DNA from: an uncultured Clostridia bacterium
Lineage (GTDB): Bacteria > Bacillota > Clostridia > Christensenellales > UBA1242
Length of the DNA stretch: 64,000 nt
Direction: 5' to 3'
Assembly: GCA_947632645.1 (NCBI GenBank)
Contig: CANRQB010000003.1
Span: 10,482-74,481 of the forward strand
How positions within the stretch are numbered: the first letter of the stretch is position 1; each line of letters begins with the position of its first letter. Shown here one piece after another: positions 1-64,000 of the stretch. The notes beneath the pieces were generated by a model, which was given only the letters and a program-made list of their open reading frames with translations, had not been told where the DNA came from and made no database searches. The translations under genes were made by a program, and so were the position numbers.

Positions 1-932
1 TAGTCATAATCCTTGCACACCTTAATTTTGTTTGGCAAACTTATAACATTGCCGTTTTGTGCCTCTAGGGCAAACTGGCTTACCATTTTAATGTGCTTAC
101 TTTCTATATCCTGCTGGCTAAATTTGCCAAACACATACATAAGCACGCGGTTAAGCACTGGCTCGGCCTGGTAAAAATAGGTTAGTGGCACTTTAATTGT
201 ATCTTTATCCACAATAAGGGTGCTTAAATCTATTTGGCTTTTGATGTAGTTATCGTCCTTTGCGCAAATGTTGGCAAAGTTAACCAAATTTTTATCCACT
301 CCCTTAAATTTTTTGCGTAGGGTAGGCATAACAATGTTGCGGATATAATTGCGGCTGTAGGTTGTGTCCGCATTGGTTTCGTCTTGAACAAATTCCAAAC
401 TATTTTCGTCCATATAGGCCATAATCTCTTCTTTAGGGGTTGCTAAAAATGGGCGAATATAAATGCCGTCGCGCATTGGCTCCATGCCGCGCGCACCATT
501 AAGCCCAGCCCCTCGCAAAATGTTAAGTAGTACGGTTTCGGCTTGGTCTTGCTGGTGATGTGCAAGCGCAATTTTGTCCGCCAGCCCGCGCGAGATAAGG
601 GTTTCAAACACGCCATATCTAACCTTGCGTGCGGCTTGCTCTAGCGTAAGCCCTTCTTCTTTGCTAACCTTTACTGCCTCGCCCTTAAACTTATAGGCGC
701 GTATGCCGTGATCTTTGCAAAACTGCATAACAAATTCGGTATCCAGTGCGCTGTTGGCACGAATGCCGTGGTCTACATTAACGGCAACAATTTCACAATC
801 CAAATCGTTTTTAATGCTGTTTAGGTAGTGCAACAAGCAAATGCTATCCACTCCGCCCGAGCAAGCCACGCCAATAACTTCGCCCGGCTTAATTAGGTTG
901 TGTTTTTTAATGTAATCTAAAACTTCATCCAT
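1..932 (-). CDS. tilS: tRNA(Ile)-lysidine synthetase, N-terminal ~310 aa; the 3' end runs off the window start
   Basis: Not in the ORF track because it is open at the window edge. My translation from ATG at 932-930 gives MDEVLDYIKKHNLIKPGEVIGVACSGGVDSICLLHYLN, which contains the PP-loop SGGxDS. Further on, ...ALAHHQQDQAETVLLNILRGAG matches the TilS HHxxDQxET motif. Confidence 0.85.
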   Translation of the reverse strand, partial: MDEVLDYIKKHNLIKPGEVIGVACSGGVDSICLLHYLNSIKNDLDCEIVAVNVDHGIRANSALDTEFVMQFCKDHGIRAYKFKGEAVKVSKEEGLTLEQAARKVRYGVFETLISRGLADKIALAHHQQDQAETVLLNILRGAGLNGARGMEPMRDGIYIRPFLATPKEEIMAYMDENSLEFVQDETNADTTYSRNYIRNIVMPTLRKKFKGVDKNLVNFANICAKDDNYIKSQIDLSTLIVDKDTIKVPLTYFYQAEPVLNRVLMYVFGKFSQQDIESKHIKMVSQFALEAQNGNVISLPNKIKVCKDYD

Positions 933-1133
933 AAATCCTCCGATAAAAAAGATAACTTGCTACCCCTAAACAAATATCAAATTTTAATCGATTACATTAT
1001 ACCACAAAAGGTTAAATTTTGCAATAGGTAAGTTAAAAATTTTCAATAATTTTATTAAATTTGCAAAAAATAAGGCAAAATTAACCAAATTTTTAATAAT
1101 TTTGCAATAAAAATTTAAAAATGTTGTAAACAT

Positions 1134-1162
1134 TTGCCAATTTTATTTTTTTGGGTTATAAT
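1134..1162 (+). promoter_or_regulatory. sigma-A-like promoter TTGCCA-17-TATAAT
   Basis: TTGCCA at 1134-1139, a 17-nt spacer, TATAAT at 1157-1162. The first ATG (1169) lies 6 nt after the -10. Confidence 0.45.
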
Positions 1163-1168
1163 AAAAAT

Positions 1169-2044
1169 ATGTTAAATATTATTGTTGCTCCACTAAGCGA
1201 GTGTGTGCGCGCCGAGCAGATAACTAAGCGTGTGGTTGCCGTGCTTAAAGCGCAAAAGGCGGAATATTCGGTATACTTTTCCAAGGCATTGGAGGATATT
1301 TTTAATAGCGTTAGCGAACTTTTAACCTTGGGCGAAACCGAGTTTGTTGTGGTGGGTAACGATGTGGTCATAAGCGAACTTTTAAATGCGGTTAAACAGT
1401 TGGGCGACCTATCTAAAATTAGGCTAGGCATTGTACCGGTTAAGCAAAATGATGACTTCGCCAAATTTTTAAACCTGCCTTTTAACCCCGAACAAGCCAT
1501 AAAAAACATACTAAACAAAAAGATTGATGCGGTGGATTATTTGCTGGTTAACGGCAGGGTGGTGGTTAGCAACATAACCATAGGTGCTAGTGCCGAGATA
1601 TACGAGTTATTTTTAAAGCGCAAGGTTAAAAACAATTTTACAAAGCAACTAACTGCAAATAAATATGGCGGCGCTTTTACTGGTGTGGATTTAAACATAA
1701 CTTCACGTGGCGAAAAACCTATACAAAACAAATTTTTTGAACTTAGCATAAGCAACTCCGGCATACTTAATGGCGACAATGTATGCCCACTTGCAAATGT
1801 ACGCGACGGGCTGTTTAACCTAAACTATGCGCTTAACGAGCAAACTGAAAAAAAGGGGGATTATTTAAAACAGGTGGAGCATGGCAACCACATCTACAAC
1901 GCAAACACTCAACAACTTTGGTGGGATAACTGCAAAATATCCACTGCTGAGGGTAAAATTAAGGCAATAGTGGACGGCAGGATAGAACTTTTTGACAATT
2001 TAACCATTTCGCTTATTGCAAACGGGCTTAAACTTTATAACTAA
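1169..2044 (+). CDS. Diacylglycerol/lipid kinase catalytic-domain family protein (YegS/DagK-like) with a degenerate GGDGT motif
   Basis: Layout matches DAGK_cat proteins: LGIVPVKQNDDFAKFLNLP corresponds to LGIIPxGTxNDFxRxLxIP. The nucleotide-binding GGDGT is replaced by GNDVV. The track start TTG 1151 lies inside the -10 region, so ATG 1169 is preferred. Confidence 0.6.
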   Translation: MLNIIVAPLSECVRAEQITKRVVAVLKAQKAEYSVYFSKALEDIFNSVSELLTLGETEFVVVGNDVVISELLNAVKQLGDLSKIRLGIVPVKQNDDFAKFLNLPFNPEQAIKNILNKKIDAVDYLLVNGRVVVSNITIGASAEIYELFLKRKVKNNFTKQLTANKYGGAFTGVDLNITSRGEKPIQNKFFELSISNSGILNGDNVCPLANVRDGLFNLNYALNEQTEKKGDYLKQVEHGNHIYNANTQQLWWDNCKISTAEGKIKAIVDGRIELFDNLTISLIANGLKLYN

Positions 2045-2048
2045 AATT

Positions 2049-2070
2049 TGGCAATTTTGCCATTTTTTTT
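2049..2070 (+). terminator. Weak intrinsic terminator
   Basis: TGGCA (2049-2053) pairs with TGCCA (2058-2062) around a 4-nt loop, followed by a T8 run. Confidence 0.45.
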
Positions 2071-2165
2071 TATAAAGAAAGTGATTTGTTATTATTTTTA
2101 TTGGGCAATAATTTTATATAAGTCGAAAAAAGGATATTTTTGTTACATTTACGCATAATATTGGT

Positions 2166-3482
2166 ATGAAAAAATTTTGGTGCATAATTGCCGCATTTTT
2201 ACTATCAATAATTTGCGTGTTTGCTATGCCCATGCGCGTGCAAAAGGTGTGTGCCAGCCAAGGCGAGCAGTTGCAGTTTTTTTATGCCGACCGCGTGTTT
2301 AGTTATAATTTAGAAAAAAACAAAAAGCAACCGGACAGGTTTGATTTAAACCACATAATAAACAAATATAATCGCTTTGGCACAAAACAACAAAGGCAAA
2401 ATTTGTTAAAAGAAATGCTATCGGCAGGGCTAGATGTGGACGTTGCGCTAAACTATATTTTTCCGCATTTAAGCCATACCGTGGAGGGTATAAAAAACAA
2501 CATATATATTGCGCCAAAAGATGCAACGATAAAAATTAATCCAAATGCGGAAAAGGTGTTTAATATTTTTAGCGAGGTGGTGGGCATAAGTTTAGACGAA
2601 CAAGATTTATACAATCAAATTTGTGCGGCGTATCTAAACGATGGCGAGCTAAATTTTGGCATAAAAACCATTTTAACCATGCCCAAAATTACAAGTGAGG
2701 ATTATAAAAAATTTACGCATTTGCGCGCTGACTTTTCAACCGATTTTTCGTCGTCTAGTGAGGATAGAAAGCACAACATAAAAAACGCAATTAACGCGCT
2801 TAATAAATATACAATTTTGCCAAATCAGGTGTTTTCGTTTAACAAGGTGGTGGGCAGGCGTACGCAAGAAAATGGCTATAGAGAGGCAAAAATTATTATA
2901 AATAACGAGTATGTGGATGGCTTGGGTGGCGGGGTATGCCAGGTTAGCACCACGCTATATAATGCAGCGCTGCTTGCCGGGCTGGATATTGTGGAAGCAA
3001 ACAAGCACAGCAAACAAATAGGGTATGTTAAATATGGGTTTGATGCCATGGTAAATTTTGGCAGCAGCGATTTAAAATTTAAAAACAACACAAACCAACG
3101 CCTAACTATAATTGCCACTGCCAACAACAATAAAGTGCGCATACGAATTTACGGCGAGGATATGGCGGGCAAAAGCTATAAACTTGTAAACGAAATAGTG
3201 TCGGTTACCGAGCCAGAAGAACAGGTTATTATAGATACCACTGGGGAGTATGCAGATAAGGTGTTTTACGAGGACGAAAGTTATTATATAAAAAAGGCCA
3301 TCCGCGGCATGGAGGTAAAAAGTTACCGCCAATGCTATTTGGATGGCCAGTTGGTAGAAACCAAACTTATAAGATACGATAAATTTAAGGTGCAAAATTC
3401 AATTAAAGTGTGTGGTGCGCATAAGCGTCAAACACAAAATTTTATTCCGCCAGTTGCGAAATTGGAAAAATTTTATCCTTAA
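2166..3482 (+). CDS. VanW-family protein with N-terminal signal/anchor
   Basis: Hydrophobic N-terminus KKFWCIIAAFLLSIICVFA. VanW-domain signature GGGVCQVSTTLYNAALLAGL. Confidence 0.85.
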   Translation: MKKFWCIIAAFLLSIICVFAMPMRVQKVCASQGEQLQFFYADRVFSYNLEKNKKQPDRFDLNHIINKYNRFGTKQQRQNLLKEMLSAGLDVDVALNYIFPHLSHTVEGIKNNIYIAPKDATIKINPNAEKVFNIFSEVVGISLDEQDLYNQICAAYLNDGELNFGIKTILTMPKITSEDYKKFTHLRADFSTDFSSSSEDRKHNIKNAINALNKYTILPNQVFSFNKVVGRRTQENGYREAKIIINNEYVDGLGGGVCQVSTTLYNAALLAGLDIVEANKHSKQIGYVKYGFDAMVNFGSSDLKFKNNTNQRLTIIATANNNKVRIRIYGEDMAGKSYKLVNEIVSVTEPEEQVIIDTTGEYADKVFYEDESYYIKKAIRGMEVKSYRQCYLDGQLVETKLIRYDKFKVQNSIKVCGAHKRQTQNFIPPVAKLEKFYP

Positions 3483-6012
3483 ATTTAGATAGATTTGTAA
3501 CTGCTTTATAAGCTTCTAAAGCGTTGTCAGGCACATAAATTTTAAAGTCAGTTTGCAAATAGTTGCTGTGCAAGGTGTTGGCTTGTATAGCTGGTGGTTT
3601 TTCGCATTTAAAATATATGTATTTACGCTGTGTTTTATCTAGCGTATCCGAAGTTGTTCCGCCAAAGGCATTGGCTGCTAGTATCAAACAACTTTTAGGT
3701 ATTTCCACATAAGGGCTGTCACCATGACTATTAAATTGTGTACTTAATAGGGTTACCCCCTCTGGGATAATTATTGGCTTTTTAAATGATATATACTCTA
3801 CAAATCTTTCACAATATTGCGTAAGTTTGCATGCAGTAAAATCCACCTCTTCTAGTGTGCAATATGTTGTGTTAGAAAAACAGCCCGAAGCTATATAGTT
3901 TAGCGATGCGGGCAAAACTAGGCGAGTGCTGTATTTGCAGCACTCGGAAAAGCTCATGGTGTTGCAACGCTCTAGTGTGTTGGGCAGCTGTTCTAGTGGC
4001 ACACCCTTGCAGTTTTTAAAGCCACACTCTTGCACCACCTTTAAATTTTTAAGATCGCAAAAATTTGTTATAGTAATTGGCAAATCGCTGTTGGTGCAAT
4101 AAAAGGCATAGGTGTCTACAGTATCGGTGTTTGGGCTTAAGGTTATGTCAAACGAACATCCCTTGTTGTAAAACGAATATCTGCCTACAGTGGTGCACTC
4201 GTCTGGATATGTGTACGATATAGGCAACGAAGTGTCTATCAATTGTGGGCAGGTTAATGCGCGCAAAACGGTTGTGTCTTGTGCCGAGCCGCCCGCCTCT
4301 AGCTCGCCAGAGGTTAGCACGCCATTAGAGTTATAAAACATCTTTCCAAGCAAAACATCTTTTTCGGATGCAGTTGTAAGCGAAAAGTCAGTTTCGGTAT
4401 GCGTGCCTGTTTTAATAATTTTGTCGCCAGCAAAAAAGGTTTTACCCAACACAACATCCTCTTCGGTCGCCGTGGCTACAGATAGGTCGGTTTCTACATA
4501 TGTGCCAGTTTTAAGCTCGTTATTTTGGCTATAAAATTTTTTGCCATACATAACATCCTGAGCTTCTGCATCTGCCAAACCAAAATCGGTATCCACATGC
4601 GTGCCCGTTTTAAGTTGATTGTTGCTTGCATAAAAGGTTTTGCCAGCTACAACATCTTTTTCATCCGCGTTGGCAAGCGTAAAGTCAACATCCTCGTGCG
4701 TGCCTGTTTTAAGTGTGCTATCTTTTGCATAAAAGGTTTTACCTTTAACCACATCCTCGCTAGTTGCGTCGGCAAGGCTAAAATCGGTGTCCACATGTGT
4801 GCCAGTTTTTATCTGCTTATCCTTTGCAAAAAAAGTTTTTCCAACTACAACATCTTCTTCGGTTGCGGTTGCGGCATCCAGTTCGGCATCGGTATGCGTG
4901 CCCACTTTAAGTTCGTTATTTTGGCTGTAGAATTTTTTACCTTCTACCACATCCTCACTAGTTGCATCGGCAAGTGTAAAATCGGTATCTACATGTGTGC
5001 CCACTTTAAGCTCATTGTTTTGGCTGTAGAACTTTTTGCCAGCAACAACGTCCTCTTCATTGGCATCGGCAAGTGTAAAGTCAGTGTCTACATGTGTACC
5101 TGTTTTAATTTCTTTATCCCCAGCAAAAAAGGTTTTTCCAACTACAACATCCTCTTCGGTTGCGGTTGCAATATCTAACTCGGCATCGGTATGAGTTCCA
5201 ATTTTAAGTTGGCTATCGCTTGCATAAAAGGTTTTGCCAGCTACAACGTCTTCTTCGGTGGCATCTGCCAAACTAAAATCGGTGTCCTCGTGGGTGCCTG
5301 TGCGTTTAACGTGATCGCCGCCATAAAAGGTTTTGCCTTTAACTACATCTTGTTCGGTGGCGGTGCCAGAAAAATCTGGTTTAACATATTTGCCAGTTTT
5401 AATAAGATGATCGCCAGCATAAAAGGTTTTGCCAAAAGCAACATCCATTTCAACCGCATCAGCGTTTTTAAAAACTGGCTTTACATAGCTGCCAGTTTTA
5501 AGTTTATCGTCGCCCGCATAATAGGTTACTCCAAACGCTACGTCGTCAGCTGTGGCGGTGGCGGCGGCGTAATCTGGATCGGTATGCGTGCCTGTTTTAA
5601 TTTCTATATTGCCTGCAAAAAATGTTTTGCCTGCTTTAACATCTTCTGGTGATGCTGTGGCAGCGGGAAGGTCGGCATCCTTATGGCTGCCTGTTACAAA
5701 ATTGCCAAATTTATCGTAAAAGGTTTTATTAAACTTTACGTCATCGGCTGTGGCGGAAACATTACTGTAATCAACATCCTCGTGTGTGCCAACCTTAAGT
5801 GTTTCGTCCTGACTATAAAAGGTTTTGCCCATTTTAACATCTTCTGGCATAGCGGTGGCGTTTGTTAAATTTGCATGAGTTATGGTTTTTATGCCTGCGG
5901 TAATTTCGCTTGGGCTGGGGTTGGTGTAGGTGGTAGAAACTTTTCCACCCTTATCTTCTATTGCTTTTTTCTGGGCGATAAGTTCGTGTTTTAAGCGTTC
6001 CAAACTATCCAT
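3442..6012 (-). CDS. Repeat protein: coiled N-terminus, 16 x 33-aa GKTFY repeats, C-terminal BspA-type (Cys-rich) leucine-rich repeats; no signal peptide
   Basis: 856-aa ORF. The repeat consensus is xADAxEEDVVxGKTFYxxxxxLKTGTHxDTDF. The C-terminal region has FxxCxxL-type LRR units (YAFYCTNSDLPITITNFCDLKNLKVVQECGFKNCKGV..., ASGCFSNTTYCTLEEVDF). The ATG overlaps the upstream micro-ORF stop. Confidence 0.8.
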   Translation of the reverse strand: MDSLERLKHELIAQKKAIEDKGGKVSTTYTNPSPSEITAGIKTITHANLTNATAMPEDVKMGKTFYSQDETLKVGTHEDVDYSNVSATADDVKFNKTFYDKFGNFVTGSHKDADLPAATASPEDVKAGKTFFAGNIEIKTGTHTDPDYAAATATADDVAFGVTYYAGDDKLKTGSYVKPVFKNADAVEMDVAFGKTFYAGDHLIKTGKYVKPDFSGTATEQDVVKGKTFYGGDHVKRTGTHEDTDFSLADATEEDVVAGKTFYASDSQLKIGTHTDAELDIATATEEDVVVGKTFFAGDKEIKTGTHVDTDFTLADANEEDVVAGKKFYSQNNELKVGTHVDTDFTLADATSEDVVEGKKFYSQNNELKVGTHTDAELDAATATEEDVVVGKTFFAKDKQIKTGTHVDTDFSLADATSEDVVKGKTFYAKDSTLKTGTHEDVDFTLANADEKDVVAGKTFYASNNQLKTGTHVDTDFGLADAEAQDVMYGKKFYSQNNELKTGTYVETDLSVATATEEDVVLGKTFFAGDKIIKTGTHTETDFSLTTASEKDVLLGKMFYNSNGVLTSGELEAGGSAQDTTVLRALTCPQLIDTSLPISYTYPDECTTVGRYSFYNKGCSFDITLSPNTDTVDTYAFYCTNSDLPITITNFCDLKNLKVVQECGFKNCKGVPLEQLPNTLERCNTMSFSECCKYSTRLVLPASLNYIASGCFSNTTYCTLEEVDFTACKLTQYCERFVEYISFKKPIIIPEGVTLLSTQFNSHGDSPYVEIPKSCLILAANAFGGTTSDTLDKTQRKYIYFKCEKPPAIQANTLHSNYLQTDFKIYVPDNALEAYKAVTNLSKFKDKIFPISQLAE
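4282..5862 (-). repeat. 16 tandem 99-bp (33-aa) coding repeats
   Basis: Counted from the translation (aa 51-577). The repeats are also recognisable at nucleotide level through shared runs such as gtgcccactttaag, ttttggctgtagaa and gcatcggcaagtgtaaa. Confidence 0.9.
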
Positions 6013-6178
6013 AAATACCCTCTAAAACGTTATCTAAATCTTCCTGTAAAAAATAACACCCTTTTAAGATAAAATCCAGTTCGTTTTCAATAAGCAAAAA
6101 TTGATAATAATTTTCCAACCGTTTTTCCACACCAAAAACTTTTTTGTTTGTAAGGTCTAGGTTGTTAAATTCTTCCAT
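6005..6178 (-). CDS. 57-aa micro-ORF translationally coupled to the repeat protein
   Basis: Below the track length cutoff. My translation: MEEFNNLDLTNKKVFGVEKRLENYYQFLLIENELDFILKGCYFLQEDLDNVLEGIYG*. Strong SD GGAGGAA (rc of 6181-6187) two nt upstream of the ATG at 6178. The TAG stop (6007-6005) overlaps the downstream ATG (6012-6010) by 8 nt. Confidence 0.5.
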   Translation of the reverse strand: MEEFNNLDLTNKKVFGVEKRLENYYQFLLIENELDFILKGCYFLQEDLDNVLEGIYG

Positions 6179-6306
6179 TTTTCCTCCTTTATTTTATAAT
6201 TCCCAAATAATCCTAACATTTTTTTTGTTAATTTTTGGCTAGATAATGACAAAAAACTTGTTTTTGACATAAATTTATGATATAATTAAAAAAATTTGGA
6301 GGAGTT

Positions 6307-6912
6307 ATGAAAAATTTAAAATGTCCATTTATTTTGTTTGCTGTGTTTTCCGCCTTTATAATTGGCTGGCAAACGGTTTCTAACAACCTAATATTTTCTG
6401 GTGTAAGTGTGCCATTTGTAGCCCTTGTGCTTATTTTGGCAGCGCTAACCTTTGCCATTGTAACCAATAAGGAGCTAAGGCATCGCATACTAGATTTATA
6501 CATAGTTGCTTGCGTTTTTGTTGTGCTGGAATTTATTGTGTATCTAGTGCTAGAGTTTTCGCTTGGCAACAGCAAAACTTGGCAAGGGTTTATCACCTAT
6601 CAAAATGTGCTATGTGTGCTTGGGCTTATATATCTTATCTACATTGTTTTCCGCGCAATATACGAGGCAAAGGGGCTTAATCTAACTGGGCTAGAAATTA
6701 TTTTGGGCAACAAAAAACCAGTTAAAAAAGTTAAGCAAGCCAAAGAGTTTGCAAATGGCAGTTTAGAGGCAAAGCCTAATCAAAAACATCTAGACGAGCA
6801 AAAAGTAGACGAGCCGGCAGCAGAACAAACGGATAGCCAACCAGTAGAACAAAACACTGTCGCTAACGAGGATAACAGTTCGGTTGATACTAAACAAGAA
6901 GGGGAAGAGTAA
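6307..6912 (+). CDS. Integral membrane protein (about 4 TM segments) with an acidic C-terminal tail
   Basis: SD GGAGGAG upstream of the ATG. Hydrophobic segments FILFAVFSAFIIGW, VPFVALVLILAALTFAIV, IVACVFVVLEFIVYLVL and VLCVLGLIYLIYIVF. No family recognised. Confidence 0.6.
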   Translation: MKNLKCPFILFAVFSAFIIGWQTVSNNLIFSGVSVPFVALVLILAALTFAIVTNKELRHRILDLYIVACVFVVLEFIVYLVLEFSLGNSKTWQGFITYQNVLCVLGLIYLIYIVFRAIYEAKGLNLTGLEIILGNKKPVKKVKQAKEFANGSLEAKPNQKHLDEQKVDEPAAEQTDSQPVEQNTVANEDNSSVDTKQEGEE

Positions 6913-6935
6913 AGCAAATTGGCTTTACTTTTTTT
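6910..6935 (+). terminator. Weak intrinsic terminator
   Basis: TAAAGC (6910-6915) pairs with GCTTTA (6922-6927), followed by a T-run. Confidence 0.4.
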
Positions 6936-6955
6936 AAAAAAGTTTAAATTTATAG

Positions 6956-6984
6956 TTGACAAATAAAAATAAATATGATATTAT
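6956..6984 (+). promoter_or_regulatory. sigma-A promoter TTGACA-17-TATTAT (TG-extended)
   Basis: TTGACA at 6956-6961, a 17-nt spacer, TGaTATTAT ending at 6984. Confidence 0.6.
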
Positions 6985-7034
6985 ATAAACAATTAAAGCA
7001 CCTAGCAGGTGTTTTTTTAGTAAAAGGAGATATT

Positions 7035-7214
7035 ATGGCTAGTAAATCTAAAAGAGCAAAAACTAAAACCGAAAAAATCATTTTAGAGTGCACCGTTTGC
7101 AAAAATAGGAACTATAATTCCACAAAAAACAAGGCAAACGATCCAGATAGGATGGAGCTTAATAAGTATTGCCCAACTTGCAAAAAAACCACCCCACATA
7201 AAGAAACTAAATAG
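7035..7214 (+). CDS. rpmG: 50S ribosomal protein L33
   Basis: [59 protein letters not shown] shows the CxxC...CxxC L33 pattern. SD AAGGAGA precedes ATG 7035. The track start at 6975 is upstream of the SD. Confidence 0.9.
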
Positions 7215-7222
7215 GAGTTAAC

Positions 7223-7645
7223 ATGGCAAAAAAGAAAAAGGGCAAAACCCAAAACAAAAGCGTAAATAAACCAAAAGCTGTTGTAGCCGACGAGGTTAAA
7301 GTTAGCGCGCCAGAAGCTGAAGTTAAGGCAGAAGCTGTAGCCGAAGTTAATCAACCCGAAGTTAAGCCCGAAGTTAAAGAAACTAAATGCGAAAAAGCGG
7401 GCAAAAAAAGCAAGGTGGTAGAGGTTAAGGCAAAGGATGTTAAAAAGGAAAGTAAACCTAAAAAACCAAACAAACTTGCCAAAAACCTTAAAGACACTGG
7501 TGCCGAACTTAAAAAAGTTACCTGGCCAAAATTTAAAGATGTTGTAAAACAAACCGGTATAGTTCTTGTAGTGGTGTTGGTTTTTGCACTTGTTTTGTTT
7601 GGGCTAGATAGGTTGTGCTACTGGCTAACCAGCTTTTTGTATTAA
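7223..7645 (+). CDS. secE: Preprotein translocase subunit SecE with a ~95-aa Lys/Glu/Val-rich N-terminal extension
   Basis: The C-terminus ELKKVTWPKFKDVVKQTGIVLVVVLVFALVLFGLDRLCYWLTSFL is the SecE TM core. Its position between rpmG and nusG is the conserved synteny. Confidence 0.85.
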   Translation: MAKKKKGKTQNKSVNKPKAVVADEVKVSAPEAEVKAEAVAEVNQPEVKPEVKETKCEKAGKKSKVVEVKAKDVKKESKPKKPNKLAKNLKDTGAELKKVTWPKFKDVVKQTGIVLVVVLVFALVLFGLDRLCYWLTSFLY

Positions 7646-7658
7646 AGGAGAAATGTAA

Positions 7659-8210
7659 ATGTCAAATATAGATATAGATAAAGAACCTAAATGGTATGTG
7701 CTTCACGTGTACTCTGGATACGAAAACGTGGCAAAACAAAACCTAGAAAACACTATAGAAAAGTACGGCCTAGAGGATAGGATTTTTGAAATTATAATCC
7801 CTATGGAAGATGTGCTAGAGGAAAAGAAAGGCAAAAAAGTGCTTGTTCCGCGCAAAACCATGCCGGGCTATATGTTTGTTAGAATGAAGTACGGCGACGA
7901 TATCTGGCACGCAATAACCCGTACTATGTATATAACCGGCTTTGTTGGGCCAAAGGGGCGCCCAATCTGCATAACCGACGAGGAAGCGCGCCGCATGGGG
8001 GTAGATAAACCTCAGCACACCGAAGTTAAGGTGGAATTAGACGTTAAAGTTGGCGATATGATAGAAGTTATCGATGGCAGTTTATCTAGCTTTGTTGGTG
8101 TGGTTAAAGCAGTGGATGCCGTAAATCAAAAGGTTACAGCAACAATCGAGATGTTTGGGCGTGAAAGCGAAGTTGAACTTGGCTTTAATCAAATCCGCGT
8201 AAAAAATTAG
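7659..8210 (+). CDS. nusG: Transcription termination/antitermination factor NusG
   Basis: KWYVLHVYSGYENVAKQNLE matches the NGN domain. GDMIEVIDGSLSSFVGVVKAVD matches the C-terminal KOW domain. Confidence 0.9.
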   Translation: MSNIDIDKEPKWYVLHVYSGYENVAKQNLENTIEKYGLEDRIFEIIIPMEDVLEEKKGKKVLVPRKTMPGYMFVRMKYGDDIWHAITRTMYITGFVGPKGRPICITDEEARRMGVDKPQHTEVKVELDVKVGDMIEVIDGSLSSFVGVVKAVDAVNQKVTATIEMFGRESEVELGFNQIRVKN

Positions 8211-8219
8211 TTTTGGGTA

Positions 8220-8247
8220 TTGACATATAAAAAATCTGTGATATAAT
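8220..8247 (+). promoter_or_regulatory. sigma-A promoter TTGACA-16-TGaTATAAT
   Basis: TTGACA at 8220-8225 and TATAAT at 8242-8247, with TG at 8239-8240. Confidence 0.6.
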
Positions 8248-8267
8248 TTTGTTATATCGGAGGATAT

Positions 8268-8615
8268 ATGAAAACAACCAAATATCTAGAAGAAAGGTTT
8301 GGATATGAGCCATTTATAAATTTTGTTGAAAACTACGCACAAAATGTTTTAGGAGTTTTTAAAGTTGAATCGTACGAATACAACAAGGAAGATGATGTTG
8401 TAATAATAGAATTTTTGTGTCTAGATAACAAGGTTGTGCGTGGCGAGTTTTATCCATTCCGCGCAGATTTATATTTTGCTGACGGAAACAAACATATTAT
8501 ATCATTAACACAAGAGTGGCAAAAGGTTGTTATTAGCCACACAAAAAATAGGGATGCATATATTGTAGATTTATTGTATGAAATAACCAATAGCAAAAAC
8601 ACAGTAGGTCGTTAA
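8268..8615 (+). CDS. Hypothetical protein, paralog A
   Basis: SD GGAGGA before the ATG. Shares YxYNKxxDxxxxxFxxxDNxxxxGEFxP[FY] with the next ORF. Confidence 0.6.
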   Translation: MKTTKYLEERFGYEPFINFVENYAQNVLGVFKVESYEYNKEDDVVIIEFLCLDNKVVRGEFYPFRADLYFADGNKHIISLTQEWQKVVISHTKNRDAYIVDLLYEITNSKNTVGR

Positions 8616-8661
8616 TTTATGCCTAAGCCCAAACAAATTAACTATGCATCATGGAGGACTT

Positions 8662-9030
8662 ATGCATTACTATCTTAACAAAATTAAAACTAAACAATTG
8701 GTGCATTTTTTTAAACAAGAAATACCAAAAAAAGTTAAAAAAGCAGCATTGTATAGCTACAATAAAAAAACCGATACAATTTTAATGATTTTTGAATTGG
8801 ACGATAATAGTTTTGCAATTGGAGAATTTTCTCCTTACAGCGCAAAAATTTCCGCAGCAGAAAAATACGATGAGGAATTTCATATAAGCGTGCTATTAAG
8901 CAAGGCGACCGTTAAGTGGCAAGATTATTTGTTTGAAATTATCGACAATAAAGAGTGCTACAACTACGACTTGGGCAAATATTATAGAGATCATCCAGAC
9001 AATACAGAGTATAATCCATATAATTTGTAA
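8662..9030 (+). CDS. Hypothetical protein, paralog B
   Basis: The in-frame ATG at 8662 is preceded by GGAGGA (8653-8658), so it is preferred over the track start at 8644. AALYSYNKKTDTILMIFELDDNSFAIGEFSPY aligns with VESYEYNKEDDVVIIEFLCLDNKVVRGEFYPF in paralog A. Confidence 0.6.
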   Translation: MHYYLNKIKTKQLVHFFKQEIPKKVKKAALYSYNKKTDTILMIFELDDNSFAIGEFSPYSAKISAAEKYDEEFHISVLLSKATVKWQDYLFEIIDNKECYNYDLGKYYRDHPDNTEYNPYNL

Positions 9031-9036
9031 TTTTGT

Positions 9037-9065
9037 TTGACAAAAATTTTAGATTATTGTATAGT
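9037..9065 (+). promoter_or_regulatory. sigma-A promoter TTGACA-17-TATAGT
   Basis: TTGACA at 9037-9042 and TATAGT at 9060-9065. Confidence 0.55.
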
Positions 9066-9179
9066 TTAATTTGGAAACCAATCCGCCAAATAGAGAGGGG
9101 GTATGTTCGGCCTTAACGAACACGTGGGAGGGCAAGTCGAGCCCAATTAACCACGCCATAATAAATAAAAGGAGATTTT
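9066..9179 (+). promoter_or_regulatory. Candidate structured 5' leader of the rplK-rplA operon (possible L1-binding mimic)
   Basis: A GC-enriched ~110-nt leader in an AT-rich context. It has the hairpin GTTCG-gccttaa-CGAAC, and GUGGGAGGGC resembles the 23S L1-stalk GGUGGGAGGC element as I recall it. Confidence 0.3.
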
Positions 9180-9620
9180 ATGGCAGCTAAAAAAATTAAA
9201 GCGGTTGCAAATCTTCAAATTCAGGCAGGTAAAGCCACCCCAGCACCACCAGTTGGTAGTAAACTTGGGCCATTTGGCATAAACATTGCCGGGTTTGTTA
9301 AAGAGTTTAACGATAAAACCGCAAGCATGGCAGGGTATGTAATCCCTTGCGTAATCACAATCTACGAGGATAGAAGTTTCACTTTCATCCTTAAAAAACC
9401 ACCTGTTGCAGATTTAATTAAAAAAGAAGCAGGTATCGAAAAGGGTACGGATAAAAGCCGTAACAAAGTTGGTAAACTTACCAAAGAACAATGCAAAAAA
9501 ATTGCAGAACTTAAAATGCCAGACCTTAACACCACCGATTTAGAGTCAGCTATGAGTATGGTTGCAGGCACTGCAAGAAGTATGGGCGTTGTAGTGGAGG
9601 GCTATCATGACAAAAAGTAA
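9180..9620 (+). CDS. rplK: 50S ribosomal protein L11
   Basis: [44 protein letters not shown] is a canonical L11 N-terminus. Confidence 0.95.
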
Positions 9621-10299
9621 AAAATATCAAGAAGCTTTAGCCACCTTAGAAAAGGGTAAAGTTTACGAAGCCAAAGAAGCTATGGTAGCAGTTGTTGGCA
9701 CAAGCAAAGCAAAATTTGACGAAACTGTAGAACTTCACGTAAAACTTGGCGTTGATGGCCGTAATGCCGATCAACAAGTGCGTGGTGTTTGCGTGTTGCC
9801 AGAAGGTACTGGTAAAAATGTTCGCGTGTTGGTTATTGCCAAAGGCGACAAGGCAGAAGAAGCCAAAAAAGCAGGTGCAGACATAGTTGGTGACGATGAA
9901 ATTATTGCCAAAATTATGTCGGGCAGCTGGCTAGATTTTGATGTGTGCATCACCACTCCAGACATGATGGGTGCACTTGGCAGATGTGCGCGTATATTGG
10001 GGCCTAAGGGCTTAATGCCAAACCCAAAAAGCGGCACAGTAACTATGGATGTAACAAAAGCTATTAAAGATGTTAAAGCCGGCAAGGTAGAATATCGTCT
10101 AGATAAGCAAAATATCATCCACGTTCGCATAGGCAAGGTAAGTTTTGGTGCAGACAGATTGTATAACAACCTAACCGCTGTTATGGGCGCAATAATCAAA
10201 GCAAAACCAGCCGCAGCAAAGGGCACATATCTAAAATCTGTGTACGTTGCAACCACAATGGGCCCAAGCGTAAAAGTTAACTACACCGATGCAAAATAA
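9607..10299 (+). CDS. rplA: 50S ribosomal protein L1
   Basis: [24 protein letters not shown]...[13 protein letters not shown]...[25 protein letters not shown]. Overlaps the rplK 3' end by 14 nt. Confidence 0.95.
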
Positions 10300-10300
10300 T

Positions 10301-10326
10301 AAGATAGCCAAGTGCTATCTTTTTTG
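10301..10326 (+). terminator. Intrinsic terminator after rplA
   Basis: AAGATAGC (10301-10308) pairs with GCTATCTT (10314-10321) around a 5-nt loop, followed by a T-run. Confidence 0.7.
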
Positions 10327-10463
10327 TTTGCCTTTTTGTTTTATATTTGGTATAATATTAGTGTTAAAAATTTAATTTATTTTTGCCACAATTTATTGCC
10401 TTGTTTGTTAGCCAAAAAGTTGTTTATTTGTGGCGGTAAATTTTGTTTTAGTAAGGAGAAAAT

Positions 10464-10892
10464 GTGGAGATTAAAGTAAAATATTTTGCGGATATTCAAC
10501 CGATAGAAATTTTTGAAGACAAGGGAGATTGGATAGATTTGCGCTGTGCCGAGGATGTGGAGTTAAAGCAGGGCGAATTTAGGTTGCTGCATTTGGGTGT
10601 GGGTTTTAAACTGCCTAAGGGTTATGAAGCTATCATTGCACCACGCAGCAGCACATATAAAAATTTTGGTATAATTCAAGCGAACAGCATTGGTGTTGTG
10701 GACGAAAGTTATTGTGGCGATAACGACGAGTGGCGGATGCCTGTTGTTGCCTTACGTGACACAGCAATTCATAAAAATGACCGTATCTGCCAGTTTAGAA
10801 TTATTAAGCATCAACCTAAATTTAAAATTGTTAATGTGGAGCATCTGGACGCAATTTCTCGCGGAGGAATAGGATCTACTGGCAAGCAATAA
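10464..10892 (+). CDS. dut: Trimeric dUTP diphosphatase (YncF/YosS type)
   Basis: GTG start 5-6 nt after [56 protein letters not shown] and the C-terminal RGGIGSTG closely follow Bacillus YncF. Confidence 0.9.
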
Positions 10893-11040
10893 AAATTTTT
10901 AAAAATCAACTTTTTTGCAAAAAATTTTAATGTTTTTTGCATTTTTTTTAATTTTTGTCATGTTTTGGATAAATTTTCCTAAATTTTTTGTAACATTTTT
11001 ATGTAAACATTAATACAATATATAATTAGGTTTTTCATCT

Positions 11041-11057
11041 ATACCGATAGGGGGTAT
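11041..11057 (+). promoter_or_regulatory. CsoR-type pseudo-palindromic operator candidate ATACCGATAGGGGGTAT
   Basis: The ATACC/GGTAT arms and internal G-tract resemble the B. subtilis copZA CsoR box as I remember it, and the site at 61033-61048. It lies about 30 nt upstream of the 11088 start. Confidence 0.4.
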
Positions 11058-11087
11058 GGGTGTAAAAATTTTATTAAAAGGGGAAAT

Positions 11088-11537
11088 ATGTATCACTATG
11101 CACTTTTTAAATATGCCAAATTAGACGAGCACATTCCCGCCGATTTGGTGGAAATTAAATCTAGGAAGCTAAGCGAACTAACCTATCCAAATTTAGACAT
11201 AGCACCATATTGCTATTGCATTAAAATTTTTGATAGCGACAGCCAGGTGGAAATACAAAACTATAGAGCGGCAAAAAAATTTAACGAACAAACCATAAAC
11301 ATTGCCGAGCCAGTTTTTCGCTATGACGATGGCTCGCTTTACACGCGCTCGGGCAGGCTGCAAGATGAGCCATTTAAACAGCAATATAGTCAACTGATTG
11401 GCTGGGTTACATACAAACAATATATTTTAAAACCAAAATACGGTAATTTTTTGTTTATTGCAACCAAATCGGATTGGCTGCAAAATCCTAAACGCATCGA
11501 CGAGGGAGGGCTTGACATCTCTCCACTAAAATTGTAG
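11088..11537 (+). CDS. Hypothetical protein (149 aa)
   Basis: ORF with AGGGGA SD. No family recognised. Confidence 0.55.
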   Translation: MYHYALFKYAKLDEHIPADLVEIKSRKLSELTYPNLDIAPYCYCIKIFDSDSQVEIQNYRAAKKFNEQTINIAEPVFRYDDGSLYTRSGRLQDEPFKQQYSQLIGWVTYKQYILKPKYGNFLFIATKSDWLQNPKRIDEGGLDISPLKL

Positions 11538-11566
11538 AAATTTTATAAAAAATTTTAAAAATATTA

Positions 11567-11594
11567 TTGACAATTATGCTTTTTGTGATATAAT
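11567..11594 (+). promoter_or_regulatory. sigma-A promoter TTGACA-16-TGaTATAAT
   Basis: TTGACA at 11567-11572 and TATAAT at 11589-11594, with an upstream TG. Confidence 0.6.
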
Positions 11595-11633
11595 GTACAC
11601 GCTACACACTGTTAACTTAAGGAGAATTTTTAC

Positions 11634-12014
11634 ATGAAAAAAAGAATAGCATCGGTGCGCTATGCAGATGGATCGCGCTCAGAAATGCAAATAATTGGAG
11701 ACGATATTCAAAGTGTTAGGTTATCTAAAGAAGCAGTTCAAATTTTTATAACTGATAGTTTTTGCCAACTAGATAAACCACCAAGAATAATTAAACGCTT
11801 TGTTATTGGCATAAAATACCCTGTTAAGCAATTGCGCAAAAGGTTTAAAAATGATATCAATAAAATAGAACAATTAAAAGATCTGCCAGAAAATTCATAC
11901 ATGGCTTTATGCTCTAACGACATTATACTTGAGCTAAATAAAAAAGATATCATTATTAACCCAGACAATATTGTTAATGGCTACTATCGCGAACCAGAGG
12001 GTATAAAACGTTAA
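11634..12014 (+). CDS. Hypothetical protein (126 aa)
   Basis: ORF with AAGGAGA SD. No family recognised. Confidence 0.55.
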   Translation: MKKRIASVRYADGSRSEMQIIGDDIQSVRLSKEAVQIFITDSFCQLDKPPRIIKRFVIGIKYPVKQLRKRFKNDINKIEQLKDLPENSYMALCSNDIILELNKKDIIINPDNIVNGYYREPEGIKR

Positions 12015-12060
12015 TATTGCTTATAAGCAATATTTTTTTATTCGCTTTTACATGATTTTG

Positions 12061-12089
12061 TTGACTAAAATTTAACGATATGGTATACT
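12061..12089 (+). promoter_or_regulatory. sigma-A promoter TTGACT-17-TATACT
   Basis: TTGACT at 12061-12066 and TATACT at 12084-12089. The track ATG at 12080 lies inside it. Confidence 0.6.
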
Positions 12090-12109
12090 TTTTTTGTTTA
12101 GAGGAATAT

Positions 12110-14671
12110 ATGTTAAGCGTAAAAAATTTAACCAAAATTTACAAATTAAACAAAAAGAAAGGTGGGCTAGAAGTTGTTGCCCTAGATAATGTTTCTATCG
12201 ATTTCCCCGAAAAGGGCTTGGTGTTTTTGCTTGGCAAAAGCGGCAGCGGAAAATCTACTCTTTTAAACTCGATTGGCGGGCTAGACACTTTTGATAAGGG
12301 CGAAATTATAATTAAGGGTAAATCTAGCCGCAATTTTAAGCAGCGCGATTTTGATAGTTATCGCAACACTTTTATTGGCTTTATCTTTCAGGAGTATAAC
12401 ATCTTAGACGAGTTTACTGTGGGCAAAAATTTGGCATTAGCACTAGAACTGCAGGGCAAAAAGGCAGATAGGCACACAGTAGAAAAGTTGCTAGAGCAGG
12501 TGGGTTTGGCAGGCTATTATAAGCGCAAACCGAACCAACTATCTGGTGGGCAAAAACAGCGCGTGGCAATTGCGCGTGCGCTTATTAAAGAGCCAGAGAT
12601 AATAATGGCGGACGAGCCAACCGGTGCGCTAGATAGCAACACGGGCAAACAGGTTATGGAAACGCTTAAAAAACTAAGCCAAACCAAACTTGTTATTGTG
12701 GTTTCGCACGATAGGGAGTTTGCCGAATTTTATGGTGACCGCATAATAGAACTTAAAGATGGGCATATAATAAGCGACACAACAAAAAAAGAGGTTCAAT
12801 CTGCAAAAGTTAATTCGAATGTAAGTGTTATAGATAAAAATATAATTCATATAAAGCAGGGGCAAAAATTAACCGATAAGGATGTTGAAAACATAAACAA
12901 AATTCTCACCAAAAAGGATGGCGACATTTTTATAAGCCTGGATAATAACACAAATAAAGAACTTAAGCGTGCAGCTAGCATAACCGATGATGGCAATCGC
13001 GAAGTGTTTAAAGACACCGAGCAGGACGACATTGTAACCAAAGAGTATAATCCAAAAGATTTTAAGCTTATACGCTCTCGCTTTAAATTTAAGGATTCGT
13101 TTAAAATTGGTGCTAGCAGCCTAAAACACAAACCAATAAGGTTAATTTTTACTATTCTATTATCAGTTTGTGCATTTTGTATGTTTGGTTTGGTTAGCAC
13201 TTTTGCCAGTTTTAATAAAACTGATACCATGGCGCAAACACTGCACGAACTTGGTACCGAAACAGTGGTAGTAGACAGCGAGCGCCCAATTTTTGATGAA
13301 GAGTATACAAAATTAACTATTCAAAATTCATCTCATAAAATACTACCAGTAATACACAAACGTCAACAATTAAATTATAAATATCGTCCAAATCCAGAAT
13401 TGTATCCGGATAGGTATACCTCTAGTTATATAGTTGTGAATGGCATAACTTATATGGACGCCGATATTGCAAACTCATTGGGTTTAAAGCTGGATCAAAC
13501 CACTTTTCCAAATGGACATTGGCCGCAAAATGCAAATGAAATTTGCCTTACTCCTGATCAGTATGCAGAGATAAAAAATCCTGTAAGTGACAACTACACA
13601 ATACTGCTTAACGATGTTACTTTACAAATAGTAGGGGTGTATAATTCTAATGTTAACTTAAAAGAACTTAACAAAAATCCTACAACAAATCACAATAAAA
13701 TTTACATGGAAGAAAAATATGGCTTTAGCGACATTGCTTTAATTAATAAAGACACATTTGATGCCATAAGTGCAGAAAATGAAGTTTCTGACGTTTATTA
13801 TTATTTGAAACGTTATAATAGTGATCAGATTGATGACTCTAACCGTATTTATGCTTATCCATTTTCAAAAATTGATAGTTATTACATTCAGTGGAAAGAT
13901 GGGGTGAATAAAGATAATTTAAAACCAAATCAAATAATTGTTTCATCATCGTATTTTTATGATTTTGATTTTGGCGGTGTTAACCCTAACGCAAAGGATT
14001 TAATAAACAGTGGCCTAACAGTATCAATAGATATGCGTAACGAGTTTACATTTGAAATTGTTGGATATTCTAGTAACGGATATACCTTTATTGACGATGA
14101 GGTTTATAAGTACAATTATTATGGCTACGATTTTGCGATTGTTAAACTTAACAAAAACAATAGCGACAAAACCTTGGTTAAAAATGTGCTTAAAATGGGT
14201 GACGGCATCGATGTGGTGTGTGAATTTAGCGACACTATAAATATGTTTTCTGACACATTTAATACAACTAAGCAAATATTGTTATATGTTGCATTTGGCT
14301 TTGCCCTGTTTGCAATGCTTATGCTTATGAACTTTATTGCCGTTAGCATAACCTACAAAAAGCACGAAATTGGAATACTTCGAGCAATTGGTGCGCGCGG
14401 CAAGGATGTGTTCTTTATGTTCTTCTGGGAGGCCTTCTTAATCTGCATAATTAACTTTGTGCTTGCCACAATTGCTTGTGGGGTTTGTTGCTTCTTTATC
14501 AATCGAGCACTTACAACCGAACTTAATGTGGTGTTTAAAGTGTTGATGTTTGGTTTGCCACAAATTGCACTTATTTTTGCAGTAAGTTTTGTAACTGCGG
14601 TGCTATCAAGTTTAATCCCAGTTTGGCGCATAGCCCGCAAAAACCCAATCGATAGCATCAACAACCGATAA
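12110..14671 (+). CDS. Fused ABC transporter ATP-binding protein / FtsX-family permease (MacB-like)
   Basis: Walker [10 protein letters not shown], signature [15 protein letters not shown], Walker [13 protein letters not shown]. The C-terminal FtsX-type TM bundle includes [24 protein letters not shown] 12110 follows GAGGAA. Confidence 0.85.
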
Positions 14672-14676
14672 ACAAA

Positions 14677-14699
14677 AAATTTGGCGAAATGCCAAATTT
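14677..14699. terminator. Bidirectional intrinsic terminator
   Basis: AAATTTGGC (14677-14685) pairs with GCCAAATTT (14691-14699). The hairpin is flanked by an A-run and a T-run and sits between convergent genes. Confidence 0.7.
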
Positions 14700-14707
14700 T
14701 TTTACTT

Positions 14708-14950
14708 TTATTTATAAATTTCGTCCATGTCGTCAAAATATGTTGGTGCAAAAAATTCTTTCAAAGTTATATTTGAACCTGCGCAAATCTTTTTTATTGT
14801 TATAACTTTTGGGCATTTACTTTTACCATTCATAAAATCAAAGATTGTTGATGGTGTAATGTTAGAATTTAAACAAAGTGCAGTTAAAGTTGTTTTGTTT
14901 TTATCAACCAATTCATCAATTCTTTTTCTAATTGCATCATCGATATTCAT
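14708..14950 (-). CDS. XRE-family helix-turn-helix transcriptional regulator (80 aa)
   Basis: Short HTH_3-like protein: TTLTALCLNSNITPSTIFDFMNG. Confidence 0.7.
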   Translation of the reverse strand: MNIDDAIRKRIDELVDKNKTTLTALCLNSNITPSTIFDFMNGKSKCPKVITIKKICAGSNITLKEFFAPTYFDDMDEIYK

Positions 14951-14958
14951 AAATTATC

Positions 14959-15201
14959 CTAATCGACATCCAAATTTTCAAGGTTAAAAATCTTGTCATT
15001 AAAGAAATCATGTAACGACATGTTTAGTGCAATGCAAACTTTTACTATTGTTGAAAAATGTACATTCTCGTTCACTTCATTAAAAATATATCGCAAGGCA
15101 GAGTGAGTTAAGCCGCTCTCTTTTTCTAAACGATATTTTGAAATGTGTTTTTCATTTAAAATTTTGCTTAATCTCATAGCAAATGCTTTATTTAAATTCA
15201 T
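14959..15201 (-). CDS. XRE-family helix-turn-helix transcriptional regulator (80 aa), tandem paralog
   Basis: ISKYRLEKESGLTHSALRYIFNE fits the HTH. Same length and C-terminal (D/E)FF motif as the neighbour. Confidence 0.7.
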   Translation of the reverse strand: MNLNKAFAMRLSKILNEKHISKYRLEKESGLTHSALRYIFNEVNENVHFSTIVKVCIALNMSLHDFFNDKIFNLENLDVD

Positions 15202-15254
15202 TTTTACTCCTAATAAAGTGCAATACCTTTAAGGTAAATATAATGCCCTTATAC

Positions 15255-15283
15255 TTGACATTATATATGTAAACCTTTATAAT
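15255..15283 (+). promoter_or_regulatory. sigma-A promoter TTGACA-17-TATAAT
   Basis: TTGACA at 15255-15260 and TATAAT at 15278-15283. Divergent from the XRE pair. Confidence 0.6.
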
Positions 15284-15321
15284 ATAAGTGAAGTATACTG
15301 CACCTAATAGGAGGGTTTAAT

Positions 15322-15876
15322 TTGAAATCATGTTGCTTTATTGGGCATAGAAAGATTGATGCGGATGATAATCTTAAAAAATCGATAACCGATTGTGTAA
15401 AAAATTTAATAAGTGTTGGGGTGGAGGTTTTTGCGTTTGGCAGCAGGAGTGAATTTAATGATTTGTGTTATGATGCTGTTAGCGAATTAAAGAGCAGTTA
15501 TCCAAACATAGTGCGGGTAAATTTTACTTGTGCACACGAAGCGTTTATATCACAAGCGGATAAACAACGAGTGGAACAAACTTTTAATAAAGTGTTTAAT
15601 AGAACGGCAAATTTTCAAGCATTTGAACAAGAAATTGAACATAAAAATAAATACACAGCGGGCAAGGGCGCATACATTGAGCGCAACTATGCCATGATAG
15701 ATTATTGCGATATTTGTGTGTTTTACTATAACAAAAACTACATGCCGCCCATACGCAAACATAGCAAACACGATTTGTTGCCATACCAGCCAAAAAGCGG
15801 CACCGAACTAGCATACAAATATGCCAAACAAAAACATAAAAAAATAATAAACTTATATAAAATAAGCAAAAGATAA
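15322..15876 (+). CDS. SLOG-superfamily protein (DUF1273 / YpsA-YoqJ-like)
   Basis: N-terminal CCFIGHRKI signature. TTG start 6 nt after AGGAGGG. Confidence 0.6.
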   Translation: MKSCCFIGHRKIDADDNLKKSITDCVKNLISVGVEVFAFGSRSEFNDLCYDAVSELKSSYPNIVRVNFTCAHEAFISQADKQRVEQTFNKVFNRTANFQAFEQEIEHKNKYTAGKGAYIERNYAMIDYCDICVFYYNKNYMPPIRKHSKHDLLPYQPKSGTELAYKYAKQKHKKIINLYKISKR

Positions 15877-15927
15877 AGATAAATTTAAAAATACAAATAT
15901 CATTATTACTATTGTAATAATTTTTAT

Positions 15928-15965
15928 AACTTTAGTTATTAAAATTGCAACTAAAGTTTTTTTGT
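15928..15965 (+). terminator. Intrinsic terminator
   Basis: AACTTTAGTT (15928-15937) pairs with AACTAAAGTT (15949-15958), followed by a T-run. Confidence 0.6.
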
Positions 15966-16039
15966 TCTTTCACTTGGTTTTTTGGTGACTTTATCCCATA
16001 AAAAGTAAAATAAACTTTAACAAAAAAATCAAAATCAAA

Positions 16040-16083
16040 ACAAAAACAAAAAAGCCCAGTTAGCTTAGGCGTTTGTCTGGGCT
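16040..16083 (-). terminator. Intrinsic terminator of dnaI overlapping its stop codon
   Basis: On the minus strand, AGCCCAG (16083-16077) pairs with CTGGGCT (16059-16053), followed by TTTTTTGTTTTTG. Confidence 0.5.
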
Positions 16084-16968
16084 TGTAAGGTTGATGTTTA
16101 TGGATAGGCGCTTGTTTACTAGGCGGCTGAAAATGCGCTCGTCGTAGCGGTCCAACAGGTTGTTAAGGTCCAGGTTGGTGGAAATTACAGTTGGCAGGTG
16201 GTTACTTTGTCGGGTGTTTATAAGGTTGTATAAATACTCCTTTGTAACATTTTTAAGCATTGGCTCGCTGCCCAAATCGTCTATAAACAGCACTTCGGCC
16301 TGCAAGCAGTTAGAAAAATCGTAACTTTTGCCAATGTGATATTGCCGTGCCAGTTCGTTTAATTCAAACGCGGTTTTAAAGCAAATGTTGTGCCCGGCCG
16401 CCATAAGCGCATTTGCCATGCACTCGAGTAGAAAGGTTTTGCCCGCGCCGCTTGCACCCAAAATATTTATGTTAATTTTTGTGCCATTAGGATATTTTTC
16501 GCACCAAGTTTTAAGTAGGTCGCGCGTTTTAAAATCTTGCTCGGTCATAATGCTATCGTCGCAATCGGCAAACGATTTAAACTTGCTTTTACCCGACATC
16601 AATATGGATTTTTTGCTGTTTAACGCACTTAGCAAACAGTTGCACATTTTACCGTTTACAATGCCCGTGTCGTTGCAGATAGGGCATTCGTATTTTGGCT
16701 GCAGGTTGGATTTATCTATGTTATTTTTTTCCAAAAAAGCTTCTAACTGTGCTTTTAAATTTTCCACTTCGCTTTTAAGCGCGCTGTTTTCGCCCGCAAA
16801 TTTGCTGCGAAGATATGCCAAATTTTTGCTGTTGTAGGCGGTGTATAGTTTGTTAAATTCGTCGTTTTGGCACATGGCTTGAATAAACGCTTCGTTTTCG
16901 TCCAGCGCACGCACGCGTTTTAGCATAAATGACTGCTTAACTTCTTGTAGTATCTTTTGATTATCCAT
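16060..16968 (-). CDS. dnaI: Helicase loader DnaI (DnaC-like AAA+ ATPase with N-terminal zinc module)
   Basis: CPICNDTGIVNGKMCNC, Walker A GASGAGKTFLLECMANAL, Walker B VLFIDDLG. Its ATG overlaps the stop of the upstream DnaD-domain gene. Confidence 0.75.
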   Translation of the reverse strand: MDNQKILQEVKQSFMLKRVRALDENEAFIQAMCQNDEFNKLYTAYNSKNLAYLRSKFAGENSALKSEVENLKAQLEAFLEKNNIDKSNLQPKYECPICNDTGIVNGKMCNCLLSALNSKKSILMSGKSKFKSFADCDDSIMTEQDFKTRDLLKTWCEKYPNGTKININILGASGAGKTFLLECMANALMAAGHNICFKTAFELNELARQYHIGKSYDFSNCLQAEVLFIDDLGSEPMLKNVTKEYLYNLINTRQSNHLPTVISTNLDLNNLLDRYDERIFSRLVNKRLSININLTSPDKRLS

Positions 16969-18395
16969 TATACCTCCACCTCATCCAAGTTGGAAATTAG
17001 GCTTTTAATCTGCTCGTCTGTGTAGTTGTTGTGGATAAATGTATCTTGGCTTGGCTCGTTTGAATTGGCCTTTGCCTTTTCTAAAGTGTCTATATGGTTG
17101 GCTTGCCAGTTGGATAGAATTTTGTTTAGATATTGCATGGCGTTAGATTTGTTTACACTTAAACTTGCCGCGTACAAAATAATCTCGTGCGAAAAATGCC
17201 AATCGCCAGTCCAGGTGCGGTAAAAATTTCTGTCCATAGCCACCACGTTGCGGTTTAGGTTAAGCGCATCTATAACCTGCTTAATTAAACTATCCTGCGC
17301 TACAATGTCGTTTAGATAGGTTAAATATCCCGATTTGGTTACAATGCCCAGCTTAAACAATTTGCCAATAATCGCGTTAACCCCTTCAAGCGTGCGCACG
17401 GATGATTTAAAGCAGTTGTCCGCAATAAGCAAAAGCGTTTCGCTATCAAACCCCATAGTTATCCATGGCAAAATGTAGGTGTCTATCTCCTTATTTAAAT
17501 TTTCGTAGTACAAGCCAAGTTGTTTGTTTATCTCTTTGGCTAGTGAAATTAAAGTGTCCTTATCCTGCTCGTACACTTCAATCTCTTTAACCGACAGCAG
17601 TTTGTTTTCGTAGTATTTTGTAAGCGCTTCGTCCAGTGTAAAAAAATCTATGCGGTGGCGCTTTGCCTTTAAATATTTTGCTACATATATAATTGTGGTT
17701 AGTTCAAACCCATAATCATTAAGCCATTTTTTAACCAACTTTTTATCGTCCAAATCCACACGGCGCTTGCTGCCAATAGCTAGCAAAATTTGGGTAACGT
17801 TATCGTCAAACAAGCCAAGTTCGGCAATTTTTGCCTCAACTTGTTCGCGTGTGTGCACGCCGTCCAACTCCCAATCGCGCGCCACAGTAAGCACGTATTT
17901 TGGGCTTAGGTTAAACCCCTTGCTATCCACGCAATATTTAATTAGGGTTAGTAGAGCATCAATTTCAAAATGCTTGTTTTCAATTAGATAGTAAAAATCC
18001 GAAAACTCGTTTGGCATTATCATGCGCTTGCCAAAAAGTTCTTGCGCTTGGATGTTAAAATCGGTGTATTTGCCCTCTTTAAACTTTTTTATTGTGCCGC
18101 CCGCGCTGACTAGTGGCATATATCTAACTTCGGTTGGCTGTGTGGATAACACCTGCACCAAACCCAAACTCTCCCAATATTTAAAGCAGGATATAACATC
18201 CTCTTCGCTTATATCCAGCACGCGCGCAAAGTATTCTAGCGTGTTGTTTTCCTCTTCACTGCACTTGTTTAGCCCCAAAAGATACACTTTTACGCACACA
18301 TCGGGCGCCTTAGGCAAAAAATCGTTGATAAAAGCGTTATCAACCAGCGTTTTTCCGTTACTAACGTAGCTAGGGCTAAACTTGCAAAAACTCAT
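16968..18395 (-). CDS. dnaB: Replication initiation/membrane attachment protein DnaB (DnaD-domain protein)
   Basis: 475 aa. The N-terminus DNAFINDFLPKAPDVCVKVYLLGL is typical of DnaD/DnaB winged-helix proteins. It is paired with dnaI as in Bacillus. Confidence 0.7.
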   Translation of the reverse strand: MSFCKFSPSYVSNGKTLVDNAFINDFLPKAPDVCVKVYLLGLNKCSEEENNTLEYFARVLDISEEDVISCFKYWESLGLVQVLSTQPTEVRYMPLVSAGGTIKKFKEGKYTDFNIQAQELFGKRMIMPNEFSDFYYLIENKHFEIDALLTLIKYCVDSKGFNLSPKYVLTVARDWELDGVHTREQVEAKIAELGLFDDNVTQILLAIGSKRRVDLDDKKLVKKWLNDYGFELTTIIYVAKYLKAKRHRIDFFTLDEALTKYYENKLLSVKEIEVYEQDKDTLISLAKEINKQLGLYYENLNKEIDTYILPWITMGFDSETLLLIADNCFKSSVRTLEGVNAIIGKLFKLGIVTKSGYLTYLNDIVAQDSLIKQVIDALNLNRNVVAMDRNFYRTWTGDWHFSHEIILYAASLSVNKSNAMQYLNKILSNWQANHIDTLEKAKANSNEPSQDTFIHNNYTDEQIKSLISNLDEVEV

Positions 18396-18502
18396 ACTTG
18401 CATTTTATCACAAAAAAATTTATTTGTAAAACAAATATGCCAAAATTTTTAAAACTCTTCCCCGCATGTTCTAACTGCTGATTTTATTTAATATTTTATT
18501 GT

Positions 18503-20014
18503 ATGAAAAAGTTAAAAAAATCCGTTATACTAAGTTTTATTGCCGTTTTAGTGGTTTTTATGGCGATTGGCAGCGCATTTTTGTTTGCTGCGTGCAAAAA
18601 AAAGCGGGACAACCTTGGTTCTATCAGCCAAAATTTAACCAGTTACAATTTGGATATTAGTTTGGACACATCTAGCCACACGGCATCGGTTAAGCAAAAA
18701 GTGGACTATATAAACCCAACCGACACCGTTATAAAAAAGTTGCCTTTTCATATATATCCTAACTTTTTTAAAGAGGGGGCAACGGCTACGATTGTGCCAA
18801 ACACGCGTGTAAACGAGGCATATCCAAATGGGCTTAGTTACGCTCAGTTTGAAATAAGTAAGGTTGAAGTTGGCGGCAAGGCGTGCTCGGGCGTGTACTC
18901 GGGCGAACATGATGGCATTTTTGAAGTTGAGTTGCCGCTAAGTTTAATGCCAGACGATAGGGTGGAAATTGCCTTTGAATATAACTTAGCCCTGCCAAAT
19001 TGCGAGCACAGGTTTGGCTATGGTGCAAACACAATAAATTTAAACAACTTTTATCCAATTGTGTGTGTGTACGATCAGGGCGGATTTAACCTAGCTGGCT
19101 ACAATGCCAATGGCGACCCATTTTATAGTGACATGGCAAACTATCATGTAAGCCTGACTACAGACAAAAACTATCTGGTTGCCCATACGGGCGATCTAGT
19201 GGAAGAAAAATTAAGTGGAGCAAATAAAACTAGCATATTTACCGCCAACATGGTGCGCGATTTTGCACTGGTGTTAAGCGATAAGTTTAGTGTTGTTTCG
19301 GCCAAAGCGGGCGAAGTTAATGTGGACTATTTCTATTTTAACGATGCCGACGCTGAGGCTAGTTTAAATACCGCAGTTGACGCCATAAACACCTTTAGCG
19401 AATTGTTTGGTGGCTATCCGTACAACAACTTTTGCGTGGTTAAAGCTGACTTCATCCAGGGCGGGATGGAGTATCCAAACCTTGTTATGATTGCAGCCGA
19501 TATAGAGAATGCGGATGACTACAAAAATGTTATCGTGCACGAAACCGCGCATCAGTGGTGGTATGGCATGGTTGGCAATGATGAATATCTTTATCCGTGG
19601 ATGGACGAAAGCATAACCGATTTCTGCTGCGCACTTTTCTATGACGAAAACACGGGCTACAACCTAAACCGCAAAATTTTAATTGAATCGGACAGGAAAA
19701 ATTATTCACTGTTTATGTCTGTATACGAGGATGTGCTTGGCAAACTTGATACCAGCATGCGTGCGGTGGATAAATATGCAACCGAGCCCGAATACACTTA
19801 TTGCATATATGTTAAGGGTGTGCTTATGTACGATAGTTTGTATAGTTTAATTGGCAAAAAAGCATTTATAAACGCACTTAATACATATTTTGAACAAAAT
19901 AAATACACCAACGCCAAGCCAGAAAATTTAATAAACGCATTTTCTAGCGCCTCCAACACCGATTTAACCAATTTCTTTAATAGTTGGCTAACTGGCAAGG
20001 TGGTTATAAAATAA
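18503..20014 (+). CDS. M1-family (gluzincin) metallopeptidase lipoprotein
   Basis: Signal with lipobox FLFAAC. HEXXH-18-E seen as HETAHQWWYGMVGNDEYLYPWMDES. Confidence 0.8.
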   Translation: MKKLKKSVILSFIAVLVVFMAIGSAFLFAACKKKRDNLGSISQNLTSYNLDISLDTSSHTASVKQKVDYINPTDTVIKKLPFHIYPNFFKEGATATIVPNTRVNEAYPNGLSYAQFEISKVEVGGKACSGVYSGEHDGIFEVELPLSLMPDDRVEIAFEYNLALPNCEHRFGYGANTINLNNFYPIVCVYDQGGFNLAGYNANGDPFYSDMANYHVSLTTDKNYLVAHTGDLVEEKLSGANKTSIFTANMVRDFALVLSDKFSVVSAKAGEVNVDYFYFNDADAEASLNTAVDAINTFSELFGGYPYNNFCVVKADFIQGGMEYPNLVMIAADIENADDYKNVIVHETAHQWWYGMVGNDEYLYPWMDESITDFCCALFYDENTGYNLNRKILIESDRKNYSLFMSVYEDVLGKLDTSMRAVDKYATEPEYTYCIYVKGVLMYDSLYSLIGKKAFINALNTYFEQNKYTNAKPENLINAFSSASNTDLTNFFNSWLTGKVVIK

Positions 20015-20018
20015 CAAG

Positions 20019-20043
20019 AAATACTATTTTATAGTATTTTTTT
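20019..20043 (+). terminator. AU-rich hairpin terminator; copy a of the recurrent AAATACTAYAAAATAGYATTTTT motif
   Basis: AAATACTAT (20019-20027) pairs with ATAGTATTT (20031-20039), followed by a T-run, 5 nt after the stop. Confidence 0.5.
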
Positions 20044-20266
20044 ATATTTTTGCAATATTTTCGACAATTTTTAATTTTATTTTTGTAATTTGCATTTAAT
20101 TATTATTTTTTTGCTATTTTTTATTATTTTTGCAATTAATTTTATATTTTTGCTTATTTTATTATTTTTATTTTCCTTTCTATAAATTTTTATTAAAAAA
20201 TATTTTATTTTTTTAAATAAACCAAATTTATTTGAAATTAATTTAAACTTGGATTATAATATTTAC

Positions 20267-21988
20267 ATGAAGCGATTGCTTGGATATGTAAAAAAGTATC
20301 TAAAATACGCAATAACCTGTCCACTGCTTAAAATGGTGGAGGCAATTTTTGAACTGGTTAGCCCGCTTTTAGTTGCCCGTATTGTTAATGTCGGGGTTAA
20401 AAATCAGGATGTATCCTACATTTTAAAATATGGTCTTATAATTGTTGCAATTAATATATCTGTGCTAATTATAGGCATTTTGTGCGATAAATTTTCTGCC
20501 AAAACCAGTGTGGGCGTGGCAACCGATATGCGCCGCGATGTATTTAAAAAGGTTTCCACCTTTTCGCATGCCGAGTTGGATAAATTTGGCACCGCCTCGC
20601 TTATAAATCGCCTTACTAACGATATAAATCAGGTGGAAGGCGCGGTGGCAATGTTTATCCGCGTGCTTATCCGCGTGCCATTTTTGCTTATCGGTGCGTT
20701 TGTGCTAAGTTTTGTTATAAGCCCAAAAATGTCGGCAGTGTTCGCCGGATTTATTGTTGTTGTTAGCATAATTTTATATTTCTATATGCGCCACACTTCG
20801 CCATACTTTAAAAAGTTGCGCGTTAAGTTGGATAAAATAAGTTTAGTAACAAAAGAAAATTTGGAGGGCACACGCGTTATCCGTGCCTTTAACAAGCAAA
20901 AGGATGAGGAAGCGCGCTTCGAATCGGTCACTAATGACTACACTTCCACCAGCATCCGCCTTGCCCGAATTTCATCCTTTTTGCACCCAATGATCTACCT
21001 TATTGTTAACACCGCAATTGTGGCAATTTTGTTTATTGGCGGCTGGCAAGTTAATGTGGGCGGACTGGAAACGGGCGATATAATTGCGCTTATAGATTAT
21101 ATTTCTATTATCACAATGTCGCTATTTATAACCTCGCAAATGATACTTATGTTTGTGCGCACTTCGGCAAGTGTAAATCGGCTTAACGAGGTGTTCGATA
21201 CCACTCCAAGTGTAGTGGACGGCGGCAAAATAAAGGATACAAAGCACCTTAAGTACGATGCGCTTTTGGAGTTTAAAAATGTTTGCTTTAACTACGCGGG
21301 CGACACTCAAAACAACCGCTCGTTTATACGGGATTTGTCGTTTAAATTGTATCCGCACCAAACGCTTGGCATAATTGGCGGCACGGGCAGTGGCAAAACC
21401 ACATTGGCAAGTTTGATGGTGCGCTTTTACGATGTCACGGGTGGCGAAATACTTTATAAAGGCAAAAATATTAAGGACTTTAACCTTGCCCCACTGCGTA
21501 AGGAAATAAGCATTGTTCAGCAGCGCAGCACACTGTTTAGCGGCTCGCTTAGGGAGAATATGCAACTTAGGAACAACAAAGCAAGTGATGAGGAAATTAT
21601 CTCCGCGCTAAAAACCGCGCAGGCATGGCAGTTTGTTAGCGAGTGGGATAATCCGCTGGACTATCAAATTATGGCGGACGGCAAAAACGTCAGCGGCGGG
21701 CAAAAACAGCGGCTAACAATTGCACGCGCATTTGTTAACAACCCCGAACTGCTTATCTTGGATGATAGCAGCAGCGCACTTGACTTTTTAACCGAAAAAA
21801 ATTTAAGCAAGGCAATAAAAAAATTAGATACCACCACAGTTATAATTTCGCAGCGCGCCACAAGTATACAAAATGCCGATTTAATTATTGTGCTGGATAA
21901 CGGCGATGTAGTAGGCATGGGTACACACAAACAACTTATGAAAAATTGCGAAATTTATAAAGAAATTTATTTAAGCCAGACAAAATAA
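20267..21988 (+). CDS. ABC exporter, fused permease/ATPase (half transporter 1 of a probable heterodimer)
   Basis: Six-TM N-terminal domain. Walker A GGTGSGKTT, signature VSGGQKQRLTIARA, Walker B ILDDSSSALD. ATG 20267 is preferred to TTG 20249. Confidence 0.85.
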   Translation: MKRLLGYVKKYLKYAITCPLLKMVEAIFELVSPLLVARIVNVGVKNQDVSYILKYGLIIVAINISVLIIGILCDKFSAKTSVGVATDMRRDVFKKVSTFSHAELDKFGTASLINRLTNDINQVEGAVAMFIRVLIRVPFLLIGAFVLSFVISPKMSAVFAGFIVVVSIILYFYMRHTSPYFKKLRVKLDKISLVTKENLEGTRVIRAFNKQKDEEARFESVTNDYTSTSIRLARISSFLHPMIYLIVNTAIVAILFIGGWQVNVGGLETGDIIALIDYISIITMSLFITSQMILMFVRTSASVNRLNEVFDTTPSVVDGGKIKDTKHLKYDALLEFKNVCFNYAGDTQNNRSFIRDLSFKLYPHQTLGIIGGTGSGKTTLASLMVRFYDVTGGEILYKGKNIKDFNLAPLRKEISIVQQRSTLFSGSLRENMQLRNNKASDEEIISALKTAQAWQFVSEWDNPLDYQIMADGKNVSGGQKQRLTIARAFVNNPELLILDDSSSALDFLTEKNLSKAIKKLDTTTVIISQRATSIQNADLIIVLDNGDVVGMGTHKQLMKNCEIYKEIYLSQTK

Positions 21989-22011
21989 AAAAATAAGTAA
22001 AAAATAAAAAG

Positions 22012-22034
22012 AAATACTACAAAATAGCATTTTT
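22012..22034 (+). terminator. Copy b of the recurrent motif, probably a terminator
   Basis: AAATACTACAAAATAGCATTTTT, 23 nt after the stop. Confidence 0.4.
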
Positions 22035-22180
22035 AAATAATTAAAAAATGATTAAAAAATTGTTAATAATACTAAAAAATCCATTTAAAACAAAAAATAA
22101 ATAAAAAATTGCAAAAAAATCAAAATAATTTATAGCAAATCAAAAAATTAGAGATACAAAAAATAAAATAAAAGGAGAGT

Positions 22181-23926
22181 ATGGCACACTTAGGATTTAA
22201 AAAAGCACTTGGTAAACTTTTGCCTTATGTAAAACCACATAAGCGGGTGTTTTTCTTTTCTATATTTTTTGAAATTCTCTCCATTGTGCTAAACATGTGC
22301 GTGCCAATAATCACCGGCTATGCAATCGATTGCATGGTGGGCGCGCATAATGTGAATTTCCACCTGCTGTTTATATATATCGGCATAATTGGTGTGTTGG
22401 TGGCATTTGGTGTGCTGTGTGACTGGCTGGGCAATTTCAACATGGAGATATTATCTTACCGAACTGCACAGAGTTTACGCGTTTCAATTTATAAGAAACT
22501 TAACAACATGCCAATAAAATTTGTGGATAACAACTCGCATGGCGATGTTATGAACACCATGATTGCCGATGTGGAAAACATAACCGATGGCTTCCTAGAA
22601 GGGTTTAAGGCGATTGTGTGCGGCATTTTTCAAATTGTGGTTGTGGGTGTAATGATGTTTATACTAAATGTTCCTCTTGCAATAATCGTGGTGGTGTTTG
22701 CGCCAATTTCGCTGTTGTGCGCAATATTAATTACCCGCCGCAGCAAAGCGCTGTATCGCCAAAAGGTTAATTTCCAGGGCGAACTAAGTGGCTACGCGGA
22801 AGAGATGCTAACTAACATGAAAATAATTAAGGCCTTTTGTAACGAGCGCAGCACTGTTACAGAGTTTGCAAAGTTGAATAAGGATTTGGGCACGTCAAGC
22901 GAAAAATCGCGCTTTTATGCTTCGATAGCCAACCCAACCGCGCGCTTTATAAACAAACTTATCAACGCTATGATTGCAGTGGTGGGCGCGTTTATGGCAA
23001 TAGCGGGCAAAATAAAAATAGGCCGCATATCATCATTTTTAAGCTATAGTTCCAATTTCACCAGCCCAATAAACGATATAACCGACATCTTTGCCGACCT
23101 AAATGTTGCTGTGGCAAGCGCCAATCGCGTGTTCAATTTGCTGGATGAAGAAAACTTGTCGTCCGATAGAAATCTACCCGAACTTAAAACCTGCAACGGC
23201 GAAGTCAGTTTAAAAAATGTAGAGTTCAGCTACGAAAAATCATTTAAATTAATAACCAATTTAAATTTGGATGTTAAGGCGGGCCAGCGCATAGCAATCG
23301 TTGGGCCAACCGGCTGCGGCAAAAGTACAATTATAAACCTGCTTATGCGCTTTTACGATGTGGATGCGGGCACAATTAAGGTTAGCGGCAAGGATATAAG
23401 AAAGGTTAAGCGCAATTCGTTCAGGCGATTCTACGGCATGGTGCTGCAAGAGAGTTGGTTGTATAACGCCAGCGTAAAGGATAATGTTGCATACGGCAAA
23501 CCAAACGCCACCATGGACGAAATTGTAACCGCTTGCAAACTTGCAAACGCACACACCTTTATTAAAAAATTGCCAAACGGATACGACACAATTATATCTG
23601 AACGTGCGGACAACATAAGCGCCGGGCAAAAGCAACTTTTATGTATTGCACGTGTTATGCTTGTTCATCCGCCAATGCTTATTTTGGACGAAGCCACCAG
23701 CAATATCGATACGCGCACCGAACAAAAGATCCAAGAGAGTTTGGATACAATGATGAAAGGGCGCACCTGCTTTATTGTTGCCCACCGTCTATCCACAATT
23801 GTTAACGCGGACACCATTTTGGTTATGAACAACGGGCATATTATCGAGCAAGGCAAACATGCCGAGCTGCTAGCTAAAAAAGGATTTTATTATAATTTAT
23901 TTAATAGTCAATTTTCGCAAAACTAA
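22181..23926 (+). CDS. ABC exporter, fused permease/ATPase (half transporter 2)
   Basis: Walker A GPTGCGKST, signature ISAGQKQLLCIARV, Walker B ILDEATSNID, H-loop VAHRLST. Confidence 0.85.
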   Translation: MAHLGFKKALGKLLPYVKPHKRVFFFSIFFEILSIVLNMCVPIITGYAIDCMVGAHNVNFHLLFIYIGIIGVLVAFGVLCDWLGNFNMEILSYRTAQSLRVSIYKKLNNMPIKFVDNNSHGDVMNTMIADVENITDGFLEGFKAIVCGIFQIVVVGVMMFILNVPLAIIVVVFAPISLLCAILITRRSKALYRQKVNFQGELSGYAEEMLTNMKIIKAFCNERSTVTEFAKLNKDLGTSSEKSRFYASIANPTARFINKLINAMIAVVGAFMAIAGKIKIGRISSFLSYSSNFTSPINDITDIFADLNVAVASANRVFNLLDEENLSSDRNLPELKTCNGEVSLKNVEFSYEKSFKLITNLNLDVKAGQRIAIVGPTGCGKSTIINLLMRFYDVDAGTIKVSGKDIRKVKRNSFRRFYGMVLQESWLYNASVKDNVAYGKPNATMDEIVTACKLANAHTFIKKLPNGYDTIISERADNISAGQKQLLCIARVMLVHPPMLILDEATSNIDTRTEQKIQESLDTMMKGRTCFIVAHRLSTIVNADTILVMNNGHIIEQGKHAELLAKKGFYYNLFNSQFSQN

Positions 23927-23927
23927 G

Positions 23928-24190
23928 GCATAAACTGCACTTTTGCTAGTTTGCCAATAAAATTTGCAAACGTAAGCTTGAAGTTTGTTTATGCCCTTGC
24001 TATTAAGGGACACCCGCTGGTTTCCCTTAATAAATCCTTTCCTGAAATGTGATTTCCTACGCAAGGGAACTGCAGCGGGGAAATTGTTAAATTATGCTTT
24101 TCTACGATTGGGCTGGGGGCTTGCGCGCAAACGTAGTTTGCGCTGGGCGGCAATTTGCCGCCCTCGCAGGTAAACCTGCGGCAAGCCCCC
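23928..24190. ncRNA. GC-rich multi-helix structured element (orphan ncRNA or 3'-UTR structure candidate)
   Basis: Hand-found pairings. 23928-35 pairs with 23987-94. 23949-54 pairs with 23966-71. 23994-24000 pairs with 24061-67. 24001-10 pairs with 24023-32, and its loop CCCGCTG (24013-19) is complementary to CAGCGGG (24073-79). A 76-nt four-way junction spans 24115-24190, closed by GGGGGCTTGC/GCAAGCCCCC with three internal hairpins. I count 54/80 G+C over 24111-24190. Confidence 0.35.
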
Positions 24191-24254
24191 GTGTTTGGCT
24201 TGGCTATTTTTTTATTTGTTTTTTACTAGATTGGTTTTTTATTATTAATATTTT

Positions 24255-25331
24255 TTACTTATTTAATTGTTCTATAAAAAATTCGCGGTTTTGCTTTAGG
24301 CGTGGTTCGCTCGATTTTGCTATTGCTAAATCCACATAGGTTAGCGCGACTCGGTAGTTTTTCAGTTCGGCAAAACAAACAGATAGTATGTCATACGGCA
24401 GGCTGCCCCAACACTCGGGCGCGGATATATAGTTTAGGTTGCGCGTGGTTATTTTTAGCATTTCGGTTAGCGCAACCGCTGCTTGTAAATATTTTTTGTG
24501 ATTATAAAAATAAATGCCTAATTCAAAATATGGCTCGCGCAAATAGGGCGCTTCCAAAATGGCTTTTAGCAAAAATTCTTTTTGTTTTTTTGTGTTTTTT
24601 AGCTCACCATAACAGCGCGCAATAAATCTGAGACTCGCGCATCTCTCGTCCGCCCAAGTTGCAGTTTTTAGCCCTAGGTGGCGCTTTAGTTCGCCAATTG
24701 CTTTTTCGTACTGCCCATTAAACATATACTCTCTGCCCAAATAGTGCGCATTGCGGTCGTCCTCGGGGCACTCGCTAACCGAAAGTTCTAATAGCGGCAA
24801 ATAATTAGAACGCGATTTATTTATGTCTGCCATGTGGTTTAGTTGCACATCAGTTAAATCTATAGTCTCATACTCGCCATTAAAAGTGGGTGTCAACACC
24901 TCGTGCACGGGATGAGTCCACACAAACTTTTTGTTGGCGTGTATTTTGTCCGCCATAAACACCACGCCCTCGCTGCCGTCTGGGTTAAAATTCCAGGTGT
25001 ATCTATACCGTGCGCGCATGGTAGATGGCTTCCACTGTTGGCGTATTTTTTCTGCCCAGCCTGGTGCAAAAAATTCGTCCAAATCCACGCACACGCAAAC
25101 ATCGGCATCGTCTTGGATAAGGGTTAAACTATCGTTTCGTGCCACGTCGAATCTAAAAAAATCGTACCTCTTTTGTGCGGTTATTATGTTTAGTTTTTTA
25201 AGCTCCTCATAAGTGCCGTCTGTGCTGCCAGTATCTAGCACGCAAACATAGTCAGCCTCGCTAACCGAATTATACCAGCGGTGCACAAATTTAATTTCAT
25301 TTTTGCAAATGGCATACACACAAATTTTCAT
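24255..25331 (-). CDS. Family-2-like glycosyltransferase with C-terminal TPR-like repeats
   Basis: MKICVYAICKNEIKFVHRWYNSVSEADYVCVLDTGSTDGT...DLDEF shows the GT-A fold signature and DxD-like motif. The C-terminus is helical-repeat rich. The track N-terminal extension (to 25544) is low-complexity and overlaps the divergent gene. Confidence 0.65.
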   Translation of the reverse strand: MKICVYAICKNEIKFVHRWYNSVSEADYVCVLDTGSTDGTYEELKKLNIITAQKRYDFFRFDVARNDSLTLIQDDADVCVCVDLDEFFAPGWAEKIRQQWKPSTMRARYRYTWNFNPDGSEGVVFMADKIHANKKFVWTHPVHEVLTPTFNGEYETIDLTDVQLNHMADINKSRSNYLPLLELSVSECPEDDRNAHYLGREYMFNGQYEKAIGELKRHLGLKTATWADERCASLRFIARCYGELKNTKKQKEFLLKAILEAPYLREPYFELGIYFYNHKKYLQAAVALTEMLKITTRNLNYISAPECWGSLPYDILSVCFAELKNYRVALTYVDLAIAKSSEPRLKQNREFFIEQLNK

Positions 25332-25404
25332 ATTAATACATATTAAAATTGCAATTTTGTTGTGCTTAATTGCATTTTGGCTGCGGATGTGATATAATAA
25401 AATT

Positions 25405-26052
25405 ATGGTAAAACTAACAGAGCAACAAAAAGAAAAATTGATTGACGATATGCTAGATTTTTTTAGCAAAGAAATGGGCATTTCGCTTAGAGATATAGGG
25501 GATAAGCGCGGTGCACTAAACACACTTATGGCAATAAACACCAACTTTCCGCTTGGCGAATATTTTTACGGATTGCAAGATAAACTTTTAAGCGACGAAG
25601 CATCTTCTAACGCGGTTAGCACTCGTTTTGACGGCGCAACAAAAAAACTAAATTTTTGTTATATAAAAGCCGACATGCTTGTATATTTTGGCGAAAAACT
25701 TTTGCATGTGGATGCAAAAAAATGTGTTGAAAACGATATAATTATTTCCGCTGGCGTGCAGGTTAACGAGGATTTTTATAACCAACTTAAGCAAACTGGG
25801 TTTATAGAAAGTTATACTAAGCCATACATAACCGCGGGCTACAATTTAAATTGCTACTATATTGCAAAAATTTTACTTAATGCGCCCGAACAACTAAATT
25901 TATGCGCGGCCGAAATTTTTAAGTTTGCCGAAAAAAATAAACTAAAAAATATTGCCATTTATGTTGGCAATAATGGTGATATTAAGCCAGTTTTTGAAAA
26001 ACTATCCGAGCGATATAAGCAGATAAAACTGGTGTATGTTACAGATATTTAA
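25405..26052 (+). CDS. Macrodomain-like protein (protein-ADP-ribose hydrolase family layout) with degenerate ligand-binding motifs
   Basis: The N-terminal helical region LIDDMLDFFSKE...KRGALNTLMAINTNFPLGEYFYGLQDKLLSDE, ISAGVQV and ITAGYNLNCYYIAKILLNAP align with Firmicutes SauMacro-type proteins. The NAAN, Cys/His zinc-site and G-x-[FY]-G segments are absent. Confidence 0.5.
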   Translation: MVKLTEQQKEKLIDDMLDFFSKEMGISLRDIGDKRGALNTLMAINTNFPLGEYFYGLQDKLLSDEASSNAVSTRFDGATKKLNFCYIKADMLVYFGEKLLHVDAKKCVENDIIISAGVQVNEDFYNQLKQTGFIESYTKPYITAGYNLNCYYIAKILLNAPEQLNLCAAEIFKFAEKNKLKNIAIYVGNNGDIKPVFEKLSERYKQIKLVYVTDI

Positions 26053-26524
26053 ACAATTTAATATTGCTTTTATTAAGTAATTCTACAATTTGGCTTGTTT
26101 GATTTAATAGCTGGCTAACACTTTTTTGAGCAAAGGTTTTGTAATAAATTTTTTGCTCGCTAATTTGCAGTGTGTTTAAATTTTGCACTGCCAAAATAAG
26201 TTCGTTTAAAAAGGCAAAAACATTAAATTCGCTAACCGAATTATTGCCCGCAATTTTAACATTAAAGGTTAGGGTTATATTTTCTAAAATAGTATCCACA
26301 ACCGCATTTGTCTCTACAATTTTGTTAGATAGCGCGGGGTTTAAATTTTCTATCGGGTTAAACGAAAACTGCTTGCTTAATTTAAGGTGCGATATCGCGG
26401 CTTGCAGGTTGGAGGAAAAATCGTATGTGTTTTTTGCACTGTACTCGGCATTTATTTGCAGATAGTCCTCGTTGGATAAAATAGGAAAATCGTCATACAT
26501 ATAATATAATATTAATTCTGCCAT
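26039..26524 (-). CDS. Hypothetical protein (161 aa)
   Basis: ORF immediately downstream of cysS on the same strand. No family recognised. Confidence 0.5.
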   Translation of the reverse strand: MAELILYYMYDDFPILSNEDYLQINAEYSAKNTYDFSSNLQAAISHLKLSKQFSFNPIENLNPALSNKIVETNAVVDTILENITLTFNVKIAGNNSVSEFNVFAFLNELILAVQNLNTLQISEQKIYYKTFAQKSVSQLLNQTSQIVELLNKSNIKLFKYL

Positions 26525-26547
26525 AAAATTAGAATAAAAAAGGGTAG

Positions 26548-27936
26548 TTAAACTACCTTTTTTTCTATTTCGTACTCGTTTTGTGGCTTATCTTTTATTG
26601 TGTAGCCGTGCGCCGCAATTTCATCGCGCAGTTTGTCGCTTAGCGTATAATCTTTATTTATGCGGGCTTGTTTTCTTCTTTCGGCTAGTGCAATAATGTC
26701 GTCTGGCACGTCGGTTTTTTCTTCTTCCACGTCGCTTAGTTTAAGGCCTAAAAAGCGGTCGAAATCCAGTACAAGATTGTATATATCGCGGCTGGCAGGG
26801 CGCTTTAATGCTTCCCACATAACGGATAGGGCAAGCGGGCTGTTTATGTCGTCCGCCACATACTCGGTAAATCTTTGTTTTAAGTCATCTATAATTTTTT
26901 GCTCGGTTTTGTCCGCTGAATTTTTGTGTTTTAACAGCAATTTTTTTAGGTTTATATAGCTTTCCTTAGCATTATCCAGCGCATCAAAGGTGAAGTTTTG
27001 CGGCTTACTATAGTGCGCGGATAGATAAAATAAGCGCAAATCCATAGGCGAATAGCCCTTTTCTATAAGGTTATTTAGCGTGTATATGCCGCCGGTGGAC
27101 TTGCTCATTTTGCCGCCGTTAAACATAAGGTGCTCTAGGTGAAACCAAATGTCTACCACCTGGTGCAAATTGCGGGCATAGTTTTGCGCAATTTCGTTTT
27201 CGTGATGCACGGTTTTGTGCTCAACTCCGCCGCCGTGCAAATCTATATGGTCGCCAAAAAATTTGTTGCCGATTGTGCTGCACTCTATGTGCCAGCCAGG
27301 GTAGCCAACCCCCCACGGGCTATCCCAACGCATAATGTGATTATCCTTTGCCAACACCCAAAGCACAAAATCGGCTGGGTTGCGCTTAAAATCGTCCACT
27401 TCTATGCGCGCGCCAAACTTTTTTTCGTTTTGGTTCATCCCGCCCAATCTGCCATAATCGGCAAACTTGCTTGTGTCGAAATACACGCCGTTTGGGGTGA
27501 TGTAGCCAAAGCCGTTATCTAGTATTTTTTGCACAAATTCTATTATCTCTGGTATAACACTGGTGGCGGGGCAGATGTGCTCGGGCTCCTCTATATTTAG
27601 TGCTTGCATATCCTTGTGGCAAATATCCCAATAGAAAGCGGCAACTTCTTCTGGCGTTTTGTGCTCGCGCTTAGAGGCAACCTCCATTTTGTCTTCACCC
27701 TCGTCCTGATCGCTTGTCATATGGCCGACATCGGTTATGTTCATAGCGTGGTTAATTTTGTATCCCAGATATTTAACCGCGCGGCGCACACTATCCATAA
27801 CAAAAAATGCGCGCATATTGCCAATATGCTGAAACCAGTACACAGTAGGCCCGCAAAAATAGTAATTAACCGTGTTGTTAATTGGGTTGAGCGCTTGTTT
27901 TTGTTTAGTTAGCGAGTTGTAAATTTTAAGTTGCAT
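26548..27936 (-). CDS. cysS: Cysteine--tRNA ligase
   Basis: Class I motifs HIGN (FQHIGNMRAFF) and KMSKS (GGKMSKSTGG). 462 aa. Confidence 0.92.
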   Translation of the reverse strand: MQLKIYNSLTKQKQALNPINNTVNYYFCGPTVYWFQHIGNMRAFFVMDSVRRAVKYLGYKINHAMNITDVGHMTSDQDEGEDKMEVASKREHKTPEEVAAFYWDICHKDMQALNIEEPEHICPATSVIPEIIEFVQKILDNGFGYITPNGVYFDTSKFADYGRLGGMNQNEKKFGARIEVDDFKRNPADFVLWVLAKDNHIMRWDSPWGVGYPGWHIECSTIGNKFFGDHIDLHGGGVEHKTVHHENEIAQNYARNLHQVVDIWFHLEHLMFNGGKMSKSTGGIYTLNNLIEKGYSPMDLRLFYLSAHYSKPQNFTFDALDNAKESYINLKKLLLKHKNSADKTEQKIIDDLKQRFTEYVADDINSPLALSVMWEALKRPASRDIYNLVLDFDRFLGLKLSDVEEEKTDVPDDIIALAERRKQARINKDYTLSDKLRDEIAAHGYTIKDKPQNEYEIEKKVV

Positions 27937-27960
27937 CTAAATCTCCTATTAATATATATA

Positions 27961-27989
27961 ATTATATATGCAAATAAAAAATTTGTCAA
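27961..27989 (-). promoter_or_regulatory. sigma-A promoter TTGACA-17-TATAAT for cysS
   Basis: rc of 27984-27989 is TTGACA and rc of 27961-27966 is TATAAT. No T-box-like leader follows. Confidence 0.55.
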
Positions 27990-28085
27990 ACAAAATACAT
28001 GCTAAAAATAATTTTTTAAAAACAAAAAAACGATATAAAATATATCAAAATAAAAATCTTTAAAAAATAAATATAAATTAACAAA

Positions 28086-28108
28086 AAATACTATAAAATA
28101 GCATTTTT
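28086..28108 (+). repeat. Copy c of the recurrent motif AAATACTATAAAATAGCATTTTT in a divergent promoter spacer
   Basis: Same 23-mer family as 20019, 22012 and 35117(rc). No gene ends here, so termination does not explain it. Confidence 0.5.
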
Positions 28109-28156
28109 ATACATTTAATTTACAATAATTTGATATTATGTTTTATATAATTTAAT

Positions 28157-28708
28157 ATGCAATTATTAAAAAATATTTTTAAATATTTAGTATATATTTT
28201 TTTAATTATTTTTTTGGGATTTTTTTGTTTAACTTTATTTGGATTTAATTTTGGCGTGGTTGTGTCCAACAGCATGCAACCAGTATTAACTAAAGGGGAT
28301 TTGGTGCTTATAAATAGCGATAAAAGCGTTAAACCGGGTGATATTATAGCTTTTAACGAGGCAGGGGTGGGAGTTATAATTCATCGCGTGCTAAGGGTGG
28401 CGGAATTTGGCGGTAAAACCTACTATTTGTGTGCGGGCGATAATAATGATTTTTTAGTTGATTTAGACGCGGGAAGAACAAATTTAATCGGCTGGCGTAA
28501 TCGGGCAGAGTTTTTAAATGCCCAGCCAACAGAAACTGCTATGTCGTTAGCAGAAAATGTGGTGGAATATAACAATATTGTGGGTACGGCGATAGTAAGG
28601 TTTAACAATTTGGGTAATGTCGCCATAATTTTAAACAATAAATTAATAATTTTTGTGCTTATTTTATTAACATTTATTTTTACCTTTAAAAATAAAAAAA
28701 ATATCTAA
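28157..28708 (+). CDS. Signal peptidase I, SipW/archaeal (S26B) type
   Basis: N-terminal TM, then VVSNSMQPVLTKGDLVLI (catalytic Ser box) and GDIIAF...IHRV. C-terminal TM. Confidence 0.75.
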   Translation: MQLLKNIFKYLVYIFLIIFLGFFCLTLFGFNFGVVVSNSMQPVLTKGDLVLINSDKSVKPGDIIAFNEAGVGVIIHRVLRVAEFGGKTYYLCAGDNNDFLVDLDAGRTNLIGWRNRAEFLNAQPTETAMSLAENVVEYNNIVGTAIVRFNNLGNVAIILNNKLIIFVLILLTFIFTFKNKKNI

Positions 28709-28838
28709 AAATACTTATTTTAGCGGTGTTTATAAAAATATTTAAACAATTTTTTAATATTTTTTATTAATTTTTTGGCATTTTTTATTTAAATAATTTT
28801 AATATTTTTGAAAATAATGCTAAACGATAGCTATTAAG

Positions 28839-28867
28839 TTGACTTATTTTTAGCAATATGCTAAAAT
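28839..28867 (+). promoter_or_regulatory. sigma-A promoter TTGACT-17-TGcTAAAAT
   Basis: TTGACT at 28839-28844 and TAAAAT at 28862-28867, with TG at 28859-60. The track ATG at 28858 lies inside it. Confidence 0.6.
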
Positions 28868-28893
28868 TAGTTAGATTTTTTACGGGAGGAATT

Positions 28894-29175
28894 ATGCTGT
28901 CGGATAGCGAATTTGAACACCTAAGGAACCTATCTAAATTGGAACTAAGCGAGGGTGAAATTAATAAATTTAAAGCGGATTTTAACGACGTAATCGCTTT
29001 TGCATCTCAGGTTAGCAAGGCACAAGTGGATTTGACTAAATCATATTTTTCCAGCATTAAAATGGAAGATTTACGCGAGGACATGCCCAAGCCAAGTTTA
29101 AAGCAAGAAGAAGTGATTAAAAATGCACCAAACAAAAAAAATGGATGCTTTGTTGTGCCTAGGATTATGGAGTAA
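28894..29175 (+). CDS. gatC: Asp/Glu-tRNA amidotransferase subunit C
   Basis: ATG 28894 after GGGAGGA. ...LSKLELSEGEINKFKADFNDVIAFASQV... is typical GatC, and the gene immediately precedes gatA. Confidence 0.85.
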   Translation: MLSDSEFEHLRNLSKLELSEGEINKFKADFNDVIAFASQVSKAQVDLTKSYFSSIKMEDLREDMPKPSLKQEEVIKNAPNKKNGCFVVPRIME

Positions 29176-29178
29176 TTT

Positions 29179-30603
29179 ATGCTAGAATTAGGTATTGTAG
29201 AGTTAAAAAATCTTATAACAAACAAAAAAACCACATGCGAGGCGCTAACTAAAGCGTACATAGAGGAAATTAAAAAAAGCAAAACCAACGCGGTTATCGA
29301 AGTGTTTAGCGATGCCATTGATTTAGCGCGCGAAATGGATAAAAAAATTGCCGCTGGTTTTAGTGGCAAACTTGCAGGCGTGCCAATTATAATTAAGGAT
29401 AACATTTTGTATAAAGGGCATGTTGCATCGGCCGGTTCGCGCTTTTTAGCGGATTACGTGGCGGAATATTCGTCCACTGTAACCAACAAACTACTAGACG
29501 CCGGCGCAGTTATTATCGGGCGCGCCAATATGGACGAATTTGCCATGGGCAGCAGCACCGAAACCAGTTTCTATGGTCCAACGCTTAACCCGCTAGATAC
29601 AACCCGTGTCCCTGGTGGATCATCGGGCGGAAGTGCGGCAAGTGTGGCAGAAAATTTATGTGCCGCATCGCTTGGAACAGATACGGGCGGCAGCATCCGT
29701 CAGCCAGCAAGTTATTGCGGCTTGGTGGGCATTAAGCCAACCTATGGCCGCATTTCGCGCTATGGGATAATTGCCTTTGCTAGCTCGCTAGATCAGGTGG
29801 GGCCGCTAACCAAAACGGTGGAAGATAATGCCTTGTTGTTAGAAGTGCTGTCGGGCTACGATCAGCATGACGAAACCAGCTCGCATGAAAAGGTGGATAA
29901 CTATACCGCCTATTTAAACAAGCCAATTAAGGGCTTAAAAATAGGGGTAATAAATTCGGTTGAAGCTATGGTAAAGGGCGAGCAAACCGAGCAAGCGTAC
30001 AATAAATTTAAAAATTTTTTGGTGGATAGCGGTGCAGAAATTGTGCCGGTGGATATTAATAATATGGAGCTTGTTTTGCCTGTGTACTACATTATTGCAC
30101 CTGCCGAGGCAACCAGCAATTTGGCGCGCTTTGATGGGGTTAAATACACTCGCCGCAGCCCACGCGCAAAAAATATAGAGGAAATTTTTACTATGTCGCG
30201 CGGGGAAGGGTTTGGCAGCGAGGTTAAGCGCAGAATTATGCTTGGCAACTATGTGCTATCCAGTGGCTATTTTGACGCGTACTATAACAAGGCGCGCGCA
30301 CTTCAATATCAACTTAGGCAAGAGTTTTTGTCCGCTTTTAAAAAGTGCGATGTGCTTGTAACTCCGGTTGCGCGTGGCGAGGCATTTAAGCTGGGGGAAA
30401 AAGCCAACCCAGTGGATGCCTACAAAGAGGATGTGTTTACAGTTAGCGCAAACATAACTGGCTTGCCAGCAATAAGTGTCCCGTTCGATAATGGCAAAAA
30501 TGGCTTGCCAATTGGAATGCAAATTATTGCGCCGCATTTTAGTGAAGGGCTAGTTTACACGGTTGCGGATTATGTGGAAAAACACAAAAATCTAAAAAAT
30601 TAA
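29179..30603 (+). CDS. gatA: Asp/Glu-tRNA amidotransferase subunit A
   Basis: Amidase signature GGSSGGSAASVA and GTDTGGSIRQPASYCG. Confidence 0.93.
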   Translation: MLELGIVELKNLITNKKTTCEALTKAYIEEIKKSKTNAVIEVFSDAIDLAREMDKKIAAGFSGKLAGVPIIIKDNILYKGHVASAGSRFLADYVAEYSSTVTNKLLDAGAVIIGRANMDEFAMGSSTETSFYGPTLNPLDTTRVPGGSSGGSAASVAENLCAASLGTDTGGSIRQPASYCGLVGIKPTYGRISRYGIIAFASSLDQVGPLTKTVEDNALLLEVLSGYDQHDETSSHEKVDNYTAYLNKPIKGLKIGVINSVEAMVKGEQTEQAYNKFKNFLVDSGAEIVPVDINNMELVLPVYYIIAPAEATSNLARFDGVKYTRRSPRAKNIEEIFTMSRGEGFGSEVKRRIMLGNYVLSSGYFDAYYNKARALQYQLRQEFLSAFKKCDVLVTPVARGEAFKLGEKANPVDAYKEDVFTVSANITGLPAISVPFDNGKNGLPIGMQIIAPHFSEGLVYTVADYVEKHKNLKN

Positions 30604-30708
30604 GTTTAAAAAAATATATAAAATATTAAAAAAAGCTATATTATTGATTTGTCAAATAAAAATTAATAAATAGACAAAAAAGATTATTTAGCAATTTTGG
30701 GAGGAAGT

Positions 30709-31224
30709 GTGGAATTAGAAAAATATCGCGATGGCTGGATTGCAGAAGGTATAAATGACTATATCGGTTTTTATACGCGTGAATTTTTTTGCCTAGATAA
30801 TTTTTCTGCTTTTGCAGTGGAAATTGACGGACATGTGTATCCAACAGCCGAACATGCCTATCAATCAGCAAAGTTTATATACACCTCGCCAGAAATTGCC
30901 AAAAAAATTTGGAAATCACGCTCGCCCGGTGAGGCAAAAGCCATTGCGCACAACAATCGCGAAAACTATATAAGCAACTGGGAGGGTACAAAAGTGGATA
31001 TTATGGAAAAGATATTGCGCGCAAAACTAAATCAACATCCATATGTGCGGGAAAAGCTAATGCAAACTAAAAAATATCCTATTTGTTTAGATAGTCCAAT
31101 AGATAGCTTTTGGGGCATTGGGCCGGACAGGAAGGGCGAAAATGTGTTGGGCAAATTGTGGATGAAACTTCGCGCCGAATTGCAACAGCAAACTAAAGCG
31201 GGAAATTCGGATGAAAATAAATAG
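30709..31224 (+). CDS. NADAR (YbiA/DUF1768) family protein
   Basis: DNFSAFAVEIDGHVYPTAEHAYQSAKF and SFWGIGPDRKGENVLGKLWM. GTG 30709 after GGAGG is preferred to TTG 30697. Confidence 0.75.
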   Translation: MELEKYRDGWIAEGINDYIGFYTREFFCLDNFSAFAVEIDGHVYPTAEHAYQSAKFIYTSPEIAKKIWKSRSPGEAKAIAHNNRENYISNWEGTKVDIMEKILRAKLNQHPYVREKLMQTKKYPICLDSPIDSFWGIGPDRKGENVLGKLWMKLRAELQQQTKAGNSDENK

Positions 31225-31306
31225 AAAAATAATACGAAAAAAAATAATAAAAAATAGTTAAAAAATATAAAAAAATTATTGTAAAATAAAATTTTAAGGA
31301 GAAAAC

Positions 31307-32731
31307 ATGCAATACGATGTAGTTATTGGGCTAGAGGTGCACGCCGAACTTAAAACTAACACTAAATGCTTTTGTGCCTGCAAAAACCAGGCGGGTAGCG
31401 AGCCCAACACAAACTGCTGTCCGGTGTGCGTGGGCTTGCCGGGTGCGTTGCCAATTTTAAATAAATTTGCGGTAGAGCAAACCATTCGCGCTGGTTTGGC
31501 GCTTGGGTTTGATATAAATCGCACGGCAATTTTCGAGCGCAAAAACTATTTTTATCCCGACCTTGCTAAAGCGTATCAAATTTCGCAACTGGTTAAGCCA
31601 ATTTGTGTGCATGGCAGTTTGCGCGTTGGAGACAAGGTTATCCCAATCCACCGCATTCATCTGGAAGAAGATGCGGGCAAACTTGTGCATGGTGCGGACG
31701 GTAACACGCTTATTGACTATAATCGCGGAGGCGTTCCGCTTATCGAACTTGTAACCGAAGCGCTGCAAGAGCCACACATCGAAAGTGCAGAAGAAGCAAT
31801 TGCTTTCTTAGAAAAATTGCGCCAGATATACATTTATGCCGGCGTGTCCGATTGCCTTATCGAAAAGGGGCAAATGCGCGCGGATGTTAATGTAAGCTTA
31901 AAACCAAAAGGGTCTAGCACATATGGCACCAAGGTGGAAATGAAAAACATTATGGGATTTAAAAGTGTGTACCGCGCCATAAAGTATGAAATCGAGCGCC
32001 AGCGCGACATTTTAGATGACGGCGGCGTGATAGAGCAGGAAACCCGCAAATGGGATGACGACAAGGGCGAAAATTTCACCCTTCGCACCAAGGAAAACAG
32101 CCAAGATTACCGCTATTTCCCCGACCCAGATTTGTTGGCAGTGGAGATTAGCGATGCCGAAGTTGAACGCATTAAAAAATCCATGCCAATTTTGCCAGAC
32201 GAATTAAAAGCTAGATATATGAACGAGTTTGGCTTAAGCGAGTACGACGCTGATGTGCTGCTGCAATTTAAACATGTAAGTGACTTTTTTAACGAGTGTG
32301 TGGCAGAGTATAATCAACCTAAAAATGTGTGCAACTGGCTTACCACCGAAATTATGGCGCGCATAAAAACCGAAACGGGCGCTGGTCCAATTTTAATTAG
32401 CAAGCAAAATTTGTTATGGCTTATTAAAAATGTGGACGATAAAAAAATAAACCGCCTTAACGCCAAAGAAGTGCTATCTAAGGTTTGGGGCACAAATTTA
32501 AATAGCGAAGCGGTGGCAAAACAAAACAACTGGATAATCGATATCGATAACGGTGCACTGGACGGCATTGTTAAAAAAGTGGTGGATAGTAACCCAAATG
32601 TTGTGGCACAATTTAAGGCGGAAGCTGACCCTAAAATTTTAAACTATTTGGTTGGTCAGGTTATGAAAGAGGTGCGTGGCAAGGCAAGTGCGGCCGATGT
32701 TATGGCAAAAATAAAAGAGTTGTTGGGCTAA
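31307..32731 (+). CDS. gatB: Asp/Glu-tRNA amidotransferase subunit B
   Basis: MQYDVVIGLEVHAELKTNTKCFCAC...RKNYFYPDLAKAYQISQ is canonical GatB. Confidence 0.93.
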   Translation: MQYDVVIGLEVHAELKTNTKCFCACKNQAGSEPNTNCCPVCVGLPGALPILNKFAVEQTIRAGLALGFDINRTAIFERKNYFYPDLAKAYQISQLVKPICVHGSLRVGDKVIPIHRIHLEEDAGKLVHGADGNTLIDYNRGGVPLIELVTEALQEPHIESAEEAIAFLEKLRQIYIYAGVSDCLIEKGQMRADVNVSLKPKGSSTYGTKVEMKNIMGFKSVYRAIKYEIERQRDILDDGGVIEQETRKWDDDKGENFTLRTKENSQDYRYFPDPDLLAVEISDAEVERIKKSMPILPDELKARYMNEFGLSEYDADVLLQFKHVSDFFNECVAEYNQPKNVCNWLTTEIMARIKTETGAGPILISKQNLLWLIKNVDDKKINRLNAKEVLSKVWGTNLNSEAVAKQNNWIIDIDNGALDGIVKKVVDSNPNVVAQFKAEADPKILNYLVGQVMKEVRGKASAADVMAKIKELLG

Positions 32732-32773
32732 ACATTTTAAAATTACAAAAAATAAAAAAAGGTTAAAAGAATT

Positions 32774-34504
32774 ATGTATAGAACATTAAATTTAGGCGAG
32801 GTAGACGAAAAATTAGTCGGCCAAAAAGTTGAACTGGCTGGCTGGGTTAACACTATGCGCGACCACGGCGGCATTGTGTTTATAGACTTGCGCGATAAAT
32901 ACGGCTTAGTTCAACTTACCACACACGACGATAGTTTGCTAACCTCGCTAACACGCGAAAGTGTTATTAGTATAAGCGGCAAAGTGGTGCTGCGCGACGA
33001 ATTTAACATCAACCCAAATATGAAATCGGGCAAAGTGGAAGTGGAAATAGAAACTTTAACCGTGCTTAGCAAGGCACGCAATATTTTGCCGTTTGAAGTG
33101 GAAGATAGCATTAAGGTCAACGAGGAGCTTAGATTAAAACACCGCTATTTGGATTTAAGAAACCAATCCATGCAGGACATGCTAAAACTTCGCGCAGATT
33201 TGTCGTACGAGGTGCGCACCTGCCTAAGAAATTTAGGCTTTACCGAAGTTAACACCCCAATACTTACTGTGCCTAGCCCAGAAGGGGCGAGAGATTATCT
33301 TGTCCCAAGTAGGGTGCACAAGGGCAAATTTTATGCGCTGCCACAGGCACCTCAACAGTTTAAGCAGCTTTTGATGTGTGGCGGATTGGATAAATATTTT
33401 CAAATTGCGCCATGTTTTAGGGATGAAGATCCGCGTGCAGATAGGTTGGCAGGTGACTTTTATCAGATAGATATGGAGATGAGCTTTGCCACCCAAGAGG
33501 ATGTGCACAGTGTGGTGGAAACACTTATTGATAGGATATTTACTAAATTTAGCAAGTTCCCATTTAATAAAGGGCCATTCAAAAAAATTCCGCTTAAAGA
33601 TGCGCTTATAAAATATGGCAGCGATAAGCCAGATCTTAGAAACCCGATAGTTATGCAAGATTTGGGCGAGGTGTTTAAAAACACAACATTTGACGGATTT
33701 AAGGGCAAAACCATCGAGGGCTTTAAAATAACCGCACCAAACCAACCACGCAGTTTTTACGATAAGCTGCAACAATATTTGGTAGATCAGGGCGCAGAGG
33801 GGCTGGCATGGGTGCGTGTGCAAGAGGACGGCACACTAAAAGGGCCTATTGTTAAATTTTTAACCGAAAATGAATGCAAAACCTTAATTGCTACAACGGG
33901 CGCGAAAATTGACGATGACATATTTGTTATTGCGGACAACAATAAAAACAAATGCTATAAATTGGCAGGAATGTTGCGCACACAACTGGGCGAGAAGTTA
34001 GATTTAATAGACAAATCGCGCATAGAGTTTTGCTGGATTGTGGATTTTCCTATGTTCGAACTGGACGACGAGGGCAAAATTCAATTCTGCCACAACCCAT
34101 TTAATATGCCAAAGGGCGGATTAAAGGCACTAGAAACCATGAATCCGCTTGATATAACCGCTTATCAGTACGATTTGGTGGCAAATGGCTACGAAGTTGC
34201 CTCGGGCGCGGTGCGCAACACGGATAGCGCCGCCATGGTTAAGCTGTTTGAAATTGTTGGCTATGGAAAAGAAGAAGTGGAAAAACGCTTTGGCGCATTA
34301 TACACCGCGTTTAGCTATGGCGCACCTCCACACGCGGGCGTTGCCCCTGGGTTTGAACGCCTTATTATGCTTATGCTTGGCATAACCAACATTCGTGATG
34401 TGGTTCCTTTCCCAATGAATAGCAAGGCACAAGATGTGTTAATGGGTGGCCCAATAGAAGCCAGCGAAACTCAGCTAAGAGAATTGCACATAAAATTGCG
34501 TTAA
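32774..34504 (+). CDS. aspS: Aspartate--tRNA ligase (probably non-discriminating, given the adjacent gatCAB)
   Basis: Class II motifs FYALPQAPQQFKQLLM, FRDEDPRADR and GAPPHAGVAPGFERL. Confidence 0.92.
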   Translation: MYRTLNLGEVDEKLVGQKVELAGWVNTMRDHGGIVFIDLRDKYGLVQLTTHDDSLLTSLTRESVISISGKVVLRDEFNINPNMKSGKVEVEIETLTVLSKARNILPFEVEDSIKVNEELRLKHRYLDLRNQSMQDMLKLRADLSYEVRTCLRNLGFTEVNTPILTVPSPEGARDYLVPSRVHKGKFYALPQAPQQFKQLLMCGGLDKYFQIAPCFRDEDPRADRLAGDFYQIDMEMSFATQEDVHSVVETLIDRIFTKFSKFPFNKGPFKKIPLKDALIKYGSDKPDLRNPIVMQDLGEVFKNTTFDGFKGKTIEGFKITAPNQPRSFYDKLQQYLVDQGAEGLAWVRVQEDGTLKGPIVKFLTENECKTLIATTGAKIDDDIFVIADNNKNKCYKLAGMLRTQLGEKLDLIDKSRIEFCWIVDFPMFELDDEGKIQFCHNPFNMPKGGLKALETMNPLDITAYQYDLVANGYEVASGAVRNTDSAAMVKLFEIVGYGKEEVEKRFGALYTAFSYGAPPHAGVAPGFERLIMLMLGITNIRDVVPFPMNSKAQDVLMGGPIEASETQLRELHIKLR

Positions 34505-34515
34505 ATAATAAAAAA

Positions 34516-34549
34516 AATAAGCAAAAATTATTAAAAATGCTTATTTTTT
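34516..34549. terminator. Bidirectional AU-rich terminator candidate
   Basis: AATAAGCA (34516-23) pairs with TGCTTATT (34538-45), flanked by A and T runs, between convergent aspS and spoIIID. Confidence 0.45.
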
Positions 34550-34576
34550 GTATTTTTATTTAATTTATATCAATTT

Positions 34577-34879
34577 TTATAATAATTTTTCGGTGTATTC
34601 CAATTGGTCGTTGTAGTTTATTTCCTTTTTTAGCTGCTCGTATTTGTGTTTTGTGCTTTCGCCACCATGTATATGCTTTATACTAAAATTTTTATCTAGC
34701 AAATGTTTTACTTGCAAAAATAGCGGGTAGTTTATATACTTAAGTTTTGTGCTTAAATCGTGGTGCACTGTGCTTTTTGGTATATTAAACTCGGCGGCTG
34801 TGGCGCGTATTGTGGTTTGATTGTACAAAATGTATTCAGCAAGGTTTATAACGCGTTCATCTATACTATCATCAATCAT
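34577..34879 (-). CDS. spoIIID: Sporulation transcriptional regulator SpoIIID
   Basis: IRATAAEFNIPKSTVHHDLSTKL...IKHIHGGESTKHKYE parallels B. subtilis SpoIIID (VSKSTVHKDLTERL...RHLRGGEATKLKYK). The ATG at 34879 follows AAGGAG. Confidence 0.85.
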   Translation of the reverse strand: MIDDSIDERVINLAEYILYNQTTIRATAAEFNIPKSTVHHDLSTKLKYINYPLFLQVKHLLDKNFSIKHIHGGESTKHKYEQLKKEINYNDQLEYTEKLL

Positions 34880-35116
34880 ATTAAACTCCTTAATCATATA
34901 CTATTGTGAAAAATTGGAGAATATGTCTAATTTTGCAATTTATTTGCAAATAATGTAGAAATATAAGATGATTAATATATAAAAAAAATTAACAAAAAAA
35001 CAAAAAAATTAATACAAAACGCAAATAATATGCAATTTTTATATAATTTTTAATTAATTTTTTAATTTTTTATTAAAATTACCCAACAAAAAAGATTAAA
35101 CCTTTTAAAAATTATA

Positions 35117-35140
35117 AAAAATCTATTTTGTAGTGTTTTT
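35117..35140 (-). terminator. Copy d (reverse orientation) of the recurrent motif, possibly the terminator of the ttcA-like gene
   Basis: The rc reads AAAAAACACTACAAAATAGATTTTT. Confidence 0.35.
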
Positions 35141-35257
35141 TGTTTTGGCAAAATTGCTACTAGTTTGGCGTAAAAATTATAAAAAAACCGCTAAAATCAA
35201 TTTTTTAGCGGGATTTTTAAGCATTTTTGCGTTATTTTTATTAATTTTTTTAAAATT

Positions 35258-35971
35258 TTAATAATTTTCGTTTAATAAGTTATAACTTTCTGGGCTTAAA
35301 ATTGCGTGCTCTATTCGCTTTTTGCTGTTTGGAATTTCTTTTTCTAGTTTGCTAACAAGCTCTTTAATGTCTTTGCGTTTGCTATCGTAATTTGCTGGGC
35401 AGACACTTTTTAGTATAGTAAAATTTTTGCTTGCAGATATAATTTTTTGTTCTTCGCATAAAAACAATGGGCGTATTAGTGTTACCTTGCTGTTGCTCAT
35501 ATACGATTTGGGCTGCATGGTGCTAAGCCGCCCTTCGTAAAACAAACTCATAAAAAAGGTGGTTATAACATCCTGTTTGTGGTGCGCAAGCGCCAATTTG
35601 TTACAATTTAGCCGATTGCAAACCGCATTTAAAGCACCGCGCCGCATTTTTGCACATAAACTGCACGGATTTTTTTCTTTGCGTACATTAAAAACCACCT
35701 CGTTTATGTCGGTTTTTTCCACCACATATTCAACGCCGAGTTCATCGCAAAACTTTTTTATGCCCGAATAATCTAAATTGCCCGAGTATAAATCGATAGT
35801 AACAGCAACCACATCAAAGTTATAAAGCCCAAATTTTTTAAAATTGCAAAGTGCCTTTAAAAGCACCAAACTATCTTTTCCGCCGCTTACGCCAACTGCA
35901 ATTTTGTCGCCGTCGGCTATCAAATTATACTTTTCCACTGCCTTTCTAAGCGCGCTTAAAACCTTTTGCAT
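35258..35971 (-). CDS. ttcA: PP-loop ATPase of the TtcA (tRNA 2-thiocytidine) family
   Basis: PP-loop VGVSGGKDSLVLL and Cys motif CSLCAKMRRGAL. Confidence 0.75.
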   Translation of the reverse strand: MQKVLSALRKAVEKYNLIADGDKIAVGVSGGKDSLVLLKALCNFKKFGLYNFDVVAVTIDLYSGNLDYSGIKKFCDELGVEYVVEKTDINEVVFNVRKEKNPCSLCAKMRRGALNAVCNRLNCNKLALAHHKQDVITTFFMSLFYEGRLSTMQPKSYMSNSKVTLIRPLFLCEEQKIISASKNFTILKSVCPANYDSKRKDIKELVSKLEKEIPNSKKRIEHAILSPESYNLLNENY

Positions 35972-36182
35972 AACTCCTCCGAAATATAAAAAAATTTAAA
36001 ATTTTATAAATTATATCAAAAAATGTGTATTTTTCAACCATTTTTTATGGTTTTTTAATAAAATTTTAAAAATTTTTATCAAATTTACAAAAAATTTTAA
36101 AAATACTAGTTTAAAATATTTCTTACAATTTTTGCCTTTATTTTTTTATTTTAAACAATTTACTACTTTTTTCGATATTTAT

Positions 36183-36211
36183 TTGACTTATTTTGTATAT
36201 TTTTATATAAT
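36183..36211 (+). promoter_or_regulatory. sigma-A promoter TTGACT-17-TATAAT of the giant gene
   Basis: TTGACT at 36183-36188 and TATAAT at 36206-36211. Confidence 0.6.
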
Positions 36212-36247
36212 AAAAATAATAATACTTGTTAGGAGAAGTGCCTAATA

Positions 36248-39200
36248 TTGCGAGGGGTTATGGGTAAATTTAAAAAGGTATTTGCAATTTTTGTGTCGGT
36301 TATACTTTTTGCAGTGTGCGGTTTTTTAACGGGCTGCGGCAATAAATATAAAAATTTAAAGTGGGAAATTTCCTATTCGCTAACTCAAGAAGGGGAAATG
36401 CAATGGGTAAAACTAGATAACAACAATTTAAATTTAAATTTTGGCCAGGGCGGCAATATTCTTGCTGACGAGGATGGCAGTATCCACTGCAATTTATACA
36501 TCAAAGCAAAAATAAATGGGGTTAAGGGCAACCACCTTGGGCAAATAATCGTAACCAATACGGGCAGTGGCAACAACAGCGGCGGCGCCCTATCCATATC
36601 TAGAACTATCAATAATAATGAATACATAACCATTAGGTTAGACCTTTCTAAAGAAGAAAATATATCCACTCAACTTAATTTTCGCGAAATAAATTCGGGC
36701 AAAAACACCAATGTAAACTTAAGTGTCTCGCCTTTATTGTCCAGCATGTCGATGGATGTAAATAAACTTACTCCGGCCGTGTTGGGCGCAAGCGTACAGC
36801 TAGATGCAAGCAAATCTATTTTATTTTCACCAATAGGCACCACCGATCGTGATGTCCAATTTTCATTTGATGGGGTGGTTGGTAGCTACACCTCTCGTTA
36901 TGATTTAGCCACTGGCGGAAACGAACTTAGCGAGGATGAATTTACACGAGATAGCACAACCGACACTTCTAAAATAACGGTGTCGCCAACCGGGCTTGTA
37001 ACAATCCCTGCCGATTATCAACTAACCAAAAACAACTATGTGGTGCGCGTTAAAGCCACAAGCATATCAAACCCTAGCATGTCCTGCTATGTTGATGTGT
37101 ATGTTGTGGATGGCAAAAACAAACAAATAGCTTTAAATTTTAACAACTCTACTGCAACCCCAGTGCAAGACGAATTTTCACTTTATCTAACCCTAACCAA
37201 AACTGCTAGCGCAAACTCGGGCGAAAATAGCGAGGCAGTGTCCTTGTTTAATAAAGCGGAATTGGTGCTAAACAACGACGAAATTTCGAATGATATATAT
37301 TTTAAGGGCTTGCAAACAAAAAATCGCAACATCCGCGCAAAATATACACCAGAGGTGTATATAAGCGGCAAAAATAGGGATGCTAGCCCAGTTGCAAGTG
37401 GCGAAATTAAAGAGGGCCTAAAAGTTTCTAACACGGACAATCTTTATGTGGTAGAGGCGGTAGACCCAAATGTGGATTTTAGCGCAGATAGATATTTAAA
37501 CTTTAAATACGTTTTGGAGGGGTTTGAATATAGTGACCTTTTGCCAACCTTTGCCAGCGAGGATATTAAGGTTAATTTGTCTTATCTAGCAAATGCAATC
37601 GAGGCAAACAACCTTACCGATTTAGACCCATCCACGCCTGAATTGGATACTATAATTTACAACACACAAGACACAATTTTAACTTCGTTTGACGTGTCGC
37701 CAAAGATGGCTAAATATAATTTTAGCGAAGACAATAAAATTTTAATTGAGCCATTGCTAGACAGCTCGTCTAATGGTACACTTACCTTTAACGGACAAGC
37801 CGATTTGGCGGTTGAACAAAACGAGCAGGTTAAAATTGCGCTAAACGGTAGTAGCGCACGCTTTAAAGTTAGCGTTAGATGCGTGCCAGAAGTGTTTGCG
37901 GGCGAAGAGGTAGACTCTACATATGTTAACATTAAAAAAGAAGTGAGCCTTATTGTAAACGTGCAGAAAGTTGTTACAGCATCTAAAGTAGAAGCGTACG
38001 CCAATCAGCAAACCAGATGGTCGTCTAGCGAGCTGGATGGGGCAATCAACCTAAATTTCGACGATATAAAAAGTGTATATTTAAAAGTGTATTTCGACGC
38101 TGACGATGCGCAAAATTTTGTGCCATCTAGCGTTGCGCTTAATGTAGCAAACAATGCAATACAATTTGTAACCGATAGTGGCGAAAGGGTTTCTAACATA
38201 AATTTAAGCCAGCTAATCCCTATTGCAAGAAAACCAGTTGGCGAAGCCGGGCAAAACTATTTTTGGTATAAAATAGATTTAGAAACAAGCGGAGCAACGG
38301 TTTACGACACCTTTAACATCGGCGTTAAAGCGGGCGACGGCAGGGTTAATTTGTCTAGCGATTCGGATGCCAACTTTACAATTAGATATGTAACCCCTTC
38401 TAATGGCAATTTTAGGGTTTTAACCGACAACACCAACAATAATATCTTAATAGAAGATAACAATCTATCCTCAACCGCATACGCTGTGGCAATAACTGGC
38501 AACAGCGCCAACTTTAGTTTGGTGGATAGTTTAAATAGCGCAACAGGCATAAAGGAAATTAAGGTTGTGCCATCTAGGAGTGTGCCACTAAGCAATTCGC
38601 AATTTAGTGGCAATGCCGAAATTTTGCCAAACACTTATAGCGCTACCAACACATTTAGCTTTAATCCAAAAGGCGAGTATACGCAAATTTTGGATGTTTA
38701 TGTGCATTACTACGCCAAGGATAATGGCATAATAAAACTTATTAAAAACTATGTGGATTTGCAAGAACAGCCAACGCTTACCGTTCAGCTTGCTGCGTTT
38801 AGGCGTGCAACAAAAATTAATATTACAAAAATCACCGACACAAATGATGCGGACACCAATCTGGACAACTTGCGTGTGGCATATTTCGAGGGGTTCCCAC
38901 AAGCAGGCGAGTTAAAATTAAATATTTCCACCGACGAAAATGTTAAAAACGAGGTTTATTTCCTTGCTGCTAATGGCGAGGTTATAACCAAAACGGGCGT
39001 TAACAATTTGGCAGTAAGGCTTGGGCAAAACGAGGCAATCGCTTCTGGCCAAAACAGCTATTACGATCAAGCAGTAAATTTGCAAATAGACCCTAGCCAA
39101 AACGGAAAAATAGTCACCTTTAATTTAAGCAAACAATATTCAGCTGAACTGTTTAGGCTTAATATTGGTACGCTTACTTTAGGCCAATTTTCCGACAATA

Positions 39201-42200
39201 AAGAACTTTTGGTGCGCGTGGTTGGCTTTAGCAAAACCACCCAAATTGCACTTGATGCCGATGGGCTAGAAAATAATAACATATACACCTCGTTTATAGA
39301 TGGCAAGGATATACAATTTGATATAACCGCAATTGTAAGTTGGGCTCAAATTTTAAACAACAATCTAACCAACGGAAAGCTGGGCTATCAGTTGTATAAA
39401 TATTTGCAAAATCCCGACGGCAGCTTAAGCTATAAAGATGGCAAAGCAGAGTGCTATCAAATTGAAGATTTAGAGGGAATATCGATAGACGATTTCACCT
39501 ATCAACCGCAGCAATCTTCCACCAGTTTAACCGCAAAAACAAAATTTACTGCCACATACACTGGAACAAATTTGTTGGGCGGTGTATATAAACTTATTAT
39601 TGGCACGTTAGATTCGTATAGCGAGTTAAATGGCTATACAACCTATCAAGAAATAACCATATTTATAGGCGACGGCAGCATAGCAAACAAATTTAGCATT
39701 TCAAGTCAGCAAGATTTTGAAAAGATAAACAACAACCTATCTGCGCACTATGTTTTAACAGAGGATATTACTTTAAATGAAGAGTTTGTTCCAATTGGAT
39801 TTGCGGCTAACCAAATTGAAATATTCACCGGCAGTTTAACCGGTAGAAATGTGATGTATGTGGACGGTAGAGAATTTGTAGAGCAACACAGCATAACACT
39901 AACACTTAATATGGCAAACGCAAGGCAATATAATGGCGAATATTTGCTTGGTTTGTTTGCATATCTTGGCACAAACACAACCGATAGCGCAATAGACAAC
40001 GTTACTAACATACAACTTGAGCTTAACTTTACCGGCAACTTTTCTAGCGAAGCAAGCGCGGTAGTAGGTGGGGTTGCCGCCATAAATAGGGGCAGAATTA
40101 GTGCGGTAGACATTACACTAAATAACCAAATATCGTTTGCTGGGCTAAACAATTTAACCTTTGGTGGATATGTGGGCAGAAATTTTGGCAGGGTGGATGT
40201 TAAAAACGCTAAAATTTCTAACGAAAGCACCAATGTTAATATAGATGTTTCAAATAGTAGCTTTGGTTTGATTGCGGGTGAAATGTCTAACGATGCAGAG
40301 ATTGTTGGCAATTTTGACAGCAACAAATTTATGAACTTAGCATATAACGTTGCAGCTAATATAGTTGTAAATTTGGCGGAAAATAGCACACTTGATTTTG
40401 GCTTGGCAGCGGGCAAAGTGCAGTCAGGCAAAATTGCCAACCTAGCAGTTGGCGGAAATGTTAGTATAAATGGTGTATCGGCCACCGCATATGTTGGCTT
40501 AGTGGGCAGTGCACAAAATGCAAGGGTGTCTTATTCGGCAGTTGTAAGCGCAAACATCACCAACAACGCATCTAGCGGTAGCGTGGCAGGTATAGTTGCA
40601 AATTCGCTTGGCGGCAACACAATAAATAATTGCAAAGTTATGTTCGATTTGCTTGGCGCTAGGGGCGAGGACAATTTATCTAAATTCACCTCTACCAGCC
40701 AGCAAGTGCTTATTGCGGGTGTGCTGGTTGCAAACACCGCAGTGCAGGATACAATAATTTATGTTTCTGTAGAAAATATTTCTAGCAGCAATAAATTGGC
40801 AATTGATGGCGCGGGCGAAGTTGCTGGCTTGGTGCTAAATTCGGGCAACACAAATCTATCGGTAAGTTTTGCGGCTATCAACATGTCGGGCAGCACAATT
40901 TATCCAATTTCTAACACTAGTGAAGAAAATTGCTATTATATCGGTCAAGTTGAAAGTTACGAAAAATTTACCAAAAACGATAAGGCAGTAAATAGCTATG
41001 CAGTGGTTGTATTGGGCGATAAGCTGTACTCTGTTTATCAACAAAAAGAGTACAAAGTAGAGGAAATTGACTTTAGCCAGTTCTTTAACGAAGAGCCATT
41101 AACCAAATGGGATATAGATGATGGCGAGTTTTATTCGCACAACTACTATGATAGCGAGTATAATAAGGTTGATGACTACAGCTCTTTGCAAGACGATCAA
41201 CAGTATTACGAATTAAAAGAAGAGTGGGATGCAAATGTTGACTACTATGGTTCAAATGGCACAGTTGACACTTATTATAGTATTGGCGAATTTAGCAACG
41301 AGTTTAGTTATTATTCACTTTCTAGTTTTGTAAACGATTTATATGAGGCAATTTTGCCAAATGTTATACAAGACAGCACTATAGAAAATCAATTTACAAA
41401 CATTTGGGGGCTAGGGCAGCACAACCAAATAGATTTGGGCGAATTTAGCTTTAATTTGCCATATTTAAAATATGATGGCAAAGCGCTTAATGTAGATCGC
41501 ACACAAAGTTTTTATGTGTCGGCAATATCGCAAAACAAACAACAAGTTAGCCATGTGCAAAAAACCGACAGTGGCTATGTAGCAATTATAAACTACCACT
41601 CGTTAGGCAGCATTCCACAGGACGCTGCGCTTGATGTCGATAACAAATTTAACACCTACAACATTATAAACAACGGCTCAAACAATGGTTTAATTACAAT
41701 TGTTGGTGCGGGCAATGTAAGCTTAAGCTTCGAAATTGTGTCGGGCGGCCAGTTTGCAGAAATTGTAAATTATACACAAATTAAATTTACTGGCGTAAGC
41801 GGTGCCCTACCTATCTGCCTACGAATATATAGCACGCTAACCAATTCGCACGAAGATGTAATTTTCTACACTCAATATGGCGCAACAGATGTGTCGGTTA
41901 CCGATAATGTCTCCAATTCGGTGGAAACATTAACCGGTTTGGGTGGCGCGTTAGAGTATGGCGTAAATGTGTATGTAACAAATTCGTCTAAAAACGATAG
42001 CGATATCTCACTCCAAATAAACGCGCAAAACAGGGTAGGCCTAAATAGCTTTAATTCTATTTTACAAAATTTGAACGTGGAAGTTCAAAATAATATTTCA
42101 TTAAATTTGGTTTGCCTAGAATCGGATAAACAAGATTATCTCACCTATAGGCAATCTGGGCAAAGCGTGGTTATTAGCCCAAATAAAGATGTTTTAAGCC

Positions 42201-45200
42201 AAGTGGAGTCTAGCAGGGTAGAGGTTAGATATCTATTAAAATTAGAGTTTGTTAAAAACTACTACACACAAAACAACGCAGATTTTAATGGCGAGAATAT
42301 AAATTACGGGCAAGTTTATATAACCTTTACAATTTATCAAGCGGCAACCGAAATATACTCGTCTAACACCAGCTACGAAATTGGCGTTGGCACAACAGCA
42401 AAAATAGATACAACTCTTATAACAACCAGAACGGGCGGCCTATCTAGCGACGTGCCTTTAAATTTTGTTAAGGGCGAAATTAACCCTAACCACCTTATTG
42501 TGCAAGACGACAAAGCCGACAGTTTATACATCGATTTTGAACTGGTAGAGGGCGAGGATGTATTTAATGCAATAAAAAATTATACAGGCATTTCCTCGAT
42601 AACTGACTGGTTTGATAACTATAATGGCATTTTAATTTCTAAATCGGTTAAAGAAGATGGCAAAATTGAATATTCCATAAGCTTAACCGTTAAAAACGAG
42701 TTTAACTTTAGGCGTATAACTAGCAACATTAAACTTAAAATTAAAATGTACGCACAAAGCAACCAGCAAATAAGCAACGAAATTTTGTTAACCGTAAAAC
42801 CAGAGCAACTAAACGAAAACAAAATTCAAATAAACGCTTATAAAATTAGGCAAAATCAAATTATAGACAATAATGGGCATGCTATTGTTATAGAGTCTAA
42901 CGAAACTGAAAGCGTTCAATCTGGCACTGCGGGCGGACTTTTGGTTATAAGTTTGCAACCAAGCTACACAAACATCGATTTTAGCGACATCCGCCTTACT
43001 AGCGAAAGGGTTGGCGAAACATACATCCAGTTCGAACAGATGATACTCGATCGCCAAACCGGGCAATATATAACCTATATAAATAATAATGATATATTAG
43101 ATGGCGACATTATTGTAGGCAAACGCCTTGCACCATATAGCGAGCGCGTGCTAGAAGATGGCGAATATAAATTTATCTATACTGGCACCTTCTATGTGCG
43201 TATGTATCTATCTAAATTTGTGGTACAAGGGCAACAAGTTGGCATAAATTTGGATGTAAACAAAATTAATGAAGATAACTCGTTAGAGCCAGTTAATCTG
43301 CACAAAAATTTATACACCGAATTTGTTGCTAATGTTATTCCAACATACGAAGGTGGCTACGAGGTTGGATCAAATGGCTACGAGTGGGTTATCGACGGGG
43401 AAACTAGCGAACAATACAACAGCTATCTAATCCAAAAGAACAGCACAAACAATGTGGTTAAACTAAGGATTTATGGCTACGAATACAACTCGCAACCAAC
43501 TATAAGCTTTAACAAACTTATAAAAACCCAAAATAATTTTGAATACACATTAGGCGATACTATAGACATAGGCTATAGGTTTAACACAAACTTTGGTGTT
43601 CCGCCGGTTAAAGAAAGCGACGGCGCATATGTTATAGAAATTGTGCTATCCGTGGGCGATATTGACACTCCATTTATTATAAATACTAATTTAAATGTTT
43701 CTTTGGATGGGGTTGGGCATTTTACAAACAACAAAATAATATTCCACCCAACCGACCACATTATACAAGACATCAGGCTAGACGAGGTTGTAAATGGCGA
43801 ATTTAGAATCAACTTAGGCTCCAGCAGGGCAGTTAACATCTCGTTTGAAACTAAAAACGGCAGCGGCAATGTAGCACTTAACGACATCTTTAGAGAAGAT
43901 TTACAAGACATTATTAACCTGTACACAATAAATAATGGCGAATACCTAAATCCGGAAGCAGACTACACTATATTTGATATAAACAAGGCACAAACCGAAA
44001 ACAGCAAGGCACTTGTGCTGCGCGCAAAAACACCAGGAAATGTGGCGTTTAAATTTGAACTTGACTACTACTACGAGATGCAAGACAATGGCTGCTTTAA
44101 TGTTCACTTTGGCACAAAAGCGGGCGACACTATCTACCCATACTCTAAGCGCATCGACTTTACTTTGGTGGTTAACGATGCATACTCTAGCGAAACCGCA
44201 CCAATAGCAATAAGAAACGAAGCGGAATTTTTGGCAATAAACGGCACAACAAGCGAATCCAACTACATATTAATGGCAGATTTAACACTAGAAAACTACC
44301 CAACAATAACTGCCAACTTTAACAGTTTTGATGGCAATAATCACATAATTACCATTAAGAGTTTTTCGTCCGATCAACTTGCTAGCTATGGTTTGTTCTC
44401 CACTATTGGAAGTGCAGAGGAGGGCAGAACCACAACACTTAAAAATATAATTGTAAGCTATCAAGATGTAAACCTAAATTTAACCGATAACGAAACCGCA
44501 CTAACCTCAACCGAAAATGGTGTTGTGTTTGGTGGTTTGGTTGCAAATTTAAACGAAGGCGGAATTATTTACAACTGCGATGTTATGAATGTAAGCCTAA
44601 CCGAGGCAGCCACATTAAACTCTATCAACATAACAATGCCAAACAATCCTAACGCAAAAATAACCTTTGGCGGCATGGTGGGCATTAACAACAACGGCAT
44701 TATAACCAACAGCCGTGTTGGTGCAGAAGAGTATTTGCAAATTAGGGAAAGCAACGGCGTTATTTTAGAAAAACCATACGAAACCGAGGTTGTAACATTT
44801 AACATCGGCAACACCAACGCCGATACAAATCAATTTATAGGCATAACGGGTGGCTTTGTTGGTGTAAATGCGGGCAGAATTGCAAGTTCGTTTGTGCAAA
44901 GAACAAATCTGTATAACTATTCTAAGGCAGAAACTAGCCAAACCGCTGGGTTTGTCGCGCAAAACGGAATAGCTGGCTTAATATCTTATAGCTATGTAAA
45001 AAGTTTGCCAGTAACTAATATTAAAGAGTTGTCTCTCGGCACGGCAATCGAAAACAAAAGCAGCGGCAATGTTGCTGGCTTTGTACATCTAAATATGGGT
45101 GAGGTGTCTAACTGCTATGCCAATGTGGAAGTTAAATCTAAATCCACCTTTATATCTGGCTTTGTATTTAGAAACGACAGCACTGGCTACATTCACGAAT

Positions 45201-48200
45201 GCTACGCTGCCGCAACCCTAAACGGCAACAGGGCGGATGCCGGCACACAAAACAATATATCCGAGCAACCATTTGTTGGCTACAAAAATGGCGATGTGCA
45301 ATCGTACGGCAAAATGGAAAATGTATATTTCTACAACAACAGCTCTAACATACATCAAGTTACTCAAACCGAGCGCCCTATTGCAGTAGATTTAAACAAA
45401 GCAAACATACAAAATCCTAAATATTTGCACGGCTTTGCCTTTGTTATGAGCGATAACAGCATAAGAGAGCGCAACCAAGGCGTTTGGTCGTATTACGAAT
45501 ATGACACCAATAATACACGTGTTTTGCCAGAAATTAACACGGCAAACAACATAGCACACAGCTATAGATATTACGACGAAAATTCGCAATTGGTGTACGC
45601 GTTTAAATATAATTTGGGCTCTAGCAACAACCCAGACATTATACGCAACATAACCGATTATAACGAAGTGTTTGGCGGCAACGACGATAGCGGCAATGCA
45701 AGAAACTTCTACACCGGGCATGTGCGCTTTATAAACGATTTGGATTTTGAAAATATCTACATTCCTATCACAAGCAAAAACTACACTTTGGGTAGCGATG
45801 AAGAAATTGCCAGCATAGAAGGCAACGGCATGAAAATTAAAAATGTAAGATTTTCTACCAACGCGCACGAAACAACAAACGAAATTGGTTTGTTTGCAAA
45901 TATTAAAAATAGCTACATCAAAAACCTAACAATAACTCTTGGCAACGAGCCAAGCGTGGGCAACACCAAATATCTTGGCGCGCTTGCAGGCAAGGTGGAA
46001 GATAGCGTGCTTATAAACATCGATATCGATGGCGCAAATATCAAACTAGAAGGCAGCAACTTTGTTGGTGGACTTGCCGGCATTATAACGGGCAGCAGTT
46101 TAATTTATGGCGTAAGCTCTAATGTAAGCGTGGTTGCCGACGTTAACAAGGGCGCAGATGCCAACATCTACTACAACCGTGCAGATTTTGATGCGATGAA
46201 GCAGCAAGGTTATTTCGCACGCGTAAGTTACGAAGAGTATCTAGATAACGCTGATAGAACAAGCTCGGATGGCTTATCGTACGCAGGTGGCATAGCCGGT
46301 GTTATCGACCTTGTTCGCCGTGGGCAAGAAGAGTTTAACATGCAATTTATAACCATAAACAAACCACAATCGGCTTATGATAGTGGCGTTAACTACAGTC
46401 AAGTTATCGATGCAGACTTTGCAGGTGGTGTGGCTGGCTATTTTGGTGGCGGAGATAAGGATAATGTAATTAAAGCTAAAAAGATTAAATTTTACACACT
46501 AACATCTAATGCCGAAGGCGAAACGGGCAGCCAAATTGTTGGTGGAAACACTGCCGGTGGCTTGTTTGCAATATCCAACGGGCATATCGAGGCATCGCAA
46601 GTTACCAGTGTAGAAAAGGAGATAGATGCCGAGGCATTATACAATCAATACGATATAGATACCGCTTTTGCCAAACATGTTACAAACACCGAACAAGCGC
46701 TAGATAAAACTGCGGCGGGCAATCTAAACCTTATTTCGGGTAAAAGCTACGCAGGTGGTTTGGTGGGCATAAGCTTAAATGCAAACCTAACCAGTGTTTA
46801 TGCAAAAGCTGGGTTCGATTTAAGCAAGGCCACAAACTCTACCGTGGTGGGCGGTTTGGTTGGCTTGTCTATTGGTGGGCAGGTTTCGTACTCGTACGCT
46901 GTGCCATTTATAAACAAAACAGCAAATAATATTACACTTGGTGGCTTAATTGGTAGGGTGTATAACTACAACATCGAAACAGATGTAAACAACATAGCAA
47001 ACGCTAAAGAAAAACAAGCTTATATTTACACAACAAATGTGTTTAACAACACTTCCGAGTTTATTGCACAATACACCTTCTCTACCTTAATTAAAGAAAA
47101 ATCCACAACTGTAGAAAGCGAAAATATACGCTACTTTATTGCCGATTCTAATGCTAAAGAAACGTATAAAGTGGATGGCTCTAATTTAATTTCGGTTTAT
47201 GTTGGCACAAACTATACCTTTGATAGCATTGTACAAGATGCAGACATATCAAATGCAAATGAATATGGCGAAAGGGATCTGACCGATTTATACAACACAA
47301 GCATAGATGCTGTATTTAACGAGATATTTGAATCGTATAGCCAAACAAGCTATTGGAGTTTAAACAACAATAGATATTTCCCATTGCTTTTAGACGAACG
47401 CGCTTCTAATCGCATAGAAATTTGGGATGAATCTGATTTGCCAAGCATAAAAGCAAATCCGGATGGCGATTTTGCAATTAAAAAGGACTTTTCTATTACA
47501 GCAAAAGATGCAAACTATGTTTTGCCTATAACTTTCACTGGCAGCATAATAAGCGAAACTCTTAGTGGAGCAACTGCAACCATAACCATACAGGGCTTAA
47601 ATCCAAATGTTAACGGAAATGCTGGCTTCTTTAGAGAAACTAACGGAGCATATATAGAAAATATTATCTTTAACTGGCAACCTCAAGAAGACAATACAAG
47701 CGATAACCCTGCATCAGTCGATATAGGCAAAAACGGGGCGATTACAATAGATTACTTTGGCGGTGTGTCGGCTGTGGATACCGGCTCTACATTTAGGGCG
47801 CTACAAGTTGTATCTAAAGCTGCAAACACATCAATTACAGGGCAAATTTTAAAAACAAGCAACGATTCCAGCAGCATAGCTAAGTTTGGTGGTTTAATTG
47901 GTATTGGAACTGATAGTAGAGTTCAATCTTGCTTGTTCGACGCAAAACTTAATGCTAACGTAAAGGGATTTGGTGTTGACAGTACAGTAGCCTTTGGTGC
48001 CTTGGCAGCAGAAGCAATGGGTAGCAGTAGCATTACAGATAATCGAAGCGAATCCTCTAGTCAGGGCATGGCAGAAGAAGAGGACGGCGATTTAAATAAA
48101 AATCTGTCTATATCTGGGTTTAATGTAAGCAACGAGACTTCGTTTACACTTTACTCTGCCAATAACCAAAACGAAACAGTTTCTAATGCTTACATCGGCT

Positions 48201-51200
48201 TTGTTGTAGGTTATGTACAAGGAAATGCAGAAAATTCATTTATAAGTTCGCTAACAATTGGCGAATCTAGCAGCGCAAATACATCTAAGCCAACTATAAA
48301 TATTGGCCAAAACAACAACTTTAACGTGAACACATTAAATGTGGGTGCTGTTGCAGGTCGGTTGGATCAGCTTTTAGAAGTGTCTAATGCTAGGGTAGTT
48401 GCAGACATTAATTATAATTGCAAGCCAATATCTACTTTGCAACCAATAATAAATATAGGTGGTGTAGTGGGGAGTGTAAGCTCTTGCGCTATAAGCGAAG
48501 TTGTTTCGCAAGTTAATATAAATGTTAAACCTACCAATAATTCTAACTGTGCTGCCAAACTGTCTAATGGCTTTGCTTTAGCAGGTAATGTAACAATAAG
48601 TGAATGCTCGTTTATGGGTGAAATTGATGCCACACAAGGCGAAAATACATCAGACATAAGAAATATTGTAGCAGCGGGTGTAATTGCCGAAGCGGAATAT
48701 ACAGTAAATATAAACGATGTGTTTGCTTATCCTATTATAAATGCCGGCACTAGCACAACCGAAAGTTTGCACCTAGCCGGGCTTATTGCAAACAACAACT
48801 CTAAGCTAAACGCAAGCGGCATAATGCTAGGCGGTAGGTTAATGGTGGATAACTCTAACATCAACCCAAGCGGTAATGAAGAGGCAAACACAGATAATAG
48901 CCTATATATCGGCGGCATAATTGCAAATGGATATAAAAAGAATGTAACTATTTCTAATGCCGAAGTGTTAACCAGCATTTTAACCGACGGCCTAAAAAAT
49001 AGCGATGCGCAATATCTACAAAATGTAAATGCCTTGTTTGGTGGCAATATGGGTACAATCAATGGGAATATTGTGTACTCGTCAGATTTTGCATTGGTGG
49101 CAGAAAATTTGGATGGCGACAAAGACAAGATTTTCAACCTAACTGCACGCAACATAACAAGTGCAAACAACAATTGGTTAGATTATTGGCAAGGCGACAC
49201 ATCTAGCTTTGCGCGCGCTGCAAATGGTGCGCCATATCTATCAACAATTTCTAGGCAGCTAAATTCGCTTGGCATTTTGGCGGGCAACCAATATACAAAC
49301 AATGCAAATGCAACCCAATTTAGCCCACAACAATATTCAAATACGGATGACTACAGATATTATTTGGTAAGCGAAAGCCTGCCTGCAATAGAGGGTGCCT
49401 TTAAAGGTGTGCTAATTGGCACGGAAGAAATAGCGTTAACTGATACTATAAATTTAACCAATTTGGAAGGGCAAGACGAAGCGGGCATTATCCCTATAGT
49501 AGAAAAACACTCGGCAATTTCTAACATACACATCTTAGTTCAAACGGATATTTCTAGCGATGCAAATATAAAAGGCATACTGGTTGGCTTAAACCAGGGT
49601 GTAGTGTCTAACTGCTCGGTTGGCGGCACAAATATAAATCTTGCCACAACTGGCATTTTGGCTGGATTGGTTGGCCGCAACACTGGCACAATGCAATACT
49701 GCTACTCTAGCGCAGAATATGTAAGCATTTCGGCAAGCGAGTTTGCCGGGCTTGTATATGCTAATAATGGTAAGTTAGCATATAGCTATTTCACTGGCTA
49801 TATCGAAAATCAATCAACCGCATATGGAATTTTAGGAAATAACGGTCAAGCGCAAAACGAAGATCGTGGCTATCTATTCAGCAACTATATGGCGGGTGTT
49901 GTGGTTAATGTTAGCCCAAATGCAAATAGCTTTGGCAACTATGGTAACAACTACTACGGCAAATTTAACTATATAGATGCAAACGCAAACAGCGAACAAA
50001 TAACAAGGCAAGAAATAAGTTCAGACCCTAATACAGATAGCGGTGTGGCAATTGTAGACACTATAAACATTATGGCCGCTAATAAGTACACTACTGCCGA
50101 TCAGTGTCTACAAGGCATATGGCACACTATTGTTCAACAAACAACAGGGTCAGGTGATGCAATACATTATCAACTAAACAGTCAGGCGGCAACCTTTGGC
50201 TATAACTATGGCTATCCAGTTTATCGCTTTAACAAAGTTAGCGGTGTTAGCAGTAGTGTTATCGATGATAATAAATGGCAATTATACACCGGCGATGGCA
50301 AATGGCAAAAAGCCGGCGCTAGCGATGGAGACACACAAGAGCGTGCAAATAACTTGTTTAACAAAACAATGTACAACGATATGTACACGATGTACGATAA
50401 TGCTTACAAAATACCACACCTAGGCGTGCTTAAATCTGTTAATTTAATTGCAAACGATAACTTAAACTTTGTGTTTATATATAATATAGATGGCAAAATA
50501 AAAAATAGTTCCAACACCGCGTATGCAACCGCTGGTTCTATTGGCTCGGATGTTTGCGGTGGCTTTACAAACGATGCAAAACAATTCACCGGCGTGGTTG
50601 TATCCAACAAATATTACAACTTCACCGACTTAAACAGCGGGGACAGCGATGTAATAATATCTAACATAAGCACAAATGGCTTGTTTACAAATGTTAAAAA
50701 TTCGTACTTTGGCAACATAAAATTTGCGGGCAACTTCAATTTATTAAATGGGACTTCAGCTGCTGGTGTGTTAATTTCTAGCACTGCAGCAATTGAAAAT
50801 GATCAAAACAACGAACAAAACAATATATCAATTAACAATATAAATTTTGTATCGAATAATGAAACGAATGTAACCGAAATAACAATCAATAGCAGCGATA
50901 GAGAAACAGAAACTAGCGCAGCAGCCCTTATAGGTTTGGTTAACACAAGCACCACTGTTACAATAGGCAATTTTGGCATCATAGAAGGGTGCAACTTAAT
51001 CATATCTGGCAGCAGCGGAGAAAGCGACACTTCTACAAACTATGCTGGCTTAGTTGCTGGGCAAAATAAAGGGACAATTACTTTTTATTCGGGATTCGAC
51101 AATTTAAAAGTGGCATTTAATTCGTGCAATTATGCGGGCGGTTTAATCGGCTTAAACAACGGCGGCACACTAACCTTAGACAGCAGCAATAACAACAAAC

Positions 51201-54200
51201 TAACCATAACCAGCGCAGCAACCGGTGGTCAATCACCTTTGCCAACCAAATATCTGGGCGGCATATATGGCAAAATTAATGGCGGCGGAATTAGTGGCAC
51301 ATCAATCAACGTCGTTATTGGTGACGGCAGCAGCATATCTGCAAAAAATTTAGGCGGCATTGCAGCTGAGGTAAATAATGAGGGTAATAAAACCTTTACT
51401 GTGTCTAATATTATTTCCATAAATGCCACTGAAACTTCAAGCACTACTATAATAAATAACGAACACTTTGGTGGCATAGCAGCCACATTCCGTGGCAAAA
51501 TTGAATTTACAAAGGATGCAGCGTTTAACCTAGGCAACACTTCTGCACAATTTGAAGTGTACAAATCCAACGAGACAAAGGGCTATGACGACACAAATTC
51601 TGGTGTCGGTGGTTTGTTCGGGCGTATGGCAGAAGCCAATGCAACAATACATCTTGGCGTATACAACATCAGCTTAGTTGCCACAACTAATGGCGAACAA
51701 ATTGGTAAAGCAAATGTGGGTGGCTTAGTCGGTTTTGCAACAGGGGAAAACGTTTTATCTATCACGGGGCTATCTGACGAAGGCAACATAACAGTTGCAG
51801 GTATGCAAAATGTTGGTGGCTTGTTTGGTAGGGTAGATCAACTTGTTAGGGCTAAAGATAACCCAAGCAGCGACGGGCAAACTAGCCAAGAGGACGATGG
51901 CTTAATCAACTATTACAATATAGATGAAGATAAGTTAAATATAACCGTCAACATCAGCGAATACCAGCACAATATTGGTGGCTTAATTGGCTACTACGAA
52001 AATAATAATAACGAAAAAATTGGCACAATACAAGAAACCAATGATGGCGCAACAACCGAAAAAGCGGACAACATAACCTCTAACGCAACGCTAAACTTTG
52101 TTTCTAACATAACAGCAAACAATGAAAACACCTTCTCGTACAATATAGGCGGCGTATTTGGTCAAATTGCAAAGGCGGGTAAGGTATCCAACCTAACCTA
52201 CAGTGGCCAGTTCAAAGGTGTTTCAGACCCAAACAACACGCTTATATCGTTTGACGAAAGCATTCAAGCAGATAACGACAAAACCACAATGTTCCGCACA
52301 ATAAATGTAGGTGGCGTAATTGGTAGCGCAGGCACCACAGTTACAGACAACGCGCAATCCGTCGAAACCTTCGATATCACAAACATAACAACAACCACAC
52401 AACAAATAATTGGCTATCAAAATGTGGGCGGGCTTATAGGTTACGCAGTTAATGTAAACATCTACAACACAAACGATCTATTTGCAGAAAGCGATCAGAC
52501 GATCAAAGCCAACAACAGCGCTAATGTCTATGGCGTAATAAACGTTGGTGGCTTGGTGGGTATGGCAGAAAATAGCATGGTTGGCGCATATGCCGAACTA
52601 CAAGAAATCAGCACAGAAGGTGGCACAGAAAATCAGTTGGTTTTAAAAGGCTATGGATTGGCAACCAGTGGCAGCGTGTATGGCAACTACAACGTTGGCG
52701 GGCTGGTAGGGTTTGCAGCAAAAACCTTAAATATATCCAACCCTTCAGGCGTGTATGCTAACACCATACTATCAACCGAAACATCAACTCCAGAAAGCAA
52801 AAAATTTGCGGTAGAAATAAAAGGGCTACCATATTGCGTAAGCTACTACATCTACGACAACGGAGGCCAAGAAACCTACACCTACTACATCCCATCCAAC
52901 ATAGGTGGGCTGGTTGGTTTTGCACACTCTGTAGCAATAGACAGCAACAAATTTAACATGGCACAAGGTAGTTTAGCAGCTGTAACCTCGTCGGAAGAGG
53001 GCACAAACAGCAACAACGACAACGGCGTGGTTATAAGCACAATATCCAACTATGTGGGCAGCGTTCTAAACGGCGACAACATAGCCGAAGCATATTTGGG
53101 CAGAAATTTAAGCAACGATAGCACTACTGCCAACGCTAGCAAAGGGGTTTTCTTCAAGAACGATTACGGAAACCAGGCAGCTGACTTCAAAGTTGAGTTT
53201 AAGGATATGAAATCTGGCTTTGGCGGGCTTGCAGGCGGAGTGGTAAAATTGCAATCTCCAATCGGCAAAGAACAAGGCAACACGCTTGGCAATGTAAGCA
53301 TCGAGGCGCAACTTGGCATCAATGTTGGCGCACTGTATGGCTTTGTTGGCAATAGCGATAGTTATAACTTTAACGCAATTGTTAAAAGCGCAACCATATC
53401 GGGCAACATCTCGGTTGATGGTGGCTACTTTATAGGTGCAATTGCGGGCAGTGTGGATGTTGGCCAGTCTATCCAGGATGATGATGGTAGTGCCTTCAGC
53501 AACGAAAATATTAAGGCAGCAGATGGGCAATCCGCAAGCATAACCCTACAATCTAAATACACCGGCATGTATGTGGGTGGCTTGTTTGGCAAACTTCACG
53601 CGCACGATAACGATATGTTATCAATGGTTAGCAGCAATGTTAACATCACTATAGACACCAGCAAATCTTACTACATGGGCGGCCTGGTTGGCATGTACTA
53701 TGTAACTGGCGATACCGCTAACCCTTCAGTAAAATTAACTGGCAATGTGGATAAAGAAGCAGTTGTCACCCTTACTAAAAAAGGCGTAAAAGATCCTGCT
53801 TCTATTGGCGAATTTGGCGGCTTTGTTGGCATGCTTAAGGTAGAAAAAACCACAGGCGGCTCTGCCGATGTAACCATTTCTAATGGCGGCAGCCAGCCAT
53901 ACGCCTTTACCATCAACACTATAGAAAACGGCAACTACTACGACGGCCCAAGCAAAACCGAGGCACAAAACTCTAACGAGGGCGTAAACTTGGTGGCAAT
54001 GGCAACATATGTTAACCAAGATAGATTTACCATTTGCCCAACAAGCAATTCTAGTTGGTACACCTTGCCAGGCCGTGACGGATTTAGCGGCAATAACCCA
54101 TTAAAACCTAGTGCATCCACCGGCTGGGCAAAAGATTACACTATGTTTAAAACCATGCAGCGCTGCATCCCAGCAGGCAAAAATACTAATAATCAACAAC

Positions 54201-57200
54201 AGATACGCAGCGGAACGGAAGAGTGGGACGCAATTTCAGTGGTGTACGATGCCGCAAACATAACCTATGTTGCAACCCAATCCAACTCGGGATATACACT
54301 TAACCCATATGATGATGGAACAAATTTAAAAGCCAAGTATTATCACGATGAAGATGTGCGAACAACTTTATTTGGTGAAAATACTGAGAAGAGTGAAACT
54401 ACAACGACATTAGAAGGTGCAGACTACATCATTTGCACCATTTACGAGGCAGTAGATGGCCAACCTATGCTGTATTCTAAAATAGGTATTGCCGAACCAT
54501 ATAAAGACGAAAATGGTAATTATGGTGAGCCAGAAGATATCTCTAAAAATGGCTTTAAGATGTTCTTATATGCAATGGGAATGTCTAGCAATGTCCCAGA
54601 ATCTATTGCAAATTTAGATTTTTCTAGTACTGAATGGGGAATAGTCACACTTGCGCCATTGCCAGATAGGTATTATGGTGGCATTTTAGCTATGGATTCT
54701 GTAGATCCGAATCAGGGATATTATAAAATTAATAAATCCCTTGCTGATAGATTTGCAACCGAAGACGCAAGTAGTTCATTAGTAACATATAATTATAATA
54801 TAAAAAATTACTATCGATATAATTCAGGGAGTGATGACAGTGATGACAGTGACCTTTCCAAGAACACCCCGACATGGTTCCAGTTTAAAATGTTTTATGA
54901 AAGTGAAAAACTAGGTGGAACTGATTATACCCCTAACGATGGTAGTATATTTAATGTTACTGGTATGACAACTGATAATGTTCAAAACAAATTATATAAT
55001 AAAGGCAATTCATATAAAGGTTTAAAATGGATAGGGATCATTGTAGATGCTGTACTTACTGTTGCAACTTTAGGTGTGGGCAGTGGATTTATGGCGGCAA
55101 AGGCGGCTGGACAGCTTGTAGCCAAACAAATTGCGAAATATATAGCAAAAGCTGTTTTAAGATATGGCATAAGAACTGCTATTGCGCTAGGAGTTTTACA
55201 TCCTTTAATAAACCAAGCCCTAGCACAACAAACTGCATCAAATACATATTATGATGTTCAAGATCAAACTATGGGATTCTTGGGTATGTCATATCAACGG
55301 GAAGTTTCATATCGTGACGGAAAAATGAACACTGCTATAGATGGCGGAAATTATATTGATCCTAAGACAGGTGCACAATATATTTATTATAGTAGTGTAA
55401 GGCCATCAGATTATTATACTAATTTCTATTATGTTTACTATGATTATGACCCAACTAAGCCAGAAGGACAACAAGTACAAACCAGTATAGTAGAATTTAA
55501 TGATGAAAATTTAATATTTGAAGAGGATAATTATTATACAAGATCCGGTGGGATATTTGAAGGTGCTATGCCATGCAAATACAACGGACAAGATGCCGCA
55601 TGTTATTACTATTATCTAATTAACAATGGGGCCTATTATGTGCTTATGGATGCTACCACTATTGATTACATACCTGTACAACCATTCTTTGAAGAAAATG
55701 AGTACAAACCTTATCTAGATTACATTAATCAGATTAATTATTATATCAGGGGTAGTTATAATGGCACTACTTATACAATAGGTGAATCTAACGATATGAA
55801 TAGTTACTTGTATTATGCAGACAATACTAACACTACTATAATGCGCAAAAATAGTACAGAAGGTGGTTCTGAAATTACATTACCTAAAAGCATAAAATTT
55901 GAAGAAAGAACCGAATTACATTATGTGCCTGTGGATCAAAGTTATTTATTTGGCGAAGGCAATGAGGATGGTTTATACAAAAATTTAGATAATACAAATA
56001 AAGTTCTTGAAGATACAGGGAAAGACCACAAAGATTTAAATTATGGCTATGGCTATATGAAAAATGCTTATTATACCGCAAATGGTGACAAAACATATAT
56101 TAATAATAGTGGTGCAGTTGTTGAAATAAATAGCTACTCTTCAATTAGGCCATTAGTCGGTAAATTTGTAGAAGGACCAACTTCTGGTAACGAAGGCATA
56201 GATTATGTAACTATCAATGTAGACGGAAATACTAGATCTTTTGTATTTGATAGCGTTACAACAGAGGCTGGTACAGATATTGGAGAGTTAAAAGGAACTA
56301 ACATAATAGAAGATGCAAGCGGTGATTACATCAATGTAAATCTATATCCAAAATCTTTTACTAATCCATATTCTGTACAAGGTGGTGAAACAACAAAAGA
56401 TGAAGACATTTACTATATTTTATCTACAGCGATATCTCAAAATTTAACCGATTCTACTGGTCAACCTATTGGCTTATCTCACAATGCAACCTATTTCTAC
56501 TTTGACGGCGGATATAAAAGTGACGCGGACGGAAGAGTATTTACTGAATTATTTATTGGCGATAAAACACAAAATAATTCTATTAAAATAGATGTACAAA
56601 AAGACGATAGCCCAGGGCTAGGCGGGACGGTTGTACAGCCAAGTGCACAGCCAAAACCTTATTATAGTTTGTATTCAAATAAAGACTTACGATTACTTAC
56701 AGATGATGGCAATGGTAATGAAATTAACGATGCTTACAGACCTATAAGGATATACGGACCATGTAGCGATGATTTGGAAAAATTAACATTCGAAGATTTT
56801 GTAAATGGCTATGAAACAACTTACAAAGGTTACTATATGTTGTCAGACACAGAATTAAATGGGATATCGGAAAATGTAAAATCAATGTATTTGGTATCAA
56901 ATTATTATAAAATATATGATGCAGAGCCATTAAAATACCCAGATGATTCTGGTATTGTGTGTGATAGTAATGAAAAACCAATAACCAAAAGAATTTATAT
57001 TATTAATAATTATAATATTATAAATGACGATATTAATATTTTAACAAGTGTTAATATTAAGTTACCTAATACAGGCGATGGCAATATATCTTATAATTAT
57101 AATAAGTATTGCCTGAGTGCCGATAAAAATATTTATACTAGGTATTATTATACAACGCTACAAGATGGCAATGAAATTAAAATACCTACTTCAGATGGAA

Positions 57201-57361
57201 ATGAATCTTATTGGTTGTACAAACCAAATTCTACCTGGCCAAATGCTGGAACAACCAACTTTGTAGAAAGTGTCCGCGTAATTCTTGGCGGCGGCGATAT
57301 CTTCTATGACAAAGATGATCTTAATGGTAATCATTCAATAGGCACAATATCTTGTCAATAA
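36248..57361 (+). CDS. Giant (7,037-aa) surface lipoprotein: Ig-like domains, at least four GLUG-type beta-solenoid cassettes, C-proximal hydrophobic segment, Tyr/Asn-rich tail
   Basis: Single open frame of 21,114 nt. Start is TTG 36248 (AGGAG 11 nt upstream) or ATG 36260. See the findings for domain evidence. Confidence 0.9.
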   Translation: MRGVMGKFKKVFAIFVSVILFAVCGFLTGCGNKYKNLKWEISYSLTQEGEMQWVKLDNNNLNLNFGQGGNILADEDGSIHCNLYIKAKINGVKGNHLGQIIVTNTGSGNNSGGALSISRTINNNEYITIRLDLSKEENISTQLNFREINSGKNTNVNLSVSPLLSSMSMDVNKLTPAVLGASVQLDASKSILFSPIGTTDRDVQFSFDGVVGSYTSRYDLATGGNELSEDEFTRDSTTDTSKITVSPTGLVTIPADYQLTKNNYVVRVKATSISNPSMSCYVDVYVVDGKNKQIALNFNNSTATPVQDEFSLYLTLTKTASANSGENSEAVSLFNKAELVLNNDEISNDIYFKGLQTKNRNIRAKYTPEVYISGKNRDASPVASGEIKEGLKVSNTDNLYVVEAVDPNVDFSADRYLNFKYVLEGFEYSDLLPTFASEDIKVNLSYLANAIEANNLTDLDPSTPELDTIIYNTQDTILTSFDVSPKMAKYNFSEDNKILIEPLLDSSSNGTLTFNGQADLAVEQNEQVKIALNGSSARFKVSVRCVPEVFAGEEVDSTYVNIKKEVSLIVNVQKVVTASKVEAYANQQTRWSSSELDGAINLNFDDIKSVYLKVYFDADDAQNFVPSSVALNVANNAIQFVTDSGERVSNINLSQLIPIARKPVGEAGQNYFWYKIDLETSGATVYDTFNIGVKAGDGRVNLSSDSDANFTIRYVTPSNGNFRVLTDNTNNNILIEDNNLSSTAYAVAITGNSANFSLVDSLNSATGIKEIKVVPSRSVPLSNSQFSGNAEILPNTYSATNTFSFNPKGEYTQILDVYVHYYAKDNGIIKLIKNYVDLQEQPTLTVQLAAFRRATKINITKITDTNDADTNLDNLRVAYFEGFPQAGELKLNISTDENVKNEVYFLAANGEVITKTGVNNLAVRLGQNEAIASGQNSYYDQAVNLQIDPSQNGKIVTFNLSKQYSAELFRLNIGTLTLGQFSDNKELLVRVVGFSKTTQIALDADGLENNNIYTSFIDGKDIQFDITAIVSWAQILNNNLTNGKLGYQLYKYLQNPDGSLSYKDGKAECYQIEDLEGISIDDFTYQPQQSSTSLTAKTKFTATYTGTNLLGGVYKLIIGTLDSYSELNGYTTYQEITIFIGDGSIANKFSISSQQDFEKINNNLSAHYVLTEDITLNEEFVPIGFAANQIEIFTGSLTGRNVMYVDGREFVEQHSITLTLNMANARQYNGEYLLGLFAYLGTNTTDSAIDNVTNIQLELNFTGNFSSEASAVVGGVAAINRGRISAVDITLNNQISFAGLNNLTFGGYVGRNFGRVDVKNAKISNESTNVNIDVSNSSFGLIAGEMSNDAEIVGNFDSNKFMNLAYNVAANIVVNLAENSTLDFGLAAGKVQSGKIANLAVGGNVSINGVSATAYVGLVGSAQNARVSYSAVVSANITNNASSGSVAGIVANSLGGNTINNCKVMFDLLGARGEDNLSKFTSTSQQVLIAGVLVANTAVQDTIIYVSVENISSSNKLAIDGAGEVAGLVLNSGNTNLSVSFAAINMSGSTIYPISNTSEENCYYIGQVESYEKFTKNDKAVNSYAVVVLGDKLYSVYQQKEYKVEEIDFSQFFNEEPLTKWDIDDGEFYSHNYYDSEYNKVDDYSSLQDDQQYYELKEEWDANVDYYGSNGTVDTYYSIGEFSNEFSYYSLSSFVNDLYEAILPNVIQDSTIENQFTNIWGLGQHNQIDLGEFSFNLPYLKYDGKALNVDRTQSFYVSAISQNKQQVSHVQKTDSGYVAIINYHSLGSIPQDAALDVDNKFNTYNIINNGSNNGLITIVGAGNVSLSFEIVSGGQFAEIVNYTQIKFTGVSGALPICLRIYSTLTNSHEDVIFYTQYGATDVSVTDNVSNSVETLTGLGGALEYGVNVYVTNSSKNDSDISLQINAQNRVGLNSFNSILQNLNVEVQNNISLNLVCLESDKQDYLTYRQSGQSVVISPNKDVLSQVESSRVEVRYLLKLEFVKNYYTQNNADFNGENINYGQVYITFTIYQAATEIYSSNTSYEIGVGTTAKIDTTLITTRTGGLSSDVPLNFVKGEINPNHLIVQDDKADSLYIDFELVEGEDVFNAIKNYTGISSITDWFDNYNGILISKSVKEDGKIEYSISLTVKNEFNFRRITSNIKLKIKMYAQSNQQISNEILLTVKPEQLNENKIQINAYKIRQNQIIDNNGHAIVIESNETESVQSGTAGGLLVISLQPSYTNIDFSDIRLTSERVGETYIQFEQMILDRQTGQYITYINNNDILDGDIIVGKRLAPYSERVLEDGEYKFIYTGTFYVRMYLSKFVVQGQQVGINLDVNKINEDNSLEPVNLHKNLYTEFVANVIPTYEGGYEVGSNGYEWVIDGETSEQYNSYLIQKNSTNNVVKLRIYGYEYNSQPTISFNKLIKTQNNFEYTLGDTIDIGYRFNTNFGVPPVKESDGAYVIEIVLSVGDIDTPFIINTNLNVSLDGVGHFTNNKIIFHPTDHIIQDIRLDEVVNGEFRINLGSSRAVNISFETKNGSGNVALNDIFREDLQDIINLYTINNGEYLNPEADYTIFDINKAQTENSKALVLRAKTPGNVAFKFELDYYYEMQDNGCFNVHFGTKAGDTIYPYSKRIDFTLVVNDAYSSETAPIAIRNEAEFLAINGTTSESNYILMADLTLENYPTITANFNSFDGNNHIITIKSFSSDQLASYGLFSTIGSAEEGRTTTLKNIIVSYQDVNLNLTDNETALTSTENGVVFGGLVANLNEGGIIYNCDVMNVSLTEAATLNSINITMPNNPNAKITFGGMVGINNNGIITNSRVGAEEYLQIRESNGVILEKPYETEVVTFNIGNTNADTNQFIGITGGFVGVNAGRIASSFVQRTNLYNYSKAETSQTAGFVAQNGIAGLISYSYVKSLPVTNIKELSLGTAIENKSSGNVAGFVHLNMGEVSNCYANVEVKSKSTFISGFVFRNDSTGYIHECYAAATLNGNRADAGTQNNISEQPFVGYKNGDVQSYGKMENVYFYNNSSNIHQVTQTERPIAVDLNKANIQNPKYLHGFAFVMSDNSIRERNQGVWSYYEYDTNNTRVLPEINTANNIAHSYRYYDENSQLVYAFKYNLGSSNNPDIIRNITDYNEVFGGNDDSGNARNFYTGHVRFINDLDFENIYIPITSKNYTLGSDEEIASIEGNGMKIKNVRFSTNAHETTNEIGLFANIKNSYIKNLTITLGNEPSVGNTKYLGALAGKVEDSVLINIDIDGANIKLEGSNFVGGLAGIITGSSLIYGVSSNVSVVADVNKGADANIYYNRADFDAMKQQGYFARVSYEEYLDNADRTSSDGLSYAGGIAGVIDLVRRGQEEFNMQFITINKPQSAYDSGVNYSQVIDADFAGGVAGYFGGGDKDNVIKAKKIKFYTLTSNAEGETGSQIVGGNTAGGLFAISNGHIEASQVTSVEKEIDAEALYNQYDIDTAFAKHVTNTEQALDKTAAGNLNLISGKSYAGGLVGISLNANLTSVYAKAGFDLSKATNSTVVGGLVGLSIGGQVSYSYAVPFINKTANNITLGGLIGRVYNYNIETDVNNIANAKEKQAYIYTTNVFNNTSEFIAQYTFSTLIKEKSTTVESENIRYFIADSNAKETYKVDGSNLISVYVGTNYTFDSIVQDADISNANEYGERDLTDLYNTSIDAVFNEIFESYSQTSYWSLNNNRYFPLLLDERASNRIEIWDESDLPSIKANPDGDFAIKKDFSITAKDANYVLPITFTGSIISETLSGATATITIQGLNPNVNGNAGFFRETNGAYIENIIFNWQPQEDNTSDNPASVDIGKNGAITIDYFGGVSAVDTGSTFRALQVVSKAANTSITGQILKTSNDSSSIAKFGGLIGIGTDSRVQSCLFDAKLNANVKGFGVDSTVAFGALAAEAMGSSSITDNRSESSSQGMAEEEDGDLNKNLSISGFNVSNETSFTLYSANNQNETVSNAYIGFVVGYVQGNAENSFISSLTIGESSSANTSKPTINIGQNNNFNVNTLNVGAVAGRLDQLLEVSNARVVADINYNCKPISTLQPIINIGGVVGSVSSCAISEVVSQVNINVKPTNNSNCAAKLSNGFALAGNVTISECSFMGEIDATQGENTSDIRNIVAAGVIAEAEYTVNINDVFAYPIINAGTSTTESLHLAGLIANNNSKLNASGIMLGGRLMVDNSNINPSGNEEANTDNSLYIGGIIANGYKKNVTISNAEVLTSILTDGLKNSDAQYLQNVNALFGGNMGTINGNIVYSSDFALVAENLDGDKDKIFNLTARNITSANNNWLDYWQGDTSSFARAANGAPYLSTISRQLNSLGILAGNQYTNNANATQFSPQQYSNTDDYRYYLVSESLPAIEGAFKGVLIGTEEIALTDTINLTNLEGQDEAGIIPIVEKHSAISNIHILVQTDISSDANIKGILVGLNQGVVSNCSVGGTNINLATTGILAGLVGRNTGTMQYCYSSAEYVSISASEFAGLVYANNGKLAYSYFTGYIENQSTAYGILGNNGQAQNEDRGYLFSNYMAGVVVNVSPNANSFGNYGNNYYGKFNYIDANANSEQITRQEISSDPNTDSGVAIVDTINIMAANKYTTADQCLQGIWHTIVQQTTGSGDAIHYQLNSQAATFGYNYGYPVYRFNKVSGVSSSVIDDNKWQLYTGDGKWQKAGASDGDTQERANNLFNKTMYNDMYTMYDNAYKIPHLGVLKSVNLIANDNLNFVFIYNIDGKIKNSSNTAYATAGSIGSDVCGGFTNDAKQFTGVVVSNKYYNFTDLNSGDSDVIISNISTNGLFTNVKNSYFGNIKFAGNFNLLNGTSAAGVLISSTAAIENDQNNEQNNISINNINFVSNNETNVTEITINSSDRETETSAAALIGLVNTSTTVTIGNFGIIEGCNLIISGSSGESDTSTNYAGLVAGQNKGTITFYSGFDNLKVAFNSCNYAGGLIGLNNGGTLTLDSSNNNKLTITSAATGGQSPLPTKYLGGIYGKINGGGISGTSINVVIGDGSSISAKNLGGIAAEVNNEGNKTFTVSNIISINATETSSTTIINNEHFGGIAATFRGKIEFTKDAAFNLGNTSAQFEVYKSNETKGYDDTNSGVGGLFGRMAEANATIHLGVYNISLVATTNGEQIGKANVGGLVGFATGENVLSITGLSDEGNITVAGMQNVGGLFGRVDQLVRAKDNPSSDGQTSQEDDGLINYYNIDEDKLNITVNISEYQHNIGGLIGYYENNNNEKIGTIQETNDGATTEKADNITSNATLNFVSNITANNENTFSYNIGGVFGQIAKAGKVSNLTYSGQFKGVSDPNNTLISFDESIQADNDKTTMFRTINVGGVIGSAGTTVTDNAQSVETFDITNITTTTQQIIGYQNVGGLIGYAVNVNIYNTNDLFAESDQTIKANNSANVYGVINVGGLVGMAENSMVGAYAELQEISTEGGTENQLVLKGYGLATSGSVYGNYNVGGLVGFAAKTLNISNPSGVYANTILSTETSTPESKKFAVEIKGLPYCVSYYIYDNGGQETYTYYIPSNIGGLVGFAHSVAIDSNKFNMAQGSLAAVTSSEEGTNSNNDNGVVISTISNYVGSVLNGDNIAEAYLGRNLSNDSTTANASKGVFFKNDYGNQAADFKVEFKDMKSGFGGLAGGVVKLQSPIGKEQGNTLGNVSIEAQLGINVGALYGFVGNSDSYNFNAIVKSATISGNISVDGGYFIGAIAGSVDVGQSIQDDDGSAFSNENIKAADGQSASITLQSKYTGMYVGGLFGKLHAHDNDMLSMVSSNVNITIDTSKSYYMGGLVGMYYVTGDTANPSVKLTGNVDKEAVVTLTKKGVKDPASIGEFGGFVGMLKVEKTTGGSADVTISNGGSQPYAFTINTIENGNYYDGPSKTEAQNSNEGVNLVAMATYVNQDRFTICPTSNSSWYTLPGRDGFSGNNPLKPSASTGWAKDYTMFKTMQRCIPAGKNTNNQQQIRSGTEEWDAISVVYDAANITYVATQSNSGYTLNPYDDGTNLKAKYYHDEDVRTTLFGENTEKSETTTTLEGADYIICTIYEAVDGQPMLYSKIGIAEPYKDENGNYGEPEDISKNGFKMFLYAMGMSSNVPESIANLDFSSTEWGIVTLAPLPDRYYGGILAMDSVDPNQGYYKINKSLADRFATEDASSSLVTYNYNIKNYYRYNSGSDDSDDSDLSKNTPTWFQFKMFYESEKLGGTDYTPNDGSIFNVTGMTTDNVQNKLYNKGNSYKGLKWIGIIVDAVLTVATLGVGSGFMAAKAAGQLVAKQIAKYIAKAVLRYGIRTAIALGVLHPLINQALAQQTASNTYYDVQDQTMGFLGMSYQREVSYRDGKMNTAIDGGNYIDPKTGAQYIYYSSVRPSDYYTNFYYVYYDYDPTKPEGQQVQTSIVEFNDENLIFEEDNYYTRSGGIFEGAMPCKYNGQDAACYYYYLINNGAYYVLMDATTIDYIPVQPFFEENEYKPYLDYINQINYYIRGSYNGTTYTIGESNDMNSYLYYADNTNTTIMRKNSTEGGSEITLPKSIKFEERTELHYVPVDQSYLFGEGNEDGLYKNLDNTNKVLEDTGKDHKDLNYGYGYMKNAYYTANGDKTYINNSGAVVEINSYSSIRPLVGKFVEGPTSGNEGIDYVTINVDGNTRSFVFDSVTTEAGTDIGELKGTNIIEDASGDYINVNLYPKSFTNPYSVQGGETTKDEDIYYILSTAISQNLTDSTGQPIGLSHNATYFYFDGGYKSDADGRVFTELFIGDKTQNNSIKIDVQKDDSPGLGGTVVQPSAQPKPYYSLYSNKDLRLLTDDGNGNEINDAYRPIRIYGPCSDDLEKLTFEDFVNGYETTYKGYYMLSDTELNGISENVKSMYLVSNYYKIYDAEPLKYPDDSGIVCDSNEKPITKRIYIINNYNIINDDINILTSVNIKLPNTGDGNISYNYNKYCLSADKNIYTRYYYTTLQDGNEIKIPTSDGNESYWLYKPNSTWPNAGTTNFVESVRVILGGGDIFYDKDDLNGNHSIGTISCQ
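36260..36337 (+). other. Lipoprotein signal peptide with lipobox LTGC
   Basis: MGKFKKVFAIFVSVILFAVCGFLTGC followed by GNKYKN. Confidence 0.75.
55028..55225 (+). other. Hydrophobic/amphipathic membrane-association segment of the giant protein (aa ~6261-6326)
   Basis: WIGIIVDAVLTVATLGVGSGFMAA (hydrophobic), KAAGQLVAKQIAKYIAKAVLRY (amphipathic, Lys-rich), GIRTAIALGVLHPLINQALA (moderately hydrophobic). Confidence 0.55.
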
Positions 57362-57387
57362 AAAATCCACTTTAAGTGGATTTTTTT
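57362..57387. terminator. Bidirectional intrinsic terminator shared by the convergent genes
   Basis: ATCCAC (57365-70) pairs with GTGGAT (57376-81) around the loop TTTAA, flanked by A5 and T7. Confidence 0.75.
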
Positions 57388-58447
57388 ATTTGTTTTTTAC
57401 TTCATAATAATTATATGGATTAGTATGCCCAATTTGAGTTCCATAACTAAATGAGGTTATATTTCGCAAAGAGGCTTTGTATTCATCATCATAATTAAAT
57501 TTTACCCTATAAGCATCTGCTAGATAATGCACGTTACCTTCATAATTATCAATACCAGTATATCGTGTAGGTGTAATTCTAACAGTGCCAATAGTATTTT
57601 TAAAATAATTTGAATATGTTGTTCCTCTAGAAGTGATGGTTATTTCGTTTTCATTAAAGCCTATAATGTCTATATCTATTTTATTATATTTATTGACATT
57701 AACATTATCCCACTTAGTAAATTCTTTAATCATATCATTGTATGAATAAATAGCAATATTTACTTTAGATTGTACTTTAGGATTTCTTAGATTAGCTAAC
57801 TCTTGTATATAATATAGTCCTTGTACATATTCGCCTTCACATAGATATGTATACTCTTCATATTCTTGATTTGTTAATGGATATTTTAGCACATAGTTGG
57901 TGTAGTAGTTGCCATATTGGCTAGAAGAAACATTTTCTGCCTTTACTGAAACGTATATGTGATTTTTATCGTTATCGTAAATATAACTGCTAGCAAATAC
58001 ATCTAATGTGCCATCTAAATAAGCATCTACATTATGCCCATTTTCTCTTAAAAATTTATAAGGAATTGGCTTTACATCATTAGATATTCTAAATCCATTA
58101 TCGTAAACTTTTTGCCATAAATTTCTGTTTTCTTCAGTTAAAATATTTGACAAAATATCACTAAATTCTGTTGTTTCGTCATCATTATTTCCGCCAGGGT
58201 TTAAGCCACCGGGGTTGGTGCCGCCAGGTTGTTGCTGCCCAGTTGTGGTTACATTTTTGCAGTCCGCCGAGCACGCCGCCAGCCCAATAGCCGCCAGCGC
58301 CATAGCGCCCGCCAGCACAAGCCCAGCAATTGTCCTAACAATTTTATTTTTGTTAGCGATTTTAACATTATTCAACAACTCTTGTGTTTCTTCCGTCATC
58401 GCACTTTTTCTAGCCAATTTTTCTCTAATTTCGTCTATCAACGACAT
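57386..58447 (-). CDS. Membrane-anchored/lipoprotein with Pro/Gly linker and a Tyr/Asn-rich domain (353 aa)
   Basis: The ATG at 58447 follows GGAGGG. TM/lipobox IAGLVLAGAMALAAIGLAAC, then QQQPGGTNPGGLNPGGNNDDE. No family recognised. Confidence 0.65.
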   Translation of the reverse strand: MSLIDEIREKLARKSAMTEETQELLNNVKIANKNKIVRTIAGLVLAGAMALAAIGLAACSADCKNVTTTGQQQPGGTNPGGLNPGGNNDDETTEFSDILSNILTEENRNLWQKVYDNGFRISNDVKPIPYKFLRENGHNVDAYLDGTLDVFASSYIYDNDKNHIYVSVKAENVSSSQYGNYYTNYVLKYPLTNQEYEEYTYLCEGEYVQGLYYIQELANLRNPKVQSKVNIAIYSYNDMIKEFTKWDNVNVNKYNKIDIDIIGFNENEITITSRGTTYSNYFKNTIGTVRITPTRYTGIDNYEGNVHYLADAYRVKFNYDDEYKASLRNITSFSYGTQIGHTNPYNYYEVKNK

Positions 58448-58633
58448 ATTCCCTCCAAAATCTAACCGCAATTTAAGCCAATTTATAGCCGATTTATCTA
58501 AGCCGCAAATCAACTAAACAAATTTTAATTTGCAACCAACCGCGCAATTAGAATAATTATTATAATTATAATCTGAAATCATCTATTTGTCAATACTTCA
58601 GCCAAAAATTAATCAAAAATCCCCCAAAATCCC

Positions 58634-58651
58634 CCTTTTCAGTCGAAAAGG
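58634..58651 (-). terminator. Hairpin directly after the comFC stop (terminator candidate)
   Basis: CCTTTTC pairs with GAAAAGG around a 4-nt loop. The downstream U-run is interrupted (GGGGATTTTGGGGGATTTTT). Confidence 0.4.
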
Positions 58652-58653
58652 TT

Positions 58654-59397
58654 TTAATCTTCGTCTGTTGGGATTGGGGTGTGGGCGAAGGATAGCACAT
58701 AAATTTTGTTGGCGCCGGCGTGTTTTAGCACCTTGGCAACCTCGTTAACTGTGGAGCAGGTGGTTACAACGTCGTCGATAATAAGTATATTTTTGCCCTT
58801 AACAGACGCGCGGTGATCGGGGTTGATTTTAAAGCAATCGGTTAAATTTTCGCGTCTATCTTTAAACGAAAGTGTGGCTTGGCTAGCGGTTTCTTTCACC
58901 TTAAGGCAAAGTGGCAATAGGGTTAGATTAAACCGCGCGCAAAATTCCTCTGCCAACAGTTCGGCCTGATTATATCCGCGCTCCTTTAGGCGATTTATAT
59001 GGCTGGGCACGGCACAAACCATGTCCGGCTTTATGTCCCACGCGGCGTAGCAATCCGACATATAGTCCACCATGCCGGTGATAAGATATTTTGCGTTGTC
59101 ATATTTAAGGTTGTGCACGGCGGTTATAACCCTGCCAGTGTAATCCAGTGGGGCGCGTGCGAAATCGAAAAAGTAGTTCAATTTTTTGCAATGAATACAA
59201 ACGTTGCCTTCGTCCTCATCCGGCAAACTTACGCCGCAGCGCAAGCAAGCGCGCCTAATAAATGGCAGCGTTTCCATACAATTTGTGCAAGTTTCGTTGC
59301 TGTTTTTGCCGTTTAGTTCGTCGCCACAAAACATACATTTAATTTTATTTGGGTAAATTAAATTTTCAATAAAATTTTTTATCTTTTGCCATTTCAT
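58654..59397 (-). CDS. comFC: ComF-family protein (ComFC; phosphoribosyltransferase domain with N-terminal zinc fingers)
   Basis: CMFCGDEL...CTNC...CLRCG...CIHC and the PRT motif ILIIDDVVTTCST. Confidence 0.85.
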   Translation of the reverse strand: MKWQKIKNFIENLIYPNKIKCMFCGDELNGKNSNETCTNCMETLPFIRRACLRCGVSLPDEDEGNVCIHCKKLNYFFDFARAPLDYTGRVITAVHNLKYDNAKYLITGMVDYMSDCYAAWDIKPDMVCAVPSHINRLKERGYNQAELLAEEFCARFNLTLLPLCLKVKETASQATLSFKDRRENLTDCFKINPDHRASVKGKNILIIDDVVTTCSTVNEVAKVLKHAGANKIYVLSFAHTPIPTDED

Positions 59398-59685
59398 ACA
59401 ATAATTTTACCATATTTTACCAATTTTTGTATATTTTTGCACATATTTTGTTGTGTTTTTTAAAAATTTTAAAAACCAAAAAACACTGCTTTGTGGTATT
59501 TTTGTTAAATTTAATTAAGATTTTTTTATTTTTAGTTGATTTTTTAATTAATTTTTATTAAATTTATTAATTTTTTTATTAATTTTTTATGTTTTTTTGT
59601 ATTTTTTATTAATTTTTAACATTATTATTTTAAATTTTAAAAATTGCCGCATAAAAAAAATTTATTAAAAATTTTACAAAAAGTG

Positions 59686-59714
59686 TTGACATTTGTTAGC
59701 TTTTGTTATATAAT
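59686..59714 (+). promoter_or_regulatory. sigma-A promoter TTGACA-17-TATAAT
   Basis: TTGACA at 59686-59691 and TATAAT at 59709-59714. Confidence 0.65.
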
Positions 59715-59884
59715 TACACTAGTTTAATAAAATTTCTTGCTGCTAAGACCACAAGTGCAGTAGCGTAAAACCTTCGGGTTGCTTGTGTAGGAGAGAAAAT
59801 ATGTCGATTAAAGTCTCTTTTGTCACGGCAAAAGGGATTTTTATTATTCTATAAGATTTATCTTATTTAGCATAAAGGAGGATT
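59715..59884 (+). promoter_or_regulatory. Ribosomal protein L10 leader-like attenuator
   Basis: A structured ~170-nt leader before rplJ. CACAAG (59749-54) pairs with CTTGTG (59782-87) and encloses AACC-ttcg-GGTT. This is followed by the terminator hairpin CTCTTTTG-tcacgg-CAAAAGGG plus ATTTTT (about 59813-59845). Confidence 0.55.
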
Positions 59885-60373
59885 ATGTCAGCAAATTTAG
59901 AAGCAAAAAAAGTTGCGGTAGAAGAAATTAAAAAACTGCTAACCGACAGTAAATCTGTTGTGTTGGTAGACTATCGCGGCACCACGGTTGAACAAGACAC
60001 TGCACTTAGAAAAACTTTGCGTGAAAATAATGTAGTGTACAAAGTGCTTAAAAACAGCCTGTTCAAAAAAGCGTGCGAACAACTTAACATCTCTGGCCTA
60101 GATGACGCACTTAATGGTACAACCGCTTTTGCATTTGGTATGGAGGATGAAACCGCTGCTCCGCGTCTTATCAAAAAAGCCAGCAAGGATTACACCACTT
60201 TGGTTATTAAAGCCGGCGTGATGGCAAACAAAGCTTTGTCTACTAGCGAAGTGGAGGCTATGGCAGCAATCCCAGCAAAAGATCAACTTGTTGCTCAATT
60301 GTTGTATGTCCTCAATGCACCTGTGGCATCGCTTGCACGTGCATTTAAAGCCATTGCAGATAAGCAAGGCTAG
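59885..60373 (+). CDS. rplJ: 50S ribosomal protein L10
   Basis: MSANLEAKKVAVEEIKKLLTDSKSVVLVDYRGTTVEQDTALRKTLRENNVVYKVLKNSL. Confidence 0.93.
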   Translation: MSANLEAKKVAVEEIKKLLTDSKSVVLVDYRGTTVEQDTALRKTLRENNVVYKVLKNSLFKKACEQLNISGLDDALNGTTAFAFGMEDETAAPRLIKKASKDYTTLVIKAGVMANKALSTSEVEAMAAIPAKDQLVAQLLYVLNAPVASLARAFKAIADKQG

Positions 60374-60459
60374 TTAACCGCTTAAGGTTCGTTTGTTACG
60401 TAAAAACAAAATTAGGAGAGTATCTCCTGCAAATTAAAATTTATTAAAAGGAGTTTAAT

Positions 60460-60831
60460 ATGACTATCGAAGAAATTGTTAATGAAATCAAAACTAAAAC
60501 TGCCGTTGAATTAAACGAGTTAGTTAAAGCATTAGAACAAGAATTTGGCGTTAGTGCCGCTGCCGCTGTTGTTGCTGGCCCTGCTGCTGGTGCAGCTGAT
60601 GCCCCTGCAGCCGAAGAAAAAACTGAATTTACTGTTATGCTTAAAGAAGTTGGCGCAAACAAAATTGCTGTTATCAAAGCAGTACGTGAAGCAACTGGCT
60701 TGGGCTTAATGGAAGCTAAAGCTTTGGTTGAAGCCGCTCCAAAAGCAGTTAAAGAGAACATCCCTCAAGAAGAAGCTAAAAAGCTTGAAGAGGCTCTTAA
60801 AGCTGCTGGTGCTGTTGTTGAACTTAAATAA
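60460..60831 (+). CDS. rplL: 50S ribosomal protein L7/L12
   Basis: [35 protein letters not shown]...[24 protein letters not shown]. Confidence 0.95.
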
Positions 60832-60847
60832 TTCGTTCTTTATGCTA

Positions 60848-60878
60848 AAAGCCGCATTGATTTGCGGTTTTTTTATTT
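60848..60878 (+). terminator. Intrinsic terminator after rplL
   Basis: AAAGCCGCA pairs with TGCGGTTT around a 6-nt loop, followed by a T-run. Confidence 0.7.
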
Positions 60879-61023
60879 TTATTGTGCAAATTAATAAATT
60901 ATAAAGTAAGTTGAAGGATTTATGTTTAACAGTTTGTTTTTTGGCAAATATTATAAAAATGGGCAAAATTGATACTAACTTTACAAAATTTTCAAAAATT
61001 TTACAAAAAACATTAAAATTTGT

Positions 61024-61053
61024 TTGACTTAGATACCCCATGGGGTGTACAAT
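61024..61053 (+). promoter_or_regulatory. Promoter TTGACT-18-TACAAT with an embedded palindromic operator
   Basis: TTGACT at 61024-61029 and TACAAT at 61048-61053. ACCCCATGGGGT at 61035-61046 fills the spacer. Confidence 0.55.
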
Positions 61054-61081
61054 TAAGTAAATCTTTCTAAGGAGGAAAAAA

Positions 61082-61675
61082 ATGAAAGAAACCAAAAAAA
61101 CAGCAACCGCTAAAGTTGCAGCAAAACCAGCTGTTGCAAAAAAAGCCGCTCCAAAAGCAGCTAAGCCAGCAGCAAAACCAGCTGTAAAAGCAGCAAAACC
61201 AGCAGCAAAAGCTCCAGCTAAAAAAGTAGCCAAGGCTCCTGCAAAAGCTCCAGTTAAAGCACCTGCTAAAAAAGTAGCTAAGGCTCCAGCAAAAGCTCCT
61301 GCAAAAGCTCCAGCTAAAAAAGCAGTAAAAGCTGCTCCTGCAAAAAAAGTTGTTAAGGCAGAAGTTAAACCTGTTGCAACAACTGCTGCAAAACCCGCTC
61401 AAAAAAAAACGGTTGTAGGGCGTGCGGAAGAGGAAAAAAAGGCGCTTAAAATCCGCATTAACCGTGTAATTGGTCAACTTAATGGTATTTCCGCCATGGT
61501 GGACGAAGGCAGATCTAGCGAAGATATCCTTATCCAACTAGTTTCCAGTTACAAATCAGTAAAAAGTATTTCCAATTTGCTTGTAGAAACGCATTTGCGT
61601 ACCGCCATAAAAGAAAGTGCAAACAATCCAAAAGCGGTAGACAGCGCAATGGAAATATTAAAGCGCTATCAATAA
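61082..61675 (+). CDS. Fusion protein: histone-H1-like Ala/Lys/Pro-repeat N-terminus plus a CsoR/RcnR-family (DUF156) C-terminal domain lacking the Cys ligands
   Basis: About 110 aa of AKPAAKPAVKAAKPAAKAPAKKVAKAPAKAP repeats, then IRINRVIGQLNGISAMVDEGRSSEDILIQLVSSYKSVKSISNLLVETHLRTAI. This aligns with B. subtilis CsoR [33 protein letters not shown]...LLEHHAHHCV. Confidence 0.7.
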   Translation: MKETKKTATAKVAAKPAVAKKAAPKAAKPAAKPAVKAAKPAAKAPAKKVAKAPAKAPVKAPAKKVAKAPAKAPAKAPAKKAVKAAPAKKVVKAEVKPVATTAAKPAQKKTVVGRAEEEKKALKIRINRVIGQLNGISAMVDEGRSSEDILIQLVSSYKSVKSISNLLVETHLRTAIKESANNPKAVDSAMEILKRYQ

Positions 61676-61698
61676 AGTGGTTTTTAACCACTTTTTTT
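61674..61698. terminator. Bidirectional terminator overlapping both stop codons
   Basis: AAAGTGGTT (61674-82) pairs with AACCACTTT (61686-94) around a 3-nt loop, followed by a T-run. Confidence 0.65.
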
Positions 61699-62727
61699 GT
61701 TTAACAAATCCGCAATTAAACCCACAACTTTTTGCCGTCCGTTAATTTTTTGTAGATGGGGGTAGGAGGCATTGTAGTTTTTAATATCGCTATAAAAAGA
61801 TATAATTTCATCTTTTAGTTTTTCAGGCGTTAAATTCTGCTGATGAATAAGTTTTGCAACCTTTAAATCAGCATAATATTTAGCATTTAGCACTTGATCG
61901 CCACGCGAAGATGAGTTTTCTAGCGGGATTAAAAGCATAGGGATTTGCTTATAGAAGCATTCGCTGGATACCCCCGCCCCGCTTCTGCCCAACATAAAAT
62001 CTGCCACGTTGTAAAGTTTTGCCATGTCGTCATAAAAAGGCAATGCTATATAATTGGTGCGGGTAGGGGGTGGGGTATTGTTTTTGCCATAGATATGGAT
62101 TATATTAAATCGCGTTAACAAATCATCTATTATTGGAGTTACAAGTTCGTTTATGCTTTTTGCGCCAAGCGAGCCGCACAAAATTAGTAGTGTTGGTTTG
62201 TTTGTGTTTAATTTTATGTCGTTGGGTTTATCAAGTTTATCAAAGGATTTTGCAAAAATTGGGCCAGTATACACTATTTTTTTGTTTTTTTTCTCTAGAT
62301 TCTTAAAATTTACGCACATTTTTGTGCAAAGCTTTAAAATAATTTTGTTTGCCAACCCAAAACTATAATCGCTTTCGTGTGCCAGTATGGGTATGTGTAG
62401 CATGCGCGCAGCTATGCAAACGGGCAGCGAAACATATCCGCCCTTGCTAAAAACCAACGCAGGCGATATTTTTTTTAGCGCTGCTTTGGCGGCGAATATC
62501 GCTTTAATTAACACAAAAGGTATTTTTAAATTGCTAAATATTTTTCCGCGCACTAATTTAACGGCGGGGATGATGTGGTAGGGTATATCTTTTGGTATTT
62601 TTGTTTTTTCTATCCCGTCGCTGCCGATATAACAAAAATTATATTTGCCGCGCAGCTCTTCCATTAGATACAAATTTGGCATAACATGCCCAAGCGTGCC
62701 GCCGCCAGTGAAACATATGGTTTTCAT
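61684..62727 (-). CDS. murG: UDP-N-acetylglucosamine--N-acetylmuramyl-(pentapeptide) pyrophosphoryl-undecaprenol GlcNAc transferase
   Basis: MKTICFTGGGTLGHVMPNLYLMEEL (G-loop), ...LCGSLGAKSIN..., ...GRSGAGVSSE.... ATG 62727 is preferred, because the track extension to 62970 covers a repeat unit and has no homology. Confidence 0.8.
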   Translation of the reverse strand: MKTICFTGGGTLGHVMPNLYLMEELRGKYNFCYIGSDGIEKTKIPKDIPYHIIPAVKLVRGKIFSNLKIPFVLIKAIFAAKAALKKISPALVFSKGGYVSLPVCIAARMLHIPILAHESDYSFGLANKIILKLCTKMCVNFKNLEKKNKKIVYTGPIFAKSFDKLDKPNDIKLNTNKPTLLILCGSLGAKSINELVTPIIDDLLTRFNIIHIYGKNNTPPPTRTNYIALPFYDDMAKLYNVADFMLGRSGAGVSSECFYKQIPMLLIPLENSSSRGDQVLNAKYYADLKVAKLIHQQNLTPEKLKDEIISFYSDIKNYNASYPHLQKINGRQKVVGLIADLLNKKSG

Positions 62728-62844
62728 ACTTATATTGTATGTGAGAATTATTTTTTTATTTGTTTTATATTCTAAAAACCGCACGTCCGCTTTAAATCGC
62801 TGGCAATTTTGAGCATGAATAACCCTTGGTCTAGCACTGCGTTC

Positions 62845-63950
62845 ATTTTGTACAAAAATGCTTGCGTTTTTTACAAAATGAGTTAGCGGGTAGAGAATTG
62901 ACCAACTGAAATTTGCAAGAAGTAGAGGGAATGTATTAAAGAGCCCAATCAAAATAGCGGCGCGCAGCATATTTATAAAATAATTTTGTACAAAAGTTAA
63001 TCAAAAGCATGTGCTTATTATTTTTACTTTATTATTAATTCGCCGCTGTTATATTTTGTACAAAAATATTAGGTTATTTTACAAAAACAGAGCAATTTGA
63101 TGTGATCGATTTGCGCTACAAACCCATCTGTATATATTTATACAAGTTATTTAAGCGCTTCGCATCTTAGCATTTTGTACAAAATCACTTACATTTTTTA
63201 CAAAACCTGCAACTATTAATTATGTTTGGATTGGGTGTGGATCTGCCAACACGTGTTTTGCTATTAACTAGTGCTTATGGCTTAGCATGCGGCACCACTG
63301 CAAAAAATTTTGTAAATATATTTCCAAAGAACGAAATTTAATTATTATCTTGTGAGATTGGTAGAGTAAATTGTTTGTATATGTGTGCTTAAAGGTTTGA
63401 TTCATCTATGAGGGTACTACACACTGCTGGAGATGTTTGTATTGTGTGATTGGGCAGAAAGGTTCATATTTATCAAACAGCACATAGCTGGGGTGTTTTT
63501 GTATAAAAATACCTAATTATTTTTAACAAAAAGGTTACTTAACTTCTTTTCACAAATGGCATTTTGTACAAAAAACGCTGCATATTTTACAAAATTAAAA
63601 CGAGGGACAGGCCTTTTTGTCGTCCGGGCAGCACTACATTCTGTACAAAAATATTTAAATATTTTACAAAAGTAAGTAAACGCTAATTTTGTAATGAATT
63701 AAATTTAGCGCGAGTTAATTTTATCAATTTTTACTAACGATTTGGTACGAGTAAATTGTTCTAATAGTTGTTTGTGTAAAATTATTGCAATATTTTGTAC
63801 AAAAATAAGCCAATATTTTACAAAAACAGAGTAGGCCTAGAATTTGTATTAATTTTAACTAAAATTTTGTACGAGTTAAATGCCTTACTAGTTGTATATT
63901 TAGAACAAATGTTATATTTTGTACAAAAACTCCTATTTATTTTACAAAAA
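62845..63950 (+). repeat. Dispersed same-orientation array of a ~34-bp bipartite motif (ATTTTGTACAAAA-N9-10-TTTTACAAAA)
   Basis: Seven well-conserved units start at 62845, 63053, 63172, 63561, 63638, 63792 and 63916. In each, the two TACAAAA cores are exactly 21 bp apart. Decayed or partial copies lie at 62984, 63308 (inverted half) and 63497. The track shows no ORF of 60 aa or more after 62970. Confidence 0.85.
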
Positions 63951-64000
63951 TAAACAATTGCGCTTCGAGTTGCCACCTTGAACTCATGGCAGGAGATAAA

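Follow-up and report, generated by a model that had tools for sequence, protein, structure and literature searches.

A conserved gene pair of Candidatus Onthoplasma with phage tail-fibre relatives, possibly a domesticated two-part fibre

Described fibre systems and a two-gene locus

Multi-segment tail fibres and branched receptor-binding proteins with N-terminal adaptors are known from phage T4 (gp34-37) and from tailspike sets of the CBA120/G7C type. Fibre genes can be accompanied by small co-encoded tail-fibre chaperones (Tfa/Caudo_TAP, gp38, gp57A); for lambda Tfa and T4 gp38 and gp57A, the gene lies 3' of the fibre gene or elsewhere, and the product acts at the C-terminal tip of the fibre. 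Leucine-rich repeat (LRR) proteins of the BspA/TpLRR type (PF13306; PDB 4fdw, 4fd0, 4gt6, 4fs7, 6mlx) have cell-surface annotations and, as a rule, possess a signal peptide or an anchor of the lipoprotein or cell-wall type. BclA, the nap glycoprotein of the Bacillus exosporium, has no signal peptide and is built from an N-terminal part for targeting, a stalk of repeats that vary in copy number and a globular tip.

The locus described here belongs to Candidatus Onthoplasma, a gut bacterium with a tiny genome, and was analysed in a stretch of 64,000 nucleotides (the window). It comprises a micro-ORF of 57 aa (6005-6178, minus strand) and, directly downstream, an ORF of 856 aa (3442-6012, minus strand). 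As in multi-segment phage fibres, the docking part is N-terminal and conserved and the distal binding part varies, both docking ends have relatives among phage tail-fibre proteins and within the tail-fibre module of a prophage, and on our reading of the pair consecutive genes would correspond to consecutive segments. Unlike in those fibres, the proximal segment would have shrunk to 57 aa, the proteins share no sequence homology with the model fibres, and the pair occurs as a fixed genus-wide chromosomal operon in a host genome in which no tail or baseplate genes were found. We give roughly even credence to the reading that the pair encodes a domesticated fibre in two parts, descended from phage tail fibres, with the micro-protein serving as a connector stub and not as a chaperone.

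The micro-gene and its operon

The 57-aa ORF that a preliminary description had picked out is present in the sequence and, judged by its conservation, is a real gene. It has 317 database relatives, lies directly 5' of the large gene in all Onthoplasma loci that were inspected and shows, as anticipated, a Ka/Ks below 1 (dN/dS 0.036-0.10 in four unsaturated pairs). That it was unannotated has to be corrected, as public records of its relatives call it a hypothetical protein. The product is predicted to be all-helical (AF2 pLDDT 82.6; helices 2-28, 33-39 and 45-53), a long N-terminal helix being followed by two short helices that carry a duplicated motif (ELDFILKGxY / DLDxILxGxY). Residues E22, Y24, E33, L34, D35, G40, Y42, G54 and Y56 are invariant in the alignment, and the protein bears a disordered acidic tail in four species.

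Might the micro-protein be a chaperone after all? It was originally taken for a small chaperone or assembly factor of a fibre, that is, for a folding factor that stays outside the final structure. Its small size and helical fold, the acidic tails, the constant position of its gene directly 5' of the large gene and the translational overlap in this genome would all suit such a role. However, it matches no family in Pfam or PHROGs, those of tail-fibre chaperones included, and its gene lies upstream rather than downstream of its partner. Known fibre chaperones act on the C-terminal tip, which is the least conserved part here, whereas the micro-protein is highly conserved. Moreover, the long members of its family share its C-terminal end and are structural proteins of the coiled-coil or tail-fibre kind, and comparison with them reveals the micro-protein to be the two ends of such proteins with the middle omitted. 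A structural connector fits these observations better, and we regard a chaperone as unlikely.

The large gene is present in 24/24 genomes of the same genus and was found in none of 16 other sampled families of the order, save for one weak LRR match. The micro gene sits directly 5' of it in 17/17 fetched loci and, with the same flanks, in 32 further Onthoplasma loci, which represent genomes of other species; a 33rd, L062, carries a long form. Throughout the genus the pair is located between the divergent gene of a 201-aa protein with about four TM helices and an acidic tail (6307..6912, plus strand) and the convergent VanW / PG_binding_4 gene (2166..3482, plus strand), which shares 41 nt with the large gene, 3' end to 3' end. 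Of the neighbours noted earlier, VanW stands, whereas the divergent one is the 201-aa protein and not an antisense 122-aa ORF. The reported absence of phage genes beside the pair holds in all species, where the flanks are VanW, the 4-TM protein, L33, SecE and NusG. The best explanation is a fixed chromosomal two-gene operon that has been vertically inherited across the genus. A decaying prophage remnant without present function would likewise be of phage ancestry and would account for the lack of other phage genes nearby, but the same position in all sampled species, the intact frames, the low dN/dS and a conserved upstream element leave this idea scarcely credible.

The two ORFs share 8 nt, ATGGATAG, and this overlap is present in the window as described. 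It had been thought to imply coupled translation, but coupling through the overlap is not a conserved feature: the distance from the micro stop to the large-gene start ranges from -38 to +149 nt across 17 species, and a GGAG-type Shine-Dalgarno sequence of its own precedes the large gene. The micro-ORF is itself preceded by AGGAGG (6183..6188, minus strand), 5 nt 5' of its ATG, and a GGAG-type sequence precedes nearly all of its orthologues. Further upstream, 76 nt 5' of the micro ATG in the window, lies an 18-nt element (6237..6254, minus strand; consensus TTTTGnCAyGTTTtgGnt). The element is found 59-81 nt 5' of the micro ATG in 31/33 Onthoplasma loci and at 125 and 145 nt in the two outliers, and within the 12-19-kb loci of 17 species its high-scoring copies occur almost exclusively at this position. 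A sigma-70 scan found no consensus sigma-70 promoter at the element, which we consider a putative promoter or operator of the operon.

Adaptor, stalk and tip of the 856-aa protein

The N-terminus of the large protein (aa 1-49; 5866..6012, minus strand) forms an adaptor module, delineated by conservation, AF2 and hhalign, in which a helix and KGG-x-V are followed by NPSPSEITAGIKTI. Nowhere is the family better conserved, 19 columns being invariant within the first 85 residues, and AF2 models the module at a pLDDT of 83-93. As first described, sixteen tandem 33-aa repeats follow (aa 50-576; 4285..5865, minus strand). These G-K-T-F-Y-type units recur every 33 residues, except for one spacing of 32, between residues 50 and about 576 and give rise to a 99/198-nt period in the gene (TRF). 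Family members form a ladder of lengths in 33-aa steps from 345 to 856 aa, the present copy being the longest found, which marks the repeats as a stalk of variable length. AF2 models the unit as a monomer at low confidence (pLDDT 30-65), as a short helix and a beta-hairpin; such poor monomer models are compatible with an oligomeric fibre.

The C-terminal domain (aa 580-856; 3445..4275, minus strand) is a Cys-rich LRR of the BspA type, again in agreement with the preliminary description. It matches PF13306 (LRR_5, E 9.3e-11, 42.2 bits versus a cut-off of 27.7), contains all 16 Cys of the protein and is predicted as an LRR solenoid at a pLDDT >90, with Foldseek matches to 4fdw (E 5e-8), 4fs7 (E 5e-5), 4fd0 and 4gt6; the fold of 6mlx is matched as well. 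The matching folds belong to cell-surface proteins of gut bacteria and to LRR proteins of gut phages. The LRR is the fastest-diverging part of the protein (cross-species identity about 20-30%, versus 44-69% for the N-terminus), and dN/dS amounts to 0.02-0.20 for the N- and C-terminal parts in three close pairs.

Unlike BspA/TpLRR proteins, the large-protein family has no signal peptide or anchor (22 aligned members) and adds a phage-type adaptor and stalk. The protein was correctly described as lacking a hydrophobic signal, the highest 19-residue Kyte-Doolittle mean over its entire length being 0.84. The same hydrophilic helix starts all 22 aligned homologues, and because none of them carries a signal peptide, the start of the gene has not been mis-called. 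Given these features and the lack of an anchor domain in Pfam searches, we rejected a Sec-exported surface adhesin. We also rejected a type VII substrate with a small helical partner (LXG/WXG100): a search of the host genome (88.5% complete) yielded no WXG100 protein (PF06013), and by AF2 the helical N-terminus extends over only about 45 residues. Both proteins lack a signal peptide, a TM segment and any known anchor, so that placing them at the surface is an assumption. The large protein sets a puzzle, because it is signal-less and yet has a tip typical of extracellular proteins: how does it reach its place of action?

Conceivably, the pair might form an appendage of the spore surface, which the mother cell would synthesise, deposit on the forespore with no need for a secretion signal and expose when it lyses. 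Such a route would explain an extracellular-type LRR fibre that lacks a signal peptide, and the order of a conserved N-terminus, a variable stalk and a tip would parallel BclA by analogy, in a host that forms spores. The lineage retains sporulation genes, with SpoIVA in the host genome (E 1e-104) and spoIIID within the window, and the UBA1242 family has been reported to possess sporulation genes (PMC12306168). However, the large protein contains no collagen repeats and has no homology to BclA or to other known coat or exosporium proteins. In addition, the upstream element (TTGnCAyGTTTtgG) is unlike sigma-E and sigma-K promoters, whereas spoIVA and spoIIID carry CATA-type -10 boxes here. We consider a spore appendage improbable.

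Phage relatives and a possible two-part assembly

The repeats had been likened in style to those of phage fibres, and this likeness has a basis in homology: relatives of the repeats and of both docking ends are found in genuine phage tail-fibre proteins. Repeats of the large-protein type are joined to a tail-collar fibre N-terminus (PF12571, E 4e-48) in P0036, a further repeat relative (P0029) has a virion-protein N-terminus, and four others (P0012, P0015, P0018 and P0023) match phrog_13589 and phrog_38337. The micro profile matches 46 clusters in a search of 1.84 billion representatives, and in most long matches (121-317 aa) the match is located at the very C-terminus. Among these proteins, P0311 combines an Mtd_N N-terminus (E 3e-9) and a tail-fibre phrog match (E 4.5e-15) with a micro-like end, and P0309 has a tail-protein N-terminus (E 1e-16) and such an end. 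The order of the two genes recurs in three other settings, the third of which is a prophage. In genus g45, a 566-aa coiled coil ending in NELDFVLKG is followed by a 329-aa protein with adaptor and LRR; at L062, the long form is a 260-aa coiled coil followed by a 336-aa LRR protein.

Both docking modules also occur in the tail-fibre region of a prophage from the same bacterial family (G104). There, a tail-fibre gene is followed by genes for a 95-aa protein whose C-terminus resembles the micro-protein (hhalign 86%, E 5e-6) and for a 403-aa receptor-binding protein with an adaptor N-terminus (hhalign 82% probability, E 1e-5) and a DUF6273 tip. Taken singly, these homologies are weak, and the N-terminus of the 95-aa protein bears no significant resemblance to the adaptor. 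IMG/VR viral contigs and the genomes of cultured phages yielded no match to either module with the queries used. The Onthoplasma pair itself is not part of a structural gene cluster of a phage, prophage or tailocin. Searches of the host genome (88.5% complete) recovered no gene for a tail, baseplate, capsid, portal or tape measure; PF05065, PF04860 and PF10145 were not found, and there was no match to the G104 prophage proteins.

How might a domesticated two-part fibre be assembled? We envision the 57-aa protein as a minimal, zero-stalk proximal segment, composed of a coiled-coil-type N-terminal helix and a C-terminal connector motif, and the 856-aa protein as the distal segment, with its N-terminal adaptor, hairpin-repeat stalk and LRR tip. 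The connector would dock onto the adaptor, probably as an oligomer, as suggested by gene order and the co-occurrence of the modules. Repeat number (1 to 16 in the family) would set the length of the stalk, the fast-diverging tip would bind the target, and the assembly may serve the attachment of a genome-reduced, partner-dependent bacterium. Bacteria of the UBA1242 family have not been cultured; they are common inhabitants of animal guts and are believed to live at the expense of other cells (PMC12306168). A genus-wide fibre whose stalk varies in length and whose tip diverges rapidly is an obvious candidate for their attachment. Connector and adaptor are two small modules for which no Pfam family has been defined; in phages of gut Clostridia, one fibre segment appears to be joined to the next through them. 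If true, this linkage would help to read and to re-target the fibres of those phages.

A more far-reaching and rather doubtful scenario is that a partner-dependent spore-former with a reduced genome kept only the outer two segments of a tail fibre for attachment. It would build them in the cytoplasm on the 57-aa stub, display them through some route other than Sec, such as exposure on the spore once the mother cell has lysed, and tune their reach by gain and loss of 33-aa units, with connector and adaptor representing an undescribed plug-and-socket shared with the phages of the family. Alternatively, the two proteins might act within the cytoplasm, where host fibre parts would dock onto the fibres of infecting phages that use the same connector and adaptor, and thereby either poison virions as a defence or be borrowed by them. 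The occurrence of both modules in the G104 prophage and the lack of export signals would agree with this. However, the idea is pure conjecture, no defence gene adjoins the pair in a search that left out the PADLOC library, and a length ladder together with a fast-evolving LRR tip under purifying selection suits a working binding device more than a decoy; we deem it very improbable.

Finally, the modules touch upon Mtd-type proteins diversified by retroelements, as P0311 joins an Mtd_N domain to a micro-like end and the 403-aa G104 protein shares the adaptor and follows a micro-like gene. Unlike in Mtd-type proteins, the Onthoplasma tip is an LRR and not a C-type-lectin/DUF6273 fold, and no template repeat or reverse transcriptase flanks the pair. 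The tip of the 403-aa protein is the target of a diversity-generating retroelement, accompanied by an RVT_1 reverse transcriptase, and 11/11 differences between variable and template repeat fall at template adenines.

A small gene and a large gene conserved as a pair

The large ORF (3442-6012, minus strand, 856 aa) lies downstream of a micro-ORF (6005-6178, minus strand, 57 aa) that is preceded by an AGGAGG Shine-Dalgarno sequence and whose 3' end overlaps the start of the large gene by 8 nt. The large protein consists of an N-terminal adaptor (aa 1-49), 16 units of the G-K-T-F-Y type that repeat strictly every 33 residues between residue 50 and about residue 576, and a C-terminal BspA-type leucine-rich repeat (LRR) domain that scores above the Pfam cut-off. 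It contains no hydrophobic stretch, the top 19-residue hydropathy mean being 0.84. Since the two ORFs, the repeats, the LRR domain and the low hydropathy are all present, the preliminary description of this region, including the overlap, is correct as written.

The micro-ORF is a real gene. Its conservation had been left as a matter to be checked: it immediately precedes the large gene in each of the 17 loci compared and in 32 further Onthoplasma loci, with a long form taking its place in a 33rd (L062, from a related MAG), and its dN/dS is below 1, at 0.036-0.10 in the four pairs with unsaturated synonymous sites. Nearly all orthologues follow a GGAG-type Shine-Dalgarno sequence, and the alignment has nine invariant columns. 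A profile search of 5.8 billion proteins returned 317 relatives, all short and some of them already annotated as hypothetical proteins. The related genomes reached through the micro-protein are MAGs that carry the name Candidatus Onthoplasma or "Clostridia bacterium" and stem from the guts of rabbit, chicken, sheep, human and other hosts.

The two genes are co-transcribed neighbours, and the large gene has a Shine-Dalgarno sequence of its own. The preliminary description had read their overlap as a sign of translational coupling. The overlap is present here, but across the 17 loci the two genes overlap by as much as 38 nt or stand as much as 149 nt apart, so that a stop-start overlap is not a conserved requirement. 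The variable junction length also rules out that a conserved or programmed frameshift fuses the two ORFs. In four species the micro-protein bears an acidic C-terminal tail of 25-45 residues rich in Ser, Thr, Asp and Asn (loci L020, L021, L024 and L025), and in three of these the gap to the large gene is widened to 50-149 nt.

Gene order is constant in the 17 loci (12-19 kb, 17 species): a divergent gene for a protein with four transmembrane helices, the micro gene, the large gene and a convergent VanW gene, with L33-SecE-NusG-L11-L1 nearby. In the window, the 3' ends of the VanW and large genes overlap by 41 nt (3442-3482), with no convincing intrinsic terminator seen between them. The divergent gene is a plus-strand ORF of 201 aa in the region 6228-6912, which encodes about four transmembrane helices and an acidic tail and is conserved in the 17 species (E 1e-23 to 1e-78); a 122-aa minus-strand ORF in the same region is its antisense shadow. 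The flanks of the pair are free of phage genes in all 17 loci, which extends the same remark made earlier for the large gene here.

Of 24 genomes of the genus, 24 have the large gene; 16 other families of the order yielded nothing except a single weak match, to the LRR only. The pair is a fixed feature of the genus, which is placed in the Christensenellales (NCBI) and the family UBA1242 (GTDB). The present assembly measures 885 kb at 88.5% completeness. Genomes of the UBA1242 lineage fall below about 1 Mb and have lost most biosynthesis and transporters; sporulation genes are retained, and the organisms are believed to rely on partner cells (PMC12306168).

Architecture of the two proteins

All 22 aligned members of the large-protein family begin with the same hydrophilic helix (M-x-S-L-E-x-L-K-x-E-L); the start is therefore not mis-called, a concern raised earlier, and none of the 22 carries a signal peptide. 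The first ~80 residues are the best-conserved part (44-69% identity, 19 invariant columns) and the LRR tip the most divergent (~20-30% identity). Both ends are under purifying selection (omega 0.02-0.20 in three close pairs), and pervasive positive selection on the tip was not seen in close pairs. Lengths form a ladder with 33-residue steps: 345-368, 390, 423, 456-463, 489-493, 522-530, 559, 611, 680-688 and 856 aa. Most members have a single repeat (345-368 aa), and no member longer than the window's protein was found.

In the predicted structure, residues 1-45 form two helices (pLDDT 83-93) and the LRR domain is modelled with pLDDT above 90, whereas each repeat is predicted, as a monomer, to form a short helix and a beta-hairpin at a pLDDT of only 30-65. 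LRR proteins labelled "cell surface" from Bacteroides and Faecalibacterium, PcpA and TpLRR match the LRR model, and so do LRR proteins of gut siphoviruses and of one crAss-like phage. In its predicted structure, the micro-protein has a helix of 27 residues and then two short ones, both of which close with G-x-Y (mean pLDDT 82.6); these two bear a motif that is duplicated within the protein (ELDFILKGxY, then DLDxILxGxY). A Foldseek search with this model against viral structures gave no match, and searching the PDB by sequence with each of the two profiles yielded chance-level matches only.

Phage relatives and a proposed two-part fibre

The repeat, the connector motif and the order of genes each speak for a phage ancestry. 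The likeness of the repeats to phage fibre repeats, proposed on first reading, is borne out: the same repeat stands behind the PF12571 tail-collar fibre N-terminus of a distant relative (P0036, E 4e-48) and behind a virion-protein N-terminus in another (P0029), and large phage proteins belonging to phrog_13589 and phrog_38337 have it too. The micro profile matched only 46 clusters among 1.84 billion representatives, about 30 of them micro-sized; in most of the longer hits (121-317 aa) the match, to the C-terminal connector motif, lies at the extreme C-terminus. Among these connector-bearing proteins, P0311 has an N-terminal Mtd_N domain and hits to tail-fibre phrogs, and a tail-protein domain opens P0309. 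In several others, which are long coiled coils, the N-terminus too is similar to that of the micro-protein. Since these long relatives share both of its ends, the micro-protein looks like a proximal fibre segment reduced to its two ends, without the stalk. Searches of viral collections gave no match for the large protein or for the micro and adaptor profiles; 37 viral loci fetched via P0309 shared only its collagen-like N-terminus, neither module being present. The ESM Atlas yielded sub-threshold clusters only, mostly viral, which amounts to a lead at most.

The same succession recurs elsewhere. In another genus (g45), a 566-aa coiled-coil protein with a virion structural phrog match (E 5e-40) and the micro motif at its C-terminus is directly followed by a 329-aa protein made of adaptor, one repeat and LRR. 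In L062, the two consecutive genes encode a coiled coil of 260 aa and then an LRR protein of 336 aa. A prophage in a genome of genus g25 (G104), which belongs to the same family, runs from a head-tail adaptor gene through genes for a 1091-aa protein and an 848-aa collagen-like tail-fibre protein to those for proteins of 177, 95 and finally 403 aa. There, the C-terminus of the 95-aa protein matches the micro-protein (hhalign 86%, E 5e-6) and the N-terminus of the 403-aa protein matches the adaptor (82%, E 1e-5). A connector-ending gene immediately followed by an adaptor-starting gene thus occurs in four independent settings. In the same prophage, the 95-aa protein showed no significant likeness to the adaptor at its N-terminus, and a suspected likeness of the 177-aa protein's C-terminus to the micro-protein was not supported. 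The DUF6273 tip of the 403-aa receptor-binding protein contains the variable repeat (L084:12415-12538, on G104:C12) of a diversity-generating retroelement; at all 11 mismatches the template repeat (L084:13141-13264) has an adenine, and a gene for an RVT_1 reverse transcriptase lies downstream (L084:13374-14477).

The reading that we find best supported, with confidence that stands near even, is that the pair is a domesticated two-part fibre, composed of known kinds of parts (phage fibre modules and BspA-type LRR binders), with the two module families that lack a Pfam entry being part of the finding. The micro-protein would serve as a connector stub, and the large protein would form the distal stalk and tip, its repeat number setting the length. 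Docking of the two proteins, their oligomeric state, an adhesive role and their location are all features that we infer. The preliminary description had assigned the micro-protein to a chaperone or assembly role. A true chaperone now seems rather unlikely to us, and the connector stub is preferred, given that the long relatives are coiled-coil and tail-fibre proteins that share the micro-protein's C-terminal end. That the pair is a dead prophage remnant is extremely improbable, both genes being under purifying selection. In the window's genome (88.5% complete), HK97-type capsid, portal and tape-measure genes were not found, nor was anything similar to the G104 prophage proteins.

Export and the upstream element

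How might such a fibre leave the cell? An appendage of the spore surface, assembled in the mother cell, would be compatible with the two-part fibre as its export route, and SpoIVA is present in the window's genome; we regard this as unlikely. Cytoplasmic interplay with infecting phages, for proteins that carry no signal peptide, is very improbable. WXG100 proteins were not found in the genome, and chromosomal type IV secretion genes lie on another contig. In L062 (1-7109), the long-form pair is divergent from genes for a type IV secretion pilin-like protein, an 800-aa protein and a VirB4-like ATPase that is 56% identical to an ATPase of the window's genome (contig C1, 116-118 kb). A link of the pair to type IV secretion was rejected, because this adjacency is confined to L062 and absent from the window's genome and g45. 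P0287, from a single 1.3-kb contig in ENA, has a complete micro domain together with TPR repeats and an N-terminus that resembles a signal peptide; either it is an artefact of gene calling or it hints at an exportable connector.

An 18-nt element (TTTTGnCAyGTTTtgGnt) precedes the micro ATG by 59-81 nt in 31 of 33 loci (6237-6254, minus strand, in the window) and is almost exclusive to this position within the loci of the 17 species. It lacks a sigma-70 consensus; the invariant GG/GC of sigma-54 promoters is missing in many species; and it is unlike the CATA-type sigma-E/K boxes before spoIVA and spoIIID in the window's genome. A genome scan revealed no clear regulon and only two other strong copies. 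One (10953-10970, plus strand), not seen in other species' loci that cover the region, lies 135 nt before a 149-aa ORF without a family match (11088-11537). The other (contig C7, 26768-26785, plus strand) is found 81 nt ahead of an ORF of 206 aa that is rich in Cys and His.

Follow-up and report, generated by a model that had tools for sequence, protein, structure and literature searches.

A GC-rich intergenic island in an uncultured Clostridia bacterium is probably a composite of small hairpin-forming interspersed repeats

The GC-rich island that follows an ABC exporter gene in an uncultured Clostridia bacterium of the lineage UBA1242 is probably a juxtaposition of three modules, termed A, B and C, of lineage-specific, small, hairpin-forming interspersed repeats, together making up a composite mosaic of the BOX/BIME type. 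The modules are present in multiple copies, are strictly intergenic, are recombined into different orders and nested in loops, and retain their hairpins while the sequence drifts. The first-pass annotation had read the island as one structured RNA of two domains. This reading as a structured-RNA gene fails, and the island represents one or more new families within an already known kind of element and not a new riboswitch or sRNA, which removes a false lead. A sub-1-Mb, probably obligately partner-dependent lineage of gut Clostridia (UBA1242; PMC12306168) is found to harbor active-looking mosaic hairpin repeats of at least five families, amounting to approximately 85 modules and 1% of the genome.

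The genome assembly (G000), a MAG of Candidatus Onthoplasma/UBA1242-like gut Clostridia, comprises 885 kb in 28 contigs, is 88.5% complete and has a G+C content of 37.5%. The window, which is the whole 64,000-nt stretch of DNA that was analysed, is located on contig C3. The features of the locus, by window position, are as follows:

22181..23926, forward strand: ABC exporter gene, 581 aa (Pfam ABC_membrane and ABC_tran)
23927..23995, forward strand: module A, a 69-nt imperfect rod hairpin, by its approximately 20 copies and the folded copies
23996..24113, forward strand: module B, approximately 118 nt, with approximately 25 copies in this genome
24073..24079, forward strand: CAGCGGG, the stretch suggested to form a pseudoknot with the H1 loop of module B, exact in the window copy and not conserved
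24115..24190, no strand assigned: module C, a 76-nt GC-rich four-way junction, closed by a stem of 10 bp (GGGGGCTTGC/GCAAGCCCCC) and bearing three perfect hairpins whose loops are 3-4 nt long
24191..24254, no strand assigned: AT-rich remainder of the spacer, with no canonical intrinsic terminator on either strand
24255..25544, reverse strand: convergent glycosyltransferase family 2 (GT2) and TPR gene, 429 aa (Pfam)

The stop codon of the ABC exporter gene (TAA, 23924-26) is followed directly by the first base of module A, the junction reading TAA and then GGCATAAAC. The C-terminus of the exporter is untruncated, with orthologues in 60/64 same-genus genomes (~55-72% identity) aligning to residue 579-580 of 581. 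The spacer between the exporter and the GT2/TPR gene is 328 nt in length, and a terminator scan of this spacer recovered a single weak 5-pair site (24177-24193), with shuffled sequences yielding more. A T-run begins 14 nt past the stem of module C, and the feature that defines an intrinsic terminator, a GC-rich stem directly followed by a T-run, is absent from the island, with modules A, B and C all lacking a T-run. Nor was a promoter-like site found facing the island.

The helices that had been proposed by eye are present in the DNA. Exact complementarity was observed for the outer stem GCATAAAC/GTTTATGC (23928-35 with 23987-94), the stem CCCTTGC/GCAAGGG (23994-24000 with 24061-67, in the window copy), the 10-bp hairpin (24001-10 with 24023-32) and the closing stem of the second domain (24115-24 with 24181-90) together with its three inner hairpins, while, in the window copy, CAGCGGG at 24073-79 complements the hairpin loop CCCGCTG. 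The G+C count of 54/80 over 24111-24190 was likewise confirmed and is the highest 80-nt value among the spacers of the contig, the runner-up being 45. The forward strand folds with a minimum free energy of -124.7 kcal/mol, against -91.5 +/- 5.8 for dinucleotide shuffles (z -5.73), and the reverse strand reaches a z of -7.69 against such shuffles. The annotation had furthermore matched the island to no tRNA, tmRNA, SRP, RNase P or 6S RNA and to no riboswitch class, in agreement with the negative results of Rfam 15 and ARAGORN: a cmscan of 23500-24700 with E up to 10 gave STnc361 as the best match (23.8 bits; gathering score: 80), with the others not near threshold, and no tRNA or tmRNA was found in the window by ARAGORN.

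A BLAST search with 23928-24200 against the same 885-kb genome returned 28 matches on 13 contigs. By iterative nhmmer, approximately 20 copies of A, 25 of B and three of C were recovered, and a covariance model raised the number of C copies from three to six. Many dispersed copies, an outcome that the annotation had itself set against its reading, are thus what the search for copies elsewhere in the genome found, and the sequence is a dispersed repeat. All module copies are intergenic and occupy 27/727 spacers. The further copies are located on other contigs, and a repeat search inside the window alone found none. Four contig ends stop inside a copy and, as such, the true copy number is probably higher than counted. 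The module combinations observed are A-B, PTP-B, A(D+E)-B, B(D+E) and A-B-C, where PTP and D+E are two further modules, and C is also found alone. Module B is never alone, being preceded by A in eight loci and by PTP in twelve. The proposed first domain is not a unit and splits into two independent modules, A and B, while the second is a third module, C, which occurs elsewhere with unrelated flanks. What survives of the proposed fold comprises the outer rod of the first domain, the hairpin of 10 bp and the four-way junction in its entirety; compensatory changes maintain all three in other copies, though not as parts of one two-domain RNA.

The rod of module A is closed by the outer stem (GGCATAAAC/GTTTATGCC), continues through the middle stems (ACTTT/GAAGT, GCT/AGC) and is capped by the inner hairpin (GTTTGC..GCAAAC). 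Its length ranges from 67 to 70 nt, and most of the 14 full copies, when folded singly, form the same rod. The inner hairpin is built from three unrelated sequences (AAATTAATTTG/CAAATTAATT, GTTTGCC/GGCAAAC and GTCCGCA/TGCGGAC), and the outer stem shows the compensatory variants GGCGC/GCGCC, GGCAT/ATGCC and GGAGC/GCTCC. The module is bounded by terminal inverted repeats (GGCGCAAAC...GTTTGCGCC), and in seven loci it starts 6 nt or less from a stop codon or tRNA 3′ end. Integron attC core sites follow the R″/R′ consensus RYYYAAC / GTTRRRY and are accompanied by an IntI integrase. A likeness of module A to attC was considered, but in a by-eye comparison its ends (CGCAAAC / GTTTGCG) do not appear to fit this consensus.

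Module B consists of the hairpin H1 (24001-24010 with 24023-24032, loop CACCCGCTGGTT), a conserved tail (AATCCTTTCCTGAA) and the 3′ end TCTACGATTGGGC, with a weak hairpin (TTTCCT/AGGGAA; 24053-58 with 24064-69) between; no terminal inverted repeats are found in B. In an alignment of 17 full B copies (mean column identity: 81%), H1 is 93.5% paired and is the sole solid helix of the module; at two of its pairs, both bases have changed, in six copies for each pair. Striking conservation is also seen in two unpaired parts, the loop (ACACC..CTGGTTT) and the tail (CTTCTTTTCCTGAA). The H-type pseudoknot between the H1 loop and CAGCGGG is not conserved: 74.8% of cells are paired, with the central pairs 20-84 and 21-83 unpaired in 10 and 8 of the 17 copies, respectively, while the alternative pairing TTCCTG/CGGGGA reaches 83%. 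Similarly, only 61% of cells are paired for the CCCTTGC/GCAAGGG stem, counted over the five of its seven pairs that lie in the alignment. Both the pseudoknot and this stem are features of the window copy only. A conserved small ORF in B was discarded as a candidate; some subtypes carry ATGAAGGA..., the window copy has ATT, and 1-nt indels occur between copies.

The edges of module C are sharp, GGGGGCTTGC...GCAAGCCCCC constituting 10-bp terminal inverted repeats, and the flanking sequences are unrelated between copies. Aside from the six copies in this genome, four are found in G024 and three in G013, these being two of the 63 other genus genomes, while none were found in 250 other genomes of the order. 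When folded independently, all 13 copies form a closing stem and three perfect hairpins, with the hairpin sequences differing between subfamilies. A hand-made structural alignment of three copies, by a method biased towards pairing, has 97/97 cells paired and five pairs changed on both sides. Two near-identical copies in the same orientation, at C4:32168-32248 and C4:34305-34386 of G000, bracket a pair of genes whose products, an HExxH protein of 557 aa and a protein of 106 aa, have no Pfam family; among the 64 genus genomes this gene pair is restricted to G000 and G013. The C copies were considered as the ends of a mobile two-gene cassette. This was rejected, as the same pair is present in G013 in the same synteny and without C.

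The D+E module is approximately 105 nt in length, with approximately 15 copies in this genome. It is nested within A at C1:113187 and C10:872 and, at C16:17064 and C10:1006, within the loop of hairpin H1 in B, and its nested arrangements yield closing-stem-plus-three-hairpin shapes which resemble C. The PTP module (~70 nt; ~19 copies), exemplified by C2:38877-38945, C16:16795-16864, C18:15910-15980 and C1:59962-60030, has the layout GCGGGC-x-GCCC, an A-run/hairpin/T-run terminator and GGGC-x-GCCCGC, with covarying outer arms. PTP, located elsewhere in the genome, thus carries the stem and T-run of an intrinsic terminator. Its outer inverted repeat, however, extends beyond the terminator T-run, which argues that pairing of these arms would matter in DNA and not in RNA. 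B always follows PTP, and PTP adjoins the ends of tRNA, tmRNA and RNase P RNA genes.

Spacers flanking tRNA or tmRNA genes make up 10/27 of the host spacers, compared with 35/727 overall (Fisher p 8e-8). PTP adjoins the 3′ ends of tRNA-Asn, tRNA-Arg, two tRNA-Leu, tRNA-Ser and the RNase P RNA (identified by Rfam at 186 bits), as well as one CDS stop, while an inverted PTP adjoins two tRNA-Gln genes and the tmRNA gene at their 5′ ends. Convergent spacers harbor 6/18 A and 8/21 B copies, against 18% of all spacers. The gene 5′ of B is co-oriented in 16/21 cases and, between tandem genes, eight B copies are sense and one is antisense. The sense strand of the whole B module also folds better in 15/17 copies. 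The individual hairpins, by contrast, favor neither strand (A: 6 to 8; H1: 9 to 6; PTP: 5 to 8), and copies are also found antisense, in divergent spacers, truncated and nested within one another. The absence of strand asymmetry, together with the outer repeat of PTP beyond the T-run, favors structure-dependent, non-autonomous DNA repeats.

Several tRNA fragments at contig ends adjoin repeat modules, so that breaks in the assembly at tRNA loci are probably due to the repeats; ARAGORN identified only 23 tRNA genes and the tmRNA in the whole 88.5%-complete assembly. At C16:14295-14366 of G000, a tRNA-like 3′ end (GGTTCAAGTCC T-arm, ...CCGCACCA) lies behind a promoter-like site (TTGACA/TATAAAAT). 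It is called by neither ARAGORN nor Rfam, and a D+E module starts a few bases past its CCA. For annotation, the repeats accordingly matter as elements that break the assembly at contig ends and lie flush with the 3′ ends of genes, tRNAs and the RNase P RNA, where they may have replaced terminators; the two covariance models allow annotators to mask them.

The annotation had proposed a comparison of homologous spacers, and in these the element is missing. In 17 genomes of the genus, the exporter is followed by the same convergent GT2 gene, across a spacer of 0-259 nt that is usually shorter than 120 nt and AT-rich. None of these 17 orthologous spacers contains module A, B or C, and many carry a simple bidirectional terminator hairpin. 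As the orthologous spacers lack the modules, the island appears to be a lineage-specific gain, located next to a terminator or replacing it. Downstream of the exporter orthologue in G024 and G074, different A-like, D+E-like and GC-rich hairpin modules are located, which suggests that this gene end has been occupied independently in other species. An exact-protein look-up found no conspecific contigs on record.

BLAST searches in 40 relatives were almost empty. The covariance model of B, however, matches 31/63 other genus genomes at 21-42 bits, with several copies in each, and only the H1 core and tail are common to all; half of the genus genomes are without detectable B. In Ca. Onthoplasma faecipullorum, the B core follows an A-like rod whose stem differs in sequence, and this arrangement occurs as two tandem units. 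A degenerate B-core pattern furthermore matched genomes of Candidatus Onthoplasma, which the NCBI taxonomy places in the Christensenellales, and of ‘uncultured Clostridia’, from chicken and rabbit gut. The family UBA1242 has been described as a reduced-genome, probably partner-dependent lineage, and repeats are not mentioned in this description (PMC12306168). Five metagenome contigs also contain the B-core pattern, one of which is binned as Patescibacteria. On this contig (JBAZNF010000002.1; 60,657 bp, GC-rich), the B-core hairpin ATGAAGGGACACC-CTT-GGTTTCCCTTCATTACTTCCTTTCC occurs once, at 3319-3388, just past a gene end and T-run, and may represent horizontal transfer, mis-binning or convergence. 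The pattern had no matches in viral contigs, leaving a phage origin of the modules unsupported.

A second site of comparison is the downstream flank of the RNase P RNA gene. In 26/30 relatives this flank contains the conserved native terminator alone, and as such PTP-B was rejected as a conserved trailer of the RNase P RNA. In the other four (G001, G003, G019 and G010), an A-like or PTP-like rod is located 0-2 nt past the T-run of the native terminator, followed in G001, G003 and G019 by a B-like hairpin. In these flanks, sites of one and the same kind are occupied recurrently and patchily.

We suggest that the modules would have spread selfishly, as non-autonomous DNA units whose hairpins are recognised or selected, probably on single-stranded DNA and by means of a putative enzyme supplied in trans. 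The preferred landing sites would be the extreme 3′ ends of transcription units, namely stop codons, tRNA or RNase P RNA ends and terminator T-runs, as well as the loops of existing copies. At the locus described here, the A-B-C block would have been gained in a short, terminator-bearing spacer directly after the stop codon of the ABC exporter gene, and is now, most likely, transcribed along with it as a 3′ UTR with extensive structure. This UTR may incidentally block read-through or 3′ exonucleases in a convergent gap where no canonical terminator remains.

Evidence for a mobilising enzyme was sought in the same genome and its relatives. Y1_Tnp (PF01797) had no matches in the 88.5%-complete genome, while IS200-like TnpA is present in 8/64 genus genomes, and no similarity to A, B or C was found near the IS200 genes or ends of these eight relatives. 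A Y1/RAYT link was rejected on these two grounds. All eight Y1-bearing relatives have B matches, but they include several of the closest relatives by ABC-exporter identity, so that the association is confounded by phylogeny and was likewise set aside. No long high-identity repeats of the kind expected of IS copies were found in the assembly, and no target-site duplications were seen at the flanks of A and C that were inspected. With respect to MITEs, terminal inverted repeats are present in A, C and PTP (GCGGGC..GCCC...GGGC..GCCCGC), and no target-site duplications or parent IS ends were found. That no transposase is linked to the modules, and that no IS copies or target-site duplications were found, speaks against the reading as mobile repeats.

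By analogy of organisation, the closest known kind of element would be the composite small interspersed repeats, which include BOX of pneumococcus, BIME/REP of enterobacteria and NIME of Neisseria (PMC3049150). The traits that characterize them, i.e. dispersed copies of less than approximately 200 bp, varied combinations, presence or absence and restriction to a lineage, are all observed here. The pneumococcal BOX, RUP and SPRITE repeats have been argued to be parasitic from traits that are also found in the present modules (PMC3049150). BOX in Streptococcus pneumoniae (boxA-boxB-boxC; Croucher et al. 2011, PMC3049150) is likewise a composite intergenic element of three short modules in variable combinations, occurs in tens of copies in a small Firmicute genome with extensive predicted secondary structure, is lineage-restricted with diverged relatives in neighbouring species, is found in excess between convergent genes and has no proven transposase. 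The likeness is one of organisation only, and no homology to boxA, boxB or boxC is claimed. In contrast to BOX, the modules described here have no fixed A...C frame, B is not tandemly amplified, the units lie flush with stop codons and stable-RNA 3′ ends and are nested in loops, and C is a GC-rich four-way junction.

The REP/BIME elements of enterobacteria and pseudomonads are mosaics of palindromic units which are mobilised by RAYT Y1 transposases. Resemblances to these elements include the mosaics of imperfect palindromes with interspersed motifs, conservation at the level of the hairpin, and location at gene 3′ ends and in convergent gaps, often a few nucleotides from the stop codon (from general background and the Background of PMC3049150). 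Unlike in REP/BIME, there is no RAYT or other Y1 transposase in the genome, the units are 64-118 nt in size instead of approximately 35 nt, and a conserved 5′ tetranucleotide of the REP type was not recognised. SPRITE and other terminator-like small repeats or MITEs (RUP, Correia, ERIC and Nezha) are similar in being structured, non-coding and shorter than 200 bp, in their enrichment near CDS 3′ ends with possible co-option as terminators, and in their terminal inverted repeats, which are 9-10 bp in A and C. They differ in that the present modules have no target-site duplication or matching IS ends, A, B and C lack a T-run, and C is GC-rich where MITEs are typically AT-rich. In yeast mitochondrial DNA, the so-called GC clusters are likewise short palindromes of high G+C content, scattered among the AT-rich spacers of a small genome. 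Module C resembles these as GC-rich palindromes in AT-rich spacers, by analogy only, the hosts and sequences being unrelated. The organisational features of composite repeats are therefore all present, while the strict features of MITEs and REPINs (target-site duplication, partner IS and RAYT) are not. The unusual points are the flush 3′-end placement, the loop-in-loop nesting and the GC-rich four-way-junction module; the absence of a Y1 transposase is a further point of note.

The main rival to mobile repeats is domestication of the modules by the host as RNA 3′-end cassettes, in which A-B and PTP-B would be transcribed as trailers of mRNA, tRNA and RNase P RNA and would act as terminators, exonuclease blocks or processing signals, replacing the lost intrinsic terminator at this locus. 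We regard this as unlikely but deserving of serious consideration, and it is compatible with a selfish origin. It would account for units that start 0-6 nt after stop codons, tRNA CCA ends and the RNase P RNA 3′ end, for the classic terminator inside PTP, for the co-oriented 5′ neighbours, sense bias and better-folding sense strand of B, and for a spacer which has no other terminator when many relatives have one. The A-B architecture is furthermore kept across the genus despite sequence turnover and, as this architecture extends across species at ~70% protein identity, it fits host use, together with the 8:1 sense bias of B, equally well as selfish spread. However, the units are missing from the 17 orthologous spacers and from 26/30 RNase P flanks, and B is undetectable in half of the genus genomes. 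Antisense, divergent, truncated and mutually nested copies, hairpins that are indifferent to strand, and modules A, B and C without a T-run of their own all count against it, as does the outer inverted repeat of PTP, which would rarely form in RNA.

More speculatively, A-B, PTP-B and C could together form a hitherto undescribed system of hairpin-targeting elements in the tiny-genome UBA1242/Onthoplasma lineage. Its units would insert with precision at the 3′ ends of transcripts and into loops of existing copies, without a recognisable transposase, and would have been co-opted as modular 3′-end caps that take the place of canonical terminators. On this view, module C would represent a new class of GC-rich four-way-junction repeat kept at the DNA level. 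We consider this combination of proposals doubtful.

For module C, and perhaps the P palindromes, a further alternative is an extruded cruciform or four-way junction that is bound as DNA, and not as RNA, by a recombinase, a junction-binding protein or a nucleoid protein. The hairpins of C are perfect Watson-Crick palindromes, with G-T pairs making up only 4/438, and the covariance model scores both strands alike. Furthermore, C is found in spacers of all three kinds (convergent, divergent and tandem) and in both orientations, and two of its copies bracket the two-gene accessory pair. Nevertheless, no partner protein has been identified, the orthologue of the bracketed pair in G013 has no C copies, and 13 copies in three genomes afford little statistical power, making this alternative very improbable. 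A single stand-alone structured ncRNA gene or cis-regulator of the riboswitch or sRNA type, with two domains and a pseudoknot, is hardly credible despite the very stable predicted fold, the GC-rich island within an AT-rich spacer and the covariation of some helices, being largely refuted by the dozens of dispersed copies of separable modules and contradicted further by the unconserved pseudoknot and inter-module stem, the convergent 3′-3′ spacer, which leaves no downstream gene to regulate, the missing promoter-like site and Rfam match at E up to 10, and the empty homologous spacers.

The composite mosaic of interspersed repeats accordingly remains the preferred reading of the island. A repeat of a different nature is also located in the window, where approximately 15 tandem 99-nt coding repeats (33-residue units; 60-77% identity) are found inside a long ORF on the reverse strand at 4334-5844.

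Follow-up and report, generated by a model that had tools for sequence, protein, structure and literature searches.

The window analysed here, 64,000 nucleotides from an uncultured Clostridia bacterium of the UBA1242 lineage, carries a giant open reading frame whose product of ~7,000 residues consists of an N-terminal lipoprotein signal peptide, a fibre body of ~6,200 residues, a region with two hydrophobic helices, treated below as a candidate hairpin, and a Tyr-rich C-terminal tail (Table 1). Translation probably starts at the ATG at 36260, just 3' of an AGGGG, for a protein of 7,033 aa; the counterparts of the gene in related genomes have open frames of 6,601-7,204 aa, and this one protein takes 2.4% of the genome in the genus. 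The locus sits in conserved housekeeping synteny, and the giant gene is adjoined in 20 of 23 loci by a gene for a membrane-anchored protein, which is convergent with it in 19 of those 20 and was found in all three genus genomes and in none of the 78 from other genera. This neighbour protein was considered as a paralogue of the tail and rejected, as the best BLASTP E value was only 4.4. When the whole giant protein was scanned against Pfam as two pieces (~3,600 and 3,537 aa), no family was matched at E <= 0.01, GLUG (PF07581) and Peptidase_M26_N included, and VGGLxG-like motifs were seen by eye in the body; when the full protein and the tail were scanned with Pfam and NCBIfam down to E = 10, nothing meaningful emerged.

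Table 1 Features of the giant gene and its convergent neighbour. Coordinates are nucleotide positions in the window; aa, residues of the giant protein.
Feature	Residues	Position	Strand	Remarks
Giant ORF		36248..57361	+	7,037 codons counted from TTG at 36248
Lipoprotein signal peptide		36260..36337	+	Ends in lipobox L-T-G-C, aa 27-30
Juxtamembrane motif G-S-I-F-N-V-T-G	aa 6232-6239	54941..54964	+	Conserved; ~30 aa upstream of helix 1
Hydrophobic helix 1, WIGIIVDAVLTVATLGVGSGFMAA	aa 6261-6284	55028..55099	+	Ends in invariant Gly turn, G6280
Polybasic, weakly amphipathic loop, KAAGQLVAKQIAKYIAKAVLRY	aa 6285-6306	55100..55165	+	6 K/R, no D/E; predicted to be cytoplasmic
Hydrophobic helix 2, GIRTAIALGVLHPLINQALA	aa 6307-6326	55166..55225	+	Weak in query genome, strong in several orthologs
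Tyr-rich, beta-rich C-terminal domain, 711 aa		55226..57358	+	No known family; predicted to be extracellular
Post-hairpin motif D-Q-T-M-G-F-L-G-M-S-Y-Q-R-E-V-S-Y	aa 6339-6355	55262..55312	+	Conserved
Tail part modelled by AlphaFold2 at moderate confidence		55358..56560	+	Model residues 140-540; most 10-residue blocks pLDDT 70-90
C-terminal motifs N-x-N-K-Y ... I-Y-T-R-Y-x-Y ... P-N-x-G-T-T-x-x-V-E-S-V-R-V-x-L-G-G-G		57095..57292	+	Conserved
Likely bidirectional terminator, shared hairpin AAAAATCCACTT/AAGTGGATTTTT		57362..57385	.	Lies between giant gene and neighbour; seen by reading the sequence directly
Convergent neighbour gene, membrane-anchored protein		57386..58513	-	~355-375 aa; not homologous to tail

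The N-terminus of the giant protein reads MGKFKK-VFAIFVSVILFAVCGF-LTGC, and shows the basic n-region, hydrophobic h-region and lipobox ([LVI][ASTVI][GAS]C) of the signal peptide pattern for which it was examined. The lipobox, from which the initial annotation had predicted that the body is extracellular, is kept in all nine N-termini read, those of the query and of eight orthologs, in the forms LTGC, FSAC, LSAC and LYAC. The enzymes that process lipoproteins are encoded as well: Lgt (PF01790) is matched in the query genome by G000:C9 (E 2.8e-58) and occurs in 15 of 16 genus genomes, and the signal peptidase LspA (PF01252) is matched by G000:C2 (E 2.5e-28) and occurs in all 16. The giant protein is accordingly typed here as a predicted lipoprotein that would be acylated and cleaved at Cys30. 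At the other end, the true C-terminus (...GNHSIGTISCQ) has no sortase signal, as had been observed at the outset; an LPNTG pentapeptide ~100 aa before the end has no hydrophobic or basic stretch behind it and is not conserved. Sortase itself (PF04203) was found in 7 of 10 families elsewhere in the order and in none of the 16 genus genomes tested, and since the lineage is without sortase, membrane anchors would be the only permanent attachment available to it. Other large surface proteins of the query genome combine an N-terminal signal with a C-terminal TM helix.

Ahead of the tail, the initial annotation had picked out a hydrophobic helix, a Lys-rich amphipathic helix and a weaker hydrophobic stretch, and all three peptides lie where it had placed them. 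Helix 1 has a Kyte-Doolittle score of 1.83 (19-residue window), exceeded only by the signal peptide (2.55); its Hessa value of +3.85 kcal/mol is borderline and lies no lower than that of one beta-helix stretch in the body (+3.69), so that its description as convincing fails on the query alone and stands once the relatives are added. It contains an Asp, an acidic residue being present at helix 1 in ~15 of 25 relatives, and the glycine of its turn is invariant (column G49 of alignment A2). The third element is indeed weak in the query, with a Hessa value of +6.7 to +6.9 kcal/mol and both a His and a Pro. Of the description given to the segment between them, the Lys-rich part is borne out by its composition, whereas its amphipathicity is only weak, with a helical hydrophobic moment of 0.51 that is matched by 11% of shuffles (query sequence alone).

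A sensitive search of 1.84 billion representative proteins found only 12 relatives, all of which keep the same order of elements, and at all 23 genomic loci the module ends an ORF that is open for >10 kb or to the contig edge. Two hydrophobic helices stand at the same position in 26 of the 26 relatives that have the region, so none lacks the segment whose conservation was in question. When the last 3,000-4,000 aa are scanned in 19-residue windows, hydrophobicity peaks within the hairpin block in 18 of 18 orthologs, and the two highest windows both lie there in 14 of them. The loop between the helices comes in two kinds, either tiny and uncharged or long and polybasic, with lengths from 2 to 48 residues, and its type has switched at least twice on the tree (L007 and L013, for example, are sisters). 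Across the 26 proteins its mean net charge is +4.46, as against -0.27 and +0.08 for the flanks; single loops hold up to 14 K/R, and all 26 together have only three acidic residues. The connecting loop obeys the positive-inside rule. Two features expected of a hairpin anchor were found in this family, namely two positionally conserved helices, marginal as these are in the query, and a positive-inside loop.

The tail is as Tyr-rich as first described (11.3% Tyr versus 5.3% in the body) and is free of the GGxxG turns that occur 29 times in the body. It can be aligned end to end in 21 sequences, with conservation equal to that of the body, and was never met as a stand-alone secreted protein, a finding that would have counted against the anchoring proposed in the initial annotation: every match is either the terminal part of a giant ORF or a piece of one at a contig edge, and no paralogues of the tail were found elsewhere in the genome. 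Profile searches of the tail and of the pre-hairpin module against PDB sequences gave no match, and the AlphaFold2 model of the whole tail has a mean pLDDT of 57.8, with a core at 70-90. On a score that separates surface from cytoplasmic composition, the tail reaches +0.060 per residue, compared with +0.066 for the extracellular body, and all 153 cytoplasmic proxy proteins fall below it, at <= +0.009 (the set of surface proteins is small, at 19). The tail has the composition of the lineage's surface proteins. GC3 falls from ~0.40 to 0.21 in the tail, which prompted us to consider a swapped polymorphic toxin or a horizontally acquired cassette; this was rejected, since orthologous tails occur in syntenic position, are conserved to the same degree as the body and show the drop in GC3 again.

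The best explanation of the region, and one that we hold to be rather probable, is that residues 6261-6326 form an N-out/C-out two-helix hairpin in the producer's own cytoplasmic membrane. The protein would be exported by Sec via its N-terminal lipoprotein signal; Lgt and LspA would acylate and cleave it at Cys30, leaving the N-terminus lipid-anchored, and ~6,200 residues of beta-helix-rich fibre would be threaded outward until helix 1 acted as a stop-transfer sequence. The polybasic loop would remain at the cytoplasmic face, probably resting on the inner leaflet, and helix 2 would restart export, placing the 711-residue Tyr-rich domain outside. In this way both ends of the giant fibre would probably be fixed to the membrane of the cell that makes it, one by a lipid and the other by a hairpin, with the tail beside the membrane, where it may form the base of the structure, possibly together with the co-inherited neighbour protein. 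From the sequence we infer both this topology and a role in anchoring an attachment or coat fibre to the envelope. Against this reading stand the marginal Hessa values of both helices in the query, the acidic residue often found in helix 1 and the low AlphaFold2 confidence in the hairpin region, and we know of no characterised precedent for a 6,200-residue fibre that loops back through the cell wall to the same membrane. The initial annotation had left the choice between a lipid anchor plus a TM hairpin and a single pass with a cytoplasmic tail; the presence of two helices in every relative, the positive-inside loop, the surface-like tail and the conservation of the lipobox, Lgt and LspA favour the former, and the same data disfavour the latter.

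A different destination for the hairpin, the membrane of another cell, seems unlikely to us. The N-terminal lipid would in that case hold the fibre on the producer, the marginal helices would pass SecYEG unintegrated, and a cationic helix resembling an antimicrobial peptide would enter the partner at the far end together with the hairpin, the tail acting there. The polybasic class has helices weak enough for this (dGapp +1.6 to +6.7), often with an acidic residue in helix 1, and a Lys-rich loop of moderate amphipathic moment with almost no acidic residues; reliance on partner organisms is also predicted for the family UBA1242 (PMC12306168). However, the helices of about one third of the orthologs are very greasy (dGapp down to -3.7), with an uncharged loop of 2-14 residues between them, and should partition into the producer membrane during export. 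Moreover, loops with more K/R go with weaker helices (Spearman 0.76 for helix 1, a value that ignores relatedness and reflects only 2-3 independent changes), and such an inverse relation between loop charge and helix hydrophobicity is a prediction of co-translational topology control. No toxin, pore or fusion fold was detected.

Cleavage of the SEA type near the G-S-[IVM]-F motif just outside the membrane would be compatible with the hairpin topology, and would make of the fibre and the hairpin-plus-tail two polypeptides, non-covalently held or separated. What suggests it is a Gly that is invariant, and next to it a Ser that is nearly so, ~30 residues upstream of helix 1 in all 21 aligned sequences (the Ser, the Phe and the second Gly of the motif are each kept in at least 90% of them), preceded by a strongly conserved module. 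Yet neither sequence nor profile comparisons matched an autoproteolytic family, the AlphaFold2 model of the pre-hairpin module is unusable (mean pLDDT 42.6) and the conserved G-S turn may be purely structural, and we regard such processing as doubtful, indeed quite unlikely.

Were helix 1 the only span, everything after it would be cytoplasmic: the Lys-rich helix, the weak third element and the 711-residue tail. This is what the query by itself might suggest, its second stretch being poor (~+6.8 kcal/mol, with its His and Pro), and helix 2 is followed by basic residues in one of the orthologs (L021). Against it, the second helix recurs throughout the 26 relatives and is strong in many (L011 +0.6, L019 -0.4, P0007 -1.7), the flank after it is uncharged on average, and the composition of the tail lies outside the range of all 153 cytoplasmic proxies, which together make a single pass improbable. 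That the helices lie buried inside a soluble domain as its core, with the N-terminal lipid as the only anchor, draws on the Hessa value of the query, not above that of a beta-helix stretch in the body, and is highly improbable because several orthologs have helices of nearly pure Ala/Val/Ile/Leu/Gly with dGapp below 0, and also in view of a block in which hydrophobicity is conserved at a sequence identity of only ~18%, a range of loop lengths that a packed core would not tolerate, and an AlphaFold2 model (pLDDT only 31-46 in the hairpin region) that packs the helices against nothing with confidence.

In Embp of staphylococci, the membrane region is a single span with a short tail. Ebh/Embp are ~1-MDa surface proteins in which an N-terminal export signal is combined with a predicted membrane-spanning region near the C-terminus that replaces the sortase signal (PMC7587433), and in these respects the giant Gram-positive surface protein studied here, with its putative hairpin, is like them. 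The two differ in that Embp has a YSIRK signal and an N-terminus that is not anchored, where the giant protein has a lipobox, and in that the body of Embp is built of alpha-helical FIVAR/GA repeats and DUF1542, whereas the body here is a putative beta-helix fibre without Pfam matches; the description of the TM region of Embp mentions no hairpin with a large ectodomain behind it (PMC7587433). No sequence similarity between the giant protein and Ebh/Embp was detected. With bacterial lipoproteins it shares processing enzymes encoded in the genome and a signal peptide that has L-[TS]-[GA]-C at its end, but ordinary lipoproteins have no further membrane segment, while here a conserved candidate hairpin follows ~6,230 residues downstream. 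LPXTG proteins, too, are fibres or adhesins of large size on the surface of Gram-positive cells and carry an N-terminal signal; they differ in their C-terminal sorting signal and in their need for a sortase, which the genus genomes do not encode. Polymorphic toxins, finally, also have, behind a giant filamentous body, a hydrophobic element and then a C-terminal domain of distinct composition, as the step in GC3 recalls; they carry a variable C-terminal toxin and a co-directional immunity gene, whereas here the tail is orthologous over its full length and the neighbour convergent, and no toxin or pre-toxin family matched the giant protein in the Pfam and NCBIfam scans. The giant protein appears as a previously undescribed variant of membrane-anchored giant surface proteins.

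A bolder proposal, which we put forward as speculative and rather unlikely, is that the C-terminal cassette (juxtamembrane module, G-S motif, hairpin with optional polybasic loop and Tyr-rich ectodomain) is the membrane-embedded base of an undescribed cell-contact organelle that includes the neighbour protein, and with which a single genus of gut Clostridia, genome-reduced and probably dependent on partners, would grip another cell; in its boldest form, the weakly hydrophobic hairpin would leave the producer and enter the membrane of the partner.

UBA1242 bacteria, with genomes of ~1 Mb, are missing key steps of glycolysis and biosynthesis as well as standard transporters, and are believed to live off partners (PMC12306168). 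If the double anchoring by lipid and hairpin is real, it would be an uncharacterised way to mount a giant fibre on a Gram-positive cell without sortase, and the tail and the neighbour protein would be the first candidates for the base of the attachment structure. The same putative design, with a lipid at one end and a hairpin and ectodomain at the other, is kept across dozens of species, and the hairpin family may offer a natural series in which to study the balance between loop charge and helix hydrophobicity that determines topology.

The peptides quoted in the initial annotation for the end of the giant surface lipoprotein were each found at the position assigned to them, and the hydrophobic segment described there as a convincing helix proved borderline when judged on the query sequence alone. 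Helix 1 has a Kyte-Doolittle value of 1.83, exceeded among the protein's 19-residue windows only by that of the signal peptide (2.55), and scores +3.85 kcal/mol on the Hessa insertion scale (literature scale values), no better than one beta-helix strand region in the fibre body of the same protein (aa 3272-3290; +3.69). For the second hydrophobic stretch the value on this scale is about +6.8, and the Lys-rich segment has an amphipathic moment of 0.51, which was equalled in 11% of shuffles.

Positions of the features discussed, in the window and in the giant protein
Feature	Window (nt)	Residues	Strand	Remarks
Giant gene, open frame	36248-57361		+	7,037 codons
Lipoprotein signal peptide		N-terminus	+	MGKFKK-VFAIFVSVILFAVCGF-LTGC
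Pre-hairpin module	53700-54940	~5830-6230	+	Highest conservation within the last 3,300 residues
G-S-[IVM]-F-x-V-x-G motif	54941-54964		+	~30 residues outside helix 1
Helix 1	55028-55099	6261-6284	+	Hydrophobic
Lys-rich segment (loop)		6285-6306	+	Directly after helix 1
Helix 2		6307-6326	+	Weaker hydrophobic stretch; 711 residues, then stop
Neighbour gene	57386-58513		-	Convergent; membrane-anchored protein, no family match

The claim of a membrane segment was instead upheld by the relatives, every one of which carries the segment, always as two helices. When 1.84 billion representative proteins were scanned in full with HMMER, using aa 6200-7037 as the query, 12 matches emerged; each is either the C-terminal end of a giant protein or a fragment of one cut off at a contig edge, with no stand-alone secreted homologue of the tail among them. 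A genome scan identified 23 loci in metagenome-assembled genomes labelled rabbit, 'BRZ' and chicken ('Candidatus Onthoplasma'), and at each of the 23 the module terminates an ORF that is open across the full 10-kb flank, or to the edge of shorter contigs; in whole-genome searches the relatives of the giant gene are single open frames of 6,601-7,204 aa. The order of elements is identical in every relative: the G-S motif, in which the Gly is invariant and the Ser nearly so, helix 1, which terminates in an invariant Gly, the loop, helix 2, a conserved D-Q-x-x-G-F-L-x-x-S-Y-x-R motif and the tail. When hydrophobic windows were ranked in the orthologues for which 2,500 or more residues were available (n = 18), the most hydrophobic window fell within the hairpin block in 18/18, and the top two both did so in 14, even though the block makes up only ~3% of the sequence. 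Identity across the block is only ~18% while hydrophobicity is retained, a pattern typical of membrane helices. Helix 1 contains a single Asp or Glu in ~15 of 25 relatives, chiefly those with polybasic loops; in the query this is Asp6267 (window 55046-55048).

The loop between the helices takes two forms: either 2-14 uncharged residues joining very greasy helices (dGapp down to -3.7), or 20-48 residues that include as many as 14 Lys/Arg and nearly no acidic residues, joining weaker helices. Across 26 proteins the mean net charge is +4.46 in the loop, -0.27 in the 15 residues before helix 1 and +0.08 in the 15 after helix 2, a pattern that follows the positive-inside rule and thus points to a cytoplasmic loop with both flanks outside. 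Helix weakness rises with loop charge (Spearman 0.76 for helix 1, a statistic that ignores kinship and reflects few events), and the tree of tails shows two or more switches of loop type, the sister loci L007 and L013, for example, having opposite types with support of 100/99. This relationship fits compensation between two topology determinants.

The location of the tail was assessed independently with a composition log-odds model built from 153 cytoplasmic-type and 19 signal-bearing large proteins of the same genome. Per residue, the score is +0.060 for the tail and +0.066 for the extracellular body, whereas all 153 cytoplasmic proxies score at most +0.009. Of the two topologies that had been proposed, a lipid anchor combined with a transmembrane hairpin, making a loop of the fibre, is therefore better supported by the two helices, the loop charge and the tail composition; on this comparative sequence evidence, we infer that the hairpin would be favoured over a single pass. 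The main alternatives to this arrangement are that the hairpin inserts into the membrane of another cell, or that the protein is proteolytically processed at the invariant G-S motif, which might equally be a structural turn. A single pass leaving the tail in the cytoplasm is unlikely, since the tail composition lies outside the cytoplasmic range and there are always two helices.

At the N-terminus, the ORF as listed begins at a TTG (36248), and the real start is likely the ATG at 36260, as suggested by an upstream AGGGG Shine-Dalgarno sequence and by orthologue N-termini, 8/8 of which contain a lipobox where read. This genome encodes Lgt and LspA, as do nearly all others of the genus. The C-terminus lacks a sorting signal, as initially noted, and the missing LPXTG is expected because sortase is absent from the genus (0/16 tested genomes; present in 7/10 other families of the order). 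The LPNTG pentapeptide seen within the tail (window 57050-57064, aa ~6935) was rejected as an anchor and considered a chance match, having no membrane anchor behind it, no conservation in orthologues and no sortase in the genus.

The tail, estimated earlier at ~700 residues, comprises 711, and it is Tyr-rich (11.3% versus 5.3% in the body) and free of GGxxG motifs (0 versus 29), as had been described. It can be aligned end to end among relatives, with motifs that include RPxDYY, GYGYMKxAYYTA, LYPxSFxNPY, YFYYDGGY, IYTRYKY and VESVRVxLGGG. An AlphaFold2 model from a 21-sequence alignment is mostly beta (mean pLDDT 57.8), with a core at model residues 140-540 (pLDDT ~70-90) and a helical hairpin region (pLDDT 31-46). 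Foldseek searches with this model yielded nothing similar in the PDB (best E 0.59) or BFVD (best E 0.12), profile searches of PDB sequences with the tail gave no match, and Pfam and NCBIfam returned no family along any part of the giant protein. From its aromatic-rich composition one might guess that the tail binds wall or polysaccharide. The pre-hairpin module, with ~50% identity near aa 5888-5940 and motifs that include FGGLVGMLKV, YAFTINTIENSNY, GWAKxYTMFK, WDxIxxVYDA and TIYE, likewise matched no family, nor any PDB sequence in profile searches, and has no assigned fold.

The giant gene sits in a conserved housekeeping neighbourhood, flanked upstream by spoIIID and a gene for a PP-loop ATPase and downstream by rplJ and comF, and is therefore inherited vertically within the genus. 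GC3 falls from ~0.40 to ~0.21 across its last ~1,000 codons (window 54200-57361), and since several orthologues (loci L001, L002, L006, L008 and L021), though not all, show a comparable drop, it is a property of the 3' part of the gene rather than a one-off acquisition. The swapped toxin or acquired cassette at which this fall hints is dismissed by the same recurrence and by a tail as conserved as the body and fully aligned in all orthologues; a toxin with an immunity gene is dismissed because the neighbour gene is convergent, not co-directional. The neighbour gene adjoins the giant gene in 20/23 loci and is found in the same genus only; its product, which shares no paralogy with the tail, is a candidate partner for it.

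The nearest characterised analogue, Ebh/Embp, shares a C-terminal transmembrane region, but lacks both a lipid anchor at the N-terminus and an ectodomain beyond the membrane (PMC7587433). The combination of an N-terminal signal and a C-terminal transmembrane helix is found in other large surface proteins of this genome. Four further very large predicted surface proteins were seen (3,634, 3,322, 2,806 and 2,019 aa; genome contigs C1:38722, C2:71631, C7:11691 and C8:29076), two of which have an N-terminal signal and a transmembrane helix ~30 residues from the C-terminus; the four and the giant gene jointly account for ~6% of the 885-kb genome.

The tail profile matches 29/37 genomes of the GTDB genus to which the window belongs and 0/24 other families of the order, and, in a family-wide sample, 6/6 genomes of the genus and 0/145 from 53 other genera; at single-sequence sensitivity, the first 500 residues of the giant protein have the same genus-limited distribution, as does the neighbour gene. 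This genome (28 contigs, 88.5% complete) and those of the relatives (0.7-1.5 Mb) are small. The Onthoplasma-labelled loci and published work (PMC12306168) place the lineage in the Christensenellales family UBA1242, whose surface proteins appear in the literature searched only as 'hypothetical membrane-bound proteins' and whose members are described as genome-reduced, spore-forming and probably partner-dependent (PMC12306168).

Follow-up and report, generated by a model that had tools for sequence, protein, structure and literature searches.

A gene-free array of paired TTTT(G/T)TACAAAA boxes beside murG in a rabbit-gut Clostridia genome: a candidate binding platform for a sporulation-linked factor

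At the end of a 64-kb window (the whole stretch of DNA analysed) from a spore-forming Clostridia genome of the rabbit gut lies a gene-free region of 1.1 kb and 33% G+C in which a two-part motif recurs, raising the question of what such an array does amid otherwise ordinary chromosome. The neighbouring genes are rplJ-rplL, a csoR-like gene and murG, with dnaB/dnaI, gatCAB and spoIIID further off. The true start of murG was placed at 62727, since the Pfam domain runs from residue 4 and homologues have 342–350 aa; a 428-aa open reading frame reaching 62970 comprises murG plus an upstream extension. With this start the first unit of the array begins 119 bp upstream of murG, confirming its proximity to the gene as given in a preliminary description of the sequence. 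That description had also noted no open reading frame of at least 60 aa after 62970, and none was found, the longest being 52 aa. A G+C-rich open frame starts on the far side of the array once the window is extended with an independent ENA contig (L038); the ENA and Logan contigs end 31–125 nt past 64000, and searches with the 16-aa start of this frame gave no identity.

The array (62846–63949) consists of seven intact units and one decayed unit, all on the + strand and of the form TTTTGTACAAAA-N11-TTTTACAAAA (Table 1). The boxes are built on a 12-bp near-palindrome, TTTT(G/T)TACAAAA, box A being a perfect 12-bp palindrome, and the TACAAAA cores of the two boxes lie exactly 21 bp apart in 7/7 units. 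The units themselves are non-contiguous and irregularly placed, with spacings of 208, 119, 324, 65, 77, 154 and 124 bp. The coordinates, + orientation and 21-bp phasing of the seven units given in the preliminary description were all reproduced, and the lone palindrome, inverted half-site and decayed unit that it listed were present. It was also right that the spacer is not conserved, whereas its spacer length of 9–10 nt was not upheld, 11 nt separating TTTTGTACAAAA from TTTTACAAAA in every unit. An extra half-box to the left of unit 6 turns that unit into a symmetric three-box site.

Table 1. Positions of the array elements and of neighbouring features in the window
Feature	Position	Strand	Detail
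rplJ promoter	59671..59723	+	TTTTACAAAAA, 3 nt, TTGACA-N17-TATAAT
csoR-like gene promoter	60979..61053	+	two box-B-like elements, 60979-60988 and 60999-61008, 20 bp apart, 15 nt upstream of TTGACT-N18-TACAAT
murG, 347 aa	61684..62727	-	divergent from array; unit 1 within its upstream region
Unit 1	62846..62878	+	box A TTTTGTACAAAA, 11-nt spacer, box B TTTTACAAAA; 119 bp upstream of divergent murG start; TACAAAA cores at 62851/62872
Lone perfect palindromic box	62984..62995	.	TTTTGTACAAAA; partner box 21 bp away absent
Unit 2	63054..63086	+	cores at 63059/63080
Unit 3	63173..63205	+	cores at 63178/63199
Isolated half-box, opposite orientation	63298..63309	-	TTTTGTAAAT on + strand
Decayed unit	63497..63531	+	TTTTGTATAAAA, 11-nt spacer, TTTTTAACAAAA
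Unit 4	63562..63594	+	cores at 63567/63588
Unit 5	63639..63671	+	box A with one change (TTCTGTACAAAA); cores at 63644/63665
124-bp tandem duplication, two copies	63729-63852, 63853-63976	+	one unit per copy
Extra half-box	63772..63781	-	TTGTGTAAAA; 11 nt left of unit 6 palindrome
Unit 6	63793..63825	+	cores at 63798/63819
Unit 7, last before window end	63917..63949	+	cores at 63922/63943
Start of G+C-rich open frame	63987..64000	+	begins 37 nt past unit 7; reads MAGDKVKTVSVRAGHA... once extended with L038

The bipartite pattern was matched 8 times against 0.43 expected, a number reached in 0/100 shuffles, and the 12-mer with at most one mismatch 12 times against 1.9 expected. The array carries about 17 boxes per 1.2 kb and the whole window 26; the remaining 62.7 kb gave 9 box matches, all weaker than the array boxes. 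Ordinary promoters in the window do not carry the motif as a rule, so the ubiquity that the preliminary description had named as counting against its reading is not seen there. Box-B-like elements do accompany two promoters there, that of the csoR-like gene and that of rplJ, where a single element stands in the register seen in relatives (below). The sequence itself is sound: L038 matched the array region over 3,573 bases with 0 mismatches and the Logan contigs of four runs covered the array with no differences, so the array is no assembly artefact. The same runs bear on the idea that the units are sites of a site-specific recombinase, in which a TA or GTAC core would be flanked by short inverted arms and cassette-like segments would separate one direct site from the next. 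The perfect 12-bp palindrome of box A and direct sites 65–324 bp apart would suit such an enzyme, but no joints or deletions between units were seen in the four runs, the window's neighbourhood holds no recombinase gene and the segments contain no open reading frames, making this the most improbable of the readings considered.

Conservation is confined to the boxes. Across the seven units 25/26 conserved positions in or beside them are invariant (A-TTTTGTACAAAA and T.TTTTACAAAA) and the remaining one is shared by 6/7, the central (G/T)TAC being invariant throughout the array, while neither the 11-nt internal spacer nor the two flanks yielded a consensus. The 124-bp tandem duplication repeats this contrast, its boxes being 100% identical and its flanks and internal spacer diverged to about two-thirds identity in an alignment judged by eye. 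Box conservation beside diverged spacers and flanks, even inside a duplication, suggests that the boxes are under selection. The units have multiplied at least partly by tandem duplication, which explains their common orientation, and units 2 and 6 have an identical 10 nt following box B (AAAAACAGAG). These traces of copying could also be read as a neutral relic, in which a promoter-operator region was duplicated several times, has since lost its function and keeps similar boxes because the copies are young or homogenized. The 124-bp duplication, the 10 nt shared by units 2 and 6 and the decay of one unit would all fit such a history, as would the array's absence from the murG upstream region of the nearest two relatives that could be compared (MurG identity 76% and 70%). 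However, spacers and flanks that have drifted apart to near-randomness indicate that the copies are not young, 25 of 26 box positions are invariant in spite of this, and gene conversion confined to two blocks of 10–13 bp is implausible, so that a relic is unlikely. Absence from close relatives had been named in the preliminary description as telling against its reading, and that of the array upstream of murG also weighs against the explanation preferred below. The box pair itself recurs in related Clostridia.

One-orientation direct repeats in AT-rich DNA (33% G+C) lacking open reading frames might instead form a replication or partition element, either plasmid or prophage iterons or a centromere-like site. 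No rep, par, integrase or phage genes were found nearby among the approximately 39 window proteins scanned, parA/parB, parM/parR and tubZ/tubR being absent from the window, and the repeats are dispersed at irregular distances of 65–324 bp. The DnaA box TTATCCACA, allowing one mismatch, does not occur in 62728–64000, and cumulative GC skew climbs steadily across the window with no switch. BLAST comparison of the array with plasmid and phage sequences gave no similarity, a motif scan of viral contigs returned 0 matches, and boxes of the same kind serve as promoter elements elsewhere. A replication or partition role is accordingly highly improbable. The preliminary description had proposed an array for a DNA-binding protein whose paired sites would face the same side of the helix at a distance of two turns, and of its variants the regulator landing pad fits best, while the iteron-like and centromere-like ones find no support.

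The distribution of the box pair was followed by two scans. Among 185,579 species representatives there were 37 genome matches, mostly rabbit 'Lapin' Clostridia or 'uncultured Christensenella'/Eubacteriales MAGs, in a scan that used N9-10 spacing (19–20-bp variants) and so may miss relatives with true 21-bp units; a metagenome scan used N11 spacing. The loci (L numbers) recovered by exact pattern match have identical boxes by construction. Nine of them (L007, L008, L010, L011, L014, L032, L035, L037 and L054) were set aside as scattered single matches in unrelated taxa that look like chance, and L051, with 12 boxes, as an irrelevant eukaryote-like 20-bp satellite. Judged from these matches, the box pair is specific to one clade (rabbit 'Lapin' Clostridia and Christensenella-like MAGs). 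Neither the species-representative nor the metagenome scan found another array of this kind, the maximum in other bacterial loci fetched being 5 boxes against 17 in the array.

In relatives the pair occupies a fixed promoter register, the proximal box ending 3–5 nt before a -35 hexamer with box centres near -46 and -67 and, in some genes, one more box near -25 that falls within the promoter. Thus a box is followed after 3 nt by TTGACA (L013), after 4 nt by TTAACA (L003) or by TTGACT-N17-TAATTT or TAAATT (L019 and L025), and after 5 nt by TTTACA-N17-TATAAT (L053), while L060 has two boxes 4 nt before TTGACA-N17-TATTTT and L061 two palindromes 3 nt before TTGACT-N17-TATTTT. A different arrangement is seen at L016, L021, L022, L027, L030 and L033, where the boxes stand on either side of the -35 (TTGACT) and the palindrome occupies the spacer that leads up to the -10. 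With respect to the gene, the imperfect box is turned round in L053, L004 and the L019 group with the register unchanged, an orientation independence that fits a dimer on a palindrome rather than a promoter.

This position, about -41 to -52, is also that of the E. coli UP-element, for which Estrem and colleagues are said to have given in 1998 a consensus with TTTT-N3-AAA at about those coordinates. The T4-N4-A4 box might accordingly dock the C-terminal domain of the RNA polymerase alpha subunit, or act structurally as intrinsically bent A/T-tract DNA, and the half-box 3 nt before the strong rplJ promoter would suit this. However, alpha-CTD binding does not need the invariant central (G/T)TAC of the array boxes, there is no core promoter for the array units to serve, and the strong and specific association with the spo0A family described below would be unexpected of a generic UP element; an UP-like role is therefore very unlikely.

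Alternatively each unit could itself be a promoter, an alternative-sigma or very weak sigma-A site (TGTACA-N17-TACAAA) firing rightwards to produce small RNAs or to express the gene at 63987. Every unit points in the same direction, the conserved blocks are spaced as in a promoter, unit 7 ends 37 nt before an ATG, and leaderless mRNAs occur in relatives such as L021 and L033 (TATAAT, 7 nt, ATG). Yet the shared orientation is accounted for by tandem duplication and the -7 T is missing from the second block; in relatives the pair is found in both orientations with respect to the regulated gene, always beside a separate canonical -35/-10. When sigma-70 sites were called as -35/-10 hexamers with at least 9/12 matches and a -10 in which the second base is A and the sixth is T, the region gave 13 against 10.6 expected, with marginal 9/12 matches in only 2/7 units and box B as the -35, which is no more than chance and bears out the earlier remark that the units match a promoter only weakly; nor are sigma-70 hexamers present at array units in the register used by relatives. 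No credible small open reading frame with a ribosome-binding site or leaderless start was found in the array, a tRNA scan of the window found none, an Rfam search at gathering and permissive thresholds returned nothing credible and the + strand of the array yielded no terminator-like site. When the inter-unit segments were folded on both strands, they did no better than shuffles (z mostly > -1.7), with the exception of one at -2.6. Tandem promoters are thus quite unlikely.

In 11 motif-found loci the box pair adjoins Spo0A_C-domain genes (assigned by Pfam where scanned and by alignment for the rest), namely full-length spo0A or spo0A-like genes at L004, L009, L044, L046, L052, L053 and L056 and genes for a Spo0A_C-only paralogue of 120 aa at L003, L013, L019 and L025. 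The association also held in a protein-first test, in which L060 and L061, fetched via the protein and neither of which would match the motif search pattern, both carried the box pair; L060 and the relative with 70% MurG identity come from a single MAG (GCA_947630745.1). The Spo0A_C-only protein aligns across the whole Spo0A DNA-binding domain (1LQ1, 1FC3) and retains its invariant YP...ER.IR segment. Open reading frames of about 110 aa beside boxes at L001, L005, L018 and L034, and a 146-aa leaderless family, gave no Pfam match and were therefore not counted as Spo0A_C. The literature, searched for the box sequence in combination with spo0A, yielded nothing relevant; if confirmed, the TTTT(G/T)TACAAAA pair would be a conserved cis-element that has apparently gone undescribed.

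These associations invite comparison with the 0A boxes of Spo0A, which are likewise short, A/T-flanked, present in multiples just upstream of or overlapping the -35, and found at spo0A promoters, as the array-type boxes are at the seven full-length loci above; the candidate binder has the same DNA-binding fold, and the two bases in the centre are all that sets TTTGTACAAAA apart from an A/T-flanked TGTCGAA core. Spo0A contacts G2, C4 and G5 of this core (PMC3485338), whereas in the array core, T(G/T)TACAA, the contacted C4 and G5 are replaced. By direct reading, neither TGTCGAA nor TTCGACA occurs in the array, whose boxes read TGTACAA or TTTACAA. The 21-bp period and perfectly palindromic box A also differ from adjacent tandem 0A boxes. 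In the spo0A regions at L044, L046, L052, L053 and L056 canonical 0A boxes co-occur with array-type boxes, pointing to a second factor. Given this co-occurrence and the replaced C4 and G5, canonical Spo0A is an unlikely binder.

Other known systems match in geometry or in signature. LytTR-type sites (AgrA, ComE, PlnC/D, VirR) consist of 9-bp direct repeats with a 12-bp spacer, and T(G/T)TACAAAA (9 bp) plus 12 bp gives the same 21-bp period in 7/7 units, with the proximal repeat 3–5 nt before the -35 at L013, L019, L025, L053, L060 and L061. The array sequence is however unrelated to the (A/C)(A/C)GTT-type repeat, and its boxes, unlike LytTR repeats, are near-palindromes of reversible orientation (L053, L004); no LytTR domain was found among the window proteins scanned. 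The operators of the Bacillus phage phi105 repressor are six direct 14-bp sites dispersed across several hundred bp, and TTGTAC...GTACAA palindromes of AraR/GntR type carry the T-GT/AC-A signature typical of winged-helix dimers. The array resembles the former in its one-orientation operators spread over hundreds of bp and the latter in the signature of its palindrome, both likenesses being leads only, but its sequence is not identical to either and a phage context is absent. If the array were a sink, it would resemble datA and DnaA-box clusters in being an intergenic cluster of about 1 kb with many high-quality, promoter-free sites, although the boxes and the protein differ, the array holds no DnaA boxes and titration here would be inferred. 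To our knowledge, CodY, WalR, PhoP, DnaA, Bacteroidetes-type promoters, TcdR-family promoters and RTP/Ter sites each misfit the array in sequence or spacing. RemA was set aside, its sites being poorly conserved 7-bp repeats with a 10-bp period (PMC8481266), as was CsiA, for which no DNA motif has been described (bioRxiv 10.1101/2020.02.25.964569).

A DNA-binding-protein array is the best supported explanation, because only the boxes are conserved and because the pair stands at fixed promoter-proximal positions in related Clostridia. The clustered boxes would be operators of a single protein that binds DNA sequence-specifically, two units of which would bind cooperatively to boxes lying 21 bp apart, centre to centre, on the same helix face. 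In related gut Clostridia a single pair stands immediately upstream of sigma-A promoters, above all those of spo0A and the Spo0A_C-only genes, and in this genome the unit has expanded to seven or eight, plus loose boxes, between murG and the G+C-rich gene. Without a core promoter in the usual register the units may be regarded as orphan operators, together most likely forming a high-capacity platform that would serve either as a regulatory region for the flanking gene or genes or as a sink buffering the concentration of free factor. We infer both the binding and this function, and assign a probability of roughly 0.5 to the reading in which the array provides a sporulation-linked factor with a binding platform or a sink. 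It is a tentative suggestion, with the odds against it, that this factor is either the Spo0A_C-only paralogue or a protein resembling Spo0A that acts at its own promoter. More speculative, and doubtful, is a dedicated role as chromosomal landing pad or sink, in which a Spo0A_C-only paralogue that lacks a receiver and binds DNA constitutively would occupy the array as well as the spo0A promoter; how many orphan boxes there are would then set the threshold at which it reaches spo0A and its own gene. The array would in that case be a decoy-site timer of sporulation entry in gut Clostridia, or else a chromosome anchoring site during sporulation.

Were the boxes a generic UP-like promoter element, they would be of local interest only. 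If confirmed, however, box pairs at about -46/-67 of the promoters of spo0A and a small family of Spo0A_C-only genes in uncultured gut Clostridia would point to a further level at which sporulation entry is controlled, a step that governs the transmission of many gut anaerobes. With its 17 boxes in 1.2 kb, the array would likewise represent a natural case of many orphan operators clustered together and maintained by selection, which would allow direct tests of regulator titration, or of platforms formed outside the DnaA/datA paradigm.

Direct reading of positions 62728–64000 revealed seven complete units in a single orientation, each made up of box A, an 11-nt spacer and box B, together with one decayed unit and some isolated boxes. 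The exact 21-bp distance between TACAAAA cores claimed in the preliminary description holds in all seven units, and its decayed unit, lone palindrome and inverted half-site (here the reversed half-box at 63298) are all present; however, 11 nt and not 9–10 nt separate the conserved strings. The bipartite pattern occurs eight times against 0.43 expected, a count reached in 0 of 100 shuffles, whilst the 12-mer, allowing at most one mismatch, is present 12 times where 1.9 would be expected, and 17 of the 26 boxes in the window are packed into 1.2 kb. An ORF search agreed with the earlier reading in finding no ORF of at least 60 aa past 62970, and with the true murG start placed at 62727, unit 1 lies 119 bp from it. 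The array was identical, with zero differences, in an independent ENA contig and was reproduced without difference in Logan contigs assembled from four sequencing runs on a rabbit gut metagenome. All assemblies examined end 31–125 nt past 64000, the extra 33 nt containing a G+C-rich open frame that begins at 63987 (MAGDKVKTVSVRAGHA). A 2.5-kb Logan contig of higher depth, present in all four runs, contacts the window only at two 20-nt T-rich stretches, and this joint looks like a spurious low-complexity match to another organism.

Features of the array, its surroundings and box-bearing promoters of other loci (L-numbers; window coordinates)
Feature	Position	Strand	Sequence or remark
Units 1–7	starts 62846, 63054, 63173, 63562, 63639, 63793, 63917	+	TTTTGTACAAAA-N11-TTTTACAAAA
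Decayed eighth unit	63497
Lone palindrome	62984
Isolated reversed half-boxes	63298 and 63772
124-bp tandem duplication	63729–63852 and 63853–63976		units 6 and 7
T-rich stretches	62275–62294 and 62746–62765		20 nt each
secE-nusG-rplK-rplA	7223–10299
Two genes after nusG	8268–9030		no assigned function
Promoter of 7,037-aa ORF	about 36183–36211		TTGACT...TATAAT
7,037-aa ORF	36248–57361	+
rplJ-rplL	59885–60831
csoR-like promoter	61024–61053
csoR-like gene	61082–61675	+
L013			-35 after proximal box: TTGACA
L019 and L025			TTGACT-N17-TAATTT or TAAATT
L003			-35 after proximal box: TTAACA
L053			TTTACA-N17-TATAAT
L060			two T-type boxes; pair 4 nt before TTGACA-N17-TATTTT
L061			two perfect palindromes; pair 3 nt before TTGACT-N17-TATTTT

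Alignment of the seven units in register showed conservation of one flanking A plus TTTTGTACAAAA, and of T.TTTTACAAAA, with 25 of these 26 positions invariant and the remaining one shared by six of the seven units; neither the 11-nt spacer nor either flank gave a consensus. Within the duplication, flanks and internal spacer have diverged to roughly two-thirds identity, as judged by eye in the alignment, with both boxes 100% identical between copies. Since units 6 and 7 share this repeat, the array owes at least part of its growth to tandem duplication, which accounts for all units pointing the same way. That the array is a neutral relic of such duplications is nevertheless unlikely, being contradicted by conservation of the boxes only. 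Selection since the duplication appears to have acted on the two boxes alone, a pattern characteristic of a protein-binding site.

Ordinary chromosomal DNA of a spore-forming Clostridia bacterium (approximately 38% G+C) makes up the window, which carries secE-nusG-rplK-rplA, dnaB/dnaI-type replication genes, cysS, gatCAB, aspS, spoIIID, a 7,037-aa ORF, rplJ-rplL, a csoR-like gene and murG, and cumulative GC skew rises steadily through it with no switch. The secE-nusG-rplK-rplA-rplJ-rplL cluster, as a rule uninterrupted, is broken up here, rplJ-rplL lying about 50 kb downstream of rplA, with two genes inserted after nusG and rplL not directly followed by rpoB. The 7,037-aa ORF is a single frame preceded by a canonical promoter, and its first 2,000 aa gave no Pfam match. 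No DnaA box and no plasmid or phage similarity was found in the array (zero matches to viral contigs), and none of its neighbours within the window is a rep, par, recombinase or phage gene. These results lend no support to reading the array as iterons, a centromere, oriC or recombination sites. Thus the DNA-binding-protein array first proposed is retained in part, without its iteron and centromere variants; a replication or partition element is highly improbable and a set of recombination sites scarcely credible. Absence of the region from close relatives had been named beforehand as evidence against such an array, and the syntenic stretch upstream of murG indeed lacks it in both of the closest relatives by MurG, one of them a Logan contig with 76% identity and the other, at 70%, the rabbit MAG GCA_947630745.1; there the murG upstream regions are short (about 100 and 200 bp, respectively) and neighbouring genes differ.

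Box pairs were sought in other genomes. One genome per species was scanned with N9–10 spacing, which samples 19–20-bp periods; this yielded 37 loci, mostly from rabbit 'Lapin' Clostridia MAGs and 'uncultured Christensenella'/Eubacteriales MAGs, and a metagenome scan with N11 spacing yielded 15; no second array like that of the window was present among all the loci fetched. The pair keeps a constant position with respect to canonical sigma-A promoters, its proximal box ending 3–5 nt before the -35, so that the two boxes are centred near -46 and -67. At this placement an UP-element-like structural element might be considered, a reading we regard as very unlikely. Three boxes occur at about -26, -47 and -68 in L044 and L046, and in six loci (L016, L021, L022, L027, L030 and L033) the boxes stand on either side of the -35 (TTGACT), a palindrome centred at about -25 filling the spacer of a promoter that precedes a leaderless 146-aa gene. 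Both boxes are near-palindromes, and the imperfect box can be reversed with register kept (L053 and L004; L019/L025 versus L013), favouring a dimeric binder and disfavouring the unit as a promoter. LytTR regulator sites comprise a 9-bp repeat with a 12-bp spacer, and their proximal copy closely precedes the -35; this geometry is exactly that of the box pair, but the sequence and reversible orientation of the boxes do not fit, and the window contains no LytTR gene. A GntR- or Xre-like dimer on a TTGTACAA palindrome is a further possible binder.

Box elements also stand in promoter register within the window: rplJ has one half-box 3 nt before its -35, and the -35 of the csoR-like gene is preceded, at 15 nt and one helical turn further out, by two box-B-like elements separated by 20 bp. 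In the array, direct reading and a promoter scan found on neither strand a -35 3–5 nt after either box nor a -10 in the register of the relatives, indicating that its units are orphan operators. Scans of the array for tRNAs, for Rfam families (permissive thresholds included) and for small ORFs preceded by a ribosome-binding site likewise came back empty, and there was no + strand terminator-like site, no consistent RNA-structure signal and no excess of promoter-like sites over chance. Tandem promoters or a small-RNA array are quite unlikely, the reversible near-palindromic boxes of the relatives arguing against the unit as a promoter.

Several genes near boxes were observed in passing. The csoR-like product is a fusion in which a CsoR-family metal-sensing repressor domain (residues 118–195) follows an N-terminal tail of 115 aa that is Lys/Ala/Pro-rich, resembles histone H1 and has AKPAAK repeats. 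The gene's own promoter has a G+C-rich palindrome, ATACCCCATGGGGTGTA, between -35 and -10, the arrangement that autoregulation would predict; a similar AKKA-rich protein stands beside the box pair in relative L017. A conserved 146–149-aa family ('...VCVAKLC...YNYKN.FF...'; L016, L021, L022, L023, L027, L030, L031 and L033) has no Pfam match; the box pair straddles the -35, and at most of these loci the -10 of a consensus promoter is 6–8 nt from the ATG, implying leaderless mRNA. In L012, L026 and L029 the pair lies 15 nt upstream of the TTGAC-type promoter of another regulator-like gene, whose 178–183-aa product weakly matches sigma-70 region 4/DUF1492 (phage ArpU-like). L028 (7779–7889; mouse-gut Eubacteriales MAG), the only other bacterial locus read with two complete bipartite units, carries them inverted and approximately 80 bp apart downstream of der-plsY, and ends before the next gene. 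Between box pair and tRNA-Leu(AAG) gene, L034 (5170–5545) and L018 (510–850) have two to three copies of a G+C-rich repeat, GGGGTCCCCACAAGAAC...CGCAGTGGGG...AAGGAGC, with TTGACA...TATAAT-like sites nearby, which may be an unannotated structured RNA. The same 12-mer forms a 20/40-bp tandem satellite among eukaryote-like low-complexity ORFs in L051 (830–1140); this satellite has nothing to do with the bacterial element and warns against relying on motif-only searches.

Spo0A_C-domain genes neighbour the boxes with striking frequency. Full-length spo0A was found in L052 (Pfam: Spo0A_C, 1.8e-37, plus receiver domain) and in L044, L046, L053 and L056, assigned from the canonical Spo0A C-terminal sequence in translations and alignment; for a single-copy gene this co-location is far beyond chance. 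Spo0A-like proteins with Spo0A_C only and no receiver domain detectable by Pfam lie beside boxes in L004 (1608–2342) and L009 (251-aa ORF), from rabbit and buffalo Clostridia MAGs; these genes stand where spo0A would (in L009, immediately following spoIVB), which suggests that the sporulation master regulator of this clade may not be phosphorylated. A further four loci encode 120-aa Spo0A_C-only proteins (L013 and L019 by Pfam; L003 and L025 by alignment). In the reverse test, a search with the L019 protein gave a small family of 12 clusters, and both members fetched via protein alone, L060 and L061, have two boxes with a 21-bp period, of types that the motif search pattern could not match. 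L060 derives from GCA_947630745.1, the MAG of the 70% MurG relative, and the window's family therefore encodes a Spo0A_C-only paralogue. Mobile elements of gut Firmicutes are reported to be enriched for Pfam's Spo0A_C domain (PMC6907783). A literature search turned up no account of the box, and its pairing at spo0A-family promoters of gut Clostridia is seemingly undescribed.

The box (TGTACAA or TTTACAA) differs from the 0A box (TGTCGAA) at bases contacted by Spo0A, which touches G2, C4 and G5 and loses affinity about ten-fold on mutation of C4 or G5 (PMC3485338); canonical Spo0A is thus, on sequence grounds, an unlikely binder. Canonical 0A boxes (TGTCGAA/TTCGACA) adjoin the boxes in the five full-length spo0A loci, implying a second factor. 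Alignment of the Spo0A_C-only paralogue with 1LQ1 and 1FC3 spans their entire Spo0A DNA-binding domain, and the paralogue retains the YP...ER.IR segment, invariant across all Spo0A_C proteins aligned. This paralogue, or the receiver-less Spo0A-like protein of L004/L009, working at its own promoter as well as at spo0A, is the most economical candidate, although a tentative one. The array itself, an operator cluster, has about an even chance (roughly 0.5) of serving the box-binding factor as a high-capacity binding platform, binding, cooperativity and any sink effect there being what we infer. Such a platform could serve as an extended control region for its flanking genes, murG and the gene from 63987, or as a sink that would buffer the free level of the box-binding factor, acting on it as datA does on DnaA.
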